Source of the DNA: Alphaproteobacteria bacterium
Lineage (GTDB): Bacteria; Pseudomonadota; Alphaproteobacteria; Rs-D84
Length of the DNA stretch: 64,000 nucleotides
NCBI GenBank assembly: GCA_017962125.1
Contig: JAGCVZ010000011.1
Location: 115,764-179,763, forward strand
Direction: 5' to 3'
How positions within the stretch are numbered: the first letter of the stretch is position 1; each line of letters begins with the position of its first letter. The notes under the pieces were generated by a model, which was not told where the DNA came from, searched no databases, and worked only from the letters and a program-made list of their open reading frames with translations. Below are positions 1 to 64,000 of this stretch, one piece after another. A program made the position numbers and the translations under genes.

Positions 1-219
1 AACCATACTAACACGATACAGCCCGAACACAACCAAAGCCGCACCAATTATGAATGTCAGAACCGACAAGAACTCAATAGGCCGAACCAACATTAAAATG
101 CCGGCAACCACGAACAAAATCGCCTCGCCCACCAGCAGTGGTGCGGTATTACGATAAATCCGTTTAATAACTTCACCAATTTTTTCACGCCGGGTTCCCG
201 GGATAAAGCCGATTTGCAT
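1..219 (-). CDS. DUF308/HdeD-like small membrane protein, 5'-partial (continues past window start)
   Basis: Reverse-strand ORF starting at ATG 217-219 with upstream GTGAGGT Shine-Dalgarno; translation MQIGFIPGTRREKIGEVIKRIYRNTAPLLVGEAILFVVAGILMLVRP... is open to position 1; hydrophobic helices typical of HdeD/DUF308. Not in the ORF track because it runs off the edge. Confidence 0.4.
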   Translation of the reverse strand, partial: MQIGFIPGTRREKIGEVIKRIYRNTAPLLVGEAILFVVAGILMLVRPIEFLSVLTFIIGAALVVFGLYRVSMV

Positions 220-278
220 ATTTACCTCACTTTAAACAACACAGGATATTTTATCATATTTCACGACCTCAATGCAAC

Positions 279-1019
279 ATGAATAAATACACAAAAACTT
301 TGTTGCAAGGTGGCGCGCGCCATACTATATTAAAAGGCATGAAATATACAGATGCACATTGTCATATTTTTTCCGCGCCGATAGATGATGCGATTATCGG
401 GCAAATCTGTAACGCCACAAACACGGCTGATTGGGAAGAACTGACCCCAATTGCGGACGACCGCACACACATCTGTATCGGTATTCACCCATGGCATATT
501 GATTCCGTACCTGATGATTGGGTGAACCGTATGCACAAAATTCTGTTGTCGAATCCGCAGATTATGATTGGGGAAATCGGAATTGATAAATATCACCCGA
601 ATATGGAACGCCAGGTTGAAGTTTTTGCACGACAAATCGAAATTGCTATTGAATTTGACCGCCCGATACACCTGCACTGCGTTGGCGCATGGGACAAAGT
701 TTTGCATATATTCAAATCGCGCCGGCCCCATACCCCGATTGTCGCGCACGCGTTCAGCGGAAATGCGGAAATTATGACTGGGCTTGCCGAATACGACACA
801 TATTTTTCATACAAAATTCAAGATAATCGTATAAATAACACGACAACAATCGCACCATTTGACAAAATCTTGGTTGAAAGCGATTGTAATAATGCATCAC
901 ACCAACTAGAAATTTTGGCAACCACCACGCACGAAATTGCAAAACTGCGGGGGTGCGACACACGCGAATTGAACGAACAAATTAACAAAAATTTTAACGG
1001 AGTTATAAATTATGCCTGA
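279..1019 (+). CDS. TatD-family metal-dependent hydrolase/DNase
   Basis: DAHCH (HxH), GEIGID, HLHC and ESD motifs of the TatD/YcfH family; alternative start at 339 (MKYTDAHCH). Confidence 0.8.
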   Translation: MNKYTKTLLQGGARHTILKGMKYTDAHCHIFSAPIDDAIIGQICNATNTADWEELTPIADDRTHICIGIHPWHIDSVPDDWVNRMHKILLSNPQIMIGEIGIDKYHPNMERQVEVFARQIEIAIEFDRPIHLHCVGAWDKVLHIFKSRRPHTPIVAHAFSGNAEIMTGLAEYDTYFSYKIQDNRINNTTTIAPFDKILVESDCNNASHQLEILATTTHEIAKLRGCDTRELNEQINKNFNGVINYA

Positions 1020-1698
1020 CAGATTACATCGATGCCGCCTTTTGATGGGCGAAGAAAATTTGGCAAAATTACAACGCGCAACTGTCATGGTCGTCGGTTG
1101 TGGCGCAGTCGGTTCGTTTGCCATCGATGCCCTTGCCCGGTCGGGTGTCGGTCACATAATTTTGGTAGATTTCGATAGGATTGAAGAATCAAATATCAAC
1201 CGCCAAATGTTTGCAACACAAAACACATTAGGGCATAAGAAAACAAAGATAGCACATGAACACATTGCCGCAATATCGCCAGACATAAACGTCACTGAAC
1301 TGGACATTTTTTTCGATAAAAACACTATTCTTACTGTCCAGCCAGACTTTGTAATCGATGCCATAGACACAATCGGATCCAAGGTGGCACTTTATGAATG
1401 GTGCAATCAAAACAATATCCCGTTCATATCATCAATGGGCGCAGCGCGCAAAACTGACCCGACCCAGGTTAAAATCACAAAATTATCGAAAACAGTCGCC
1501 TGCCCACTTGCACGACAAATTCGAAAAAAGGTTCGCGAACGAGGCTTGGGCGATTTCCCAGTGGTATTTTCCACCGAACACCCTGCACCACAAAAAACAC
1601 CCGACAAAAACATGGGGTCCATTGTAACTGTCACCGGAACATTCGGTCTTGTTATCGCAAACTATGCAATAAAATATGTTATAAATTCAAATAGTTAA
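1012..1698 (+). CDS. tcdA: tRNA threonylcarbamoyladenosine dehydratase (ThiF/MoeB-like E1 fold)
   Basis: GCGAVGS Rossmann motif and the ThiF-family pattern LVDFDRIEESNINRQ; 8-nt overlap with the upstream gene. Confidence 0.75.
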   Translation: MPDRLHRCRLLMGEENLAKLQRATVMVVGCGAVGSFAIDALARSGVGHIILVDFDRIEESNINRQMFATQNTLGHKKTKIAHEHIAAISPDINVTELDIFFDKNTILTVQPDFVIDAIDTIGSKVALYEWCNQNNIPFISSMGAARKTDPTQVKITKLSKTVACPLARQIRKKVRERGLGDFPVVFSTEHPAPQKTPDKNMGSIVTVTGTFGLVIANYAIKYVINSNS

Positions 1699-2181
1699 AA
1701 CAAACAATTAAGAAAAATTATTATCATTCAACTCCACCGATGCATTTCGTTATTGTGGCCCGCCCAGTGGTGCTGCAAATCTGGATGAACATTTGTACAT
1801 AACCAATGGAACAATAGATATTAAAAAAGTTATAAAACTAGTCATAAACAGTATTGTCCAAAAGTAATACTATCCATAGAATTATCTGAGGACCCAAGAA
1901 CAATCCGATTGAATTGTTAAAAAAACTTGTAAAATAGTCCGAGAATGGGCTAAAAAATAGCACATCCAAAAAAGTGAAGTTTCAAATTCGACAGAAGTAT
2001 TAAAAGCTAAACAAAAAAACCACCCTTAATGGCGGTTTTGAATTTCGTGGTCGGGCAGACACCTCCTAAATCAGGAAAATGATACCTCATTTTTAATAGA
2101 TATCATTTTAATTTGATATTTTTATCAAGTTATGCTACAAATAAAACGAAATGATAAGGTTAAAATTTAAGGAAAAATCAA

Positions 2182-2637
2182 ATGATACAAATAAGAAAAG
2201 CAACATTGAATGATACTAAAACTATCCAAAAATTGAATCATGAATTGTTTAAATTAGAAAAAGAGTGCTTTGATCCAACTTTAATTACTGATTGGCCTTT
2301 GTCGAAGGAGGGAGAAAAGTATTTTGAGGATTTAATAAAGAATTCTTATGTGATTATAGCTCTAAAAGATGAAGTTCCTGTTGCTTATTTGGCTGGTTCT
2401 ATCAGTGAAAAATGCCCTTATTCTTTACTACAATATGGCGAAATAAATAATATGTTTGTTAATAGTAGTTCCAGAGAACAAGGAATTGGAAAAGCCTTGG
2501 TGGATAATTTCAAAAAATATTGTGCGGAAAGAAATATTCAAAATTTAAAAGTTGTAGCCAGTGCAAAAAATAAAAATGCTCAACAATTTTATAAAAAACA
2601 AGGTTTTAGTGAATTTGACATTACATTAACTATATGA
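2182..2637 (+). CDS. GNAT family N-acetyltransferase
   Basis: Q/RxxGxG/A acetyl-CoA motif (REQGIGKALV) and a C-terminal QFYKKQGF motif; AAGGAAAAATCAAATG ribosome-binding site; GC content far below its neighbours. Confidence 0.75.
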   Translation: MIQIRKATLNDTKTIQKLNHELFKLEKECFDPTLITDWPLSKEGEKYFEDLIKNSYVIIALKDEVPVAYLAGSISEKCPYSLLQYGEINNMFVNSSSREQGIGKALVDNFKKYCAERNIQNLKVVASAKNKNAQQFYKKQGFSEFDITLTI

Positions 2638-2641
2638 AAAG

Positions 2642-2667
2642 TAAAAAAGCCTTGAAAAAATCAAGGC
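2642..2667 (-). terminator. Rho-independent terminator hairpin (gccttga-N6-tcaaggc) downstream of tRNA-Pro
   Basis: Perfect 7-bp stem followed by a T-run on the minus strand; it also sits just after the GNAT stop on the plus strand. Confidence 0.6.
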
Positions 2668-2674
2668 GTTAAAT

Positions 2675-2751
2675 TGGTCGGGGCGACAGGATTTGAACCT
2701 ACGACATCTTGCTCCCAAAGCAAGCACTCTACCAGACTGAGCTACGCCCCG
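2675..2751 (-). tRNA. tRNA-Pro (anticodon TGG)
   Basis: Reverse complement reads CGGGGCGtagctcagtctggtagagtgcttgcTTTGGGAgcaagatgtcgtaggttcaaatcctgtCGCCCCGacca: 7-bp acceptor stem, D-loop AGCTCAGTCTGGTAGAG, anticodon loop with TGG, T-loop GGTTCAAATCC, 3' ACCA. Confidence 0.85.
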
Positions 2752-2861
2752 ATTGCTAATAGATTATATATTATTTTTTATCTAACGCAAGTTTTATTTC
2801 ATTAAAAAAAACATTGACAAAGTAACCACATTTGTCATAATCACTACCAAGAAGTTGTCAC

Positions 2862-3305
2862 ATGAAAAAAAATACCACCCACAATCAGGAAAATGTAAAT
2901 AATAAATTTCCGCGCGTTGGTATCGGTTGTTGGGTTTTTAATCCAAAAACAGGGATGGTGTTGCTCGGGCTACGGCTTTCCCCACATGGGTATGGCACAT
3001 GGGCGGCGCCGGGCGGTAAACTTGAATTTAACGAAGAACCCGCAGATTGTGCCGCGCGTGAACTGCGCGAAGAAACCGGCATAATAATTCCATCTGAAAA
3101 ATTCCAATTTGTTTGCGTTACAAATGACATTTATCCAGACGCGCACTATATCACCCTGCACTATCGTACGGACAGTGTTAAGGCGACACCGAAACTAATG
3201 GAACCCGCCAAATGTGCCGAATGGCGATGGTTTTCACTTGATAATTTGCCAAGTCCATTATTGCTGTCGGCGCAAAAATTCCTTACCGCACACCCCCGAA
3301 TATAA
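2862..3305 (+). CDS. Nudix hydrolase (MutT family)
   Basis: Nudix box GGKLEFNEEPADCAARELREETGI. Confidence 0.75.
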   Translation: MKKNTTHNQENVNNKFPRVGIGCWVFNPKTGMVLLGLRLSPHGYGTWAAPGGKLEFNEEPADCAARELREETGIIIPSEKFQFVCVTNDIYPDAHYITLHYRTDSVKATPKLMEPAKCAEWRWFSLDNLPSPLLLSAQKFLTAHPRI

Positions 3306-3371
3306 TCCTTTTGCATTTCGGTGCGGGCGCACTATATAATTCACATAGAAACAAAAAGAAAGGAGAACCTT

Positions 3372-3854
3372 ATGAAGAAAAAACCACTTGTTGCATATTT
3401 TAGTGCGACTGAAACGACACGCGGCCTGGCCGAGGACTTGGCGGCGGCGATTGATGCAGATTTGTTTGAAATAGTGCCGACGGAAAAATATACCGCAGAT
3501 GACTTGGATTGGACTAATAAATTAAGTCGCACAACGACAGAAATGAACAACCGCGCATGCCGCCCAAAAATCGCCAAGGAAATCCCAGACCTTTCAAAAT
3601 ATGAAACAATTTTTGTTGGGTTTCCGGTCTGGTGGTATCGCGAACCGTCAATCATCGACACATTTATGGAATCCTATGATTTCGCGGGCAAGACAATCGT
3701 TCCGTTCGCCACATCCGGGGGCAGTCCGATTGGCGACGCCGGCAAAAATATGCAGAAACTTGCGCCCGACGCACGCGTTGAACGCGGCGCCCGCCTTGAC
3801 ACCGGTCTTTCACCGGATGCCCTGCGCGAATGGGCAAAAAAGTGGATAGTGTAA
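3372..3854 (+). CDS. Flavodoxin
   Basis: Start MKKKPLVAYFSATETTRGLAEDLA preceded by AAAGGAGAACC ribosome-binding site; flavodoxin FMN-binding signatures (TxT, GFPVWW, ATSGGS). Track start 3321 lacks a ribosome-binding site. Confidence 0.7.
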   Translation: MKKKPLVAYFSATETTRGLAEDLAAAIDADLFEIVPTEKYTADDLDWTNKLSRTTTEMNNRACRPKIAKEIPDLSKYETIFVGFPVWWYREPSIIDTFMESYDFAGKTIVPFATSGGSPIGDAGKNMQKLAPDARVERGARLDTGLSPDALREWAKKWIV

Positions 3855-3877
3855 GTGGGTAGTGATTAGTGTAAGTA

Positions 3878-3906
3878 AAATGGCGCGGTATACCGCGCCG
3901 TTTTAA
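3878..3906 (+). terminator. Intrinsic terminator (ggcgcgg-tata-ccgcgcc + T-run) after flavodoxin
   Basis: GC-rich 7-bp stem then GTTTT; preceded by TAGTG/TAAGTG hexamer repeats. Confidence 0.6.
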
Positions 3907-3992
3907 GTATGAATACATTTTTTCAAATTGCTTGACATATTACTTTTTTCGTATTACACTAAAACTATCCGAATGAAATAAAAAGGTAAAAG

Positions 3993-4376
3993 ATGAAAAA
4001 ACAAAATAAACTTTATGCGCTGATATTGATGCTATTACTCACCGGATGTAAAAACAAACAAAATGGGACAACAGATTACAACTGTGAACTGTCTTACCCA
4101 AAAGGTGTGGACACCGTCTATGTTATACGAACACTGGATCAGGGCGGAGCCTCCTATAATGCTCCAAGAAAATATGTGGCGGCCACAAATGCATACGGAA
4201 ACGATTATTACATGAAATTTTATTTAAATAATAAAGGAAACAATGCAGCCCGCGAACGTGACCACATTCTTTCCTTTATATCCCCTGGGGATACACTTGT
4301 TATGGATGGTAATCAGCTTATAAAAAATCTGACGTTTGAACATGCGAAAGCTAGATACTGCACGAAAAGCAAATAA
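3993..4376 (+). CDS. Hypothetical lipoprotein
   Basis: Signal peptide with LLTGC lipobox; AAAAGG ribosome-binding site. Confidence 0.5.
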   Translation: MKKQNKLYALILMLLLTGCKNKQNGTTDYNCELSYPKGVDTVYVIRTLDQGGASYNAPRKYVAATNAYGNDYYMKFYLNNKGNNAARERDHILSFISPGDTLVMDGNQLIKNLTFEHAKARYCTKSK

Positions 4377-4397
4377 ATAAAAAAATATAATCAATCA

Positions 4398-4417
4398 ACG
4401 GGCGCATTTGCGCCCGC
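4398..4417. terminator. GC-rich hairpin (gggcgc-attt-gcgccc) between convergent genes
   Basis: Perfect palindrome; flanking T/A tracts are imperfect; same GGGCGC..GCGCCC family as the hairpins at 42039 and 46648. Confidence 0.4.
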
Positions 4418-4434
4418 ACTTACACTAACACTAA

Positions 4435-5652
4435 CTACTCATACCTCAAACTATCAATCGGATTTAGTTTTGCGGCTTTTATCGCAGGCATAACACCAGA
4501 TACCAATCCGACAAACACCGCGACAGAAATTGAAACGACAACCGGCCAAATACTGAACGGCACGTTATAGCCCAATACAAACCGCCCTATTCCCTGCGAC
4601 AAACCAACCCCCAGTATCAAGCCAAACATAGACCCAATAAATGAAATCATTATTGATTCTGACAAAAATTGCGTAATGATTGTTCCCTCTTGTGCGCCAA
4701 TCGCCTTGCGAATACCAATTTCACGCGTACGTTCCGCAACCGACACCAGCATCATATTCATAATTCCAATCGATCCGACCAACAACGATACCGCCGCAAT
4801 CGCAACCAGCAACAGAGTCAAATAACTGCTGACCGTTTCCATAGTTTCCATAACTTGCTTCATATCGGTTATTTGAAAATCGTCCGCCGCACCATCCTTC
4901 AATTTATGCCGATTGCGCAAGACCGATGTTATCTGATCGGTCGCGATATTATTGTCGGAATCTTGATAGAGTTTAAGTGAAATCATCTGCACCGAATTTG
5001 GGAATCGTGAACCCGCAAGACGTTTCTTTAATGTTGTAATCGGAATTATTACCATATCGTCTTGGGAACTCATGCCAGAACTTCCTTTGGCCTTGGTAAC
5101 ACCAATCACCGTCATTGGGGTATTCCGCACGCGAATAATTTCACCCACCGGATTTTTAGGCATGCCCAATTCTTCAGCCGTTTCCGGTCCAATCACTGCA
5201 TACGTAGATGCCCCTCGCACAGCCGACATTTCAAAAAACACACCATATTCCATTTCTATATTCTGCACCGTTGCATATCCAGGATATACACCGACCATAG
5301 ATGTTGACCAATTTTTATTTCCATAGACAACCTGGGCACTGCTGTTTTCAACTGGACTAATTGCTGCTACATCGGGCAATTGCGCAATAAAATCAACATC
5401 ATCCAGTGTCAATGTCATACGATTACCAGAACGTACCCCTGCACTTTGCGCCGCACCTGCACGAATCATAATCGTATTTGTACCAAGCGAAGAAAACTGA
5501 TCAGTAATCGATTGTTGCACTGTTTCACCAACAGCAACCATTATCACAACCGCCATAATTCCAATTACTATCCCAAGTACCGTCAAAAAAGACCGCATTT
5601 TATTTCCGGAAATCGACAACCAAGATTCATGTGCAATATCATAAAACGTCAT
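4435..5652 (-). CDS. ABC transporter permease, MacB/FtsX-type
   Basis: N-terminal transmembrane helix, large periplasmic domain, C-terminal FtsX-like 3-helix bundle (GIRKAIGAQEGTI...); 4-nt overlap with the upstream ATPase gene. Confidence 0.85.
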   Translation of the reverse strand: MTFYDIAHESWLSISGNKMRSFLTVLGIVIGIMAVVIMVAVGETVQQSITDQFSSLGTNTIMIRAGAAQSAGVRSGNRMTLTLDDVDFIAQLPDVAAISPVENSSAQVVYGNKNWSTSMVGVYPGYATVQNIEMEYGVFFEMSAVRGASTYAVIGPETAEELGMPKNPVGEIIRVRNTPMTVIGVTKAKGSSGMSSQDDMVIIPITTLKKRLAGSRFPNSVQMISLKLYQDSDNNIATDQITSVLRNRHKLKDGAADDFQITDMKQVMETMETVSSYLTLLLVAIAAVSLLVGSIGIMNMMLVSVAERTREIGIRKAIGAQEGTIITQFLSESIMISFIGSMFGLILGVGLSQGIGRFVLGYNVPFSIWPVVVSISVAVFVGLVSGVMPAIKAAKLNPIDSLRYE

Positions 5653-6395
5653 TTTTTGCGCGCCTTTTGTTCGGATTTAAGCAAGACTGATTCATTTTTT
5701 GGAATTGGTCCATCGTATGTTATATGCCCATCATAGATATGAATCACACGGCTTGCATAACTTGCTATTTCAAATTCATGTGTAATCATTACAATTGTGA
5801 TTCCTAAATCATTATTCAACTTTTTAAAAAATCGCAAAATTTCATTTCCCATTTTGGAATCAAGCGCACCCGTCGGCTCATCCGCAAGTATAATCTTTGG
5901 ATCACCAGCCAGTGCGCGCGCAATCGCAACCCGTTGCTTCATACCGCCTGAAAGTTGTGTAGGTAAATATGTTTCAAATTTTTCTAAATCAACCAATTTT
6001 AACATTTCACGTGCGCGACTAATTCTTTCCGACATAGGTAAACCGCGATACATAAGGGGCAACATCACATTGTCCAAGATATTACGTTTTGGCAACAAAT
6101 TAAAATTTTGAAACACAAACCCAATGTATTCATTACGAACTTTCGCCAATTCATCGGATAAAAGCGTTGTAATATCCTTTCCATAAAGTTCATAAATACC
6201 CGAAGTCGGCGTATCCAAAGCACCAATTATATTCATACAGGTTGATTTACCCGACCCCGAAGGTCCCATAATCGCAACAAATTCACCCGGCATAATATCA
6301 AAGGTGTTGTCAAACAGAACTTGCTGCTCACCCCCGATTTCAAGCGGAAAACTTTTACAAATTTTTTTTAATGAAATAACCGGTGTCTTTTTCAT
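5649..6395 (-). CDS. ABC transporter ATP-binding protein (MacB/LolD-type nucleotide-binding domain)
   Basis: Walker A GPSGSGKST, signature LSGGMKQR, Walker B ILADEPTGALD, H-loop ITHE. Confidence 0.9.
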   Translation of the reverse strand: MKKTPVISLKKICKSFPLEIGGEQQVLFDNTFDIMPGEFVAIMGPSGSGKSTCMNIIGALDTPTSGIYELYGKDITTLLSDELAKVRNEYIGFVFQNFNLLPKRNILDNVMLPLMYRGLPMSERISRAREMLKLVDLEKFETYLPTQLSGGMKQRVAIARALAGDPKIILADEPTGALDSKMGNEILRFFKKLNNDLGITIVMITHEFEIASYASRVIHIYDGHITYDGPIPKNESVLLKSEQKARKK

Positions 6396-6406
6396 ACGAA
6401 CAACCC

Positions 6407-7603
6407 TTATCTTGGCCCACCGCCAGGTACACCACCTGGTCCCCCCATCATTCCACCACCCCGATTATTATTCCGACTGGTGTTTGATTTTTTCTGTTGC
6501 CCCATATATCCAATAATAACTTTGTCGCCTTCTTGAATTTCATCAGAGATTACTTGCGTTTCAGTTGCCGTTATCAAACCTTTGGTATATGGCACAAGAA
6601 CAACACGAGAACCACGTTTAATTGCTAAATGATTTGCCGGTGTAACATTATCATCAGCCGTTTCAACTATACCATCAAAACTGCGCAACAACAGTGCAGA
6701 ATTTTGAACCTTCCACGTATCATGCGCCGCATTTACAATAATCGTCACAAACGCCGTCATACCCGGCATAAGGCGCAAATCCGAATTATCCACATCAATT
6801 ACCACAGTATAAACCACAACGTTTGATGTGGTTGTTGGCGAAAGACGAACTTGACGCACAAAACCCTCAAAAGTCTGTCCGGAATACGCATCAACAGTAA
6901 AAGTTACTTTTTGCCCCTGCTTTATCACCCCGATATCAGCTTCGGACACAGAAGTTTCAATCTGCATTTTTGTTAAATCTTCGGCAATTTCAAATAAATC
7001 CGGCGTTTGGAAAGATGCCGCAACTGTTTGACCTTTATCAACCTTGCGCGAAATAACCGTTCCATCAACAGGCGAAACAATAGTCGCGTACCCAAGGTTT
7101 GTGACCGCTCTATCATACTGCGACTGCATTCGCTTTACAGATTGCAACGCCTGTTCATATGTTGCCTGAGATTGTTCCATTTCTGCGCGTGCAATATAAC
7201 CAGAATCAAACAAAGATTTATCGCGTTCATAATTACTTTTTGCTAAATTTAACTGTGATTTAGCGGATTCAAGCGATGCTTCGGCTTCGTCCACAGATGC
7301 CTTTAACACAGACGGTTCAATTTCTAAAAGTCTATCCCCTTTTTTCACAGTAGAATTATAATCTACAAAAATATCTGAAATTGTCCCGGACACCTGCGAC
7401 CCTACATTTACAGTATTTACAGGTTGAATTTCACCAGTTGCGGTTACTGTTTGAGACAAATTTCCACGCATAATATCCACCGTTACGAAGTCTTTCTTTG
7501 CAACCTTGGACGCCGTCCCAACAAAGGCGTAAATCATAACAATTACAGCGGCCCCAGCAATACACCACCATTTGTGCCGAATAAACCATCTTTTTTTATT
7601 CAT
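6407..7603 (-). CDS. Periplasmic adaptor subunit (HlyD/MacA family) with Gly-rich C-terminal tail
   Basis: N-terminal transmembrane anchor, coiled-coil hairpin, beta-barrel region; C-terminus GGGMMGGPGGVPGGGPR. Confidence 0.8.
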   Translation of the reverse strand: MNKKRWFIRHKWWCIAGAAVIVMIYAFVGTASKVAKKDFVTVDIMRGNLSQTVTATGEIQPVNTVNVGSQVSGTISDIFVDYNSTVKKGDRLLEIEPSVLKASVDEAEASLESAKSQLNLAKSNYERDKSLFDSGYIARAEMEQSQATYEQALQSVKRMQSQYDRAVTNLGYATIVSPVDGTVISRKVDKGQTVAASFQTPDLFEIAEDLTKMQIETSVSEADIGVIKQGQKVTFTVDAYSGQTFEGFVRQVRLSPTTTSNVVVYTVVIDVDNSDLRLMPGMTAFVTIIVNAAHDTWKVQNSALLLRSFDGIVETADDNVTPANHLAIKRGSRVVLVPYTKGLITATETQVISDEIQEGDKVIIGYMGQQKKSNTSRNNNRGGGMMGGPGGVPGGGPR

Positions 7604-8924
7604 CTTTTGCCCCTTCTAATTCAGATTTTAAATCCCCGATAGCCAAAGCCACTGCCGCCCGTTTGATAAACAAATCGTACTTTGCCGCATTGTTTTGCTT
7701 TTGCGCGGACACCAGTTCAGATTGCGCAGTCTGCCAATCAAGCATTGTTGCCCTTCCAACCTTGTACATACCACTTGTCACTCTTTCTGTTTCGGTTGCA
7801 GACTTTAACAATGCCTTGGTCTGTTCCAAAACTTTTTGCGCAGTCTTATAATTATTATATGCGGTAAAAACATCCAATTCTGCGGCATTTGTTGTTTGCT
7901 GTTCATTATATTTTGCGCGCGTATAATCCGCTTCGGCCGCACGCAGGCCATACATATTCGCAAAGCCCGCAAATATCGGCATAGATGCCCGAATACCCAC
8001 AGAACCATTTATCCTGTTCGACGTGGGGCTAAAAGTTCCCGACAAAGTATCATCATTCCAAGATATCGACCCCGAAGCCGAAATAGACGGTAAATTTTTC
8101 AAAAACGCGCTATTGCGCCGATGCCAAGCAGCATCCTTGTTCGCCGCGGCCTTTAACAAATCAGGACGTTTTTCACGCGCAATCTTTAACAATTCATCAA
8201 TGTTTTCATTTTCCGCTTCGGTTCCGAACGTTGACGACATATCCGCAATTTTTATATCACCATCCGCCGGAAAAGAAAGTTTAGTAAGTAAAGTTCCCTT
8301 GGTAATTTCACGATTATTCTTTGATCGTTCAAGGGCTAATTTTGCACCCGCCAAAGTCGTTTCCGCCTTTAACACATCCGCGCGCGCCACAGCCCCAGCC
8401 TTAAACTTTTTACTTGCCGTATCATAAGCCGTCTGTGCCACTGTCAACGCAGATTTGGAAGATTCCACATCCGCGTCCGCATTTAATAACTCATAATATG
8501 ACCCAACAAGCCCGTAAACAAAATTTTGAACAGTTTCACTGAAATCAAACCCTGCGGCACGGTAGGCAGCAATCATTTGATTCATATCAGCTGTTCTTTT
8601 ACCAAAATCAAAAATCAAATAAGATGCGGAAATTGATGCACCATACCCCCAATCATCCCATTCGTGTTCATGATAATTCTTACTGGCATTAAGTCCAACC
8701 GAAACGCTTGGCAAATAACTTGCATAACCGGCATTTTTACTAAAATGACTTGACCGCAGCGATGCATACGCCGCCGCAGTTTGCGGATTTCGACAAAGTC
8801 CCAACTTAATCACGTCTTGCAAAGATTGTACACCATCCGGCACATCCCTGCGTGTGGCACAATCATCGTCCGCCATAGCAACAAATGGGAAACAAAGCAC
8901 AAGAGTGAGAAAAAAACGCTTCAT
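7596..8924 (-). CDS. TolC-family outer membrane efflux protein
   Basis: Signal peptide, two tandem TolC repeats with coiled coils; 8-nt overlap with the adaptor gene; first gene of a four-gene efflux operon. Confidence 0.8.
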   Translation of the reverse strand: MKRFFLTLVLCFPFVAMADDDCATRRDVPDGVQSLQDVIKLGLCRNPQTAAAYASLRSSHFSKNAGYASYLPSVSVGLNASKNYHEHEWDDWGYGASISASYLIFDFGKRTADMNQMIAAYRAAGFDFSETVQNFVYGLVGSYYELLNADADVESSKSALTVAQTAYDTASKKFKAGAVARADVLKAETTLAGAKLALERSKNNREITKGTLLTKLSFPADGDIKIADMSSTFGTEAENENIDELLKIAREKRPDLLKAAANKDAAWHRRNSAFLKNLPSISASGSISWNDDTLSGTFSPTSNRINGSVGIRASMPIFAGFANMYGLRAAEADYTRAKYNEQQTTNAAELDVFTAYNNYKTAQKVLEQTKALLKSATETERVTSGMYKVGRATMLDWQTAQSELVSAQKQNNAAKYDLFIKRAAVALAIGDLKSELEGAKDE

Positions 8925-9001
8925 ACAAACTCTCCTACCCGGGCATTATACCGAAAAAAATCCTAAAAAACAATTCTTTTTTATCAAAAAAACAAAACAA
9001 T

Positions 9002-9030
9002 TTGACAGTTTATATTTTTTGTATTATAGT
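9002..9030 (+). promoter_or_regulatory. Consensus sigma70-type promoter (TTGACA-17-TATAGT) of the small-membrane-protein array
   Basis: Exact TTGACA at 9002-9007, 17-nt spacer, TATAGT at 9025-9030; duplicated at 9492-9520. Confidence 0.55.
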
Positions 9031-9054
9031 TAGTACTAACTAAAAGGGTAAAAC

Positions 9055-9303
9055 ATGAAACGTGAAAAGATGCAAAAACTTGGCTGGGCGCTTGTTGCCT
9101 TTGGGGCGATAGCTGTTTGCATTAGTATTTTGCCAGACGGCAATCGTTTAGATGAAAGCATATCAGGCCCCAAACCACCTGTGTTTTCAAAGGAAGAATT
9201 CAAATCCAGGGGGGCAACTAACACTATAACATTTGGTGGGGCAATGGCAATGACCGCCGGCCTGTGGTTTCTTGTCCGCGCCACAAAAAAGCGCTCAAGA
9301 TAA
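9055..9303 (+). CDS. Small two-helix membrane protein, paralog 1 of 4
   Basis: 82 aa; basic N-terminus, two hydrophobic helices, basic C-tail; AAAAGGGTAAAACATG ribosome-binding site; three tandem paralogs follow. Confidence 0.55.
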   Translation: MKREKMQKLGWALVAFGAIAVCISILPDGNRLDESISGPKPPVFSKEEFKSRGATNTITFGGAMAMTAGLWFLVRATKKRSR

Positions 9304-9491
9304 ATACGGACAAAAGTTTCGGGGTTTTACTTTGCCCCAAACTCGACACATGGAATTCTAAAATTTTAGAACACTAAAATTTTATTACACACCCCTATCA
9401 AATGAATCCACCAAATGGCGCTGTGCGATTTATACAAAAAAATCCTAAAAAACATTATTTTTATAAAAATTTTTAAAAAACCAACAATCGC

Positions 9492-9520
9492 TTGACAATT
9501 TGATTGTTTTGTATTATATT
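9492..9520 (+). promoter_or_regulatory. Second copy of the consensus promoter (TTGACA-17-TATATT)
   Basis: TTGACA 9492-9497, TATATT 9515-9520; about 100 bp upstream region repeats that of 8950-9050. Confidence 0.55.
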
Positions 9521-9549
9521 ACAAACAACTTGATAAAAAGGCAAAGAAA

Positions 9550-9804
9550 ATGAAAAAGAATAAGATGAATAAATTATGCGGTGCGCTTTTTATTGCAAGT
9601 GGCGTTTCCACGCTAATTTTGGCGGGGGCCAAAATCGGTGCGGACAATTTGGCGGACACCGGTACAAAAGCACCCGTTACGGAAAAGCAAGCGATAATGA
9701 AAGAATTTTGCCCATCCGATCCAAAATATGTCGCCCTGGGATTTTTCGGGGCAATGGCATTGATTGGTGGAATAAGCATTATAAATAAATCAAAAGAAAA
9801 ATAA
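9550..9804 (+). CDS. Small two-helix membrane protein, paralog 2
   Basis: 84 aa; same architecture as 9055..9303 (MKKNKMNKLCGALFIASG...GFFGAMALIGGISIINKSKEK). Confidence 0.55.
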   Translation: MKKNKMNKLCGALFIASGVSTLILAGAKIGADNLADTGTKAPVTEKQAIMKEFCPSDPKYVALGFFGAMALIGGISIINKSKEK

Positions 9805-9820
9805 ACAAAAAGAGCAAAAA

Positions 9821-10081
9821 ATGGAAAAAAAGCATACTAAAGATATAATGGGAAAAATTGGCTGGGGGTTAGTTGCTATTGCATGTATTGCTAAATACAT
9901 TAGTGGCGGCACAGACCAAGACTATATAAACGCGCCATCACGTCAAAATGTTAAAAATCCAAGTCCAGATGCGACATTCGCGGAAGATATTAAATCAACA
10001 AAAACCGTGGATTGGTTTAGTATGGCTACCATGGTATCAGGTGGCGTTTTGCTGCTATTGTCAAAAAAGCAATCAAAATAA
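9821..10081 (+). CDS. Small two-helix membrane protein, paralog 3
   Basis: 86 aa; 16-nt spacer after paralog 2; same architecture. Confidence 0.55.
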   Translation: MEKKHTKDIMGKIGWGLVAIACIAKYISGGTDQDYINAPSRQNVKNPSPDATFAEDIKSTKTVDWFSMATMVSGGVLLLLSKKQSK

Positions 10082-10099
10082 TTAAACAGGAGGCTATAA

Positions 10100-10318
10100 A
10101 TGCAACAGAAAAATAAAAATGATAAACTGGCTAATTTTTTAGTAGCTACGGGAAATATCACCATGGGGCTTGGGTGTCTTGTAATGCTGATGTTTGGTTG
10201 TACCGATGCACCAACAACACACACAGAAGATACTATTTCGTTGTATGGTGCAGCCGCCGGCGCTGCTGGTGCCTTTCTCCGCATTATTGGTGAAAGATTA
10301 CAAGAAAAAAACAAATAA
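10100..10318 (+). CDS. Small two-helix membrane protein, paralog 4
   Basis: 72 aa; AACAGGAGGCTATAAATG ribosome-binding site; same architecture, Ala/Gly-rich second helix. Confidence 0.5.
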   Translation: MQQKNKNDKLANFLVATGNITMGLGCLVMLMFGCTDAPTTHTEDTISLYGAAAGAAGAFLRIIGERLQEKNK

Positions 10319-10327
10319 CCAAATAAA

Positions 10328-10357
10328 AAACCGAAACTTTTGTTTCGGTTTTTTTTA
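10328..10357 (+). terminator. Intrinsic terminator (ccgaaac-N6-gtttcgg + T8)
   Basis: Perfect 7-bp stem and long T-run right after paralog 4. Confidence 0.7.
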
Positions 10358-10393
10358 TTGCCTTGGCGCGGGTGTTTTTATTAAACTGGAAAT

Positions 10394-11332
10394 ATGGAAA
10401 GGATTTTTCGGTTTTTTATCGCGCCCTGCTTTGCAATGTATTCTGCGGTTGCGACGGCTGCTGTGCGAAAGCCAGCAATGTATGTTGACCCGAATGCGTA
10501 CGCATATATGTATCCATACTTAAATAATCAAATGCGAACCGACCTGAATCCCGGCACCAGTGTTTTAATGACAAATAATCCGATTGATGTGGTCGTTAAA
10601 ACCAAAAGAATGTCCGAACCTCGTCGTGTTGTTCCGCGACCTGCACCTAAAACAGCGCGCGCCGCAACAACCACGACCATACCAACAACTAATTCAACAC
10701 GTCGCGTTGTCGCACGCGCGGCAAGTAAACCTGTTGCGCCATCGCAGGCGCGCACAGTACGTAGTGTTGTACCGCGCACCGTACGAGAAAACGCACGTGC
10801 AGCAACAAATACTGGGGAATCCGTAACCGTGTCCTATGATGTTCCAACTACACGTTGCCTTGCGGGATACACTGAATGTATGGATGGATATTGTATGCGT
10901 GAAAACATGGCTTATAACCGATGTTACTGCAGTGCAAAATTAGCACAAATAGATTCCCAATACCAAGACACCATAAGCAACATGATCATCCAAATAATAC
11001 AATTACGCAGTGGGGGGGCATGGACAGATGAAGAGATGAACGAATACTGGATGGAACACATCGGTCAGTATGTTGGCGAAAATTCATGGACAAACCTTGA
11101 AAATGCCCTGAATATCGAATGGCCGACACCCGAAGAACGCATCAGTGGCCAACAAGTTTTTCTTACCGCTCATGAATACTGTGTTGCACACCTTAGAAAC
11201 TGCGCATCAATGGCATCAAACATGCGCGATGCGTATCGTTCCAGAATATCACGTGATTGCAAAACGTATGAACAAGGTCTGCAAAAAATTTACAATGCTG
11301 CAGCCGCAATGGTTGAATCTTATAGTGAATAA
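10394..11332 (+). CDS. Secreted hypothetical protein: signal peptide, Arg/Pro/Thr-rich linker, C-terminal 8-Cys domain
   Basis: ORF with N-terminal hydrophobic signal, low-complexity RxVxPR repeats, then a Cys-containing globular region. Confidence 0.5.
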   Translation: MERIFRFFIAPCFAMYSAVATAAVRKPAMYVDPNAYAYMYPYLNNQMRTDLNPGTSVLMTNNPIDVVVKTKRMSEPRRVVPRPAPKTARAATTTTIPTTNSTRRVVARAASKPVAPSQARTVRSVVPRTVRENARAATNTGESVTVSYDVPTTRCLAGYTECMDGYCMRENMAYNRCYCSAKLAQIDSQYQDTISNMIIQIIQLRSGGAWTDEEMNEYWMEHIGQYVGENSWTNLENALNIEWPTPEERISGQQVFLTAHEYCVAHLRNCASMASNMRDAYRSRISRDCKTYEQGLQKIYNAAAAMVESYSE

Positions 11333-11335
11333 TCT

Positions 11336-11536
11336 TTATTTCCGCATTGATTCACAAACCAAGTTATGTCTATATATGTTCCGCGCCAAATCATCACTAA
11401 TGTTGTTCCAATCCGAATCATGTCCATAAATAAATTCACATGGGCATACTTCCGCCGCAGCCCTATTCCGCAATAGTATATTTCCGTCGCAAGATGTCAC
11501 GAATATCGCGCACACCGGTATGAACAGTTTTTTCAT
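11336..11536 (-). CDS. Small putative lipoprotein (66 aa)
   Basis: MKKLFIPVCAIFVTSC signal/lipobox; AAGGGTGG ribosome-binding site; overlaps the next ORF by 74 nt in another frame. Confidence 0.3.
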   Translation of the reverse strand: MKKLFIPVCAIFVTSCDGNILLRNRAAAEVCPCEFIYGHDSDWNNISDDLARNIYRHNLVCESMRK

Positions 11537-11687
11537 GTGCCACCCTTACCATATTTACATTGTTTATAATTTCGTTTGTTTGTGCGTTTGCCCCATCAGC
11601 CACACATTTTTCACGCGCAATTCGCGCACCGAAAAAATAGCAAGCGATAACCAGCGCACAAACGGCGATTATTAAATACTTGTGCAT
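11463..11687 (-). CDS. Small putative lipoprotein (74 aa)
   Basis: MHKYLIIAVCALVIAC signal/lipobox; GGGGGA ribosome-binding site. Confidence 0.4.
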   Translation of the reverse strand: MHKYLIIAVCALVIACYFFGARIAREKCVADGANAQTNEIINNVNMVRVAHEKTVHTGVRDIRDILRRKYTIAE

Positions 11688-11730
11688 TTTTCCCCCTATA
11701 ACAAGAAACGCACCTTTCGGTGCGCATCGA

Positions 11731-12999
11731 TTACTGATTCATAGAATTAAAGAAATCATCATTTGTTTTGGTTACACGTAATTTATCAAGCAAGAACTCC
11801 ATCGCTTCCAACGTTCCCATTGGATTGATAATACGGCGCAAGACATACATCTTTGCCAACAAATCTTTGCCCACCAGCAAATCTTCCTTGCGGGTGCCAG
11901 ACTTTGTAATATCAATCGCCGGATAAACACGTTTATCAGATAATTTCCGGTCAAGTATGATTTCACTATTACCCGTACCCTTGAACTCTTCAAAAATAAC
12001 TTCGTCCATCTTTGACCCAGTATCAACAAGCGCGGTTGCAATAATTGTAAGGCTTCCACCACCTTCGATATTACGCGCAGCACCAAAAAAACGCTTTGGT
12101 CGTTGCAGAGCATAAGCATCAACACCACCAGTCAAAACCTTACCACTGGACGGAACGAATGTATTATATGCACGTCCTAAACGCGTAATGGAATCAAGCA
12201 ATATAACAACATCTTGCCCTGCTTCAACAAGACGTTTTGCCTTTTCTATAACCATTTCTGCAACCTGAATATGACGCGTTGCCGGTTCATCGAATGTTGA
12301 AGATATAACCTCGCCCTTTACACTGCGTTGCATATCGGTCACTTCCTCGGGCCGCTCGTCAATAAGTAATACGATAAGTTTCACATCAGGATAATTTGTT
12401 GCAATAGAATGTGCGATATTTTGCAACATAACAGTTTTACCTGTGCGCGGTGGCGCAACAATAAGCGAACGTTGCCCACGGCCCGTCGGCGATATAAGGT
12501 CAATAACACGCGCTGATAAATTACGCCCTTTGTCTGTGTCACCGATAACCTCCATCTTTAACTGTTCGTCTGGATAAAGCGGTGTCATATCATCAAAAGA
12601 CACTCTATGTCGCAACTTTTCCGGATCATCACCATTTACGCGCTCAATTGTTTCTAACGCGAAATAACGTTCAGACTCATTTTGTGGTGCCTCGATACGA
12701 CCTTCAACATAATCACCAGTCTTTAATCCATATTTTTTAATCAAATTCGGCGACACGTACAAATCGTCCGGTCCTGCCAAATAATTACTTTCTGGGGCAC
12801 GCAGAAAACCAAAGCCATCCTGTAGACGCTCAAGAACACCGTCACCAATAAGTGTAATTTTTTTATCCGCCGCAAACCCGCGCATAACCGCAAATCGCAA
12901 CTGTTGCACGTTTAATTGCGACGCCTCTTCGATGCCCATATCTTCCGCCATTTTCAACAACTGTTGTGGCGACTTGGCCTTTATTTCATTTATATGCAT
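11731..12999 (-). CDS. rho: Transcription termination factor Rho
   Basis: Full-length match to Rho: N-terminal domain, OB fold, Walker A GKT, RecA-like ATPase core. Confidence 0.95.
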
Positions 13000-13212
13000 T
13001 TAAAATCCTTTTTTGGAAAATCCTGTGATACAGAACGTACCACAACCTACTTCGACGCGTATTATTACACATTTTTAATAAAAAGTCAAGCAGAAGTGCA
13101 AGTGGGTGGCGGTCAACGAAACAGGTTCGCCACACTAACACTAACCACTTTCTCTTGACATTACCCCAAATTCTTGCTCCAATAAAACTACATAAAACAA
13201 AAAGGAAATAAA

Positions 13213-13668
13213 ATGGCGGGAAGTATAAATAAAGTGATATTGGTTGGTAACATTGGCCAAGACCCTCAGGTGCGCACAATGCAGAGCGGACAAAAAGTGG
13301 TAAGTTTTTCTCTTGCAACATCTGACCGTTGGCGGGATCGTCAAAGTGGTGAACAGAAAGAACAAACAGAATGGCACCGTATTGTGATTTTTAGCCCGAA
13401 TTTGGTTGAAGTTGCCGAACGCATGCTACAAAAAGGAACAAAACTTTACATCGAAGGCGCATTACGCACACGCAAATGGCAAAATCAACAGGGTGTTGAT
13501 ACCTATACAACAGAGGTTGTGTTAAACCAATTCAGTGGCACAATGGTTATTCTATCGGGTGCCAAGACGGTTGATTCTATGTCGGGTGCCGCATCCACAA
13601 CACCGGTACAACCAACACCGGCCGAAGAAATTTCCATTTCGGAAATCGGCGATGATATTCCTTTTTAA
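13213..13668 (+). CDS. ssb: Single-stranded DNA-binding protein
   Basis: OB-fold N-domain ([10 protein letters not shown]...WHRIV), Gly/Pro-rich linker, canonical acidic tail DDIPF. Confidence 0.9.
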
Positions 13669-13684
13669 AGAATCAACTTTTTTC

Positions 13685-13713
13685 AAAACGCCGACCAATT
13701 GTCGGCGTTTTTT
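13685..13713 (+). terminator. Intrinsic terminator (gccgac-caatt-gtcggc + T-run)
   Basis: Perfect stem and T6 right after ssb. Confidence 0.7.
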
Positions 13714-13779
13714 ACATTATTTGGAAAACAAAAAGTTTTGTGATACAATAGTACCAGAACTAGATTAAACGGAGCAAAC

Positions 13780-14067
13780 ATGAGTCATTTTATGGGTGAA
13801 CTTGTCGGCTATTTATGTGGCGTATGCACAACAATCGCATTTTTGCCACAGGCAATAAAAGCCATTACAACCAAAAATATATCTGGCTTATCACCATACA
13901 TGTATGTCATATACTGCATAGGTCTGATATTTTGGATTATTTATGGAACGTATCTGCATTCTTTTCAAATAATACTGTTCAACAGTATTACATTGATATT
14001 CAACGGCATAATACTGTATATGATTATCAAGGCCACCATACGAAAAAAGAAAACAGTAAAAAAATAA
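13780..14067 (+). CDS. SemiSWEET (PQ-loop, 3-helix sugar transporter unit)
   Basis: 95 aa, 3 predicted transmembrane helices, diagnostic CTTIAFLPQAIK PQ motif and WIIYG; closely follows the pattern of Bradyrhizobium SemiSWEET. Confidence 0.7.
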   Translation: MSHFMGELVGYLCGVCTTIAFLPQAIKAITTKNISGLSPYMYVIYCIGLIFWIIYGTYLHSFQIILFNSITLIFNGIILYMIIKATIRKKKTVKK

Positions 14068-14222
14068 TCAAAAATTAGATTATCCTTAGAATATATGTAA
14101 AAAATTATACAAGAATTGACAGTTCTACCAACATCACTGGCGAAACCACGCCACACAAAGTAACACTGATTACTTACACCTTTTGTGGCATGACACAGAC
14201 CGCGATCACAACGGAACAGGCA

Positions 14223-17200
14223 CTAAAACCTGTACATCCCCGAAAGGTGGACTTTATGCATTTGGATATTAGAATTATATTGATAACGATAATCCAAACC
14301 GATATGCAACCCATTTACAGCCAAGAATTCTGCACCTGCACCTGCATGCGCCCAAAGAGGATCAACGCCAATGTCATAATCACGCCATGGTTCAACAACC
14401 GCAAACTTGTATTTCATTGTATCAGGCGATGAAATCAAATCGTATTCAATACCAACCGTCGCATATGGGCGAATTTGGAACCATGATGATGGATAAATAC
14501 GTTTTTGGGCAGTTAAAGAATATCCCGGTGTCAAAATCACGCGTCCATCAAAATCAAGGTTCATATAATCAGTACCACCAACTTTTTCGGTCATATCAAA
14601 ACCAAAATTATATCCCGCACGCAGATATAGATTTCCAATAATATACTGATTCAACCAATCGTGTATCAAACCTGTTTCGCCAACAATCCCATAAGAAAAC
14701 GCATCGCCTTCTATTCTATCAACCCACGTCTGGTCACGCTTGACATCAATAAAGTTCACATCAAACATAGCATCACCATACCAACGCGCCTTGTTATTTA
14801 AAGTCTTGATGAAATACGCACCTGCACCAACATTAAGATTGCGAACATCCGTATCAACATGACCAATCGCATTAACCGTACCATATCCTAAATCTATAAC
14901 ATCATTGTCTTCACCTTTGGTATGATTTACATGCCCCATCCAACCCAAAATCAGAGTATCACTTGATTGCCAATCGTATCCAAAGTTAAACCCGAAACGT
15001 GATCCGTGCGCATGATTGTCAACCAAATCATCCCAAAAATAACCATAATCAGCAATGAACCACAATTTGTTAACACGACGATTACGATTCCAAATAGCTT
15101 CATCAATAAATCTGTCGGACAAATCTTTAAATAATGTATGAGTATTTAATTCCAAAGCATCTGCAATCTGATTGGCCTCACGCAATTGGAACACACGACT
15201 AAATGCACGAATAACATTCGGATTGCCACGTTCAGTATAATCTTTCATACGCGGATACAGTTCTTCATTCACACGATAAAGCGGTGTATCATCAAACAAC
15301 AACCTTGCAACACCCAAAGGAGAATCGTATGAAAAACCATGTTGCAAAAGTTCATATTCAATCAAATCGTCTAATGCGCCCGCGGATTGATATTCGCCAG
15401 TGGTATAATACGGTGCACTTGCGACCACAGGTTGTAATTTAAACATCTTGTCATCATTGTTAAACCGATCGTCAAACACAACATATAAACTTTCCCTTGT
15501 TCCATCACCATTCATATCATAGGAAATCAAACGTATCGGCAATTCAGTACCGGCACCATTATATTCACCAGTCGCCGCCAAATAATCTGTGCAAATAGTT
15601 CCGTCTGCATTACAGAAATTTATACTTAACCCAGAAATTCTTGTCGCAAGCTCTTCAATACCATCGTCGGCATGCAACAACCAAATTGCAGAATTACCTG
15701 TAACAGTATTGCGTAAATTTATACCTATCTGTGTATCTGACAATCCCGAAACATCGGAAGATACCGTATCCGATACATTTGTTATCAATTTCCCAGAAAC
15801 AGAAATTAACGGCTCTGCCCCAAGTACATTATTCGTTATCGTTCCAACCATGTACTCATCATCAAACGTCGCCGTTGCCCAATAAGTATACGCATCCCCA
15901 GAATTTGCAAAAGCAAGCAAACGACCGGCATTATCAAAAGTATAATCACCCCCAACCGTCATATGGGCAAGACCAACAATATCCGTTCCGCCAATTATAT
16001 CACCACCAACGGTCACATTGATACCATCGGCCAACCCAGGATTATAAAGTGCAACATCATCACCACCAAGATTGTCCCCAACATTGACCGCCCCGGCATT
16101 CAGTGCAACCCGGCCCCCATCAACAGATACAACATCATGCGCAACATTTATTGTTTGCGCAAATAATCCAACACCATTTTCAGAACCACTAGCCGATATT
16201 TCACCACCAACATTTATATCAAAATTATTTGCATTTATATCCGTAAAGCCGTTCACAACGTTCATTCCACCAAGCGATGCACCAACCAGCCCAACCGTCA
16301 AATCTTGTGCCACAGAAACCACGCCTGAATTAATGGTATTCGTACCCGAAACATTTAAACGGCCATTTTCAGAAACCACAATACCATCACCGCCCACATT
16401 AATTGTTGGCGCGGACAAATTCATCGTTCCGGCACTTGCAACAATTCCCACCGCATTGATAGCAGTCGAGGCAGACAAATCCATCACCGCATTTGAGTTA
16501 CTAAACCCATTTCGAATCGTATTTGCATCTATTGCGCCATTTGTCACACTCAATGCAAAAGAATTCAGATTATTATCAAAAAACTCATCAATTCTTTCAC
16601 CAAGCGACAACGTTCCAGTAGTCAAACTAAATGAATTAGTTGTAAACATACTCGATAAATCAAAACCATGTGCAAGTATAGTAGCACCCGAAATTTCGCC
16701 GATGAAATCGCCCTTGTTAATAAAAGAAGTCCCGTCACCGCCGATAATCCGTAAAGATGTTGCATTAATACGCATCGCTCCCGAATTCGATTCGTTTGTT
16801 ATGTCACCCCCTACGACAATTTGCCCACCAGTCAAAGACATCACCCCTGATGACTTGTTTTCAATATTGCCTTCTACCATAAATTGACCAGTTCCACTAA
16901 GCAACACTGTCACACCCTTGGAATCCAAAGCCTGGAAAACACCATCAACATTCAGGGAATTTCCTTCTATGATTGCGCTACCCACTCCGGATGCAACAAA
17001 TTGCCCCAAAGATACAGCATCACCATATAAATTTAAACCACCGGTTGCCTCTATAACATTAGCGGTAAAATTATATAAACTTCCGCCCGCGCCACCAATG
17101 GTCAGATTTTTTTCCGCATCGACATCCAAGCCCCCACCAACAGAAATTCCGCCATTCGTAAATATAGAATAATTGGTATCAATAGCCGATTCGGCATAAA

Positions 17201-17435
17201 TACCGCCCGGCGCAACCGGCGTTTCTGCATCATACCCGACATAGATATCCCCAGCGGTCGTCAACGTTCCACCAACACTTATTCCCGCACCCTTTTGAAT
17301 AATATATGATTCATCAGTCAGGTTCAACGCCCCAGAAATCGGTGTAATTTCCCCTGGTGTTCCAGGAATAACAGTGTCCGATAACGCACAAAACGGTGTC
17401 AAGCAATATAAAAAAGGAAATAATTTTTTTATCAT
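14223..17435 (-). CDS. Autotransporter (type Va) surface protein with beta-helical passenger and C-terminal beta-barrel (Sca-like)
   Basis: 1070 aa; signal peptide; Gly/Thr/Asn-rich parallel-beta-helix-type repeats; C-terminal ~280 aa with alternating hydrophobic beta strands ending ...HLSGMYRF (terminal aromatic). Confidence 0.75.
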   Translation of the reverse strand: MIKKLFPFLYCLTPFCALSDTVIPGTPGEITPISGALNLTDESYIIQKGAGISVGGTLTTAGDIYVGYDAETPVAPGGIYAESAIDTNYSIFTNGGISVGGGLDVDAEKNLTIGGAGGSLYNFTANVIEATGGLNLYGDAVSLGQFVASGVGSAIIEGNSLNVDGVFQALDSKGVTVLLSGTGQFMVEGNIENKSSGVMSLTGGQIVVGGDITNESNSGAMRINATSLRIIGGDGTSFINKGDFIGEISGATILAHGFDLSSMFTTNSFSLTTGTLSLGERIDEFFDNNLNSFALSVTNGAIDANTIRNGFSNSNAVMDLSASTAINAVGIVASAGTMNLSAPTINVGGDGIVVSENGRLNVSGTNTINSGVVSVAQDLTVGLVGASLGGMNVVNGFTDINANNFDINVGGEISASGSENGVGLFAQTINVAHDVVSVDGGRVALNAGAVNVGDNLGGDDVALYNPGLADGINVTVGGDIIGGTDIVGLAHMTVGGDYTFDNAGRLLAFANSGDAYTYWATATFDDEYMVGTITNNVLGAEPLISVSGKLITNVSDTVSSDVSGLSDTQIGINLRNTVTGNSAIWLLHADDGIEELATRISGLSINFCNADGTICTDYLAATGEYNGAGTELPIRLISYDMNGDGTRESLYVVFDDRFNNDDKMFKLQPVVASAPYYTTGEYQSAGALDDLIEYELLQHGFSYDSPLGVARLLFDDTPLYRVNEELYPRMKDYTERGNPNVIRAFSRVFQLREANQIADALELNTHTLFKDLSDRFIDEAIWNRNRRVNKLWFIADYGYFWDDLVDNHAHGSRFGFNFGYDWQSSDTLILGWMGHVNHTKGEDNDVIDLGYGTVNAIGHVDTDVRNLNVGAGAYFIKTLNNKARWYGDAMFDVNFIDVKRDQTWVDRIEGDAFSYGIVGETGLIHDWLNQYIIGNLYLRAGYNFGFDMTEKVGGTDYMNLDFDGRVILTPGYSLTAQKRIYPSSWFQIRPYATVGIEYDLISSPDTMKYKFAVVEPWRDYDIGVDPLWAHAGAGAEFLAVNGLHIGLDYRYQYNSNIQMHKVHLSGMYRF

Positions 17436-17516
17436 ATTTTTTTATTCTCTTTCTTTGTTTACGTTGCTATATTATAACACAACCAAGAAGGAAAAAAAAG
17501 CAACAAGTGTTGATAA

Positions 17517-18791
<1,275 letters not shown>

Positions 18792-18794
18792 AAA

Positions 18795-19001
18795 ATGTCG
18801 CTTGTTGCGAATTGTATTTTAATAGTTAAATATATTGTGGCAATAATTACGCTGGTCGTGATTGTACTCACGCCGGCGTATTTAGCCGCAAAAAATGAAA
18901 AAGATAAACTTAGTCAATTACGCATCCGCGCCGCATCATGGCTGTTTGGATGGACCGGTATCGGATGGTTGCTCGCCCTTTTTTGGGCGGTCCGGAAGTA
19001 A
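18795..19001 (+). CDS. Superinfection-immunity-family (Imm_superinfect-like) small membrane protein
   Basis: 68 aa; motif ...PAYLAAK...LFGWTGIGWLLALFWAV matches the LLGWTGIGW signature of PF14373; starts 4 nt after the eno stop. Confidence 0.55.
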   Translation: MSLVANCILIVKYIVAIITLVVIVLTPAYLAAKNEKDKLSQLRIRAASWLFGWTGIGWLLALFWAVRK

Positions 19002-19141
19002 AAAATCTTCTCTTTTGGATGAACACGATGTGGAACACCGGGGGGGTGGTCGGAACATTCATTATTATTCTATATTTTCTTAACCACCCCGGCCTGCGGC
19101 CACCACGCCAACTGACTCTCTGCAACCCTTACACATCTAAC

Positions 19142-19169
19142 AAAAATCCCCGCAGATGCGGGGATTTTT
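19142..19169. terminator. Bidirectional intrinsic terminator (atccccgc-agat-gcggggat with A-run and T-run)
   Basis: Perfect 8-bp GC-rich stem flanked by A5 and T5; lies between convergent genes. Confidence 0.75.
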
Positions 19170-19183
19170 CAACATCAAAAACT

Positions 19184-28980: not shown

Positions 28981-29511
28981 TTACCGCCGAAAAACCCCAC
29001 GCAACCGTGTTCCTGTCCGACGAACCGCAGATGCACGACCAACAGACCCACTGCCGGCCTGTGGAACCGCACAAACCCATTCATCGTTTTGCAAAATAGC
29101 ATCTTCACCTTCGGGGCATACGGGCTTTTCAAGGTTCCAATTAAAACAGCCGCCCTTTTGCACCGATGTATAAGTCGCAGAATCAGCCCCCGCGCGCGTA
29201 TATGCGCCATACTCTGGATTCCATATACCCTTGGCCGCACCGGAACACCACTTACGATCGCCAAAGCATTCAATACAATTCCCATTTACATCGCACAACT
29301 CAACCGGCGCAGCAGTCATAAAATAACCATTTGCCGCCCTGTCCTTGTTTCCCATAACACGCCCTGTTTCCAAGTCACGACACCATAGTTTTCGACACTC
29401 TTTGGCAACAACACCGTCAATTTTACCCACATCAACCAATACATAGCCCGGTCCACAATCACCGGCAAACGCGCTGCCACAAATCAAAAAAGCAAACAAA
29501 ATTTTTTTCAT
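28981..29511 (-). CDS. Secreted Cys-rich hypothetical protein (176 aa)
   Basis: Signal peptide MKKILFAFLICGSAFA; 16 Cys; the C-terminal ~30 aa (Arg/Gly-rich) may be over-extended. Confidence 0.45.
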   Translation of the reverse strand: MKKILFAFLICGSAFAGDCGPGYVLVDVGKIDGVVAKECRKLWCRDLETGRVMGNKDRAANGYFMTAAPVELCDVNGNCIECFGDRKWCSGAAKGIWNPEYGAYTRAGADSATYTSVQKGGCFNWNLEKPVCPEGEDAILQNDEWVCAVPQAGSGSVGRASAVRRTGTRLRGVFRR

Positions 29512-29566
29512 ATTCCTTCCTTTGCAACAATTTTACACTTTTTTGGCATGTTTTGCAAATATGTTT

Positions 29567-29995
29567 TTATTGCCCCAGTGCACCCGGACTAAACCGCCCG
29601 ATATTATTAAACAATTCTTGCAGCGCATTCAATTCAATTGCCGCCGGAATTTCAGTTTCATCCGAATCAATTTGAACATCTGGCAAATCATCGTCGTGCA
29701 AAATTTGAGTCTTGGTCACACGACCACCGTTCACCCATGCAAGCAACACAGTCTTTTCATCATAAGAAAGTGGAAAAGGTCCATGATAATTTTCATTTTC
29801 ACCAAAATAAACCCAAACTTCGTCACCATAAATTGTCTTTACCTGGGGCGAACCAATCAAATCTTCTAATTGTTTCGTGGTTTTTATATTTGCAACCCGT
29901 GTTTCCAAATCATTCGGAAAAACATAGCCACGATGTTTAGTCTGAAAAGTGCATGCGCAAAGCGCCAACGCCAAAATCAAAATTATTTTTTTCAT
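29567..29995 (-). CDS. BamE/SmpA-OmlA-like outer membrane lipoprotein
   Basis: Lipobox LALCAC; LEDLIGSPQ...WVYF resembles the BamE fold motif. Confidence 0.4.
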   Translation of the reverse strand: MKKIILILALALCACTFQTKHRGYVFPNDLETRVANIKTTKQLEDLIGSPQVKTIYGDEVWVYFGENENYHGPFPLSYDEKTVLLAWVNGGRVTKTQILHDDDLPDVQIDSDETEIPAAIELNALQELFNNIGRFSPGALGQ

Positions 29996-30870
29996 CTGAT
30001 TATTTCCCTCGGTGGTGTATTTATTTTGCCTGTTGTTTTCATTTTTTGCAATACTTCTTTTTGATACTCAGTCGTATTAAGCAATTTGTCCGCATCTAAA
30101 CCTAATTTTTCAGCCAATTCTTTGACAAGCCAACCACGATTTTTTCGTGTTTCCTGAATCCGTTTCAGCCAAAGTTTTGCTGCACTGACTTTATCAAGAT
30201 TGTACTTCTCTTCTATTTTTTCTATGATGGTCCGTATGAAAATGTATGACGATATATAAGATTTTTGAAATGATGCCGGGCGATTTTCCACAACATCGCT
30301 AAAAACATCTGGTATGCCCAGTATTTGACCCGCCGTATAAATATCGGTATTCAATACCGCGTTGATGTGGCTTTGGGTTCGGTTTTCATACCCCAATAAA
30401 TACCAAGGAACCAATTCCGCAAAACCTTCATTAAATAGCAAATCTTTGCATTCAAATTCATACTGAATCAAATGAGCATATTCGTGTAAATCCATCACAT
30501 GCGATAATCGACCGGATGCCTTTTCCAAAATAAATAAATTTTGTGACGAACCATATGCAATATTTAAACCGTCCTTGTCAAAACATTGAACTGGCCGCCC
30601 TCCTTGTTCTTTATCTTTGTACGGATACAGCAGCAACTCCACAAACCTTTCATCAGGAACCAAATACACATAAAACTTTTTATCATTATTCGGCAACAGC
30701 TGAAGGGACATTAATTCATATATGCAACCAACTTGCTCTGATACCGCCAAATCATAAACACCTGCATCATATCTTTGCGCCAATTCCGGCGACATGCGGA
30801 AATACAGATTCTTGTCCGCAATCCGCAGTTCCGAATTTTTCAGATAATCGCGCAACGCTTCGTAAGCCAT
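29992..30870 (-). CDS. Hypothetical HExxH zinc metallopeptidase-like protein
   Basis: HEYAHLIQYE motif; 4-nt overlap with the downstream lipoprotein gene; 6-nt gap after the PFOR gene. Confidence 0.45.
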   Translation of the reverse strand: MAYEALRDYLKNSELRIADKNLYFRMSPELAQRYDAGVYDLAVSEQVGCIYELMSLQLLPNNDKKFYVYLVPDERFVELLLYPYKDKEQGGRPVQCFDKDGLNIAYGSSQNLFILEKASGRLSHVMDLHEYAHLIQYEFECKDLLFNEGFAELVPWYLLGYENRTQSHINAVLNTDIYTAGQILGIPDVFSDVVENRPASFQKSYISSYIFIRTIIEKIEEKYNLDKVSAAKLWLKRIQETRKNRGWLVKELAEKLGLDADKLLNTTEYQKEVLQKMKTTGKINTPPREIIR

Positions 30871-30875
30871 AAAAA

Positions 30876-33800
30876 CTAACCTTCCCCGTTTTCTTTGACC
30901 GTATTCGCCTGCATCATCGCAAAGTGTGCAATGTATTTTTTCAGTTGTGTCCGATACTCGTTATTTTCCTTGGCATATTCGACCAATTTATCAAAGTTCG
31001 GATTCGCAGCCCGCGCCGCCCCGAACCGCGTTTCAGTCTTCAGGAAATCTTCCAATGGGGTCAAATTATCAACATTCGAATCCATCACCAACGGGTTATG
31101 CCCTTCGACAATCAGACGCGGATCAAACCGATACAGCGGCCACGCACCCGTATTCACCATTTGCGTTTGGTGTTCTGGACCATTTTGCAACGCGAACCCA
31201 TGCGCGATACATGGTGCATAGGCAAGTATTATTGATGGACCGTTAAAACTTTCCGCCTCACGAAACGCTTTTATTGCCTGAACCGGATTAGCACCCAATG
31301 CAATTTGCGCAACATATGCACCCGACATCATCGCAATCATACCCAAATCTTTCTTTGCGTGATTTTTCCCACCGATTGCAAACTTCATACTTGCACCGAA
31401 CGGGGTCGCCTTGGACTGTTGCCCACCGGTATTCGAATACCCTTCGGTATCAAGCACCAATATGTTCACATTTTCACCACTGTGTAACACATGATCCAAT
31501 CCGCCGTATCCAATATCATACGCCCAACCGTCTCCACCAACAATCCAAACAGACTTTTGCACAATGTCGCCCAGCATACTTTCCGCGAGCCGCGCATCTG
31601 GCGAATTAATTTTCTTTAATTTCTTTACCAAATCTTCCTTCGTTGCGCGCTGTTTTTCAATATCGGTCTCGTTAAAGATTTCTTCGACATTTTTGATACC
31701 CAATTCAAACAGCAATCCACGCAACATATCGCGTCGTTGATTCAATGCGACCCGCATACCCAAACCATATTCGGCATTATCTTCGAACAGCGAATTCGAC
31801 CACGCCGGCCCACGACCATTTGCATCGCATGTCCAAGGTGTTGTCGGCAAGTTAGCACCATAAATCGAAGAACACCCTGTTGCATTCGCAACCACCATAT
31901 GATCACCAAACAAATGCGCCATCATTTTGATATACGGCGTTTCACCGCAGCCTGCACAGGCGCCTGGAAATTCAAAATAATGCGGCAACAATTCAATATG
32001 CTTTGGCGTATTAAGGTTTAATTTTTCGCGTGGCAAATCCGGCAGTTTCACCACTTCATCGAACGCCTGCTGGTCATCAGAATTCGCATCCACCATGGAA
32101 AGCGCCCCAACCGGACAATTCTTTACGCACAGCCCACACCCAGTACAATCCGCGGACGAAACACTGATTGTAAAATACATACCAGCGCCCAATTCCGGTG
32201 TTTTCATCGGCACGACAATAACACCCTTTGCCCTTGCGGCATCCGCCTGCTCTGCAGTCAAAGCCTTGATACGAATCGCCGCATGTGGACACAGCATTGA
32301 ACACCGTCCACATTGAATACATTTTTCCAAATTGCACTTTGCAACACGAGCCGCTATCGCACGCTTTTCATATTTTGACGTTCCCACAGGATATTGCCCT
32401 GCCCCAAATTCAGAGCCAACCTTAAATCTTGAAACCGGAATCGCATCCCCGCGTCCCGCCGCCATTTCACCAAGAGTTCCTGCAATTACATTCGGTGCAT
32501 CCGCGGTCATGGCCGGAACAAAGTCCGGTGCAAAACTTGACACTGACGAAGGCATATCAAAATGTTTCAGATATTTCGCCGCTTTATCCACTGCAGCCCA
32601 ATTTGCTTCTACTACGTCCATACCCTTTTTCTTATAAGTCTTTTCAATAGCGGCTTTTGCGGATTCAGCGGCAACCTTTGGATTAATCACTTTGGTTAAA
32701 TTAAAGAAATTCAACATAATGAAAGTATTAATACGATTGCCCAATCCTAATTCCGCCGCGGCACCGTTTGCATCCAAGAAATAAACGTTCGCACGCATAC
32801 GCATCAAATGCTCTTGGGCATCACGTGGCAGATTTGCAAACGCAACATCCGGTGCCATAGAAGTATTTATCATAACCGTTCCACCCGCACGCAACCCTTT
32901 GAACACATCAAATCGCTGTGCAATCATAAAGTTTGAAACACTTATAAAATCCGCAACCTCTACTAAATACTGACTTTTAATTGGTTTATCGGAAAATCTA
33001 ATATGTGATGCGGTGAGTCCGCCAGACTTTTTGGAATCGTACACTGCATAAGATTGTGGATATAAATCTGAATTTTCCCCAACAATTTTTACAATATTCT
33101 TCACCGCACCAACAGTTCCGTCACTGCCGATACCATATAAAATCGCAGTCTTGAAATTCGGATCTTCAACAGAAAAAGCCGAATCGGTTTTAAGCGACAA
33201 TTTTGTCAAATCATCATCAATCCCGACTGTAAAATTATGATGCAGTGTTTCACGTTTCATATTTTCAAACACAGCGGCAACATCGCGTGGCTTGAATTCC
33301 TTGGACCCAAGCCCATAGCGCCCACCAAAGACCGCCACCTTATCACCGACAACGGATTTAACATCCACATAAAGCGGTTCCCCAACCGCACCTGGCTCTT
33401 TGGTTCTATCAAGCACCGCAATTTGTTTTACCGTTTTCGGCAACGCCGCCAAAAACGCATCTACAGGGAACGGCCGATAAAGATGAATTTTAATCAAACC
33501 CACACCTGCCGGTAAATGTGCAATAGTTTCTTCAATGGTTTCACACGCCGACCCCATTGCGACAATTATATTTTCCGCCTTTTTATCGCCAACATATTCA
33601 ACCAAACCATATTTACGCCCAGTAAGATTTGCAAATTCATCCATACACTGTGCGACGATTTTTGGTGTGGCGGCATAAAGTTCATTTGCGGCTTCGCGTC
33701 CTTGAAAATATACATCGGGATTTTGCGCTGTTCCACGAATTGTCGGATTATCAGGATTCATACCCATCGCATGATACCGCGCCACCAAATTTTCTGGAAT

Positions 33801-34376
33801 CATCTTGCGCAAGACATCGTCATCTATACGATTCAACCGCGATTCTTCATGACTTGTGCGAAATCCATCAAAGAAATGCAGAAACGGTACGCGCGCACGC
33901 AAAGTTGCCGCATGTGCAATCGCCGCCATATCATGTGCTTGTTGCACATTGTGCGATGACAGCAATGCAAAACCCACCCCACGCACCGCCATAACATCAC
34001 TGTGGTCACCAAAAATCGATAGCGCATGCGTTGCCAATGCGCGCGCCGCCACATGCATGACAAAGGGAGTTTGTTCCCCCGCAATTTTATACATATTCGG
34101 AATCATGAATAACAAGCCCTGAGATGCAGTAAATGTTGTAGCAAGCGCCCCCATCTGCAACGCACCATGCATAGCACCTGCCGCGCCACCTTCGGATTCC
34201 ATCTCTATTATTTGTGGAATAGCACCCCAGATATTTTTTTTATGCTGAAACGACCATTCATCAGCAAGCTCGCCCATAGTACTACTTGGGGTAATCGGAT
34301 AAATTGCCGCAAAATCCACACAGCGATACGCGACATCCACCGCCGCCCAGTTACCATCAACAATCAAATTTGCCAT
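30876..34376 (-). CDS. nifJ: Pyruvate:ferredoxin (flavodoxin) oxidoreductase, single-chain PFOR
   Basis: 1166 aa; TPP-binding domains, two 4Fe-4S ferredoxin motifs (CIQCGRCSMLCP, CTGCGLCVKNCP), C-terminal GDG TPP motif; collinear with NifJ/YdbK. Confidence 0.95.
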   Translation of the reverse strand: MANLIVDGNWAAVDVAYRCVDFAAIYPITPSSTMGELADEWSFQHKKNIWGAIPQIIEMESEGGAAGAMHGALQMGALATTFTASQGLLFMIPNMYKIAGEQTPFVMHVAARALATHALSIFGDHSDVMAVRGVGFALLSSHNVQQAHDMAAIAHAATLRARVPFLHFFDGFRTSHEESRLNRIDDDVLRKMIPENLVARYHAMGMNPDNPTIRGTAQNPDVYFQGREAANELYAATPKIVAQCMDEFANLTGRKYGLVEYVGDKKAENIIVAMGSACETIEETIAHLPAGVGLIKIHLYRPFPVDAFLAALPKTVKQIAVLDRTKEPGAVGEPLYVDVKSVVGDKVAVFGGRYGLGSKEFKPRDVAAVFENMKRETLHHNFTVGIDDDLTKLSLKTDSAFSVEDPNFKTAILYGIGSDGTVGAVKNIVKIVGENSDLYPQSYAVYDSKKSGGLTASHIRFSDKPIKSQYLVEVADFISVSNFMIAQRFDVFKGLRAGGTVMINTSMAPDVAFANLPRDAQEHLMRMRANVYFLDANGAAAELGLGNRINTFIMLNFFNLTKVINPKVAAESAKAAIEKTYKKKGMDVVEANWAAVDKAAKYLKHFDMPSSVSSFAPDFVPAMTADAPNVIAGTLGEMAAGRGDAIPVSRFKVGSEFGAGQYPVGTSKYEKRAIAARVAKCNLEKCIQCGRCSMLCPHAAIRIKALTAEQADAARAKGVIVVPMKTPELGAGMYFTISVSSADCTGCGLCVKNCPVGALSMVDANSDDQQAFDEVVKLPDLPREKLNLNTPKHIELLPHYFEFPGACAGCGETPYIKMMAHLFGDHMVVANATGCSSIYGANLPTTPWTCDANGRGPAWSNSLFEDNAEYGLGMRVALNQRRDMLRGLLFELGIKNVEEIFNETDIEKQRATKEDLVKKLKKINSPDARLAESMLGDIVQKSVWIVGGDGWAYDIGYGGLDHVLHSGENVNILVLDTEGYSNTGGQQSKATPFGASMKFAIGGKNHAKKDLGMIAMMSGAYVAQIALGANPVQAIKAFREAESFNGPSIILAYAPCIAHGFALQNGPEHQTQMVNTGAWPLYRFDPRLIVEGHNPLVMDSNVDNLTPLEDFLKTETRFGAARAANPNFDKLVEYAKENNEYRTQLKKYIAHFAMMQANTVKENGEG

Positions 34377-34465
34377 ATCTTAATCCCCTTTTATTTCTTA
34401 ATTTCGCCAAATCATAGCCCCTTTTCAAACCAAAGGCAAGGGATTAAATAATGCAAAACAATCCA

Positions 34466-34489
34466 ACAAAAAACGTCCCCACTGGGACG
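34466..34489 (-). terminator. Intrinsic terminator (cgtccc-cact-gggacg + T-run)
   Basis: Perfect 6-bp stem downstream of the lipoprotein gene. Confidence 0.55.
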
Positions 34490-34496
34490 CTTGTAA

Positions 34497-35021
34497 TTAT
34501 TTATGTTTATTCCTGATTCGCTTTTGGCGGGCAATATAAAGCGCTTTGACAGTTTCCTTATACGCCGCATAATTGGCACGACAACGCAGTTCATCACTCG
34601 CGCCACCTTGCACATGATCACCATATTCCCATTTACCTTTTTCATTTATAAAACTACCCGGGCCATACGATTGTCTTGGTGCTTTTTGAACAGAATCCCA
34701 AATAGCAGCATAAGTGCGGGCACCATTGTTATAGTACTTTAACGCTACATCGGCATAACGTTTAATGGCATCAGCATAACGAATAGAATCTTCCACCGTA
34801 GCCGGACCCCACCCACTACACGGACGACCCTCAATACGTATTTCGCCGTTCCCCTGACGTTCCTCTGGGGTCAACGAACTCAACATCTCTTTATTGGCCT
34901 TTTGCAACAAATATTTTGCAAATTTATCAGAAATCTCTTTATCCCGTTTTTCCTGACTCTGACACCCCGTCAACAAAAGCGCCATCACCAAGAACAAAAC
35001 AATTGATTTATTATTTTTCAT
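34497..35021 (-). CDS. Hypothetical lipoprotein
   Basis: Start MKNNKSIVLFLVMALLLTGC (lipobox) with AAGAGGT ribosome-binding site; the track start 35045 is GTG without a ribosome-binding site. Confidence 0.55.
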   Translation of the reverse strand: MKNNKSIVLFLVMALLLTGCQSQEKRDKEISDKFAKYLLQKANKEMLSSLTPEERQGNGEIRIEGRPCSGWGPATVEDSIRYADAIKRYADVALKYYNNGARTYAAIWDSVQKAPRQSYGPGSFINEKGKWEYGDHVQGGASDELRCRANYAAYKETVKALYIARQKRIRNKHK

Positions 35022-35113
35022 ATCAACCTCTTTGGTTCGCACCAAGTGTTACCACAAAAAATACAAAATGTCAAGTCAATAAATAAATACCACCACACAA
35101 CCAACCCACCGCC

Positions 35114-35141
35114 CTTGAAACAAGATTTTTCTTCATTATAT
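35114..35141 (+). promoter_or_regulatory. Putative sigma32 (RpoH)-type heat-shock promoter upstream of groES
   Basis: CCCTTGAAA (-35) then 14 nt then CATTATAT, resembling the alphaproteobacterial RpoH consensus; no CIRCE inverted repeat seen. Confidence 0.4.
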
Positions 35142-35184
35142 TTTATGCATCAAAACAGCACAGAAATAACAAAAGGAGTATTGT

Positions 35185-35472
35185 ATGTTTAAACCATTAA
35201 ATAACTATGTGCTAATCAAGCGAATAGATGAAGACAACAAAACTGCGGGCGGAATTATTATTCCGGACACTGCACGCGAAAAACCTGCACGTGGCGAAGT
35301 CATCGCAGTCGGCGATGGTGAATTTCAAAACGGTTCGCGTATCACGATGACTGTAAAACCAAAAGACATCGTTTTGGTCGCAAAATGGGCGGCATCCGCA
35401 AACGAGGTTAAAATTGACGGCACGGAATATGTTCTTGTTAAAGAATCCGATATTTTGGGAATAATCAAGTAA
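35185..35472 (+). CDS. groES: Co-chaperonin GroES
   Basis: 95 aa, canonical GroES (mobile loop [11 protein letters not shown]). Confidence 0.95.
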
Positions 35473-35482
35473 GGAGAAAATC

Positions 35483-37099
35483 ATGGCAAAAGATATTATT
35501 TTCAATACTGATAAAATTGCAACCGGTGTGAATCAACTTGCGAACGCGGTAAAGATTACTATGGGGCCAAAGGGTCGGACGGTTGTTATCGATAAATCAT
35601 ATGGTGCGCCGGTCGCGACCAAGGATGGTGTGACGGTGGCCAAGGCGGTGTCTTTAAAAGACCCGGCGGAAAACATTGGCGCACGCATGATTCAAGAAGT
35701 TGCAAAAAAAGCGGGCGATGATGCGGGGGACGGAACGACAACGGCAACAGTGCTTGCGCAAAAAATCTTTCGTGAAGGTCGCCGTGTTATTGCCGCAGGT
35801 ATGAACCCAATGGACATCAAGCGCGGAATTGACATCGCAACGAGCGCGGTTGTTTCTGACATTGAATCGCACGCGCGTCCTGTTAAAAACAGTTCTGAAA
35901 TTGCCCAGGTCGCAACGATTTCTGCGAACGGCGATGCAGACATTGGTAAAAAAATCGCCGATGCGATGGAACGCGTTGGCAAAGAAGGTGTGATAACCGT
36001 CGAAGAAGCCAAAGGACTGGACACCGAAATCGATGTCGTTGAAGGTATGCAATTCGACCAGGGTTTCATGTCGCCGTACTTTGTTAGTAACAGCGAAAAA
36101 ATGATTGCCGAATTGGATGGTGCACAAATCTTGGTTTCCGAAAAGAAAATCACTGGTATTCAGGCACTATTGCCAATCCTTGAACCAATCGCGCAACAAG
36201 GCAAACCGTTGCTTATTATCGCCGAAGATGTTGAATCCGAAGCGTTGGCGACATTGGTGTTGAACCGTCTGCGCGGCGGATTAAAGGTTTGCGCGGTCAA
36301 GGCACCGGGTTTTGGCGACCGCCGCAAAGAAATGTTGCGCGATATCGCAATTGTAACGGGCGCGACTGTTGTGTCGGACGATATGGGCATGACATTCGAA
36401 AATTTAACACCGGCGGTGCTGGGTTCGGCAAAGCGCGTCGTTGTTGATAAATCCACAACACTTATCGTTGGTGGCGCGGGCGACAAAAAGGCAATCGCTG
36501 CACGTGCGGACGAAATTCGCGTAAATATCAAAAACAGCACCAGTGACTATGACCGTGAAAAATTATCTGAACGGCTTGCGAAAATCGTTGGCGGCGTTGC
36601 GGTTATCAAAGTTGGCGGTATGACCGAAGTCGAAGTCAAAGAAAAGAAAGACCGCGTTGATGATGCATTGGCCGCGACACGCGCCGCGGTTGCAGACGGA
36701 ATTGTTGCGGGCGGTGGCGTTGCACTGTTGCGTGCGGGCGCCGCATTGGCCAAGGTCAAAGGCGAAAACGCCGACCAAAATGTTGGTATTGATATTGTTC
36801 GCCGCGCAATCGTTGCGCCGTGCGCGCAAATCGCGGAAAACGCCGGCGTGTCGGGCGAAATCGTTGTTGGCAAGGTATCCGAAGGTAAAGATTACAACTT
36901 TGGATATAATGCACAAACAGGCGAATATGTAGATATGATGAAGGCGGGAATTATCGACCCTGCCAAGGTTGTAAAAACCGCAATAATGGCGGCGGCATCA
37001 ACCGCGGGCGTATTGCTTACCACCGGCGCAGTTATGGTTGAAATTCCCGAAGAAAAACCAGCACCACAAATGCCTGGTGGCATGCCGGGTATGATGTAA
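35483..37099 (+). CDS. groEL: Chaperonin GroEL
   Basis: 538 aa; [14 protein letters not shown] motif; C-terminal GGM repeats (MPGGMPGMM). Confidence 0.97.
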
Positions 37100-37118
37100 A
37101 AATACGACGGCAAAATAT

Positions 37119-37154
37119 AACCCTTTGATAACAATGTTATCAAAGGGTTTTTTG
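37119..37154 (+). terminator. Intrinsic terminator (ccctttgataac-aa-gttatcaaaggg + T6)
   Basis: 12-bp perfect stem and T-run after groEL. Confidence 0.8.
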
Positions 37155-37240
37155 TGTTTTTACATCTTAATTTTACAATCTTGCCACATCAAACCGTAAT
37201 GATTTAATAATTTGTGAAAATTTTGATAACGGTTGCATTT

Positions 37241-37825
37241 TTATTTCTTGTACTCCTGCGCAAGTTTTGTAAACACCAGTTGGTCTGAATATGTGCCATC
37301 AAAATGTTTGTTTGAACAGCGAATTTGACCATCCATATGATAACCACCTGCCAATATGCATTTTTTTGAATTTATATTATGCTCATCACAGGCACGTGCA
37401 ACCCTATTTGCCCCGAGTTGCTTAAATGCCATATTTTCTAAAAGTTCCCAAATTTCTTTATTAAAACCATACCCTTGTGCAGACCTTATAAACCAAATAT
37501 TTCCCCCCTGGGCACTGTCATTTGAATCAAAGAAAAACATACCATGATGACCTATTATTTTATCGTTGTAAAAAATATACCATACAACCCCATGTTGCTT
37601 GGTATCTTGCGTATCTTGTTTCATCGTTTCTAATGTTTCTTCAAAACTTTCTGGCAACGGCTTTTTGTACCCAGGCGACCAGTTTATATATTCAAAATCC
37701 GCGGGATTTTCATCTTTTATTGCTTCCCATACCACCTTGGCATTTTCTGGTGTTGGTTCCAGTACGCGCAATTCCAAACGCGGCGTTTTCAAATTCCGTC
37801 TAAACAGTTCATAAAATTTTTCCAT
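37241..37825 (-). CDS. GNAT N-acetyltransferase, RimJ/RimL-like (Acetyltransf_3)
   Basis: RLELRVLEP N-terminal motif and GNAT core (HGVVWYIF...IGHHGM). Confidence 0.65.
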   Translation of the reverse strand: MEKFYELFRRNLKTPRLELRVLEPTPENAKVVWEAIKDENPADFEYINWSPGYKKPLPESFEETLETMKQDTQDTKQHGVVWYIFYNDKIIGHHGMFFFDSNDSAQGGNIWFIRSAQGYGFNKEIWELLENMAFKQLGANRVARACDEHNINSKKCILAGGYHMDGQIRCSNKHFDGTYSDQLVFTKLAQEYKK

Positions 37826-37863
37826 ATTATTTCCTTATAATTATTTTGATTGTACCATATTTT

Positions 37864-39270
37864 TTAAATATTTGTAATTGTTATCTGTTTATCCACCTTT
37901 ATATTACGGGCGAACATTTCATCGTGCGACACCAGTAATATCGCACCACGGTATTGATTCAACGCATCTTCCAGTATCGCGATTGATTTCAAATCCAGAT
38001 TGTTGGTTGGTTCGTCCAGAATCAGTAAATCGGGCTGGTTATCAGATCCTAAAACAATGCATAATGTCGCCTTTAACAATTCACCACCAGACAAAACACC
38101 AACTTTTTTTCGTGCCTGTTCATTTTTAAATCCGAAATTTGCCGCAATGGCAAAACTTTGATTCAGATTCAAGTTGGTCAGGTTCATTACATTATCAACA
38201 ATCGTTTGATTAGAATCCAACAGCGATAACCTTTGGTCAAGGTAACTTGCGCGGCCAAACAATTTTATTTCGCCACTTTGTGGGCGCAAGCGTCCTAGAA
38301 TCAATTTTAACAATGTTGTTTTCCCGCAACCGTTTTTGCCCATCAAACGGACACGTTCACCACCGCGCATTGAAAAATTGAACCTGTCAAAAATCAGATA
38401 GTCATAACCAAAAGACATATTTTCTATTCGCAACAATTCATTTTTCAAAAATGGCTTTTGTGGCAATGGGATTTTTATTTTATCGTTACGCAAAGATTCT
38501 GATATTTGTTGCCGTTCTTGCGTTTTCTCGTCCAATTTTTTCTGTATCAACTTTAATTTTTTGACCATGATGTTTTCCAATTTGTCGGATGCATCATGTA
38601 TCCCAGATAGCGCCTTGTGATTTCCACATTGCAACGCCTTTTTCCGTGTTTGATTTAATTTCTTTTGACCGGTCGCAGCGCAATCCAGTGCGATTGTTTT
38701 CGTTTTATTCAAGCGTGCTATGCGATTTTCAGTGTTGTTTAATTTTGCCTCTAATTGCCGCTGTTCTGCTTGTTTCTGGGACAGATAGAAATCGTAATTT
38801 CCGCTGTATAGTTTCAAATTATCTTTCTTTAATTCGAAAATAGTGTTTACTTTTTCCAACAATTCGCGGTCATGGGAAATTAGAACAATTCCGCCATTAA
38901 ACGAGAAAATATCATTGATCAATTTTTCCTTGGCGGCGCCGTCAAGATTATTCGTCGGTTCGTCCAACAGCAAAATATCCGCCCCAGACCCAAAGGCCGT
39001 TGCTAAAATTTTCTGTTGATGTTCACCACCAGATTTTGAATCGTATTCCGACATTTGCGACATCAAATACACGCACGCGCCACGCGTGATTGTGCCAGCC
39101 GTTGGTTCCAAATTTCCCGCAATCAAATTCAACAATGTTGTTTTTCCACACCCATTATCGCCAATAATGGCGACAATTTGGTTGTCGTGAAACACCGCCG
39201 ATATGTTCGAAAACAAATCGTCCGCGCCCGCATAATGAAAAGATACGTTTGATAGAGATATACAAGACAT
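37864..39270 (-). CDS. ABC-F family ATPase (two nucleotide-binding domains, no membrane domain)
   Basis: Two Walker A motifs (GDNGCGKTT, GKNGCGKTT), two signature motifs (SGGEHQ, LSGGELLK), coiled-coil linker. Confidence 0.75.
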   Translation of the reverse strand: MSCISLSNVSFHYAGADDLFSNISAVFHDNQIVAIIGDNGCGKTTLLNLIAGNLEPTAGTITRGACVYLMSQMSEYDSKSGGEHQQKILATAFGSGADILLLDEPTNNLDGAAKEKLINDIFSFNGGIVLISHDRELLEKVNTIFELKKDNLKLYSGNYDFYLSQKQAEQRQLEAKLNNTENRIARLNKTKTIALDCAATGQKKLNQTRKKALQCGNHKALSGIHDASDKLENIMVKKLKLIQKKLDEKTQERQQISESLRNDKIKIPLPQKPFLKNELLRIENMSFGYDYLIFDRFNFSMRGGERVRLMGKNGCGKTTLLKLILGRLRPQSGEIKLFGRASYLDQRLSLLDSNQTIVDNVMNLTNLNLNQSFAIAANFGFKNEQARKKVGVLSGGELLKATLCIVLGSDNQPDLLILDEPTNNLDLKSIAILEDALNQYRGAILLVSHDEMFARNIKVDKQITITNI

Positions 39271-39417
39271 GATAAAAACCTTTTAATATTGCAATAACGG
39301 GTGCATATTCCTATGCACAGTTTGTTTAGATAAGAATTACAATATTACATCCGCATCGGTTTTTATCCTTTTGTTTATGTTCGTATTTTAACACAAAACA
39401 TTATAAAAGTCAAATTT

Positions 39418-39867
39418 TTATTTATATTCCGCTTTATGCGTCTGCAAATAATTCAACAATGCTGCTTTGTGTTTTGCAAATGGCAATTGTTGTTTATCCG
39501 CACCCGGCACAAAAATTGTAACCCATGGATTCAGATACTGAATTACATAACATAATGCGCGAATATCCCGTACATCTGCCGATTGTATTTTACCAGTATT
39601 TGAATCATATTCACATTTTATCGTGGCACGAACCGAATGGTAAAAATCTTTTTTGGTTTTATCATTACAAACATCCGTAAATCCAATCTGACGCAGGCAC
39701 CCAACCACAAAATCGGTTGCCTGCTCACCCGCATATTCTTTACGCGGTTGAAACGATAAATCCTCTTTTTTGCCGTCATTACCATATACCTTAAACCGCC
39801 CCATTGGTTTCAAGGTTTCGCAAATCTGCCGTATTTCATCGGCACTAAGATTTTCTGTTACCATCAT
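39418..39867 (-). CDS. Hypothetical protein (149 aa)
   Basis: ORF with codon usage like its neighbours; no recognisable motif. Confidence 0.4.
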   Translation of the reverse strand: MMVTENLSADEIRQICETLKPMGRFKVYGNDGKKEDLSFQPRKEYAGEQATDFVVGCLRQIGFTDVCNDKTKKDFYHSVRATIKCEYDSNTGKIQSADVRDIRALCYVIQYLNPWVTIFVPGADKQQLPFAKHKAALLNYLQTHKAEYK

Positions 39868-39928
39868 AACATTATCCTTACTTTATTCGAGATAAATATA
39901 ATACAAAATAATACGATTGTCAAGAAAG

Positions 39929-40654
39929 TTATTCAAAATCAATATCCAAATCTTTGAACCCTTCATGCCCAGCGTTAGGAATGACAACAATTTTTCCACT
40001 ATCGCCAATCCATTTTTGTGAAAGGGCATTCGGCACGACTTCATCGTCCGCGCCGACATAGTGCAACGCATGCACATTCGGCAAATTTCGTAAATCTAAT
40101 GACGTGCGCAACGGCGCATCCCCAAAATATTCTGTCCAACCCGCATGATTCAGCACCCCCGCAATCGTAATCCACTTTTTAACGGGCAACCCAGGATTCC
40201 GTTTTATGACAAGACCACTTACCATTGCCCCGCCGGAATACCCCACCAGCACAATCTGCCGCCCGTCCGCAACTTGAGTCACCGCTGCACCCATCGCATC
40301 AACTACTACTGGCGCAAACCGACCATCAGTCCAGTATTTTTTGGTGCAATTTCCTGACATAATAAACTGACACGGGCGCGCCATATAGATAACATTGGCC
40401 GCCGTATCCCGCATAGCCAAATCACGCAGCATTGTGCCACGTGGTGTTGGGTCGTCCGTCGGCGTGCCATAGGCATCAAACGCGTGACCATCGCCTTCTA
40501 TATAAATATGCACCGGGGCATGCGTGTCGGTAATTTTCTGATAGGTTGCAATATCAAACCCGCCCGCAGACACAGGAACGAAGGTAAAAACATCCGCAGA
40601 CCGCCACGCAACTGCGCAAGCACCAAGAAAAAAAGCCAAAAACACTATCCGCAT
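39929..40654 (-). CDS. Secreted alpha/beta-hydrolase-fold serine esterase
   Basis: Signal peptide from MRIVFLAFFLGACAVA; nucleophile elbow GYSGG; catalytic-type His near the C-terminus. The track start 40711 is a TTG inside the divergent promoter. Confidence 0.55.
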   Translation of the reverse strand: MRIVFLAFFLGACAVAWRSADVFTFVPVSAGGFDIATYQKITDTHAPVHIYIEGDGHAFDAYGTPTDDPTPRGTMLRDLAMRDTAANVIYMARPCQFIMSGNCTKKYWTDGRFAPVVVDAMGAAVTQVADGRQIVLVGYSGGAMVSGLVIKRNPGLPVKKWITIAGVLNHAGWTEYFGDAPLRTSLDLRNLPNVHALHYVGADDEVVPNALSQKWIGDSGKIVVIPNAGHEGFKDLDIDFE

Positions 40655-40704
40655 AACAGAATTATACACCAAAAATGAAAATTCACCAAAACCAACAAAA
40701 CTGT

Positions 40705-40733
40705 TTGACAAACGATTTTTTTAGACTATATTT
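40705..40733 (+). promoter_or_regulatory. Third consensus promoter (TTGACA-16/17-TATATT) with shared leader ACTAACTAAAAAGGCAAAAATATG
   Basis: TTGACA 40705-40710; leader nearly identical to that of 9030-9057. Confidence 0.5.
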
Positions 40734-40761
40734 ATAACAAACTAACTAAAAAGGCAAAAAT

Positions 40762-41538
40762 ATGTTTAAAAAATTAAAAATGAAACTTGCGACAAAACGT
40801 ATGCAACGCGAAAAAGATTATGCTGCTGCAAACAAACAAATTCGTAAAAACGAAACAGAATCCGAACGCGCAGTACTGTTTCCTTTTCGAATGATTGCAC
40901 GCGCTTTACGTTGGATTTTTGATACAGTTTGTGCAATTTGCTCTTGGATTTGGGACGGCATTATTGAAATCATAAGAAAAATTTGGAAGTGGCTATGCGG
41001 AATTAACTTGGTTGGGTTGATAAATTTGGCGTTACTGGTTGCAATAATAGTACTGTTTTCTATGTTGATAATTAATGTAACAAATTATCGCCGTTCACCG
41101 ATTGTTATCACAACAAATGAAAAAGAAGTAACAGTTGAAACAAAAACCGGGCAAAAAAAAGTTATCCAACCTATGCCAATTAAAAATAACGAAACAACAA
41201 CAAATGTAACACAAACCTTGGATTCCTATAATAACGTCGCCACTGCACGCGCAACAAGCGATAAAAAAATATACGGCGACATTATCATAGAATCACGTGA
41301 AGACGCCATTATCTTAAAGAATGGTGCACACGTTCGTGGCAATGTATACCTGCAACACATGTACAAATATGTATTGCCATGCGATATAAAAATCGAAGGT
41401 AATTTGTTTTTGCGCGATTTGAATATGTTACACTTTTGTGGTCGTTTCGATATTACTGGGAACATCTACGTCACACCAAATTCTTCGTTTGGTCCAATTC
41501 CACGCGATGCATATTTGGGCGGTCAGATAATTTTATAA
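40762..41538 (+). CDS. Hypothetical membrane protein (258 aa)
   Basis: Basic N-terminus MFKKLKMKLATKRM, two transmembrane helices, then a soluble Asn/Thr-rich domain. Confidence 0.55.
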   Translation: MFKKLKMKLATKRMQREKDYAAANKQIRKNETESERAVLFPFRMIARALRWIFDTVCAICSWIWDGIIEIIRKIWKWLCGINLVGLINLALLVAIIVLFSMLIINVTNYRRSPIVITTNEKEVTVETKTGQKKVIQPMPIKNNETTTNVTQTLDSYNNVATARATSDKKIYGDIIIESREDAIILKNGAHVRGNVYLQHMYKYVLPCDIKIEGNLFLRDLNMLHFCGRFDITGNIYVTPNSSFGPIPRDAYLGGQIIL

Positions 41539-41720
41539 CAAAGGATTAAAGCATGGGGCAAGATGTAAAAATAAGAAAAACAAAAACTGAAGGTTGGGCT
41601 GTTACATATCCAATCTACAGGAACTATTGTACTATCATGTATACAAAGTACTATTTAAATTTATTGCAAGCTTTATGCCTATATGTCTGGCAAAGTTATT
41701 TGTTGAAAAAACAAAAATAG

Positions 41721-41747
41721 AAAAAACGCCAATCGGCGTTTTTTTTT
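41721..41747 (+). terminator. Intrinsic terminator (aacgcc-aatc-ggcgtt + T9)
   Basis: Perfect stem followed by a T-run. Confidence 0.6.
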
Positions 41748-41766
41748 ACTATCAAAAAAATCAAAA

Positions 41767-41777
41767 ATGTGATATAA
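41767..41777 (+). promoter_or_regulatory. Extended -10 promoter element TGTGATATAAT
   Basis: TGn-TATAAT about 30 nt upstream of the 41808 start. Confidence 0.4.
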
Positions 41778-41807
41778 TAGGCATGTGCACAACAAAAGGA
41801 AATAAAT

Positions 41808-42020
41808 ATGAAAACACTTGAAAAGATTTTATCTACATTAGTAAAAAATCTGGGCTATACGATTGTATTGGTCTTGGCGATTGTATTGTTCGCGATATTT
41901 TCCGATGGGTTAATAAGCGGCATTATCACCGCATTGTCGGCACTTATTGCCTATGCTTGCATCAGGGCTCTTTACAGTGAATTTAAAAAATCGCCGGCAA
42001 AATCGACTAAAAAGAAATAA
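41808..42020 (+). CDS. Small membrane protein (70 aa)
   Basis: AAAGGAAATAAATATG ribosome-binding site; two hydrophobic helices; Lys-rich tail. Confidence 0.45.
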   Translation: MKTLEKILSTLVKNLGYTIVLVLAIVLFAIFSDGLISGIITALSALIAYACIRALYSEFKKSPAKSTKKK

Positions 42021-42035
42021 TTAAATATAGTAAAA

Positions 42036-42066
42036 AAAATGGGCGCACACTTGCGCCCATTTTTAA
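42036..42066. terminator. Bidirectional terminator (atgggcgc-acactt-gcgcccat flanked by A8 and T5)
   Basis: Sits between convergent genes. Confidence 0.75.
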
Positions 42067-42072
42067 ACCTAT

Positions 42073-43524
42073 TTATTTTTCATTTGCTTTCTTGTCATCT
42101 GTACTTTCTGACTTTGGTTCCGCCGCAGTCTTGGCATGTTCCGCCATTTTTGAAAGTGCGATTACCATTTCCATACCGCGTTGCAACTGATAATCTTTTG
42201 CATCTTTCTCTTCATCAGTCAATTCACGATCTTCATCTTCTTCATCTTTATTCTTACTATCCTCGGATTTTTTCTTGGCTTTTTTTTCAGCCTCTTCATT
42301 TTTTAGTGCGTTACGGAACGATGCCTCGGAATAAGAACTTTCACGTTTTTCAATTTTTTCAACTTTACTCTGCAAAACTTCCACATCTGGGGTAATTCCA
42401 GTATTTTGAATAGACCGACCACTTGGGGTATAATACCGCGCAATCGTCACATGAATCGCCGTTCCATCACCAAGGGGCTTTTGCTGTTGCACGCTGCCTT
42501 TACCGAAACTTTGCGACCCCATAATGACACCACGCCCATTGTCTTGAATTGCGCCCGCCACAATTTCTGATGCCGATGCCGAACCATGATTGATAAGAAC
42601 TACCAAAGGCTTACCTTTTGTCATATCACCCGGTTTCGCCATACTGCGGTCAATGTCCGTCTTGTTTTTTCCACGTGTTGAAACAATTTCGCCACCATCC
42701 AAAAACGCATCAGACACATCAATCGCCGCGGTCAAATACCCCCCAGGATTATTACGCACATCCAAAACATAGCCGGCAACATTTGCCTTTTCAAGTTTTG
42801 TTATCGCATCACGCAAATCCTTGGCGGTCGTCGCACCGAAATCAGAAATACGAATATAACCAACCTTTGGTGTATCTTCTTCGGCATCTGCCAACGTTTT
42901 TTCACTAAACTTTACCGATTGTACTTTGATAATCGCACGCTTTAACGTCAACGTTTTCGGCTCCGCATTACCGGATAACACTGTCAACTTTACCTTGGTT
43001 CCTGGTTTACCTTTCATTTTCTTGACCGCCTGATTCAGAGTTAAATCAAACACCGGTTCATCATCGATATGGGTAATATAATCGCCGGCCTTTATCCCCG
43101 CCTTTTGCGCCGGCGTATCATCAATCGGCGAAATCACGCGCACCGCCCCACGATCCGAAGTAATTTGTATTCCCAATCCCCCAAAAGAACCACTAGATTT
43201 ATCATTAAAATCTTTAAAATCATCTTTGGATAGATACGAAGAATGAGGATCTAATGCTTCCAGCATGCCATTCATCGCACCCTCTAACATTTTACGCTCA
43301 TCTGCTTCCTCTACAAAATTTTCACGTGAAACCTCAAACACCATAGCAAGTTTTTTCAGTTCCTGATAAATTTCTTCATCTGTCATATGAACAATTGGTT
43401 CTTTCTTTTTTTCTGGCGCAGCCGAAACCAAAGTCGGCACACACAAAGCAATTAAAATAAAAATCTTTTTAAGCATGAAAAATCCTTTTGCGCAAAGTTT
43501 ATAATAAAAAAATCGTATCCGCAA
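42073..43524 (-). CDS. ctpA: Carboxy-terminal processing protease (S41 tail-specific protease)
   Basis: Signal peptide, PDZ domain, S41 catalytic region (GSASASEI...), acidic/Lys-rich C-tail. Confidence 0.9.
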   Translation of the reverse strand: MRIRFFYYKLCAKGFFMLKKIFILIALCVPTLVSAAPEKKKEPIVHMTDEEIYQELKKLAMVFEVSRENFVEEADERKMLEGAMNGMLEALDPHSSYLSKDDFKDFNDKSSGSFGGLGIQITSDRGAVRVISPIDDTPAQKAGIKAGDYITHIDDEPVFDLTLNQAVKKMKGKPGTKVKLTVLSGNAEPKTLTLKRAIIKVQSVKFSEKTLADAEEDTPKVGYIRISDFGATTAKDLRDAITKLEKANVAGYVLDVRNNPGGYLTAAIDVSDAFLDGGEIVSTRGKNKTDIDRSMAKPGDMTKGKPLVVLINHGSASASEIVAGAIQDNGRGVIMGSQSFGKGSVQQQKPLGDGTAIHVTIARYYTPSGRSIQNTGITPDVEVLQSKVEKIEKRESSYSEASFRNALKNEEAEKKAKKKSEDSKNKDEEDEDRELTDEEKDAKDYQLQRGMEMVIALSKMAEHAKTAAEPKSESTDDKKANEK

Positions 43525-43541
43525 CCCGATTTTGAATTTAA

Positions 43542-44618
43542 TTATTCTTCTTTGAATATACGCATCGGGTCAACGACTTTGTTGCCGCGCCGCACTTCCA
43601 AATACATTTCGGGTTTATCCGGATTCATCCGCCCCACTGGTTCACCACCTAAAACTTCCTGGCCTACAACAACATCTATATTTCCAAGGTTTGTCATAAC
43701 CGTATTATAACCATTTTTATGTGAAATAATTACAACACGCCCAAAGCCCTTGAAACTGTCCGCAAATTTGACAACCCCATCGGCGGGCGCGGCAACCAGC
43801 GCATCCGAGCGCGTGCGAATTCGCCAACCATCAGACTTTAACCCCAACGCCGTCTTTTCGCCGAAACGCACCACAACGCGTCCACGAACGGGCTGATTTA
43901 ACTTTCGGATTGAAAAACGCGCATCTGCGGACATTTCTGAACTCCCTACGCCGGCGGACAATTCAGAAATACTTTTTGCGCGCGCCGACAATTCGCGCAA
44001 TTTCTTTTGCAACGCCGCTTGTTCGCCACGCAATTTTTCATTTTGTGCCGAACGCCGCCGCAACAATTTATCCAACAAATTTTTTTCATCAGTATATTTT
44101 TTTGCAGTTCGATCAAGTTTTTCTTTTTCGATAGCACGTTCCTCACGAATTTTATCTAATTCTTCTATCTTTTTCGCCGCATCGCGAATATGTTCTTCCA
44201 AATTATCCGCCATGCCGGTCATCACCGCAGATGTCAGGACAAAATTATGCATATCTTCTGTATCAAAACTTGGGTTTGCAGCAAAGAACAAAACCGTCGC
44301 AGCGGCATCCGCGACCCGTTCACGATTCTTTTCTAAATCCGCCGAAATAACACCGCGCCGTTCATCCAATTCTGCAATTTTTTTTGAAAGGTCTACGCGC
44401 AACTCTTCCAACGAAGAAACTTTGCCCGCAGCGGTCACAAGTTGCTTTTTGGTTTTTTCTACATCACGATCAGACGTTTTAACCTGTTGTTCAAGTTGCT
44501 TGTTTTTCTGTTCTGTTTGGCGAATTTGCTGTTGAATTTTATCAAGTTCAGACGGAGCGGCACACACGAAATTTGTCCCCCCCAAGAAAACCGCCAAAAT
44601 CGCAGCCACGCGTAACAT
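43542..44618 (-). CDS. EnvC-like murein hydrolase activator (coiled coil plus M23/LytM domain)
   Basis: Signal peptide, long coiled coil, C-terminal M23 fold (RGRVVVRFGE...GYNTVMTNLG). Confidence 0.8.
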   Translation of the reverse strand: MLRVAAILAVFLGGTNFVCAAPSELDKIQQQIRQTEQKNKQLEQQVKTSDRDVEKTKKQLVTAAGKVSSLEELRVDLSKKIAELDERRGVISADLEKNRERVADAAATVLFFAANPSFDTEDMHNFVLTSAVMTGMADNLEEHIRDAAKKIEELDKIREERAIEKEKLDRTAKKYTDEKNLLDKLLRRRSAQNEKLRGEQAALQKKLRELSARAKSISELSAGVGSSEMSADARFSIRKLNQPVRGRVVVRFGEKTALGLKSDGWRIRTRSDALVAAPADGVVKFADSFKGFGRVVIISHKNGYNTVMTNLGNIDVVVGQEVLGGEPVGRMNPDKPEMYLEVRRGNKVVDPMRIFKEE

Positions 44619-45833
44619 TTATTTTACAATCACCTTTAAATGTGTTTTCTTGCCACGTTGCACCATGAATTCCGGTTTTTTTGCGATGACCACGCGCCAG
44701 TCGGTAAGTTTTTCGCCATCAATCTGAACGCCACCCTGCTCTATCATTCTGCGCGCATCGGACTTGGTATCGAACAGTCCCACTGCGCACAGGAAATCGA
44801 GAGCCCCCATCTGTTCCGGCATTTCAATCTCGACGCTCGGCACATTTTGCATATCGCCACCGCCACCAAACAATGCCGCCGCCGTATCAACCGCTTGTTG
44901 TGCCAATTCTTCACCATGTATCAATTTGGTAATTTCAAAGGCCATTCGTTTTTTGGCGGAAATTATATCAGATTTGCACATTTCCTTAATCTCATCCATT
45001 GGTATATCTGTAAACAATGCCAGCAACATTTCCGTGTTTTCATCACCAGTATTGTAAAAATATTGATAAAAATCGAAAGGTGTTGTTTTATCGCGCGCCA
45101 CCCACAATGTTCCCTTTTCCGTTTTTCCCATCTTTTTACCATCGGCAGTCATTAGTAAAGGCGAAGTTAGTCCATAAATTTCCGATTTTTCATTTCCATT
45201 TTCAATATTCATTTTTCTAAACAATTCTGTACCGGCAACAATATTTCCCCATTGGTCACTGCCCCCTATTTCAAGGATACAACCCTTGGTATTATGTAAA
45301 TGTACAAAATCATACGCCTGCATCGGCATATACCCCATTTCAAGGAAAGTAAGGCCACCATTTTCACGACGACGTGCATACGCCTCACTTGCCAACATTA
45401 CACTGACGTTAAAATGTACACATGCCGTACGCATAAAATCAACATAAGTAAATTTATCCATCCAATCCGCGTTATTTACAATCTCGGTTTCGGGTAAAAC
45501 GAAACGTCTTGCCAAAGTTTTAACCTCATTAAGGTTATGTTCAACCTGTTCCCGCGTAAGCATTTTACGCATATCAGATTTTCCGGTCGGATCACCAACC
45601 ATACTTGTTGCACCACCAATCAATAAAATTCCCCGATGTCCGGCGTTTTGCAAATGCCTAAACATACGCAAGGCAAAGAAATGCCCAATATGCAAACTAT
45701 CTGCCGTTGGGTCAATTCCCAAATAAAAAGCAATTTTTTTATCACCGTTTAATAATTCTTTAATCTGCTCTGGGTGCGTCATATCTTTGACGAACCCACG
45801 TTCATTTAACATATCAAATAATTTCTGAGCCAT
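44619..45833 (-). CDS. tyrS: Tyrosyl-tRNA synthetase
   Basis: HIGH motif (LHIGH), KMGKT (KMSKS variant), C-terminal S4 domain; start MAQKLFDMLNERGFV with AGAGAGG ribosome-binding site. The track start 45881 is less likely. Confidence 0.9.
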   Translation of the reverse strand: MAQKLFDMLNERGFVKDMTHPEQIKELLNGDKKIAFYLGIDPTADSLHIGHFFALRMFRHLQNAGHRGILLIGGATSMVGDPTGKSDMRKMLTREQVEHNLNEVKTLARRFVLPETEIVNNADWMDKFTYVDFMRTACVHFNVSVMLASEAYARRRENGGLTFLEMGYMPMQAYDFVHLHNTKGCILEIGGSDQWGNIVAGTELFRKMNIENGNEKSEIYGLTSPLLMTADGKKMGKTEKGTLWVARDKTTPFDFYQYFYNTGDENTEMLLALFTDIPMDEIKEMCKSDIISAKKRMAFEITKLIHGEELAQQAVDTAAALFGGGGDMQNVPSVEIEMPEQMGALDFLCAVGLFDTKSDARRMIEQGGVQIDGEKLTDWRVVIAKKPEFMVQRGKKTHLKVIVK

Positions 45834-45959
45834 TTCTTTTACCTCTCTGTTTTCCCCATATTCTAACCGACCCCCCGACAAAATTCAACCAAACTTTTTC
45901 GTAAAAACAATTTGACAAAATGTTTATACATGCAATAATTTTTGCGAAAGAGGTAAGAC

Positions 45960-46619
45960 ATGAAAAATGCACATGATTTATTGATAGAATTGTATGCACT
46001 TAAACTAGCAAAAAACGATTTATTATGGGCTGTACGCACAATGTCGCGCACAACCGATAATTATAGCAAAATAAATATTGATTATTCAGACATAGATTCC
46101 TTTAAACAAACAGCGACATCTTTCATAACCCCCGTTTTTCTAGGTTTGAATAACCCAAAGCACAAACTCAACGATCGTTATCAACTACAACTTCTTAAAA
46201 CGTTACAAAACGCAAGGGCAACGAACATTATAGATAAAAGCAACAACATATTGGACACCAAACAATTCACAAACAATGTTCTGAAAAAGTGTGTATTGCC
46301 CGCATACATTGCTTGTATGAACAACACTTCTGAACTTGATACTAATTGGCTTTTTTATTCTTTAACTGGTGTAAATTTTGCACGTATAATCCAAGAACAA
46401 ACAAAATCTGTTTTTGACTGCAAAGCTTACGCGCACTATGATCCCGCGTATAAAAACGGTGTTGTATACAATCCCCATATTTTACATAACGCAATCCAAA
46501 AATGTGGTTATTCTGGTTTTGCAACAATGAACGAAATCGAAGCCGCCGTTGGCACAGATGGCATGGATTTATTCAGAACAATGGTACCACGCATGTTCGA
46601 ACGTGTAAAAAAATCATAA
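45960..46619 (+). CDS. Hypothetical protein (219 aa)
   Basis: AAGAGGTAAGACATG ribosome-binding site; no recognisable motif. Confidence 0.45.
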   Translation: MKNAHDLLIELYALKLAKNDLLWAVRTMSRTTDNYSKINIDYSDIDSFKQTATSFITPVFLGLNNPKHKLNDRYQLQLLKTLQNARATNIIDKSNNILDTKQFTNNVLKKCVLPAYIACMNNTSELDTNWLFYSLTGVNFARIIQEQTKSVFDCKAYAHYDPAYKNGVVYNPHILHNAIQKCGYSGFATMNEIEAAVGTDGMDLFRTMVPRMFERVKKS

Positions 46620-46640
46620 TATTATAAAATAATTCGCAAC

Positions 46641-46668
46641 AAAAAAACGGGCGCGATTGCGCCCGTTT
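46641..46668 (-). terminator. Intrinsic terminator (acgggcgc-gatt-gcgcccgt + T7 on minus strand)
   Basis: Follows the tsf stop; preceded on the mRNA by the GGTTAGTGTAAGTAGATAGTG motif. Confidence 0.75.
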
Positions 46669-46696
46669 CACTATCTACTTACACTAACCACCGGCA

Positions 46697-47566
46697 CTAT
46701 TTCAACATCTTTGCGACTTCGTCCGCCAGGTTGTCTTCGCGTTTTTCGATTCCTTCGCCAAGGACGAAGTATGAAAAGCCCGCAAGTTTACCACCGGCTT
46801 CGTCCAACACTTGTTTTACGGTCTTGGACGGTTCCATAACAAACGGCTGTTCTTCCAAAACGGATTCGGCATAGTATTTTTTCATACGGCCTTCAACCAT
46901 CTTTTCAACGATATTTTCCGGTTTGCCCGCCGTCGCGCCAGATTCGATAAACACTTTCTTTTCGCGTTCAACCGCCGCCGGGTCAACATCGGCAACTGTC
47001 ATAAATTCCGGTTTATTCGCAGCAATATGCATCGCAATTTTCGGACCGATTTCGGCAATTTTATCGCTGTCACCGTTTATCGCAACCGCAACACCAATTT
47101 GCCCCATACCCGGAACAAGTGCATTGTGAATATAACTAAATATATGGTCACCAGAAACCTTTGCAATACGACGCAGGTTCATATTTTCGCCAATCGTCGC
47201 GATTGTCGCCGCGATATCATCATGCACCGCGTTCAGTGTTGCATCAAAATCGCCCGACAATTCCAAGGCTTTGTTTGCAACATCCGCAACCAACTTTTGG
47301 AACTTTTCATTTTTCGCAACAAAGTCAGTTTCCGCATTCAATTCGACGACACAACCCATATTGTCGCACTTTACAACGGTCACCAACCCCGAAGCCGCCA
47401 CACGACCGGCCTTGGATGCCGCCTTGACAATACCCTTTTGACGCAGCCAATCTGCCGCCGCATCAATATCGCCATTATTTTCAATCAACGCCTTTTTGCA
47501 ATCAAGCATACCAGCAGACGTTTTTTCACGTAATTGCTGAATAAGTTTCGCTGTAACTTCCGCCAT
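46697..47566 (-). CDS. tsf: Elongation factor Ts
   Basis: UBA-like N-domain (LREKTSAGMLDCKKAL) and EF-Ts dimerisation core. Confidence 0.95.
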   Translation of the reverse strand: MAEVTAKLIQQLREKTSAGMLDCKKALIENNGDIDAAADWLRQKGIVKAASKAGRVAASGLVTVVKCDNMGCVVELNAETDFVAKNEKFQKLVADVANKALELSGDFDATLNAVHDDIAATIATIGENMNLRRIAKVSGDHIFSYIHNALVPGMGQIGVAVAINGDSDKIAEIGPKIAMHIAANKPEFMTVADVDPAAVEREKKVFIESGATAGKPENIVEKMVEGRMKKYYAESVLEEQPFVMEPSKTVKQVLDEAGGKLAGFSYFVLGEGIEKREDNLADEVAKMLK

Positions 47567-47635
47567 TTTTACCTCCCTTTTTTCAAAGATTGATTTTGTT
47601 CCCTGGGCTAAATGCCAGGGAACAATTTATTTAAA

Positions 47636-48496
47636 TTATTTATCGGCCTTTTCGGCTTTGTCCGCCAATTTGCTGCGACGAACTTCGCGCGCTTCGGATG
47701 TTTTGGATTTTTGTTTCATTTCTTTGGCTTTCATTTCATCTTCCAACGCATCGTTCGCATCGTCGGCCATGGATGCCTCCACCTTTTTACCAGCAGCACC
47801 GCCAAGGCGCTTTTCAATACCAGACAAAATCGCGTCCACGCACAAATCACAATACAGTTGAATCGCGCGCGTAGCATCATCATTTCCCGGCACCGGATAG
47901 TCAACTATTTCCGGATTTGCGTTCGTATCGCAGATTGCGATTGTAGGAATATCAAGATTTTTTGCTTCACGTACCGCATTCATTTCACGTGGCACATCAA
48001 TAACAATCATAACCTGAGGCACACCGTGCATATCCAAAATACCACCAAACACATTGCGCAGTTTTGTAACTTCCTTGGTCATAACACCGACTTCTTTCTT
48101 GGTCAGACCTAATTTATCAGCGTTTTCAATATCCGATTCCATCTTTTTCAAACGACGAATTGATTGCGACACAGTTGTCCAATTAGTCAGCATACCGCCC
48201 AACCAACGATTATTTACATAGAATTGACCAGTGCGTTCCGCGGCATCTTTGACAATATCTTTGGCTTGGTGCTTGGTTGCAACGAACAAAACCTTACCCC
48301 CAGCGGCGGTAATCGCCTCCAACGCCACCAATGCACGATGCAACAGCGGTGCAGTTTTATTCAAATTGATAATATGAATTTTATCTTTGACCCCATAAAC
48401 ATACGGTGTCATAAGTGGATTCCAACGACGGGTGTGGTGTCCAAAGTGAACGCCGGCTTCCATCAATTGTTGCATAGAAAATTTTGGCAATGCCAT
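47636..48496 (-). CDS. rpsB: 30S ribosomal protein S2
   Basis: Canonical S2 (VHFGHHTRRWNP) with Lys/Ala/Asp-rich C-tail; rpsB-tsf operon order. Confidence 0.95.
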   Translation of the reverse strand: MALPKFSMQQLMEAGVHFGHHTRRWNPLMTPYVYGVKDKIHIINLNKTAPLLHRALVALEAITAAGGKVLFVATKHQAKDIVKDAAERTGQFYVNNRWLGGMLTNWTTVSQSIRRLKKMESDIENADKLGLTKKEVGVMTKEVTKLRNVFGGILDMHGVPQVMIVIDVPREMNAVREAKNLDIPTIAICDTNANPEIVDYPVPGNDDATRAIQLYCDLCVDAILSGIEKRLGGAAGKKVEASMADDANDALEDEMKAKEMKQKSKTSEAREVRRSKLADKAEKADK

Positions 48497-48655
48497 GATT
48501 TATCCTTTTGTTTCTGTTAATTCCTCGCCTTGGTGGGAAATACAAACCGGAAAGCCCGGACAGAAACCCCACACATGGCTGTGTTCTTCGCACCAAACGG
48601 CACGTGCCCGCATGATATGACAAAAAAATCAAAAAAGCAAGTATTTTTTATCCCG

Positions 48656-49771
48656 CTACTGATTCTGGGGTAAGTAAACATTATTGCCTACTTCTGGCCC
48701 GGCAATAAATGTTCCCGTGCCGGTTTTATTAAAAAATTGATTTGATACCGTGTCGTACATGCCAATCTCTCTATCAGAATTACGGCGTGCCGGCACAAGA
48801 TTCATTATAACCGCATTATTCCGTGTAATTTTAAAACCACTGCTTTGGACAATCGATGTTCCGGTTACCGCACATCGGCCAAATAGACACAGCTTTGTAC
48901 TGCCGGGGCTCGTATTAAGAACAGGAGATAAAATCTTCACGCCATTCACAATCAATGCTTGCTTTTTTAGTATCAATACTCCTTCGTATTGTGTTGCATC
49001 ACTCTGAGTAGTCAATGAACTTGAAGAAAGGAATCTTGCGTACCAGCTGTTCGTGGTGCTATAGGTTTCCGCCCATGTATTGGAACCATAAAGCAACATC
49101 TTGTCGCCGGCCTTGGAAATATTCGCCGGCAACATTTTATAATGTAATTCAAACACGTCATCTTGGTCGATATTATGTTGAGTGTCTAATATAACATTAC
49201 CATCGGTTTCAATGTATTCAAGTTGCGTATATTCTGGTGGCAATTGGTTGGCAACGCTTATCGTCCATAACCAACAATTACCGGTTGCGGAGTCATTACT
49301 GGCACAGATAAATTCATTATCAAGCCCGTTCTGTAATGCCGCATTAAATGTTCCGGCATCAACAAGGTTATTTTGTTGTGTGGCATATGTGCCACTGTCT
49401 TGATAAATACCTTTTTCGCCCAATTCACCCAGCGCAGATGTGTATGTTGCAACATAATCCGCATGTTTGTTCGCACCAAGTGTATCTTGGGTGGCATTTA
49501 AGCCATCGTTCACCGCACTAACCGTTGGTAATGCGGTGTCGTTTGTGTTATTACCTAAATCTGATTTTACTTCGCGTGGCGCGATTCCCCCGGCGGTATT
49601 GGTAAAAGTTGCAACTTGGGTTCCTGATTGCGCACCGAATATATCTTGTTTTTCGGAAAGTTCATCATTTACATACGTTAGTGATGTTACTGTTTGCCTG
49701 TCGGCAATATCATCGGCGAATGCGAAACCAATAAATGCTGCGAACAACCCGAACATCATGAACTTTCTCAT
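48656..49771 (-). CDS. Secreted fibrous or adhesin-like hypothetical protein (371 aa)
   Basis: Signal peptide; Thr/Asn/Gly/Ala-rich; shares short motifs (xVxxVNDGL / AVYDY type) with the 58374 and 60016 proteins. Confidence 0.55.
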   Translation of the reverse strand: MRKFMMFGLFAAFIGFAFADDIADRQTVTSLTYVNDELSEKQDIFGAQSGTQVATFTNTAGGIAPREVKSDLGNNTNDTALPTVSAVNDGLNATQDTLGANKHADYVATYTSALGELGEKGIYQDSGTYATQQNNLVDAGTFNAALQNGLDNEFICASNDSATGNCWLWTISVANQLPPEYTQLEYIETDGNVILDTQHNIDQDDVFELHYKMLPANISKAGDKMLLYGSNTWAETYSTTNSWYARFLSSSSLTTQSDATQYEGVLILKKQALIVNGVKILSPVLNTSPGSTKLCLFGRCAVTGTSIVQSSGFKITRNNAVIMNLVPARRNSDREIGMYDTVSNQFFNKTGTGTFIAGPEVGNNVYLPQNQ

Positions 49772-50150
49772 GTTCCTCTCCCTTGTGTTACACTAACCAC
49801 TAAATAAAAACACCACCGAAAAACTTCTAGTGGTTGGAGGTTAACGACAATTTGACGAAATTGTGTGTTTATTTTGATGGGCCTTTTACGCCCGCCATTA
49901 TTCACATCCCCCTCACCCTCTTTTGGGTTGGAGCCTTGCCAAAAACATATTTGGCTTCGTCAAAGAGGTCGTTACACCCCATCGGCGGAACACCCACCGA
50001 TAAAAACAGTCTACTAAAATACAGAAATAAAAAACAAGGAAAAAAATAATCGACCATTAACAGTTTGTTATAAATTTTCTAAATAAAAAACTTGTGTTTT
50101 GATATTTATATTCTAATATAAGAACAAACTTAGGATTGGGGAAAACATCA

Positions 50151-53100
50151 ATGAAAACAAGAACTAGAAAATCTGTGGGCGGGCGTATAAAATCAGCCTT
50201 GGTTATTGTAATTTCTTTGGGAATTATTGTTGCGTCTGGGCTTTATTGGTTTAGCCATCGCAACGCACATATGACAAAAATGGATGTCTATGTTTCGGCG
50301 CCCACAACCACGCATTTTACTGACGACATATCAACGGTCTTGTCTGATAATTTGCCAGACATAAATAATAACCGTGAAATATCTGCACCGGGAACATTGA
50401 CGATATCTTATGATGTTGTATCGGGTCCAAACAATCCGGCGTTCCAATATGATTCATCCGACGCAAAAATAGCAGAAAACATAAAAATTATACCTGCGAT
50501 TCGTGGCAAATGGAAAATGCCAACCCCGTACGAAATAACCTTTACCCCAGAACAAGATTGGCCGACAGGAACAAAGTTCACTGTAAAAATCGGTAAAAAG
50601 TTGTTCGCACGTGATGTCCGCCCAAACCGAACATCTGTATCTTTTAAAACCGAACCTATTACATCTTCGGTCGATGTCTTTAACACTTATGCTGTTCCTG
50701 GGGGTGATAATTCGGTTATAGGTATCGCAGTTATATCCTTTAATCGCCCAATCCAAACACGCGATTTTGCAAACAAGGTTTCGATGAAACTTGACGGTCA
50801 GCGTATCAATTTCAGCACAAAATTTGACAGATATATGCGAACCGCAATAATACAGACTGAACCTATCAAGATAACTGATGAAGCACAAACTTTACGTATG
50901 AAATTGAATCGTATCACCGATGCGGATGGAATTTCACAAACAGAAAAAACAACTGCAAAAACAATTATAAATACTGCCGATGATTTTTTCAGAATTGCTG
51001 ATGTTAAAACAATAACTGCCGACGATAAACTTGGTAATCCACAACAACTATTGCTGTTGGATATGACGGCGGCAGCGCGCGACGATACCGATTGGACAAA
51101 ATATGTCACCGCGTACCTTTTGCCAAAAGAATCCCCTAAAAAAGCAAACAACGAATCAGACGAAGATTCAGAAGAACCCGAAGACGATTCACATAAATGG
51201 GCCAAAGATGAAATTACACCGGAAATTCTTGGCAAATCAGAGAAACTTGCATTAAAACATGTGGATTTTGTAAATCCCGCAGGAACATATCAGTATGCTT
51301 TTTCTTATGATATCTCTGACAATGTGATACGATACATTTATGTTGATATTGCGCCGAACATGTCGTCTAAGAATGGTTTCAAAACCAAGAACGGCCTTAC
51401 CAGCGTCATGGCCGCCGCTTATCCAGAACGCAGTGTAAAAATCATTGGACGTGGCGCCCTACTCTCACTTGCTGGCGACAGAAAACTTGGTCTTGTTGCA
51501 CGCGGGGGTGTTGATACGGCGTATGTTGATATATATAAAGTAGAATCACGTGAAATAAACCATCTTATTACACAAACATACAATTTATTTTCTAATCTTG
51601 AATTTCGTGCACCATGGGTATTTGATGCTTACGATATGTCCGTTGTTTTTCAAAAAAAGATACCTTTTGCAGACACTGCCAAGAACCATGTGAATTATAC
51701 ATCCATAAATCTTGGCGAATACTTGGACCGTACGTATAATGACCAAACCGGTATATTTGTTATTAAAACTGGGGCATCACAAACCGATACAAAATATGGT
51801 GATGCGAGGCTTGTACTTTTAACGAATCTGGGGTTAATCCGCAAGATAAATCTTGATAGAACGTCTGTTGTGTTTGTGTCACACCTGTCAAACGGCAAAC
51901 CTGCCAAAGATGTTACCATTACGGTTCTTGGGCGTAACGGTCAACCGATTTGGTCTGGGGTTGCGAACCAAGACGGCATAGTTGATATTCCATATTTTTC
52001 TAATGATGAATATAGGAACGAAAAAGAACCTGTGGCAATAGTTGCACGCGATGATAATGACATATCTTTTATTCCATACAATGCCGAAGGCGAGCAAACC
52101 ACAGAATTTTCTAAATTTGATATAGGTGGCGCGTATTCATCATCAGAGACCCCATTACGTTCTTTCGTCTTTTCAGATCGGGGAATATATCGTCCTGGGG
52201 AAACAGTAATAATAGGAACCATTGTTGAAAACAAAAACTTTTCTTCGGTTGCTGAAATCCCCGTAAAAATCGAAATCACCGATCCACGTGGTCGTACGGT
52301 TATTGAAAAAAAGATTTCTCTTAATTCAAATGGGATGTTTGATATTGCACACCAATTACCCCAAGATGCAACTATTGGGCAGTATGATATCAGTGTTTAT
52401 TCACTTAACAATCGTGGTCGTATCCAAGATTCCATCGGCAATGGGACATTTAATGTCCAAGAATTTGTTCCGGACACTATGAAAATTACGGCAAAATTTG
52501 ACGATGCAAAAACTAATGGTTGGATGTCCCCAGAAAACATTGTTGCAAACGTTTTCCTAAACAATCTTTACGGAACACCGGCAACAGATCGCCGAATTTC
52601 CGCACACGCAACATTACATCCGTACGATTTTAGTTTTGATGAATACCGCGGTTATAAATTCACCGGTAATTTTACCTCTAATGGTGTTATATCCAAAGGC
52701 TTTGCCCGCACCGGTCAAACTTTTAAAATAGATTTGCCTGATGTACGCACTGATGAAAACGGCGTTGCAAAAATAGATGTTAATTTCAATCGTGAAATCC
52801 CCACTGGCACGTACATGTTAAACCTTGAAATCAAAGGATTTGAAGCCGGCGATGGCAAGAGCATACAAACAACAATTTCATCGCGTGTATCAAATTTAAA
52901 ATATCTTATAGGTTTTCATCCAGATTCTGATTTGTCATATATTGCGCGCGATTCTAAACACAAAATTAAACTTGTTGCACTGGATAGTGATGCCAAGGTA
53001 ACCGATACTGACGAACTTAATGTAAAATTAATAAAACGTGAAACATTGACAAGTCTTATCAAGGATTATTCAAACAATTATAAATATAAAACTATTTCCC

Positions 53101-55916
53101 GCGACACAACGATTTCGCAATCACAATTATCTATACCAAAAAAAGGAACCGATATTGAATTAAACACAAAAAATGGCGGAACATATTATATTCAAATCAC
53201 CGATGCGCAAGATAATATCTTAGCAAATATAGAATACTTTGTTGTATCGGATGAAAATGCTGAACTTGGAGGTGAAACAAACGCTGAATTACAAATAAAA
53301 CTCGATAAATCTGAATACAAACCTGGTGAAACAATAAATATCGGAATCGTCGCACCATACGCCGGCACAGGGTTAATTACAATTGAACGCGACAAAGTTT
53401 ATGCGTATTCTTGGTTTAATGCGACAACCACCGCTTCAACCCAAAAGATAACCCTGCCCGATAATTTTGAAGGCACAGGTTATGTAAATGTGTCATTCGT
53501 CCGTGATATCAACAGTCGTGACATATTCACAAGTCCGTACACTTATGCTGTTGCACCTTTTTCAACAAACATTGATAAACACAAAATAAACATAGAATTA
53601 GATACGCCGTCAATCATCAGGGATAATAAACTCGGGATAAAATACAAAACCAACAAAGATTCTGATTTAATGATTTTTGCGGTGAACACAGGTATTTTAC
53701 AAATTGCCGGATACACAATTCCTAACCCAATAAAATACTTTTTTCAAAAGGCGGCTTTGCAAGTTCAAACGACCCAGATATTGTCGCTTTTGCTACCCGA
53801 ATACAGTATTTTGCGGGAAATAGCAAAAACCGGTGGTAGCGATTACGCATCGGCAGACTTTGCCAACGAACAAGTTGCGCTTGTGAACCCATTTGCACGC
53901 AAAAATGTTCCTCCGATAGCATTTTATTCGGGTATATTAAAAACAAAAGCAAATGAAGAAAAAGAAATAACTTTTGAAATTCCAGAATACTTTAACGGTT
54001 CGATTGATGTTTACGCGGTTGCCGCTTCAGATGGTGCAATTGGTTCGGCACGCGAAAACACTATTGTTCAATCCCCCGTGATAATATCAGTATCTGCACC
54101 ACTATTTGTGGCCCCAGATGATAAATTCACAGTAAACACAATAGTATCAAACCTAACACCTGAATCCGGGGATTCCGCAACAGCGCGCACAGATGCAACA
54201 TCTGGAAATAAATTATTAACCATTACAAATGGAACAAACACATTAACCATTCCTGAAAACACCGAAAAACTTTGGGCATTTGACGTTACCGCAAATTCTA
54301 ATCTTGGGGTTGGCGACATAAATGTATCCACGACACTATTTGATGACAAGAACAAAGCGATTGCATCACGCAGAACGTCGCACAGCTTGTCCGTTCGTCC
54401 AACGACAAGTTTTACCACAGAAATTAAAACAGGTATTTTAAAAGATAGTAACACAACGATACGTCATCTTGAACAAGACATGTACGATGAAAAATTTGCT
54501 AGGACAGTATACATTTCAAAGTCACCATCGGTTTTAATTCGACCTCTCTTTATGTATTTAAAAAATTATGATTATACCTGCACAGAACAAATGGTATCTA
54601 AAACTTTACCATACGTTTTAATGCCGGAAAATAAATTATTGGGCACCGAATATAAAGATTCTGCAGATAAAATTACAAAAACCATTCAGGTTCTTGGAAA
54701 TCGACAAAATAACGATGGTTCATTTACTCTTTGGGCAAACGGAAACGAATACGCTGATAATTTGGCAAAAGACACTACCCCATACATAAGCGCATATGTA
54801 ATGAACTTTTTAACAATGGCACGCCATGCTGGGTTTAGTGTTCCGCAATCAATGTTTGCTCGCGGAATTGATTTCTTACGCGAATATGCCACACAAAATA
54901 CAACATCTGAATCTGATGCTTTTGCAAAGGCTTTCACAATATATGTACTGACATTAAATGATTATGTCACAACAAGTTATATTGACTCTCTAGAAGAATA
55001 TATCAATAAATCCGTCAATGATTGGGAAACAGGACCGATTGGTGCATATATCGCGGCATCGTATAAAATGTTAAAACAAACAGATAAAGGCTTTAAACTA
55101 ATTTCAAAATATCGGCCAAATAAAAAATCAAAAAAATCTATCGACAATATATTTGATAATACCGTAGCAAACGATGCGATATATACGTTTATTATGAACA
55201 GATATTTTGACACACATAAAATAGATATTGAACAAAGCATTCAAGACTACATAAATGCTGGACATTATGATTCTTTTGTAGCATCAGCAATTATCATGGC
55301 AACATCGCATGATATCAAAGGGCTAAGCCTTGACGATATTGATACGATTTCCATATTCGCAGACGGTGCCGCAATAAAACCACAATACGAATCTGGGACA
55401 ATCTATGCGAATATTCCGAAAAACACGACAAAGTTGAATATTGGATGTGCAAAATGCAATAAACCGATGTTCTATGCATTGTTACAACAAGGTTTTCCCA
55501 GAAAAATTTCTACGACTTCAAATGGACTTGATGTTACAAGATTATACTATGACACTGATGGCAATGAAATTAATTCTGGTAAAATTGGCGATATTGTTAC
55601 GGTGAAAATTACAATTCACGCACGTGGCGACACTGATTATGTGGATAATGTTGTTATATCCGATTTATTACCCGGCGGATTTTCACCGATGTCGGATTCT
55701 CTTTCTGGGGACATAGACTTTAGCGAGATTCGTGAAGATCGTGTATTAATATATACTAATGTTGGGCGCACCCCCTTAGTATTTTCCTATGATGCTCAAT
55801 TATCTGTTGCTGGCGAATTCGCCGTTCCATCCGTAACAGCGGCAGCAATGTATAATTCCGGAATACGCGCCATTGCAAAAGGGGGCAAGTTTACCGTATC
55901 AAATGAAGCGAATTAA
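50151..55916 (+). CDS. Bacterial alpha-2-macroglobulin (YfhM/ECAM-like) with intact thioester motif
   Basis: About 1920 aa; N-terminal signal-anchor; MG domains; CTEQ thioester (YDYTCTEQMVS, about nt 54576); start ATG 50151 with GGATTGGGG ribosome-binding site (the track start 50136 is TTG). Confidence 0.9.
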   Translation: MKTRTRKSVGGRIKSALVIVISLGIIVASGLYWFSHRNAHMTKMDVYVSAPTTTHFTDDISTVLSDNLPDINNNREISAPGTLTISYDVVSGPNNPAFQYDSSDAKIAENIKIIPAIRGKWKMPTPYEITFTPEQDWPTGTKFTVKIGKKLFARDVRPNRTSVSFKTEPITSSVDVFNTYAVPGGDNSVIGIAVISFNRPIQTRDFANKVSMKLDGQRINFSTKFDRYMRTAIIQTEPIKITDEAQTLRMKLNRITDADGISQTEKTTAKTIINTADDFFRIADVKTITADDKLGNPQQLLLLDMTAAARDDTDWTKYVTAYLLPKESPKKANNESDEDSEEPEDDSHKWAKDEITPEILGKSEKLALKHVDFVNPAGTYQYAFSYDISDNVIRYIYVDIAPNMSSKNGFKTKNGLTSVMAAAYPERSVKIIGRGALLSLAGDRKLGLVARGGVDTAYVDIYKVESREINHLITQTYNLFSNLEFRAPWVFDAYDMSVVFQKKIPFADTAKNHVNYTSINLGEYLDRTYNDQTGIFVIKTGASQTDTKYGDARLVLLTNLGLIRKINLDRTSVVFVSHLSNGKPAKDVTITVLGRNGQPIWSGVANQDGIVDIPYFSNDEYRNEKEPVAIVARDDNDISFIPYNAEGEQTTEFSKFDIGGAYSSSETPLRSFVFSDRGIYRPGETVIIGTIVENKNFSSVAEIPVKIEITDPRGRTVIEKKISLNSNGMFDIAHQLPQDATIGQYDISVYSLNNRGRIQDSIGNGTFNVQEFVPDTMKITAKFDDAKTNGWMSPENIVANVFLNNLYGTPATDRRISAHATLHPYDFSFDEYRGYKFTGNFTSNGVISKGFARTGQTFKIDLPDVRTDENGVAKIDVNFNREIPTGTYMLNLEIKGFEAGDGKSIQTTISSRVSNLKYLIGFHPDSDLSYIARDSKHKIKLVALDSDAKVTDTDELNVKLIKRETLTSLIKDYSNNYKYKTISRDTTISQSQLSIPKKGTDIELNTKNGGTYYIQITDAQDNILANIEYFVVSDENAELGGETNAELQIKLDKSEYKPGETINIGIVAPYAGTGLITIERDKVYAYSWFNATTTASTQKITLPDNFEGTGYVNVSFVRDINSRDIFTSPYTYAVAPFSTNIDKHKINIELDTPSIIRDNKLGIKYKTNKDSDLMIFAVNTGILQIAGYTIPNPIKYFFQKAALQVQTTQILSLLLPEYSILREIAKTGGSDYASADFANEQVALVNPFARKNVPPIAFYSGILKTKANEEKEITFEIPEYFNGSIDVYAVAASDGAIGSARENTIVQSPVIISVSAPLFVAPDDKFTVNTIVSNLTPESGDSATARTDATSGNKLLTITNGTNTLTIPENTEKLWAFDVTANSNLGVGDINVSTTLFDDKNKAIASRRTSHSLSVRPTTSFTTEIKTGILKDSNTTIRHLEQDMYDEKFARTVYISKSPSVLIRPLFMYLKNYDYTCTEQMVSKTLPYVLMPENKLLGTEYKDSADKITKTIQVLGNRQNNDGSFTLWANGNEYADNLAKDTTPYISAYVMNFLTMARHAGFSVPQSMFARGIDFLREYATQNTTSESDAFAKAFTIYVLTLNDYVTTSYIDSLEEYINKSVNDWETGPIGAYIAASYKMLKQTDKGFKLISKYRPNKKSKKSIDNIFDNTVANDAIYTFIMNRYFDTHKIDIEQSIQDYINAGHYDSFVASAIIMATSHDIKGLSLDDIDTISIFADGAAIKPQYESGTIYANIPKNTTKLNIGCAKCNKPMFYALLQQGFPRKISTTSNGLDVTRLYYDTDGNEINSGKIGDIVTVKITIHARGDTDYVDNVVISDLLPGGFSPMSDSLSGDIDFSEIREDRVLIYTNVGRTPLVFSYDAQLSVAGEFAVPSVTAAAMYNSGIRAIAKGGKFTVSNEAN

Positions 55917-58248
55917 AAAAATCTTGATATATCCAGGTATTATTATCGGCACACTGGTTGTCATATGGGCAATTATCAAAGTTTTCTTTACCCCACCACT
56001 TTTAAATAACATATCTTTTTCACGCGCATATTACGACCATAATGGTAAATTACTGCGATTGACACTAGCCAATGATGACAAATATCGCATCTATACGCCA
56101 ATTTCAAAAATAAGTCCATACATCATAGACGCAATAATTTTATATGAAGACAAACACTTTTACGACCACATCGGCATAAATCCTGTATCGCTTATGCGCG
56201 CTTTGCGCCAATATGCGGCTGGGATTCCACATCCTGTTGGCGCATCAACAATTACAATGCAAGTAGCACGATTAAAATACGATATTCCAAGTAAAACTTT
56301 TTGGGGCAAAACGCAACAAATAGCATTGGCCTTGTATATCGATTTATTTTATTCAAAATCTGAAATTATCGAAGCTTATTTGAACCTTGCTCCTTATGGT
56401 AGCAACATCGAAGGCATCGGTGCCGCATCCGTAATATATTTTAACAAAGGCGCAAAAGATTTAACCAAAATAGAATCCATAACACTTGCCACGATTCCAC
56501 AAAACCCTGTAAAACGCGGACTAAACACCCCCACAGGGATAAAAAACATTGAATCAATGCGCAAAAATCTTATAAAGAAATGGATAAAAGAATATCCAGA
56601 TGACATAAACCTTTTGACTTTTTCCGACATGCCTCTTGAAACAAAGAACATCCAAGACCTGCCTTTTTTTGCACCACATTTTACTAATTATTTGAACACA
56701 AAAAAAATAAAAAAGTCCGAAATTCACACAACACTAGATTTAACACTCCAGACAGAAATGGAAAAAACTATTACCAAAGAAATTGCCGCACGCAAACAAC
56801 GCGGCATAACGAATGCAGCAGCAATTTTAGTAAATTATAAAACTATGGAAACCATTGCATATATCGGTTCTGCAAACTACTTCAACCGTGATATATACGG
56901 TGAAAACGATGGTATTCGCGCCCGTCGCAGTCCTGGCTCTACTTTAAAACCACTTATTTATGCCACTGCAACAGATGCTGGATTGATACATGGCATGACA
57001 CTATTGCGCGATTCACGCGTAAATTTTGGTGTATATGCCCCAGAAAATTCGGATAACGATTTTTACGGTCCAATTCTTGCACACGATGCATTAACTCATT
57101 CAAGAAACATCCCGGCAATAAACCTTGTTCGTGAAATAGGTATTAAAAATTTTTATAAAGTTTTATCTGATTCTGGGGTTTCAAACCTAAAACCTGCGGA
57201 ACATTACGGCGTATCAGTTGCACTTGGGGGGGCCGAAGTTTCAATGATTGAACTTGCTGACATATACGCAACCATGGCAAATCTTGGTACACGATATACT
57301 ATTAGAACAGAAATTGATACTGCAAAAGAAAAGATAAAACAACTTCTTTCGCCCGAAGCTTTCTTTCTTACACTTGATATGCTTGGACACCAAACCGCAC
57401 CAACAAAGAAAATTCCTTTTGCAAAAAAAATCAATAATCCTATTACTCACTATTGGAAAACAGGAACCTCATCATCATATCGTGATGCATGGACCGCGGG
57501 AATTTTTGGTGATTTTGTCTTGATTGTATGGGTTGGAAATTTTGATGGCACACCGAATAATGCATTCAGTGGTGCAAAATCTGCTGCGCCCATATATTTT
57601 AGTCTTGCCGATACAATCGCAAACTATTATGCATCAATCGGAACACCAATAAAAAACAACAAATTTATAACTCCAGAACTTAATATAATATCAGTTGATA
57701 TGTGCGAAATTGGCGGTGGCATCGCAGGTCCATATTGTCCACAAAAAGTCAGTTCGTATTTTATTCCCGGCAAATCGCCACTTACGCGGAACACCATCCA
57801 TCGTTCTATTCCGATTGATAATAAAACTGGACTGCGGGCATGCAATGCCGACCCAAAAACAACACATAATGAAGTTTTCGAATTTTGGGATTCTGAATAT
57901 GTTGATATGTTTAATCGTGCCGGCATAAAACGAAAGACACCCCCGACCTTTGTTCCAAATTGCTCCCAGTTGGAAACAAACGAAGATTGGAATTCCCCAA
58001 TAATTGTATCACCTATCCAAGATACAAAAATTGTAATAACATCAAATTATGATTTTGAATCCGTTGGCTTTATGGCTTTTGGCACAGATACAAATGCGAA
58101 GTTATTCTGGTTCTTGGACGACAAAACACTTGGTTCAACCCAAAGTGGTGAAGTTTTACAATATAATGTTCCAATGGGCGAACATATACTGCGTGTAACG
58201 GACACATTTGGTGCATCAAGCCAAATGAATTTTAGCATAGTCAAATAA
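55903..58248 (+). CDS. pbpC: Penicillin-binding protein 1C (glycosyltransferase plus transpeptidase)
   Basis: GT51 motif EDKHFYDHIGIN, transpeptidase SPGSTLKP (SxxK); start MKRIKKILIY overlaps the A2M stop by 14 nt; C-terminal PbpC-specific domain. Confidence 0.9.
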   Translation: MKRIKKILIYPGIIIGTLVVIWAIIKVFFTPPLLNNISFSRAYYDHNGKLLRLTLANDDKYRIYTPISKISPYIIDAIILYEDKHFYDHIGINPVSLMRALRQYAAGIPHPVGASTITMQVARLKYDIPSKTFWGKTQQIALALYIDLFYSKSEIIEAYLNLAPYGSNIEGIGAASVIYFNKGAKDLTKIESITLATIPQNPVKRGLNTPTGIKNIESMRKNLIKKWIKEYPDDINLLTFSDMPLETKNIQDLPFFAPHFTNYLNTKKIKKSEIHTTLDLTLQTEMEKTITKEIAARKQRGITNAAAILVNYKTMETIAYIGSANYFNRDIYGENDGIRARRSPGSTLKPLIYATATDAGLIHGMTLLRDSRVNFGVYAPENSDNDFYGPILAHDALTHSRNIPAINLVREIGIKNFYKVLSDSGVSNLKPAEHYGVSVALGGAEVSMIELADIYATMANLGTRYTIRTEIDTAKEKIKQLLSPEAFFLTLDMLGHQTAPTKKIPFAKKINNPITHYWKTGTSSSYRDAWTAGIFGDFVLIVWVGNFDGTPNNAFSGAKSAAPIYFSLADTIANYYASIGTPIKNNKFITPELNIISVDMCEIGGGIAGPYCPQKVSSYFIPGKSPLTRNTIHRSIPIDNKTGLRACNADPKTTHNEVFEFWDSEYVDMFNRAGIKRKTPPTFVPNCSQLETNEDWNSPIIVSPIQDTKIVITSNYDFESVGFMAFGTDTNAKLFWFLDDKTLGSTQSGEVLQYNVPMGEHILRVTDTFGASSQMNFSIVK

Positions 58249-58373
58249 ATCGGTAAAAAAATATGATGGCGAGAGAGGAAAACCCACCATCATTTTAAGG
58301 ACACAAATTTAAACAACTTCTTCTTTTTTTACACTCCTATGGTTAAAAATTTGATACCTGTCTCATTAAAATT

Positions 58374-59684
58374 TTACGCTCCCGTAACAGCCGCCATGAC
58401 CGTCCATTCAAGCTTTACAGCACCTGCCACAGAATCCCATGAAGTAACCAAAGCACAATGAACTCCTGTATTGTTTGCTGATCCGCATGCCTCTGGCATC
58501 GGTGGCAATACGTTACCCCCTAGTAACTGTCTAACCGCACTTGCCTTTACCAATTTTGCTCCATTATCGCTATCCAGCAAATCTTCCTTGGAAGAAACCA
58601 TTTGTGTTGATTTCAGACCAACGGTTGCATCAGTTCCATCACTTACAACGGCAATATATGTATCACCACTTAACTGTTGCCATCCATCAGCATACTCATA
58701 GCCACCTTGACCATCACTGGTTGCTGTTCTGTAACCAATCATAACTTGGTTCGCATCAGTTGTTTCTATTTTTGGCTGATACGTTCCACCCGCATATGCC
58801 GTCACAAAATCATAAACGTTTTTAACCGTCGGAACTTTTTTGTCTCCATCTGTTCCATTCGCATTTGCCGCAGTAATAGTAGAAGACCCGCCAAGTCCTT
58901 CTGGTAAAACCATAGAATAAACCGCACTTCCCGTGGTCAGTTTATTCGAACCATATGCAACATCGCCGATTCCTGTCCCAATCATATCACTTGCAAGGTT
59001 CACAGTATATACACCACTGTTTGCATTCATCGTAACATAGTTGTTATTTGAACCCGCGGAATTGGATGCCGCTTGCAAAGTTGTCCATGTTGGATTTGCA
59101 TTTGAATTGGCTTTGTACCCAACCTGAACACTATTAGTGCCCGCAACAGTTGAAACCTTGGGCTGGGCATAATCATAAACCGCACCCGCCGTAACAAGTT
59201 TTGCACTAGGCGCCAAATTTTCACCTTCACCAATTGTTAAATCATCAGTTATACCTGCTGCACCAGTAGCCAAATTACCAGAATTTAATAAAACCATTTT
59301 TCCATCAGGTGTCAAACCTTCTCCATCAATGTCCTCTACCCGAAGATATGTTCCGTCTGCCTGGACATTTGTTGCCACAGCATTAACATCATCCAATGCC
59401 TGTTTTACGGCTTTACCAGTAACTAACACGCCATCACCATAAGTAAGATCAACTGAATCTTTGGTGTTCCCAATATAAGTATTTTCTGTTTCGCCTCGAT
59501 TCTGACCTTGGGTGATAACAGTACCCGGAGCCCCATTAAATTTACCATCAACATACCACTTTGATGTAACGGTTACCTCATCCAATGCTCGTTGCTCTGC
59601 CGATGGTGCCGTAGCCGCCATAGCGTTTGCTGACAATACAGCCGCAGCAAAGCCTATACTTAATTTTTTGATTTTTGTTTTCAT
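58374..59684 (-). CDS. Secreted fibrous hypothetical protein (436 aa)
   Basis: Signal peptide; Gly/Thr/Ala/Asn-rich; motifs KLVTAGAVYDY and VPTVKNVYDFV. Confidence 0.55.
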   Translation of the reverse strand: MKTKIKKLSIGFAAAVLSANAMAATAPSAEQRALDEVTVTSKWYVDGKFNGAPGTVITQGQNRGETENTYIGNTKDSVDLTYGDGVLVTGKAVKQALDDVNAVATNVQADGTYLRVEDIDGEGLTPDGKMVLLNSGNLATGAAGITDDLTIGEGENLAPSAKLVTAGAVYDYAQPKVSTVAGTNSVQVGYKANSNANPTWTTLQAASNSAGSNNNYVTMNANSGVYTVNLASDMIGTGIGDVAYGSNKLTTGSAVYSMVLPEGLGGSSTITAANANGTDGDKKVPTVKNVYDFVTAYAGGTYQPKIETTDANQVMIGYRTATSDGQGGYEYADGWQQLSGDTYIAVVSDGTDATVGLKSTQMVSSKEDLLDSDNGAKLVKASAVRQLLGGNVLPPMPEACGSANNTGVHCALVTSWDSVAGAVKLEWTVMAAVTGA

Positions 59685-60015
59685 TTTTTTTCCTTTTTTT
59701 TGTTATAAACGTACTACCTCCGACATAATGTATGATGCCAAACCCACCATGCAAACACAGCACCCAAGAGATGTTATCCCTTTTTACTATCCAAACTCAG
59801 CCACTCCACGCTAAAAAGCATGTACCAAGCGACAGCGCCCACACCAGGTAACCCACAGTAAACCAGTTGGATAGACAAAACACACCTACCCTACACGACA
59901 CCGTGCATCACCACGCCAGAGACACCTCTCGACAACTGTAAAAAAATTGATTTCCCCTCTATTTTTTCTTAGTCTTTCATCCTTTTTGTTCGTTTGTTGT
60001 TGTGTTGTGTAAACC

Positions 60016-61455
60016 CTATTCTTCTTCACCTGTAACTACACGGAACCACGCTCTTTCTCCGTATTCATCAATAGCCATCACGTATCTAGCAGCACTTGCT
60101 TCTGGTTCCACATTACGCCAATGATCAACCCAATACAAAGTATCTGTTATATCTGCCGCCATTTTCTTACGTTCAATTGCGGCATCATTGGCAACATCTT
60201 CATTTTTAACCTGGTCTTTGTATGCTAAATACCCAAGTCCCAAACTATGCGTGTTTATTGACCCCGTTGTAACCATACCATCTGCGCCAACAATCAATGC
60301 TTTCCCCGCTTTGTTTTCACCTTGGTTAACATCGACCTTACCAGAAAGATCGATTACCCCAGGTATCACTTCACCACGTTCATCAACCATCAAAACCTTG
60401 CCCGCATTATCCGTTCCCTGGTCAACATCCACTTTACCCGCAAGATCTATTTCGCCTGGGCTTACCGAACCATTTTGACCAACAATCAAAACCTTGCCAG
60501 CATTTTCTTGACCTTGGACAACGTCCACCTTGTCAGCAAATTTAACTTCACTAGTTGTCACATCGCCATCTGCACCAACAAGCAAAACTTTTCCGGCTTT
60601 TTCTTCGCCCTGGGTTACATTAACTTTGCTATCTAAATCGAATTCCCCTGTTGTTATTTCACCACCCGTACCAACAACCAAAAATTTGCCTGCATTATCC
60701 TCACCCTGGTCAATATCGAGTTTCTGAGTCATTTTCTGCTCAAGACGCGCTATCCTGTCTACAACATCGCCTATCTTGGTATCCATGTTTGTAACAGATG
60801 TGTTGATATCGGCAATATCCAAGTTAGATTTTAAATCATCCCATGTTAATAATGTATCCCATTCATTATCTCCGACATACCGCCATACCACGCCATCATC
60901 AGTTGTATCCAATTCAACCTCACGACCATCATGCAAACTCAGTGCTTCTTTCAAATGGGCAAATTCAAGTATAACATCATCATTTTCAACTGTAATAAAT
61001 TCGGTACTCCCAAGTTTATCCTGTTTGTCCGCATCCAATCTTTCAGTTGTGGCTTCCAACGCATCAACACGATCAGCAAGGTTATTTACCGCCGTTGCCT
61101 CTGTGCTAATAGAACGTGGTGCGCCAATATACTTACCAATAGATAAACGTTGTGGCGACGACGCAGTCCGATTCAATCCTATTGTTCCAGAACTAACCGA
61201 AGAACCCGACGCTGTCTGACCCGCATCAGTTGAATTTCCAGACGCAGTTACTGACTTTGATGTAGCCGATACAGGCCTAACATAACCACCTGTTGAACGT
61301 AAAGAACCGGCGCGCACAGACGAAGTATTCATGTCCGTTGTCGCAGGAACTGTATTTTCCGCGCTAAGCGTCCGGACAGTTGGCGCAGCCAACACCCCCG
61401 AAGCAGACAACACAAAAAAGGATGTCAACAAAACTTTTTTAAAATATGCATTCAT
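60016..61455 (-). CDS. Secreted repeat protein with five tandem ~32-aa Q-G-x-x-N/K-A-G-K-x-L-x-V-G repeats
   Basis: Signal peptide; Ser/Thr-rich region; coiled-coil segment; repeats ...KVDVVQGQENAGKVLIVGQNGSVSPGEIDL... Confidence 0.6.
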   Translation of the reverse strand: MNAYFKKVLLTSFFVLSASGVLAAPTVRTLSAENTVPATTDMNTSSVRAGSLRSTGGYVRPVSATSKSVTASGNSTDAGQTASGSSVSSGTIGLNRTASSPQRLSIGKYIGAPRSISTEATAVNNLADRVDALEATTERLDADKQDKLGSTEFITVENDDVILEFAHLKEALSLHDGREVELDTTDDGVVWRYVGDNEWDTLLTWDDLKSNLDIADINTSVTNMDTKIGDVVDRIARLEQKMTQKLDIDQGEDNAGKFLVVGTGGEITTGEFDLDSKVNVTQGEEKAGKVLLVGADGDVTTSEVKFADKVDVVQGQENAGKVLIVGQNGSVSPGEIDLAGKVDVDQGTDNAGKVLMVDERGEVIPGVIDLSGKVDVNQGENKAGKALIVGADGMVTTGSINTHSLGLGYLAYKDQVKNEDVANDAAIERKKMAADITDTLYWVDHWRNVEPEASAARYVMAIDEYGERAWFRVVTGEEE

Positions 61456-61672
61456 CTCTCTCGCCCCTTATCTATTTACAATTATATCACACGTTTTTGG
61501 TTTTCCAAAATTCACCTATCAAAATTTTTCTTTCCCTTGTTTCGCCTTAGTTTCCTAACTTATACCGATTCGAAAAATCAACTTTCCCATTAAAAACACT
61601 CGAATCGATTTATTTGTGTTTAGCCACAAAAACAGATACATTTTAAATCATAGCCACGCATGTGGCATATGA

Positions 61673-62611
61673 CTAAAATTCATACCTAACCCCCACGGAA
61701 AACGCATTATCAACCACAAAACTAACGTCAGTTTTCAACGTTTCAAAAGGATAATCCGAATCCACAAATCTACGCGTAAGCGAAGGTCCATCAAACCCAG
61801 ACAAACGATAACGCAAATCTAATACGACAGAATCAGACAAATAGTATGAATAACCAACCATCAAGGCACCCGTTAATGTCGCTGTTGTCTTGGTCGAGCC
61901 CCCAGGAACAAAATGCGCAAAATCTAAAGAGACTTTCGGAAATGCCGCGCCAAGCCCTGCCCCTAAATAAAGTCCATTAGTAAATTCATAATACCCATTA
62001 ACAACAACATAAGATCCAGACAGCCCAAAAGTAAACCCACTGTCAGAATCCGAATATTTTGATATCAGCCCAAATTCAACATCTGTACGCCAAGACTGAT
62101 TAAAACGATACCCAACAAACAAATTTCCACCCATCACAGGTTTAAACCGATACCTATCATGATCCGCACTCGCATCCACGGCGACCGTAACATCCGAAGG
62201 TATAACAGAAACACTATATGTATTATTCCAACTAAGCAAATTTAAATCTAACCGACCACCAAGATACCAATGTCCATCATTAACAGTTTCTGTTACATAG
62301 AGGTCATCATAGTCGTACTCATCACTATCATAATACTCAGGCATCAGTTGATAGTCTGTGCGCCTGTTTTCCTGAGCACGTGGCACATATCCATAATCTT
62401 CACGAGCATGAATTGATGGCATCGCCCTAAAATCTGCAGCAGTAAATGTCTTTTGCCCCTCTGGCCTTCCAACTTTTATACGAATTGTCTGAACATTTTT
62501 CACATTTGACGAACACGAAGAACAACCAGAACACGAATTACAGCCAGCCAAAGCCTGCCCATAACCTACCACGGTTAACAAAGCAACCAAACTATAAAAA
62601 AATCTTTTCAT
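61673..62611 (-). CDS. Outer-membrane beta-barrel lipoprotein with N-terminal Cys/Ser-rich stretch
   Basis: Start MKRFFYSLVALLTVVGYGQALAGC (lipobox) with GGGAG ribosome-binding site; CNSCSGCSSCSS; C-terminal alternating beta strands ending GVRYEF. Confidence 0.6.
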   Translation of the reverse strand: MKRFFYSLVALLTVVGYGQALAGCNSCSGCSSCSSNVKNVQTIRIKVGRPEGQKTFTAADFRAMPSIHAREDYGYVPRAQENRRTDYQLMPEYYDSDEYDYDDLYVTETVNDGHWYLGGRLDLNLLSWNNTYSVSVIPSDVTVAVDASADHDRYRFKPVMGGNLFVGYRFNQSWRTDVEFGLISKYSDSDSGFTFGLSGSYVVVNGYYEFTNGLYLGAGLGAAFPKVSLDFAHFVPGGSTKTTATLTGALMVGYSYYLSDSVVLDLRYRLSGFDGPSLTRRFVDSDYPFETLKTDVSFVVDNAFSVGVRYEF

Positions 62612-62754
62612 TCTAATTCTCCCAAATCTTTTCTGCACAAAATTATATCATATTTAAACGGGTTATAAAAGATAAAAAACGTCTTTTTTTTGTTTTGGCT
62701 TTTTCTGATTTAACAGTCTTGACCCAAAAAAATTTTTTTACTAACATCCTAGGT

Positions 62755-63534
62755 ATGGAAGATAATACGATAATTTCTTTTGCGGGTGTCGGCGCACGTT
62801 ATGATAACGACCCTGACATATTAACGGATGTTTCCTTTAACATCAGTGCCGGTTCTTTTTATTTCTTGTCTGGCGCATCTGGGGCGGGGAAAACGACACT
62901 GTTACGGCTGATTTATCACCTGCATAAACCTTGTCGTGGAATGATAAAAATTTTTAGCATGCCTACAAATTCCATGTCGCGCGACGAAATTACTGAAATG
63001 CGTCACAAAATGGCGATAGTTTTTCAACAGTATTCTCTATTATCACACATATCGGTTTTTGATAATGTCGCATTACCATTGCGGGTTCGTGGCATGGACG
63101 AAGTAAAAATAAAAAAACTGGTTACGAAAACACTAGAATGGGTTGGGCTTGCAAAATACGCCAATGCAAATCCCAAATCGCTTAGTGGTGGGCAACAACA
63201 GCGGGTTTCTGTTGCACGTGCAATCATTATTCAACCATCAATAATGCTTGCCGACGAACCTACAGGAAATCTTGACGATGAAAATGCTTCTCGGTTAATG
63301 GAACTTTTTATTCAAATGAACAAGATGTTCAACACAACAATAATCCTTGCGACCCACAATTCCAAACTTATTGAAACATATAAATTTCCAATTATGCATA
63401 TTGAAAATCATAGACTAACATTCATTAACCCGAAACATGGGGTTATCCCAACCAAAAAGGTTGCACCAAAAATACAAAATTCTGAATATTTTTCGGATTT
63501 ATCAAAACAATTTAACGATATCGGAAATAAATAG
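62755..63534 (+). CDS. ftsE: Cell division ATP-binding protein FtsE
   Basis: Walker A GASGAGKTT, signature LSGGQQQRV, Walker B LADEPTGNLD; followed 2 nt later by ftsX. The track start 62695 is upstream with no ribosome-binding site. Confidence 0.85.
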   Translation: MEDNTIISFAGVGARYDNDPDILTDVSFNISAGSFYFLSGASGAGKTTLLRLIYHLHKPCRGMIKIFSMPTNSMSRDEITEMRHKMAIVFQQYSLLSHISVFDNVALPLRVRGMDEVKIKKLVTKTLEWVGLAKYANANPKSLSGGQQQRVSVARAIIIQPSIMLADEPTGNLDDENASRLMELFIQMNKMFNTTIILATHNSKLIETYKFPIMHIENHRLTFINPKHGVIPTKKVAPKIQNSEYFSDLSKQFNDIGNK

Positions 63535-63536
63535 AC

Positions 63537-64000
63537 ATGAAGAAACCTGTTGCTTTTTCACTATTTCATGACCAATCCGTTTTCATGACGGCAGTCATGG
63601 GGCTAATGACGTTTTTGGCGGTACTATCCCTGGGGCTGGCACTTGCAATTGGCACAGGGATTATAAATTGGAATCGCCAATGGAATGTACACGCCACCGT
63701 TCAGGTTGTAAACACTGATAAGGTAGATACAGTAAAAAAAGTTTTTAACACCAATCAGGATAAAATTGACACTATGCGCCAACTTGATGAAACAGAAATG
63801 TCAAAACTTATGAAACCATGGCTTGGTGGCGGTAATGGTGTATTAAAAAAATACTTGCCAATTATGTTCGAAATAAAATTCAAATCCAAATCTGACATGG
63901 ATACTGTCGGGAACTTAATTGGTAACAACGCACGATTTATTCCACATTATGACGCACTAAAACCATCAATATCGGCTGGGTGGAAAATGATAACCATTCT
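63537..64000 (+). CDS. ftsX: Cell division permease FtsX (3'-partial, runs off window)
   Basis: N-terminal transmembrane helix then a periplasmic domain; gene order ftsE-ftsX. Confidence 0.8.
   Translation, partial: MKKPVAFSLFHDQSVFMTAVMGLMTFLAVLSLGLALAIGTGIINWNRQWNVHATVQVVNTDKVDTVKKVFNTNQDKIDTMRQLDETEMSKLMKPWLGGGNGVLKKYLPIMFEIKFKSKSDMDTVGNLIGNNARFIPHYDALKPSISAGWKMITI

Follow-up and report, generated by a model that had tools for sequence, protein, structure and literature searches.

What are the short tandem runs of TAGTG, TTAGTG and TAAGTG that lie at the ends of several genes in the 64,000-nucleotide stretch analysed here (hereafter the window)? The original prediction described a hexamer repeat coupled to GGGCGC..GCGCCC hairpins, and envisaged either a small repetitive extragenic element, possibly REP- or MITE-like, or a conserved terminator cassette. 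The arrays proved real: the window has 7 occurrences of the motif TAGTGTWAGT, as against 0.08 expected from dinucleotide shuffles (0 of 100 shuffles reached 7), and GGGCGC-N3-8-GCGCCC occurs 3 times where 0 are expected. As argued below, these runs probably make up the arms of a dispersed intergenic repeat that is specific to one lineage, and of which the window holds cargo-less or single-arm copies, IVS-like (that is, resembling the intervening sequences of rRNA) and STRR/REP-like, fused to terminators.

The features of the window copies are collected in Table 1. As predicted, three genes (flavodoxin, MacB-type permease and tsf) have arrays running across their stop codons, with the stop embedded in the motif and a GC-rich hairpin behind it; Pfam upheld the flavodoxin and MacB/FtsX permease gene calls. 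The partial copy announced in front of ORF 48656-49771 is present too, and its order, terminator before array, was found in other genomes as well. The T-run said to follow each hairpin holds for tsf (T7), but flavodoxin has T4 only, and on the permease side of its hairpin a T-run is lacking. The tsf copy thus corresponds to the full definition of an intrinsic terminator (a GC-rich stem-loop and a T-run after the stop), the array itself lying outside that definition; this terminator is common to tsf and the convergent ORF 45960-46619, and the hairpin behind flavodoxin is terminator-like on either strand. Three elements of the initial description had to be corrected. The copy placed in the rho 5' leader belongs to the spacer between the divergent rho and ssb genes and lies upstream of where the rho promoter is predicted; a GGGCGC..GCGCCC hairpin need not accompany the array, as the hairpin of copy 1 differs and the GGGCGC hairpin at 42041, the third, stands without an array; and the repeat is not a plain hexamer, its units alternating between 7 and 6 nt. 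A motif match at 9217 is probably due to chance. One decayed copy, 3' of ORF 14223-17435, is an addition to the earlier list; at its ortholog in L136 an intact TAG-array-CGGGCGC terminator is found. Next to copy 2, TTGATTGATTA may be a degenerate right arm, as its predicted pairing weakly suggests. Overall, the window copies are single-arm, or decayed two-arm, and joined to terminator hairpins; long-stem terminal inverted repeats are seen in copy 3 only, and weakly.

Table 1. Arrays, hairpins and neighbouring features of the element copies in the window
Feature	Position	Strand	Remarks
ORF, Pfam Flavodoxin_4	3321-3854	+	
Array 1 (AAGTG GATAGTG TAAGTG GGTAGTG ATTAGTG TAAGTA)	3840..3877	+	Encloses flavodoxin stop TAA 3852-3854
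Array 1 hairpin GGCGCGG-TATA-CCGCGCC, then T4	3882..3899	+	-21.8 kcal/mol, z -3.3
TTGATTGATTA	4388..4398	-	Predicted G-U-containing pairing with start of array 2; -20.4 kcal/mol, z -4.6
Hairpin CGGGCGC-AAAT-GCGCCCG	4399..4416	.	3' of array 2; convergent spacer between ORF 3993-4376(+) and permease gene(-)
Array 2 (GAGTAG TTAGTG TTAGTG TAAGTG)	4417..4440	-	Encloses MacB/FtsX permease stop TAG 4435-4437
Predicted rho promoter TTGACT-17-AATAAT	13089-13061		Kept in L136
Copy 3, two-armed	13093-13151		rho/ssb divergent spacer
Copy 3 right arm CCCACTTGCACTTC (+ strand: GAAGTGCAAGTGGG)	13093..13106	-	Adjoins -35 box of predicted rho promoter
Copy 3 central hairpin (TGGCG..CGCCA)	13107..13132	-	
Copy 3 left arm (AAAGTG GTTAGTG TTAGTG)	13133..13151	-	L136 ortholog present but decayed
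Decayed array GGTGTAAGTAATCAGTGTTACTTTGTG + hairpin TGGCGTGGTTTCGCCA	14138..14180	-	3' of ORF 14223-17435, stop TAG-TG
Intrinsic terminator AAACGGGCGC-AATC-GCGCCCGTTT + T7	46641..46668	-	11 pairs, 7 GC
Array 4 (TAGTG CCGGTG GTTAGTG TAAGTA GATAGTG)	46669..46699	-	First unit is tsf stop TAG-TG
Partial array 5 (TTTAGTG GTTAGTG TAAC)	49787..49804	-	Directly 5' of ORF 48656-49771 RBS
Weak hairpin + T-run	49803-49833		Precedes partial array 5

When 185,579 species genomes were scanned with AGTGGTTAGTGTWAGTG, at least 118 stretches matched, 102 of them in MAGs of Ca. Enterousia or of uncultured gut Alphaproteobacteria. To judge from this distribution, only gut Alphaproteobacteria of the Ca. Enterousia type, with reduced genomes, have the element. 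A census was then available of 168 arrays in 828 kb from Ca. Enterousia and related uncultured gut Alphaproteobacteria, with ORFs called by a crude longest-ORF rule. Lineage loci other than the window were retrieved by the motif itself, so that absolute densities are biased, while ratios and the window are not.

Successive units are spaced by 6 nt (n = 242) or 7 nt (n = 305), and the two spacings alternate (295 mixed versus 83 same), giving a period of 13 nt. The full element begins with a 5' arm of about three to five GT-rich units alternating 7/6 nt (GGTTAGTG TTAGT), the last of which is frequently GTTAGTA; GTTAGTA(G) often precedes the hairpin, whose own sequence is variable. The centre is formed either by an ordinary intrinsic terminator, GC-rich and in many cases bidirectional, or by the AT-rich palindrome CTGGAAT-N20-ATTCCAG. 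A 3' arm that mirrors the first, (CACTAAC)n, may or may not be present: 43% of the 168 arrays are two-armed, and the whole element then forms one long hairpin (two such copies fold at -53 and -57 kcal/mol, z -9.6 and -11.4). In 73% of arrays the sequence that follows forms a perfect hairpin of 5 bp or more; of 165 following hairpins, only 28 satisfy a strict definition of a terminator (perfect GC-rich stem and T-run). The number of units is capped, with 5 units in 63 arrays and more than 5 in just 11.

Arrays lie almost exclusively outside genes (only 6 of the 168 are inside ORFs), in keeping with the proposal of a small extragenic repeat tied to gene ends and terminator-like hairpins. They occupy 40% of convergent spacers, 11% of tandem and 8% of divergent ones, and their density is 7-fold higher in convergent (2.48 per kb) than in divergent spacers (0.35 per kb). 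Relative to the hairpin, the GT arm is on the 5' side by 37 to 4. All copies are between protein-coding genes and not in 23S rRNA; in the sole rRNA operon sampled (L191), an array stands upstream and none within the 23S gene.

Is the array a conserved signal or a repeat that comes and goes? Conservation at the tsf 3' end was expected, and was disproved by comparison of the relatives' tsf ends: the array is absent there, with a vestige in L201, and no arrays at all were found in 146 kb of relatives whose Tsf is 80 to 94% identical. For groEL, ssb and other orthologs, some species have TAG plus an array where the window has TAA and a plain terminator. In L187, set beside L126 and L177, some 16 nt including the stop have given way to a clean element of about 105 nt, with no target-site duplication visible. 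An inserted element can overwrite the last codons of a gene and supply a TAG stop, giving C-termini of the form ...SG* or ...SVSG*. Decayed orthologous copies were found, and central modules are identical, or match at 33 of 34 positions, at separate loci of one genome. The element therefore looks like a dispersed repeat undergoing turnover. The idea of a conserved terminator cassette does not survive these comparisons, the tsf copy being species-specific, the hairpin partner varying and most window terminators having no array.

No transposase was found between the arms in array-bearing loci. A phmmer search of about 830 kb in six frames, with E. coli RayT as the single query and hence a weak test for RAYT, gave one spurious antisense-frame match (E = 0.008). 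A 113-aa protein that always precedes arrays was considered as a transposase and turned out to be YraN/UPF0102. Likewise, four array-rich IMG/VR 'viral' contigs suggested that phages copy a host signal; this argument was dropped because one of them, L044, proved to be host DNA (YraN, DnaB) beside portal and terminase remnants.

Where inverted arrays are 0.25 to 3.5 kb apart, mostly ordinary genes lie between two separate elements. The sole recurrent cargo is an ORF of family PF05635 ("23S rRNA intervening-sequence protein"), which the same TAGTG arrays bracket between rbfA and lepA. Identical arrays enclose the ORF in L103, L113 and L281-L299; arms and ORF are jointly missing in L181, and the window has no PF05635 homologue. 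At further PF05635 loci (sdhA-B, ilvB-C, hemE-H, trxB-thiI, tgt, iscS-nifU and others), heptamer arrays stand beside the ORF in 10 out of 10, with a unit that differs per locus and, in most, inverted arms at both sides. In other phyla, adjoining heptamer arrays were found at 20 of 26 PF05635 loci from IMG/VR, at both sides in 11. Units are taxon-specific, and wherever two arms are visible they are inverted. These loci show, at the level of gene arrangement, that a longer version of the TAGTG element carries a PF05635 gene between its arms, and that analogous inverted heptamer arms exist in many phyla. No description of this link was found in open-access text. The link connects three things that are poorly understood: rRNA intervening sequences, short tandem repeats of the STRR type, and the very common proteins annotated as 'four helix bundle / S23p / Avd-like'.

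The function of PF05635 thereby becomes a direct question: does a pentamer bind its cognate array? Two homologue structures, 2GSC and 2RLD, contain 5 chains each, and S23p is described as a homopentamer (PMC4990558). It is conceivable, and we put it forward tentatively, that heptamer arms and PF05635 pentamer form one cross-phylum system, in which the pentamer reads about five 7-nt units in taxon-specific dialects, the cassette is autonomous and the hundreds of cargo-less armed hairpins are its derivatives or binding sites. If so, the TAGTG arrays of the window, and possibly cyanobacterial STRR, would be dispersed derivatives or binding sites, the '23S rRNA IVS protein' family would gain a function and STRR-type repeats would be explained.

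A related alternative is that the arrays are, first of all, binding sites of a trans-acting oligomeric protein, RNA- or DNA-binding, with one unit of about 7 nt per subunit. The PF05635 four-helix-bundle protein encoded between identical arrays is the obvious candidate, and dispersed arrays would then be a regulon or propagation sites, as with REP-RAYT or with the spaced UAG triplets of TRAP/HutP. Besides the five chains, the cap at 5 units speaks for this alternative, as do the four to five heptamers, in taxon-specific units, that flank the ORFs at the loci counted above; at least two genomes, moreover, combine dispersed arrays with a cassette of the same unit (L103+L161+L176; L113+L138+L155+L159). 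The correspondence between protein and unit is not a simple one, however: the L164 protein has the same unit as the Enterousia protein at 38% identity, whereas proteins 44 to 50% identical have other units, and several heptamer dialects coexist within one genome. In Coxiella, S23p is reportedly probably not synthesised (PMC4990558). A site for an RNA-binding protein, also raised by the original prediction, is possible, but one-armed arrays in tandem spacers have a weak sense-strand bias (16 versus 9), which argues against a strictly sense-RNA signal. On balance we judge the binding-site explanation rather unlikely; it is compatible with the dispersed element, for which it would supply the missing partner.

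The position of arrays on stop codons invites another explanation, namely a selected, non-mobile 'safety' signal, whose stops in all frames would free read-through or frameshifted ribosomes before they melt the terminator hairpin. Half of the arrays (85/168) start between -12 and +30 nt from a same-strand stop, 27 of them exactly at the stop, and in 32 of the 85 the first unit is formed by the stop of the gene itself. TAG is strongly favoured at array-linked genes (TAG 58, TAA 27, TGA 4, compared to 100, 413 and 81 for other genes), and stops occur in all three frames in 68 of the 74 arrays with at least 5 units (92%), compared to 42 of 74 (57%) for resampled units. Duplication of a 13-nt unit, however, accounts equally well for the 7/6 alternation behind the frame coverage, and the conserved G-T-G after each stop is left unexplained. 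Some arrays come after terminators, others lie in divergent spacers or form antisense arms; arrays are not kept at orthologous gene ends, and other heptamer dialects of relatives are stop-free (CAGAGTT and TGTGCTC, for example). We therefore regard a safety signal as improbable.

Another kind of genome-wide DNA signal that merely accumulates in terminators (Chi, a KOPS-like orienting motif or a DNA uptake sequence, for example) is disfavoured and very improbable. DNA uptake sequences do occur as inverted pairs in terminators, and copy 2 contains AAGTGCGG, which is similar to the Haemophilus USS core; yet such signals are single short words spread across coding DNA, while here the arrays are tandem, capped and nearly absent from ORFs, unrelated dialects stand side by side in one genome, and single WAGTG pentamers are not enriched in the window (57 and 130 observed versus 99 and 182 expected). 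Apart from uptake sequences and Chi, pairing with the anti-Shine-Dalgarno and the consensus sequences of RNase E and of the elemental pause were considered; all were set aside, as they fitted in part and the units form arrays outside genes. Chance, or an artefact of the strong compositional skew between the window strands, is refuted by the shuffles and by the same arrays at gene ends of more than 40 related genomes.

The dispersed element thus remains our preferred explanation. At the RNA level, its arm would halt translation in every frame just ahead of the hairpin, which, with the U-run, would stop transcription or bar 3' exonucleases. In two-armed copies the arms could pair into a stem of about 30 to 50 bp, of the type cut by RNase III in rRNA intervening sequences; this part does not apply to most window copies, because those are one-armed. 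At the DNA level, a putative copying mechanism would spread the element, and copies would survive only where promoters and ORFs stay undisrupted. The lack of any transposase, RAYT or target-site duplication in our searches speaks against this explanation, and gain and loss could also stem from recombination or slippage. Stops in all three frames in excess, together with the limit of 5 units, give a hint of selection, something not expected of a purely selfish element.

Ca. Enterousia genomes are about 0.75 to 1.0 Mb in size, with a coding density around 90% (PMC12306168). In such genomes a repeat family that rewrites gene C-termini and stops is unexpected. The extrapolated load is about 70 copies per genome of about 0.9 Mb, or roughly 1 per 13 kb, and the retention of so many suggests some utility. 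The element is also bound to cause errors in gene calling, terminator prediction and assembly. Rfam, at gathering thresholds, recognized tRNA and rRNA only in the window and 14 related loci, leaving arrays and recurring hairpin modules unmatched, and open-access text matched the unit sequences only in mutated-telomere control oligonucleotides.

How does the element compare with known systems? REP, BIME and REPIN sequences of Enterobacteria and Pseudomonas, mobilised by RAYT, are high-copy extragenic palindromes of 3' UTRs and convergent spacers; they form mosaics of modules, vary between relatives and have been assigned putative roles in termination, mRNA 3' stabilisation or processing. The predicted likeness to REP or MITE holds for distribution: TAGTG arrays too are extragenic, in many copies and in excess in convergent spacers; like REP, the element is modular, varies in presence between relatives and may have such roles, and two-armed copies form long hairpins as REP doublets do. 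It does not hold for structure, since a REP unit is a single imperfect palindrome of 20 to 40 nt with a 5' GTAG, while TAGTG arms are tandem 6/7-nt units; and the cognate Y1 HUH RAYT gene is usually REP-flanked, whereas the sole gene found between TAGTG arms is PF05635. MITEs such as the Neisseria Correia elements insert near gene ends, and are transcribed into hairpins and processed by RNase III. Like them, the element has short cargo-less derivatives with inverted ends, lies near gene ends and can alter gene termini; unlike them, it shows no target-site duplication and no terminal inverted repeat of fixed sequence and length, no transposase lies between its arms, and the number of arm units varies. 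TRAP and HutP control a terminator as ring-shaped oligomers that sit on several (G/U)AG triplets 2 to 4 nt apart. The UAG every 6 to 7 nt 5' of a hairpin recalls this geometry, although antisense arms are common.

Cyanobacterial STRR (short tandemly repeated repetitive sequences) also consist of tandem units of about 7 bp, are intergenic and hairpin-forming, and exist as several unit families per genome (PMC2670836), as do the other heptamer families that we found in the same and related genomes. An effect on transcript stability or translational coupling has been proposed for STRR, their function being unknown (PMC2670836). Their hosts are heterocystous cyanobacteria instead of reduced-genome gut Alphaproteobacteria of the Ca. 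Enterousia type, and no link to PF05635 is reported for them in the open-access papers searched. Unlike STRR, TAGTG arrays are capped at about 5 units, alternate 7/6 nt, form an arm palindrome round a terminator hairpin and often hold the stop of the upstream gene. In the IVS, finally, a PF05635 (S23p) ORF lies within terminal inverted repeats; these pair as a stem of about 28 bp, where RNase III cuts, and the whole is considered selfish and possibly once mobile (PMC4990558). IVS sit in helix 25 or 45 of 23S rRNA (Coxiella, Leptospira), whereas the cassettes described here sit between protein genes of operons, their terminal repeats are tandem heptamers for which an IVS-type RNase III cut is putative, and the window copies have no ORF and are mostly one-armed. 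The rbfA-PF05635-lepA cassette nevertheless has the exact layout of an IVS, with TAGTG arrays as its terminal repeats.

The repeated motif in the window is real: TAGTGTWAGT occurs seven times against 0.08 expected, a count reached in 0 of 100 shuffles. Its special feature is the clustering of units and not the single WAGTG pentamers, which are not in excess (57 and 130 observed in the window vs 99 and 182 expected). The predicted sites, the 3600-4700 region included, were inspected, and coordinates were set through exact matching (see table). As originally predicted, stop codons are embedded in the motif, the flavodoxin TAA, permease TAG and tsf TAG-TG all lying inside arrays. The motif had also been joined to GGGCGC..GCGCCC palindromes. 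GGGCGC-N3-8-GCGCCC does occur three times in the window vs 0 expected, which suggests that the hairpin, too, is a repeated module. The coupling is loose, as the palindrome at 42041 stands without an array and array 1 is followed by another type of hairpin. Array 4 runs into a canonical terminator (11 pairs, then T7).

Coordinates of the features (window coordinates unless an L-number is given; L-numbers are comparison loci from other genomes or metagenome contigs, with their own coordinates; PF05635, 23S rRNA intervening-sequence protein; X, PF05635 ORF)
Feature	Location	Strand	Description
Array 1	3840-3877	+	AAGTGGATAGTGTAAGTGGGTAGTGATTAGTGTAAGTA; holds TAA stop 3852-3854 of ORF 3321-3854 (Flavodoxin_4, Pfam)
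Hairpin after array 1			GGCGCGG-TATA-CCGCGCC, then T4
Array 2	4417-4440	-	GAGTAGTTAGTGTTAGTGTAAGTG; holds TAG stop of ORF 4435-5652 (MacB_PCD + FtsX permease, Pfam)
Hairpin after array 2			CGGGCGC-AAAT-GCGCCCG
Two-armed element	13093-13151		between divergent ssb and rho promoters
Decayed copy	14138-14180	-	after ORF 14223-17435
Bidirectional terminator, no array	42032-42064		AAAAATGGGCGC-AAGTGT-GCGCCCATTTTTTTT; GGGCGC..GCGCCC type as in copies 2 and 4
Array 4	46669-46699	-	first unit is the tsf stop, TAG-TG
Dialect loci	L205 2260-2290; L210 10918-10951; L217 6000-6089; L147 5602-5879; L194 1261-1326
Dialect loci, L216	3344-3452; 5741-5876; 16309-16497
PF05635 ORF loci	L103 5262-5672; L113 1066-1490; L281-L299; L164 3143-3592; L300-L320; L321-L346
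PF05635, Paludibacter-like	sdhA-X-sdhB		arms GTTACGA / TCGTAAC
PF05635, Planctomycetota	ilvB-X-ilvC		arms GGTCAGG / CCTGACC
PF05635, L310	hemE-X-hemH		arms GCTTGAG / CTCAAGC
PF05635, L312-L315	trxB-X-thiI		arms CGTGAAA / TTTCACN
PF05635, L316, L317	tgt-X		arms GTGATTAGTGTTA
PF05635, L318	iscS-X-nifU		arms GATTAGT / CACTAAT
PF05635, L320 (GC 65%)			CCTGAAG-type arm downstream; upstream arm partial, ~100 nt from ORF

The copy assigned earlier to the rho 5' leader is not in a 5' UTR: this two-armed element, the second arm of which carries GAAGTGCAAGTGGG on the + strand ahead of the same hairpin, lies in the divergent ssb/rho spacer, upstream of a promoter-like site (TTGACT-17-AATAAT, 13089-13061). 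This predicted promoter is conserved in the orthologous locus L136, where the element has drifted; the L136 site orthologous to the decayed copy holds an intact TAG-array-CGGGCGC terminator. Elsewhere in the window, a 159-nt GC-rich, structured-looking leader (48497-48655, -) upstream of rpsB (47636-48496) may be an S2 autoregulatory leader and has no Rfam match at the gathering threshold. A 331-nt G/T-rich spacer (59685-60015, -) upstream of ORF 58374-59684, unusually long for a compact genome, matches no Rfam family and contains no ORF of at least 60 aa.

A species-level GTDB pattern scan (one genome per species) with AGTGGTTAGTGTWAGTG returned at least 118 stretches. Among the 118 listed, 102 come from 'Candidatus Enterousia', which is order Rs-D84, or from uncultured (Alpha)proteobacteria MAGs, with ruminant, horse, rabbit and other guts as sources; the remaining 16 are mainly singletons from other phyla. 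Ca. Enterousia genomes are reduced, at ~0.75-1.0 Mb (PMC12306168). A Tsf protein identical to that of the window is encoded on metagenome contigs. Median ortholog identity between these genomes is 80%, so the motif spans many species. The window's TAGTG/GTTAGTG unit was also seen in gene-end arrays of unrelated phyla, namely a Saccharibacteria MAG (L090 ~5131-5230, with stop TAG, array, terminator and reverse arm in succession), Planctomycetota ZRK32 (L174 ~7400-7460) and an IMG/VR locus of 50% GC (L340); either horizontal spread or convergence may account for these. On L044, an Enterousia-type contig classed as viral by IMG/VR, dnaB and yraN adjoin a gene for a T7-like portal (Head-tail_con) and a terminase that is truncated (3349-5454); this is probably what remains of a prophage in a reduced genome.

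Array anatomy was analyzed on the window and the 102 lineage loci, which had been fetched by the motif itself. In these 828 kb, 168 arrays of at least three WAGTG units were found, of which six lay wholly within a called ORF, ORF calling being crude. The predicted association with gene ends was confirmed, 85 of the 168 arrays starting -12 to +30 nt from a same-strand stop codon. The gene's own TAG is the first unit in 27 of these 85, and the TAA of TAAGTG in five. Array-linked genes stop at TAG, TAA and TGA in 58, 27 and 4 cases, compared to 100, 413 and 81 for other genes; since TAG is preferred even 2 to 12 nt ahead of the first unit (20 of 29), the stop usually belongs to the repeat. Units are spaced by 6 nt (n = 242) or 7 nt (n = 305), and the strong alternation of the two (295 mixed vs 83 same neighbour pairs) implies a true period of 13 nt (GGTTAGTGTTAGT). 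Arrays hold three (49), four (45), five (63) or more (11) units, the number being capped at five, and 92% of those with at least five units place stops in all three sense frames, vs 57% for resampled units. This cap and this excess of stops, together with persistence in a ~0.9 Mb genome, argue against a purely selfish element. A few arrays are well above the usual cap and suggest occasional runaway expansion or assembly artefacts: one has ~20 TAGTG-type units (L098 5270-5440), and in another, upstream of a PF05635 ORF, AGGCTCC is repeated 29 times (L323 1288-1493).

The last unit ahead of the hairpin is typically GTTAGTA(G/A), after which the flanks extend the palindrome. In 73% of arrays a perfect stem, 5 bp or longer, follows within 45 nt, and a mirrored (CACTAAC)n arm lies within 160 nt in 43%; for two-armed elements, hairpins of ~50 bp are predicted (-53 and -57 kcal/mol, z -9.6 and -11.4). 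The GT arm, that is, the run of WAGTG-type units, is 5' of the hairpin by 37:4. Central modules recurring across genomes are CGGGCGC-type terminators, the AT-rich palindrome CTGGAAT-N20-ATTCCAG and TGTGCGGCATTTGCCGCACA; ordinary terminators precede the array in some genomes. Many elements are followed by a module TTCCAGA-N-AGCAAAGTTCCCCTC-loop-GAGGGG(TG) (L138, L146, L167 at ~2290-2330, L185, L191 and others), which has no Rfam family. Arrays are held by 40% of convergent, 11% of tandem and 8% of divergent spacers in the lineage loci and window, figures of which only the ratios count, as the loci were fetched by motif. One-armed arrays in tandem spacers are sense in 16 cases and antisense in nine, a mild bias that is more in line with a palindrome in DNA than with a signal acting strictly in sense RNA.

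Orthologous gene ends were then compared. The groEL and ssb ends have TAA and a plain terminator in the window, and TAG and an array in L118, L135, L136 and L185. A two-armed element (~105 nt) in L187 takes the place of ~16 nt present in L126 and L177 and changes the C-terminus to ...KISG*; array-encoded ends (...SG*, ...GSG* or ...SVSG*) occur in several proteins. Central modules diverge from genome to genome, yet within one genome separate loci share a module exactly (L107, 1964 and 7713) or at 33 of 34 positions (L173, 733 and 5746). No array of at least three units was found in 20 metagenome loci with Tsf 80-94% identical (146 kb), the tsf array being absent from all 20; L201 retains a vestige. 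We conclude from the varying ends, the within-genome copies and the absence in relatives that the repeat is dispersed and undergoes gain, copying and loss. The array is not a conserved signal, and the conserved terminator cassette once proposed is not supported.

Relatives have other heptamer 'dialects' (taxon-specific units) at the same positions, for example CAGAGTT, AGAGCAT, ATTTACG, GTTAGTT, AAAGAGC and TGAGACA. These, like ACTGATG, adjoin terminators, often as inverted arms (AGAGCAT/ATGCTCT, ATTTACG/CGTAAAT, GTTAGTT/AACTAAC), and some relatives' units contain no stop codon. In two relatives (~70% Tsf identity) the density of period-7 arrays reaches 38 per 100 kb, compared to 0.37 per 100 kb in other Alphaproteobacteria (543 kb). 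A purely functional element is difficult to reconcile with stop-free dialects, unconserved orthologous sites, and antisense and divergent-spacer copies.

A search for genes enclosed by inverted arrays gave a sole recurrent cargo, a 123-aa ORF in the rbfA-lepA spacer of L103 and L113, which belongs to PF05635 (Pfam, E 1.6e-34). Many metagenome contigs have a homologue (61-93% identical) at this position, flanked without exception by TAGTGGTTAGTG... and, across the ORF, by ...CTAACCACTAA; L181 has neither ORF nor arms. On L164, a Prevotellaceae-binned contig without close orthologs in the lineage, a 38% identical PF05635 ORF lies between arms of the identical 13-nt repeat. Among the other homologues fetched, all look-ups being relatives of one query at 35% identity or more, 10 of 10 loci were flanked by ~4-5 heptamers of locus-specific unit; both arms are clear in all tabulated loci except L320. 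In an independent set of 26 IMG/VR homologues (35-53% identity), 20 adjoin arrays (period 7-8, at least three copies), both arms being detected in 11, and some loci also have, close by, two-armed arrays in the same dialect but without cargo. The array-flanked ORFs are inserted between housekeeping genes, and their arms are inverted wherever both are seen, with a unit that varies by taxon. No paper tying PF05635 to heptamer arrays or to the short tandemly repeated repetitive sequences (STRR) of cyanobacteria was found in open-access text. PF05635 proteins are four-helix bundles. The Xanthomonas S23p protein of this family is a homopentamer (PMC4990558), homologues in the PDB (2GSC and 2RLD) have five chains each, and there is a likeness between PF05635 and Avd of diversity-generating retroelements (PMC10053308). 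More speculatively, a pentameric PF05635 protein might read the approximately five tandem units.

The motif forms the repeated arm of a palindromic mosaic element that occurs between genes across the lineage and turns over. This element often supplies the stop codon and in most cases adjoins a hairpin. It also exists in a longer form with PF05635 as cargo, and PF05635 genes of different phyla are flanked by arms of an analogous kind. In RNA, the arm would halt ribosomes of any frame before the hairpin, which would end transcription or shield the 3' end, and two-armed copies could yield RNase III-type stems. The element presumably spreads via some copying mechanism and would persist solely at harmless sites.

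No Rfam family covers the element. It differs from a classical MITE, being without target duplication and without transposase. The REP likeness first suggested holds for behaviour, which is that of REP/BIME/REPIN, but the REP unit definition fails, and no RAYT was found with E. coli RayT as one query against ~830 kb, a weak test. The PF05635-bearing form has the layout of an rRNA intervening sequence (IVS), but is located in mRNA operons; in Coxiella, the IVS of the 23S gene is a selfish element of 428 nt that contains an S23p (PF05635) ORF, and an old hypothesis holds that the IVS ORF formerly served mobility (PMC4990558). Cyanobacterial STRR are alike in the size of their units, their dispersion between genes and their potential to form hairpins (PMC2670836), whereas the present element comes from a different phylum and is built in a defined way, as a palindrome with arms.

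Follow-up and report, generated by a model that had tools for sequence, protein, structure and literature searches.

A stretch of 64,000 nucleotides (here called the window) from a reduced-genome rumen alphaproteobacterium close to Candidatus Enterousia carries an array of four small, strongly promoted genes whose products are two-helix inner-membrane proteins. The genes are genuine, lie outside every known family, and occupy a slot beside an efflux-pump operon, where they behave as fast-evolving, recombining cassettes. We hold this structural and evolutionary description with high confidence; the readings of function set out below are weighed at lower strengths.

The array spans positions 9055-10318, with all four genes on the plus strand: p1 (9055-9303, 82 aa), p2 (9550-9804, 84 aa), p3 (9821-10081, 86 aa), and p4 (10100-10318, 72 aa), which has the strongest ribosome-binding site of the array (AGGAGG). 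An earlier note on this DNA had listed four open reading frames of these lengths, with genes 2 to 4 packed 16-18 nt apart. All four are in place on that strand, and the gaps are 16 nt between p2 and p3 and 18 nt between p3 and p4. An assembly artefact or chimera is ruled out because the p1-p2-p3-p4 order is repeated in at least seven independently assembled contigs from different samples; moreover, the two intergenic copies described below are approximately 79% identical, and the junction between them is unique. The possibility that the reading frames are spurious was checked in related genomes. Orthologues are present there with dN/dS values of 0.2-0.5 at dS of 0.5-2, and p1 to p4 are therefore real coding genes. 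p1 is the sole member of its 90% cluster and is present on 6-11 contigs. It has no close orthologue among the other sampled species, and its nearest relatives (P0045 and P0050) are only 41-43% identical.

Scans of all four proteins against Pfam-A, NCBIfam, PHROGs, and PADLOC, together with a PDB profile search, returned nothing near threshold. The best library scores remained below their cut-offs (SdpI, 15 bits versus 28.2; DUF6944, 15.2 versus 32; LPXTG anchor, 9.2 versus 20; strep_RK_lipo, 11.8 versus 20.85), PADLOC gave no match, and the best PDB profile hit had E = 0.38. YqaE/Pmp3 (PF01679) and GlsB/YeaQ/YmgE (PF04226) were absent even at E ≤ 10, which bears out the earlier view that the proteins belong to no known family and are not clearly YqaE or GlsB. 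Known immunity families likewise showed no sequence or profile similarity to the array proteins. An exhaustive HMM scan of 1.84 billion representative proteins yielded 10 matches, one of them spurious (a 593-aa repeat protein), and no distant annotated relative.

The four proteins (approximately 8-9 kDa) share one order of parts. A basic N-terminus (net charge +2 to +4) is followed by hydrophobic segment 1, a polar, neutral-to-acidic loop of 12-35 residues (net 0 to -3), and a second hydrophobic segment that carries small-xxx-small motifs and ends in a basic tail (+1 to +5). Across members, the C-terminal segment has a 15-residue Kyte-Doolittle hydropathy of 1.3-2.1 ahead of the tail. An AlphaFold2 model of p1 built on the family alignment, of low confidence (pLDDT 60), places helices at residues 2-25 and 47-81 with a disordered loop between them. 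Hydropathy, end charges, and these modeled helices concur with the two-helix architecture that had been proposed earlier. Topology and signal-peptide status were predicted by hand, and the charge pattern fits an N-in/C-in hairpin whose loop would be periplasmic; the predicted periplasmic loop of p3 bears the motif TDQDYINAPSRQNVKNPSPDATFAEDIKS. If helix 1 were cleaved as a signal peptide, the product would be C-terminally anchored with a periplasmic N-terminal segment.

We assign the proteins to an orphan family with three subfamilies: A (p1 and p3), B (p2), and C (p4). BLASTP aligns p1 with p3 at 30% identity (33.5 bits) and with p2 at 25% identity (25.8 bits), and comparison of subfamily profiles matches A with B over the full length (95.8% probability, E = 8e-9). 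The corresponding values are lower for A versus C (49.7% probability, E = 1.7e-4) and B versus C (3.8% probability). By sequence comparison, p1, p2, and p3 are demonstrably homologous, and the kinship of p4 to subfamily A is suggestive. The earlier description of four paralogs thus holds for p1 to p3 and was overstated for p4. Conservation within subfamilies A and B is higher in the loop and helix 2 than in helix 1, the least conserved part, and this fits a functional periplasmic segment carried on a generic anchor.

Subfamily C has its own signature, an invariant C-T-D-x-P-T directly after hydrophobic segment 1; p1 to p3 have no conserved Cys at that position. A lipobox, which ends the N-terminal hydrophobic segment of a lipoprotein, has the form [LVI][ASTVI][GAS]C or follows the PROSITE PS51257-type pattern. 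The LMFGC of p4 and the LLMAC of the member at related locus L029 match the relaxed PS51257-type pattern, whereas the members at L022 and L011 (LLCVC) do not, and the hydrophobic stretch is long (24 residues). On the strength of its LMFGC, p4 may be a lipoprotein. Tandem small envelope-protein genes with a lipobox-like Cys call to mind ecnAB of enterobacteria, which are tandem paralogous genes with their own promoters; entericidins are lipoproteins of approximately 45 aa with a single amphipathic helix. The likeness is limited, in that the array proteins have no match to Pfam Entericidin, the lipobox-like Cys occurs in p4 alone, and p1 to p3 lack a lipobox.

Small size and two hydrophobic helices also characterize class II holins such as the phage 21 S pinholin, which are 70-90 aa long with two transmembrane helices, both ends in the cytoplasm, and a charged C-terminal tail. 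Holin/antiholin-like proteins were among the candidates named in the earlier note. On such a reading, the array would encode holin-like or small pore-forming toxins, possibly with antiholin isoforms, that permeabilize the producer's own inner membrane. Size, helix number, predicted N-in/C-in topology, and the charged tail all resemble the pinholin, and in several members another in-frame Met follows a Lys at codon 6 or 10, a possible dual start of the kind known from holins. However, the array has no lysis cassette, as neither an endolysin, a spanin, a prophage, nor a toxin-antitoxin context accompanies it. PHROGs gave no match (the best in the lysis category, an Rz-like spanin, has E = 0.25), and relatives were found neither in 50,697 phage records searched with tblastn nor among IMG/VR viral contigs. 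The polar loop, at up to 35 residues, is longer than is usual in class II holins, and a consensus promoter that is apparently constitutive is hard to square with a lethal product. We therefore consider holin-like function very improbable.

The array lies back to back with an operon for a tripartite pump. On its left, a tolC-family outer-membrane factor (7596-8924, minus strand; Pfam OEP, E = 6e-63) heads a divergent tolC-macA-ATPase-macB operon (4435-8924), whose downstream genes match HlyD_D23/HlyD_3, ABC_tran, and MacB_PCD plus FtsX. On its right, the border is formed by a gene (10394-11332, plus strand) for a secreted protein of 312 aa whose linker is rich in Arg, Thr, and Ala and whose C-terminal domain is helical and Cys-rich. 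This protein occurs in at least 80 GTDB species, and none of its 691 homologues contains a Pfam domain. Its AlphaFold2 model (pLDDT 63) is helical at residues 150-311, and no fold match was found in the PDB (best E = 0.77). Other neighbors of the array include rho and ssb.

Using the 312-aa neighbor as an anchor, we searched GTDB genomes for related loci. The interval between tolC-macAB and the conserved 312-aa gene is a cassette slot that holds zero to four family genes depending on the species, and copy number thus varies across related genomes in differing subfamily combinations. Among GTDB species the slot is empty or contains A alone, C alone, B+A, A+C, or B+A+C; in the window it contains A+B+A+C. 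Family members also occur at other loci (L009, where the gene follows ychF, and L091), which indicates that the slot context is not obligatory. The slots of L016-L018 also hold an inserted radical SAM gene that is absent from the window. It gives only generic core matches (YydG, 36 bits versus a cut-off of 300; viperin, 19 bits), and the idea that the small proteins are precursors of modified peptides was rejected.

Synteny of the tolC-macAB operon with the array is kept in the nearest species, and the two are back to back in approximately 20 related loci. We regard the operon as a neighbor of the array and at most a candidate partner. By analogy with AcrZ-AcrB or YknW-YknXYZ, the small proteins could be subunits that assist or regulate the adjacent MacAB-TolC-type pump. 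The preserved adjacency, with back-to-back promoters in the nearest species, points in this direction, and small membrane partners of efflux pumps do exist (PMC5985334). Co-conservation nevertheless fails on both sides. L014 keeps the pump without the family, and the same promoter there drives a different hairpin protein of 145 aa, whereas the members at L009, L029, and L091 have no pump nearby. At greater evolutionary distance, no small gene was found beside the 312-aa gene, which there also lacks the pump as a neighbor. Furthermore, the pump genes are strongly constrained (dN/dS of 0.03-0.07), whereas the small genes change 5-10 times as fast and have been exchanged, lost, or amplified, to between zero and four copies. 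A role as pump subunits is accordingly one we regard as improbable.

The regulatory regions record how the four-gene state came about. The first intergenic region (8925-9054), as read from sequence, contains back-to-back divergent promoters. The promoter that would serve p1 (P1, 9002-9030, plus strand) reads TTGACA, 17 nt, TATAGT and agrees with the consensus at 11 of 12 positions. On the minus strand, the likely tolC promoter consists of a -10 element TATAAT (8945-8950) and a -35 element TTGTTT (8968-8973) separated by a 17-nt spacer. The block ATTATACCGAAAAAAATCCTAAAAA of this region is kept in all related loci. A second promoter (P2, 9492-9520, plus strand; TTGACA, 17 nt, TATATT) precedes p2, and both exact promoters reported earlier were thus found. 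We infer that p1 to p4 are driven by these two sigma-70-type consensus promoters, which appear to be constitutive and strong. The exact form TTGACA-N17-TATANT has three matches in the window versus 0.07 expected, and three were reached in none of 100 shuffles. The third match (39895-39923, minus strand) serves an unrelated open reading frame of 149 aa, so the form is the genome's general strong promoter rather than specific to the array. For the same reason, the notion of a mobile promoter-gene module was dropped. The leaders are only approximately 18-25 nt long, and a search with Rfam for an RNA element in leaders or spacers gave only sub-threshold matches, which fell on the terminator hairpin.

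That hairpin belongs to an intrinsic terminator at the end of the array (10325-10357, plus strand), with a 13-bp A/U-extended stem around a CCGAAAC/GTTTCGG core followed by a U-tract. At -15.3 kcal/mol (hairpin 10325-10354; z = -5.06; equally stable shuffles, 0 of 200), it deserves the earlier label of a strong terminator, and it is conserved in all related loci. An A-tract on the opposite side makes it look bidirectional. Downstream of p1 lies a decayed copy (9307-9338, plus strand), recognized when the terminators of L001, L005, and the window were aligned with it. Its 5' arm has changed from CCGAAAC to ACGGAC, its U-tract is broken, and the remnant hairpin (-12.4 kcal/mol, no U-tract) has z = -1.5. 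Because of this damage, the copy is probably no longer a terminator, and transcripts from P1 would read through into p2-p4.

Beyond the decayed terminator comes a junction (9339-9420) that contains a 16-nt tandem direct repeat (9353-9384) and is matched nowhere else in the window and in none of the 93 related loci (L001-L093). Then follows a second intergenic region (9421-9549), which is a diverged duplicate of the first. The upstream segments had been called near-identical; they are approximately 79% identical over aligned columns, with three indels. The second copy corresponds by orthology to the only intergenic region that L001-type loci have and retains a decayed remnant of the divergent tolC promoter (ATGTTT, 15 nt, TATAAA, minus strand). 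Judged from these features, the four-gene state arose through duplication of the entire slot, that is, of intergenic region, gene, and terminator. The earlier idea that a promoter had been duplicated along with its gene was therefore right about the duplication and too narrow about the unit, which included the terminator and the now decayed divergent promoter. After this event, the internal terminator decayed and cassettes were replaced through recombination with other species. Selection on dosage, which the earlier note had drawn from the duplication, is unsupported because the copies are 25-30% identical and belong to different subfamilies and are thus not extra doses.

Diversification, the other reading offered earlier, is a fair one in view of the zero to four copies and the rates and exchange described here. 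In the same genome pairs, dN/dS is 0.2-0.5 for the small genes, compared with 0.10-0.16 for the 312-aa gene and 0.01-0.07 for macB, macA, tolC, and rho. The protein sequences of the cassettes evolve 5-10 times faster than those of the flanking genes. Values for the small genes are below 1 wherever they can be measured reliably and are never significantly above it; the genes are under purifying but relaxed selection. Individual cassettes have also been exchanged between species. The DNA of p2 is 95.6% identical to p2 of another species (L001/L036), which indicates recent exchange: against L001, dS is 0.02 for p2 and approximately 1 for the flanks, and synonymous differences number 1 in 55.7 sites in p2 versus 174 in 300 in tolC (Fisher p = 2e-17). 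Similar patterns occur for p4 between L015 and L018 (dS of 0.04, flanks 0.5-1.0) and for p3 between L016/L017 and L019 (0.02-0.06, flanks 0.44-0.75). Positive selection on p2 was rejected, since its nonsynonymous-to-synonymous ratio of 10:1 is not significant versus neutrality (p = 0.26).

Rapid turnover, interspecies exchange, fast evolution, and promoters that appear strong and constitutive, set beside constrained housekeeping neighbors, lead us to a tentative reading, the one we favor among those considered here: p1 to p4 would be hairpin inner-membrane proteins that protect against membrane-targeting toxins in the manner of immunity proteins. This is possible rather than probable. The subfamilies would differ in the membrane-targeting agent that they neutralize on the periplasmic side of the inner membrane, be it a bacteriocin, a phage, or a peptide from a host or partner. 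Specificity would come from the variable loop, and packing or oligomerization from the helix rich in small residues. Immunity proteins against pore-forming bacteriocins and microcins are small, have 2-4 transmembrane segments, diversify rapidly, are mobile, and vary in copy number, and they are usually encoded adjoining the cognate toxin gene. The array resembles them, or an orphan immunity array, in size, apparent constitutive expression, rapid diversification, mobility, and variable copy number. It differs in having no identifiable adjacent toxin or sequence similarity and in occupying a fixed chromosomal slot rather than a plasmid or island. No recognizable toxin was found adjoining the array, whether here or at a related locus. 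The sole adjacent secreted protein, that of 312 aa, is universal in the genus, is not variable, and matches no toxin fold, which counts against immunity. A precedent within the Alphaproteobacteria is CdzI, a small transmembrane immunity protein without recognizable homologues (PMC5380434).

Toxins, surface or partner-interaction factors, and dispensable genes under weak constraint would also be expected to evolve fast and turn over. The last of these would be small inner-membrane proteins with a non-conflict role, such as membrane-stress buffering, modulation of an envelope complex, or interaction with a partner organism, whose variability reflects weak constraint in a reduced genome. This explanation agrees with dN/dS values below 1, with the absence of the family from some species, and with its tiny, lineage-restricted extent of 10 matches (one spurious) in 1.84 billion representatives. 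It also accords with Rs-D84 genomes of less than 1 Mb that encode many hypothetical membrane proteins (PMC12306168). However, weak constraint leaves unexplained the repeated transfer of intact single cassettes against diverged flanks, the fact that both slot copies keep exact promoters although the divergent promoter duplicated with them has decayed, and the maintenance of up to four copies in so small a genome. We therefore judge it somewhat unlikely.

Toxins raise a further alternative, namely that the array encodes exported or surface peptides handled by the MacB-type pump. Helix 1 would then serve as a Sec signal peptide, and MacAB-TolC, by analogy with STII, dispersin, and CexE, would extract or expel a mature product of 40-60 residues that is bacteriocin-like, contact-dependent, or surface-modifying. 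Those known substrates of MacB-type pumps, including the 10-kDa dispersin (Aap) and CexE, are small proteins with Sec-type N-termini that are delivered by Sec and pass through soluble periplasmic intermediates (PMC5985334). The array proteins resemble them in size, in their Sec-type N-termini, and in being encoded beside a MacB-MacA-TolC-type pump, with which they lie back to back in the approximately 20 loci mentioned above. Acceptable small residues at -3/-1 precede a conserved STD motif in approximately 60% of subfamily A members, the invariant Cys of subfamily C lies in a lipobox-like context, helix 1 is the least conserved part of subfamilies A and B, and toxins would also show turnover and interspecies exchange. 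Against export, the array proteins keep a predicted C-terminal membrane anchor that, with the basic tail behind it, would act as a stop-transfer signal rather than permit a soluble intermediate. Moreover, p1 has no usable cleavage site and carries a Pro just past the hydrophobic segment, single-gene loci show no evident immunity partner, and pump and family part company at L014, L009, L029, and L091. On balance, exported peptides are unlikely.

Microcins and the Cdz system provide the closest tests of this alternative. Class II microcins have a double-glycine leader of 15-19 aa that is cleaved by a C39-ABC exporter; here there is no such leader, and the adjacent exporter genes lack a C39 peptidase domain. 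In the Cdz system of Caulobacter crescentus, cdzAB is divergent from cdzCDI (Garcia-Bayona et al. 2017; PMC5380434). Such systems have one to three small genes and a patchy, horizontally acquired distribution, and in mature CdzC/D approximately 75% of the residues are Gly or small hydrophobic ones and an extended GxxxGxxxG zipper is present (PMC5380434). The two cases share an alphaproteobacterial host, Gly/Ala-rich hydrophobic helices, and tandem small genes (82-86 aa in the array, 84 and 86 aa in Caulobacter) that diverge from an operon for an ABC, adaptor, and TolC-dependent exporter, an arrangement that was found here and that favors export (PMC5380434). They differ in that the exporter here combines MacB_PCD and FtsX with a separate ABC_tran ATPase, whereas Cdz uses a type I secretion ABC transporter. 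The Lys-rich N-termini here run into a hydrophobic stretch of the Sec or anchor type, with no type I or double-glycine-like leader. The content of Gly, Ala, Val, and Ile after helix 1 is 21-37% as compared with the approximately 75% of mature CdzC/D, each array protein has no or one GxxxG and no extended zipper, and a basic C-terminal tail follows the hydrophobic helix. Membership among Cdz-like systems or microcins was rejected because a type I exporter, a glycine zipper, and a double-glycine leader are all missing, and these unshared features also weigh against export more generally. A narrower proposal seems quite doubtful: the array would encode a new class of Sec-dependent, membrane-anchored antagonistic peptides, extracted from the inner membrane and displayed or released by a MacB-type (type VII ABC) tripartite pump, and would thus be a functional analogue of contact-dependent killing by Cdz built from unrelated parts, with the subfamilies as exchangeable toxin or immunity cassettes.

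Candidatus Enterousia and its relatives in the order Rs-D84 are uncultured gut bacteria. Their genomes of less than 1 Mb encode many hypothetical membrane proteins that are thought to mediate transport or interactions (PMC12306168). That such a genome retains up to four fast-evolving, traded copies suggests a trait under ecological pressure, and competition, phage, and interaction with a host or partner are candidate pressures. The slot is compact and clearly bounded, and it allows cassette gain, loss, and replacement to be traced across species and metagenome populations. For now, it is a further orphan family whose members are small membrane proteins; its evolutionary pattern is interesting and its function is putative. 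Should the products prove to be immunity factors or toxins handled by the pump, they would constitute an antagonism system in a lineage with none known and would add a new small-protein family to the class that pipelines label "hypothetical."

The region at 8925-10360 carries four consecutive genes, all on the plus strand, with ORFs of 82 (p1, 9055-9303), 84 (p2, 9550-9804), 86 (p3, 9821-10081), and 72 amino acids (p4, 10100-10318). The tandem array described in the earlier note was borne out in its ORFs, promoters, spacing, and terminator, with two details corrected. GenBank entries MBP5485695-98 match p1 through p4 exactly and are annotated there as “hypothetical protein” (metagenome-assembled genome, Alphaproteobacteria bacterium). 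The shared two-helix architecture that had been proposed was read in the same segment order in all four proteins. The N-terminus is rich in Lys and is followed by a hydrophobic segment, a polar loop separates this from a second hydrophobic segment with abundant Gly, Ala, and Ser, and the tail is rich in Lys and Arg. The net charge is +2 to +4 in the first 12 residues, 0 to -3 in the loop, and +1 to +5 in the tail. Based on these values, the positive-inside rule predicts an N-in/C-in hairpin, and from such rules, applied by hand, we infer that the proteins insert into the membrane with a periplasmic loop. An AlphaFold2 model of p1 has helices at residues 2-25 and 47-81 and a disordered loop, with low confidence (pLDDT 60).

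By BLASTP, p1 is 30% identical to p3 and 25% identical to p2. Profile comparison of subfamily A (p1 and p3) with subfamily B (p2) gave a full-length match at 95.8% probability (E = 8e-9), and on the basis of these alignments p1, p2, and p3 are homologous. The match between subfamily A and subfamily C (p4) reached 49.7% probability (E = 1.7e-4), and that between B and C reached 3.8%. Protein p4 resembles the others in architecture, lies in the same locus, and likewise has a T-D motif following helix 1. The description of the four proteins as paralogs therefore stands for p1 through p3, whereas for p4, with its weak sequence link, paralogy is probable. In subfamilies A and B, helix 1 is less conserved than the loop and helix 2. 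This suggests that function is carried by the periplasmic segment and second helix and that helix 1 serves generically as an anchor or signal.

Searches of Pfam, NCBIfam, PHROGs, and PADLOC returned no match near threshold, and the family profile matched no PDB sequence, in agreement with the initial view that no known family could be assigned. Among 5.8 billion clusters, a word-indexed search yielded 21 proteins, and an exhaustive HMM scan of 1.84 billion representatives gave 10 matches, one of which is a spurious repeat protein. By these searches, p1 through p4 form a small orphan family that is restricted to one lineage and belongs to none of the families tested. No relatives were found among IMG/VR viral contigs and 50,697 phage records. 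This lack of phage relatives, a missing lysis context, and a promoter that looks constitutive all count against the idea that the proteins are holin-like toxins, which their architecture would fit but which we regard as very improbable.

The small genes of related genomes lie in a slot whose borders are fixed. To the left lies a divergent tolC-macA-ATPase-macB operon (Pfam OEP; HlyD_D23/HlyD_3; ABC_tran; MacB_PCD and FtsX), and to the right lies a conserved gene for a secreted, Cys-rich protein of 312 amino acids (10394-11332, plus strand), followed by a 74-aa gene, rho, and ssb. In the window, the product of the MacA-like adaptor gene of the operon (6407-7603, minus strand) ends in a Gly-rich tail (NNNRGGGMMGGPGGVPGGGPR) that is, to our knowledge, unusual among MacA-type adaptor proteins. 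The 312-aa protein has a signal peptide, a low-complexity linker rich in Arg, Thr, and Ala, and a Cys-rich, all-helical C-terminal domain. None of its 691 homologues has a Pfam domain or a name, and no fold match was found in the PDB (best E = 0.77). It is present in at least 80 GTDB species of Candidatus Enterousia-like gut Alphaproteobacteria, and its gene is located just upstream of rho in the nearest species. It is an uncharacterised family that marks the lineage.

The order of tolC followed by p1-p2-p3-p4 recurs in at least seven contigs that come from different samples and were assembled independently, and an assembly chimera is therefore ruled out. A contig from another sample (L095, 3655-5639) follows the window as far as p4, the terminator, and a few dozen bases at the start of the 312-aa gene, after which its sequence changes to a gene for a ParA-like ATPase. 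This contig represents either a rearranged strain or a chimeric assembly.

Both exact TTGACA-N17-TATANT promoters noted previously were confirmed on the plus strand, at 9002-9030 (P1, before p1) and 9492-9520 (P2, before p2). The window holds three such exact matches, compared to 0.07 expected by chance. The third (TTGACA-17-TATATT; 39895-39923, minus strand) has the TTTTGTATTATATT spacer and -10 context of P2, and this TTGACA...TTTTGTATTATA form drives a soluble 149-aa ORF (39418-39867, minus strand) that is unrelated to the array and has no Pfam match. The same form is also found 5' of a family member in another genomic context in a more distant genome (L009). Because the unrelated ORF has this promoter form, TTGACA...TTTTGTATTATA is best read as the strong-promoter consensus of the lineage rather than as a feature specific to the array. 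The tight packing of the last three genes (gaps of 16 nt between p2 and p3 and 18 nt between p3 and p4) and the strong intrinsic terminator 3' of p4 (10325-10357; -15.3 kcal/mol, z = -5.06) were likewise confirmed. Judging from these consensus elements, p1 through p4 would be transcribed strongly and constitutively.

Read on the minus strand, a conserved box 5' of P1 (ATTATACCGAAAAAAATCCTAAAAA) gives TTGTTT, 17 nt, and TATAAT. This is likely the tolC promoter, and thus the intergenic region would carry back-to-back promoters. The segment at 9421-9549 is a diverged duplicate of this entire region, in which the plus-strand promoter is still a perfect consensus and the decayed divergent promoter now reads ATGTTT, 15 nt, and TATAAA. 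The two upstream segments had been called near-identical, but they share only ~79% identity and differ by three indels. The p1 stop codon is immediately followed by a decayed copy of the array terminator (9307-9338) whose 5' arm is mutated and whose U-tract is broken, leaving a residual hairpin that lacks a U-tract. Given the duplicated intergenic region and this terminator copy, we conclude that the whole slot (intergenic region, gene, and terminator) was duplicated in tandem and that the internal terminator has since been lost. A simple duplication of the promoter along with its gene, as proposed earlier, is not supported, since the unit copied was the whole slot. Transcripts from P1 probably run through the decayed terminator into p2 through p4. 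The sequence between the two slot copies (9339-9420) is unique, and within this junction is a tandem direct repeat with a 16-nt unit (9353-9384; GAATTCTAAAATTTTA / GAACACTAAAATTTTA) that could also pair as a hairpin. The degraded tolC promoter copy (9421-9470, minus strand) faces back into the 3' end of p1 and, if still active, would produce RNA antisense to p1.

Using the 312-aa gene as an anchor and one genome per GTDB species, we scanned the related loci with the family HMM, jackhmmer, and an architecture filter. The earlier note had proposed a comparison of copy number with related genomes, and the slot was found to contain from zero to four family genes. It lacks family members in L014, carries subfamily A alone in L020 and L023 or C alone in L022 and L029, and combines B and A in L001-4, L016, L017, L019, L021, and L036. 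Subfamilies A and C occur together in L005-8, L011, and L015, all three subfamilies (B + A + C) are present in L018, and, among the loci scanned, the A + B + A + C arrangement is found in the window only. In species where the 312-aa protein is at most ~60% identical, the locus almost always lacks the family, and isolated members reside elsewhere in L009 (after ychF) and L091.

The slot is a hot spot for variable gene content. That of L014 holds a single unrelated 145-aa protein (5492-5929, plus strand), under the same promoter as the array, with an N-terminal hydrophobic anchor, a loop of ~90 amino acids, a C-terminal hydrophobic segment, and a Lys-rich tail. Because this protein has the plan and the promoter of the array, the slot seems to select for architecture rather than sequence family. 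A radical SAM gene lies between the small genes and the 312-aa gene in L016 (5075-5905), L017 (5064-5906), and L018 (5075-5905), in each case on the minus strand and with the CxxxCxxC motif CNLRCAHCC. It gave generic core matches only (YydG peptide epimerase, 36 bits against a cut-off of 300; prokaryotic viperin, ~19 bits), and it could encode a peptide-modifying or defence enzyme. The L017 slot also includes a 407-aa gene without domains (3869-5092, minus strand).

The proteins of the slot evolve fast. In the same genome pairs, dN/dS is 0.01-0.07 for macB, the ATPase gene, macA, tolC, and rho (dS 0.6-1.6), 0.10-0.16 for the 312-aa gene (dS 1.0-1.6), and 0.2-0.5 for the small genes (dS 0.5-2). 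Because the small-gene orthologues in related genomes have these latter values, they bear the signature of translated genes under purifying selection, and the previously raised possibility of spurious ORFs can be set aside. The strong conservation of the pump, set against the turnover of individual small genes (cassettes), makes it quite improbable that p1 through p4 are accessory subunits of the pump.

Individual cassettes are much more recent in origin than the genes flanking them. The p2 gene of the window is 95.6% identical at the DNA level to p2 of a different species (L001/L036), with synonymous differences at 1 of 55.7 sites compared to 174 of 300 for tolC (Fisher p = 2e-17), and dS for the adjacent p3 of the same two genomes is 1.2. 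The p4 genes of L015 and L018 differ by a dS of 0.04 (flanks 0.5-1.0), and p3 of L016/L017 differs from that of L019 by 0.02-0.06 (flanks 0.44-0.75). Because cassette dS is far below flank dS, we conclude that recombination repeatedly exchanges single cassettes between species. The 10:1 nonsynonymous excess in the recently exchanged p2 is not significant versus neutrality (p = 0.26), and therefore we do not claim positive selection.

From the pattern of duplication, copy-number variation, fast protein evolution, and between-species exchange, we infer that p1 through p4 act at the cell envelope, in an interaction that is antagonistic or for other reasons changes rapidly. We tentatively propose that they may be protective, immunity-like inner-membrane proteins with different loops for different membrane-targeting agents, such that each loop variant would recognise its own agent. 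Residence in the inner membrane rather than export is favoured by a C-terminal segment that is a good anchor and is followed by a basic stop-transfer tail, by p1 having no usable signal-peptidase site, by L014 keeping the pump while the family is absent, and by the existence of family members away from any pump. Against immunity, no cognate toxin was found, and the 312-aa neighbour is universal and lacks a known fold match. In addition, toxins or weakly constrained genes would be expected to turn over just as fast, and a role as dispensable small membrane proteins outside conflict, though rather unlikely, would fit weak constraint.

Peptides handled by the MacB-type pump are an alternative to immunity-like proteins that we consider unlikely. 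MacB pumps are the export route of STII, dispersin, and CexE, which are delivered by Sec (PMC5985334), and the array layout is strikingly similar to that of Cdz from Caulobacter, in which tandem genes for 84 and 86 amino acids are divergent from the exporter (PMC5380434). However, defining features of Cdz fail in the array. The neighbouring exporter is not a type I system, and p1 through p4 have neither a secretion leader nor an extended glycine zipper, with a Gly/Ala/Val/Ile content of 21-37% compared to ~75% for Cdz. A MacB-coupled system of membrane-anchored antagonistic peptides, by analogy with Cdz, would likewise be an improbable outcome.

Elsewhere in the window, the plus strand at 50136-58248 carries a bacterial alpha-2-macroglobulin gene (1926 aa) and then a gene for a penicillin-binding protein with a BiPBP_C domain (PBP1C-like, 791 aa), which we take to be the classic A2M-PbpC pair; the genome that keeps this pair is smaller than 1 Mb. 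At E <= 1e-5, Pfam assigns no domain to three large minus-strand ORFs (14223-17435, 1070 aa; 19184-21094, 636 aa; 25959-27575, 538 aa), which may be among the hypothetical membrane or surface proteins described for the lineage.

Candidatus Enterousia is a member of order Rs-D84, whose lineage is fermentative, lives in the gut, and has genomes smaller than ~1 Mb (PMC12306168). The small membrane proteins of the array make up an orphan family that is real and well delimited. Variable arrays of small envelope proteins are of an already familiar kind. The biology of this locus is tidy and somewhat unusual, in that an entire slot was duplicated together with its promoters and terminator and cassettes are shuffled between species, in an uncultured organism with a genome of less than 1 Mb.
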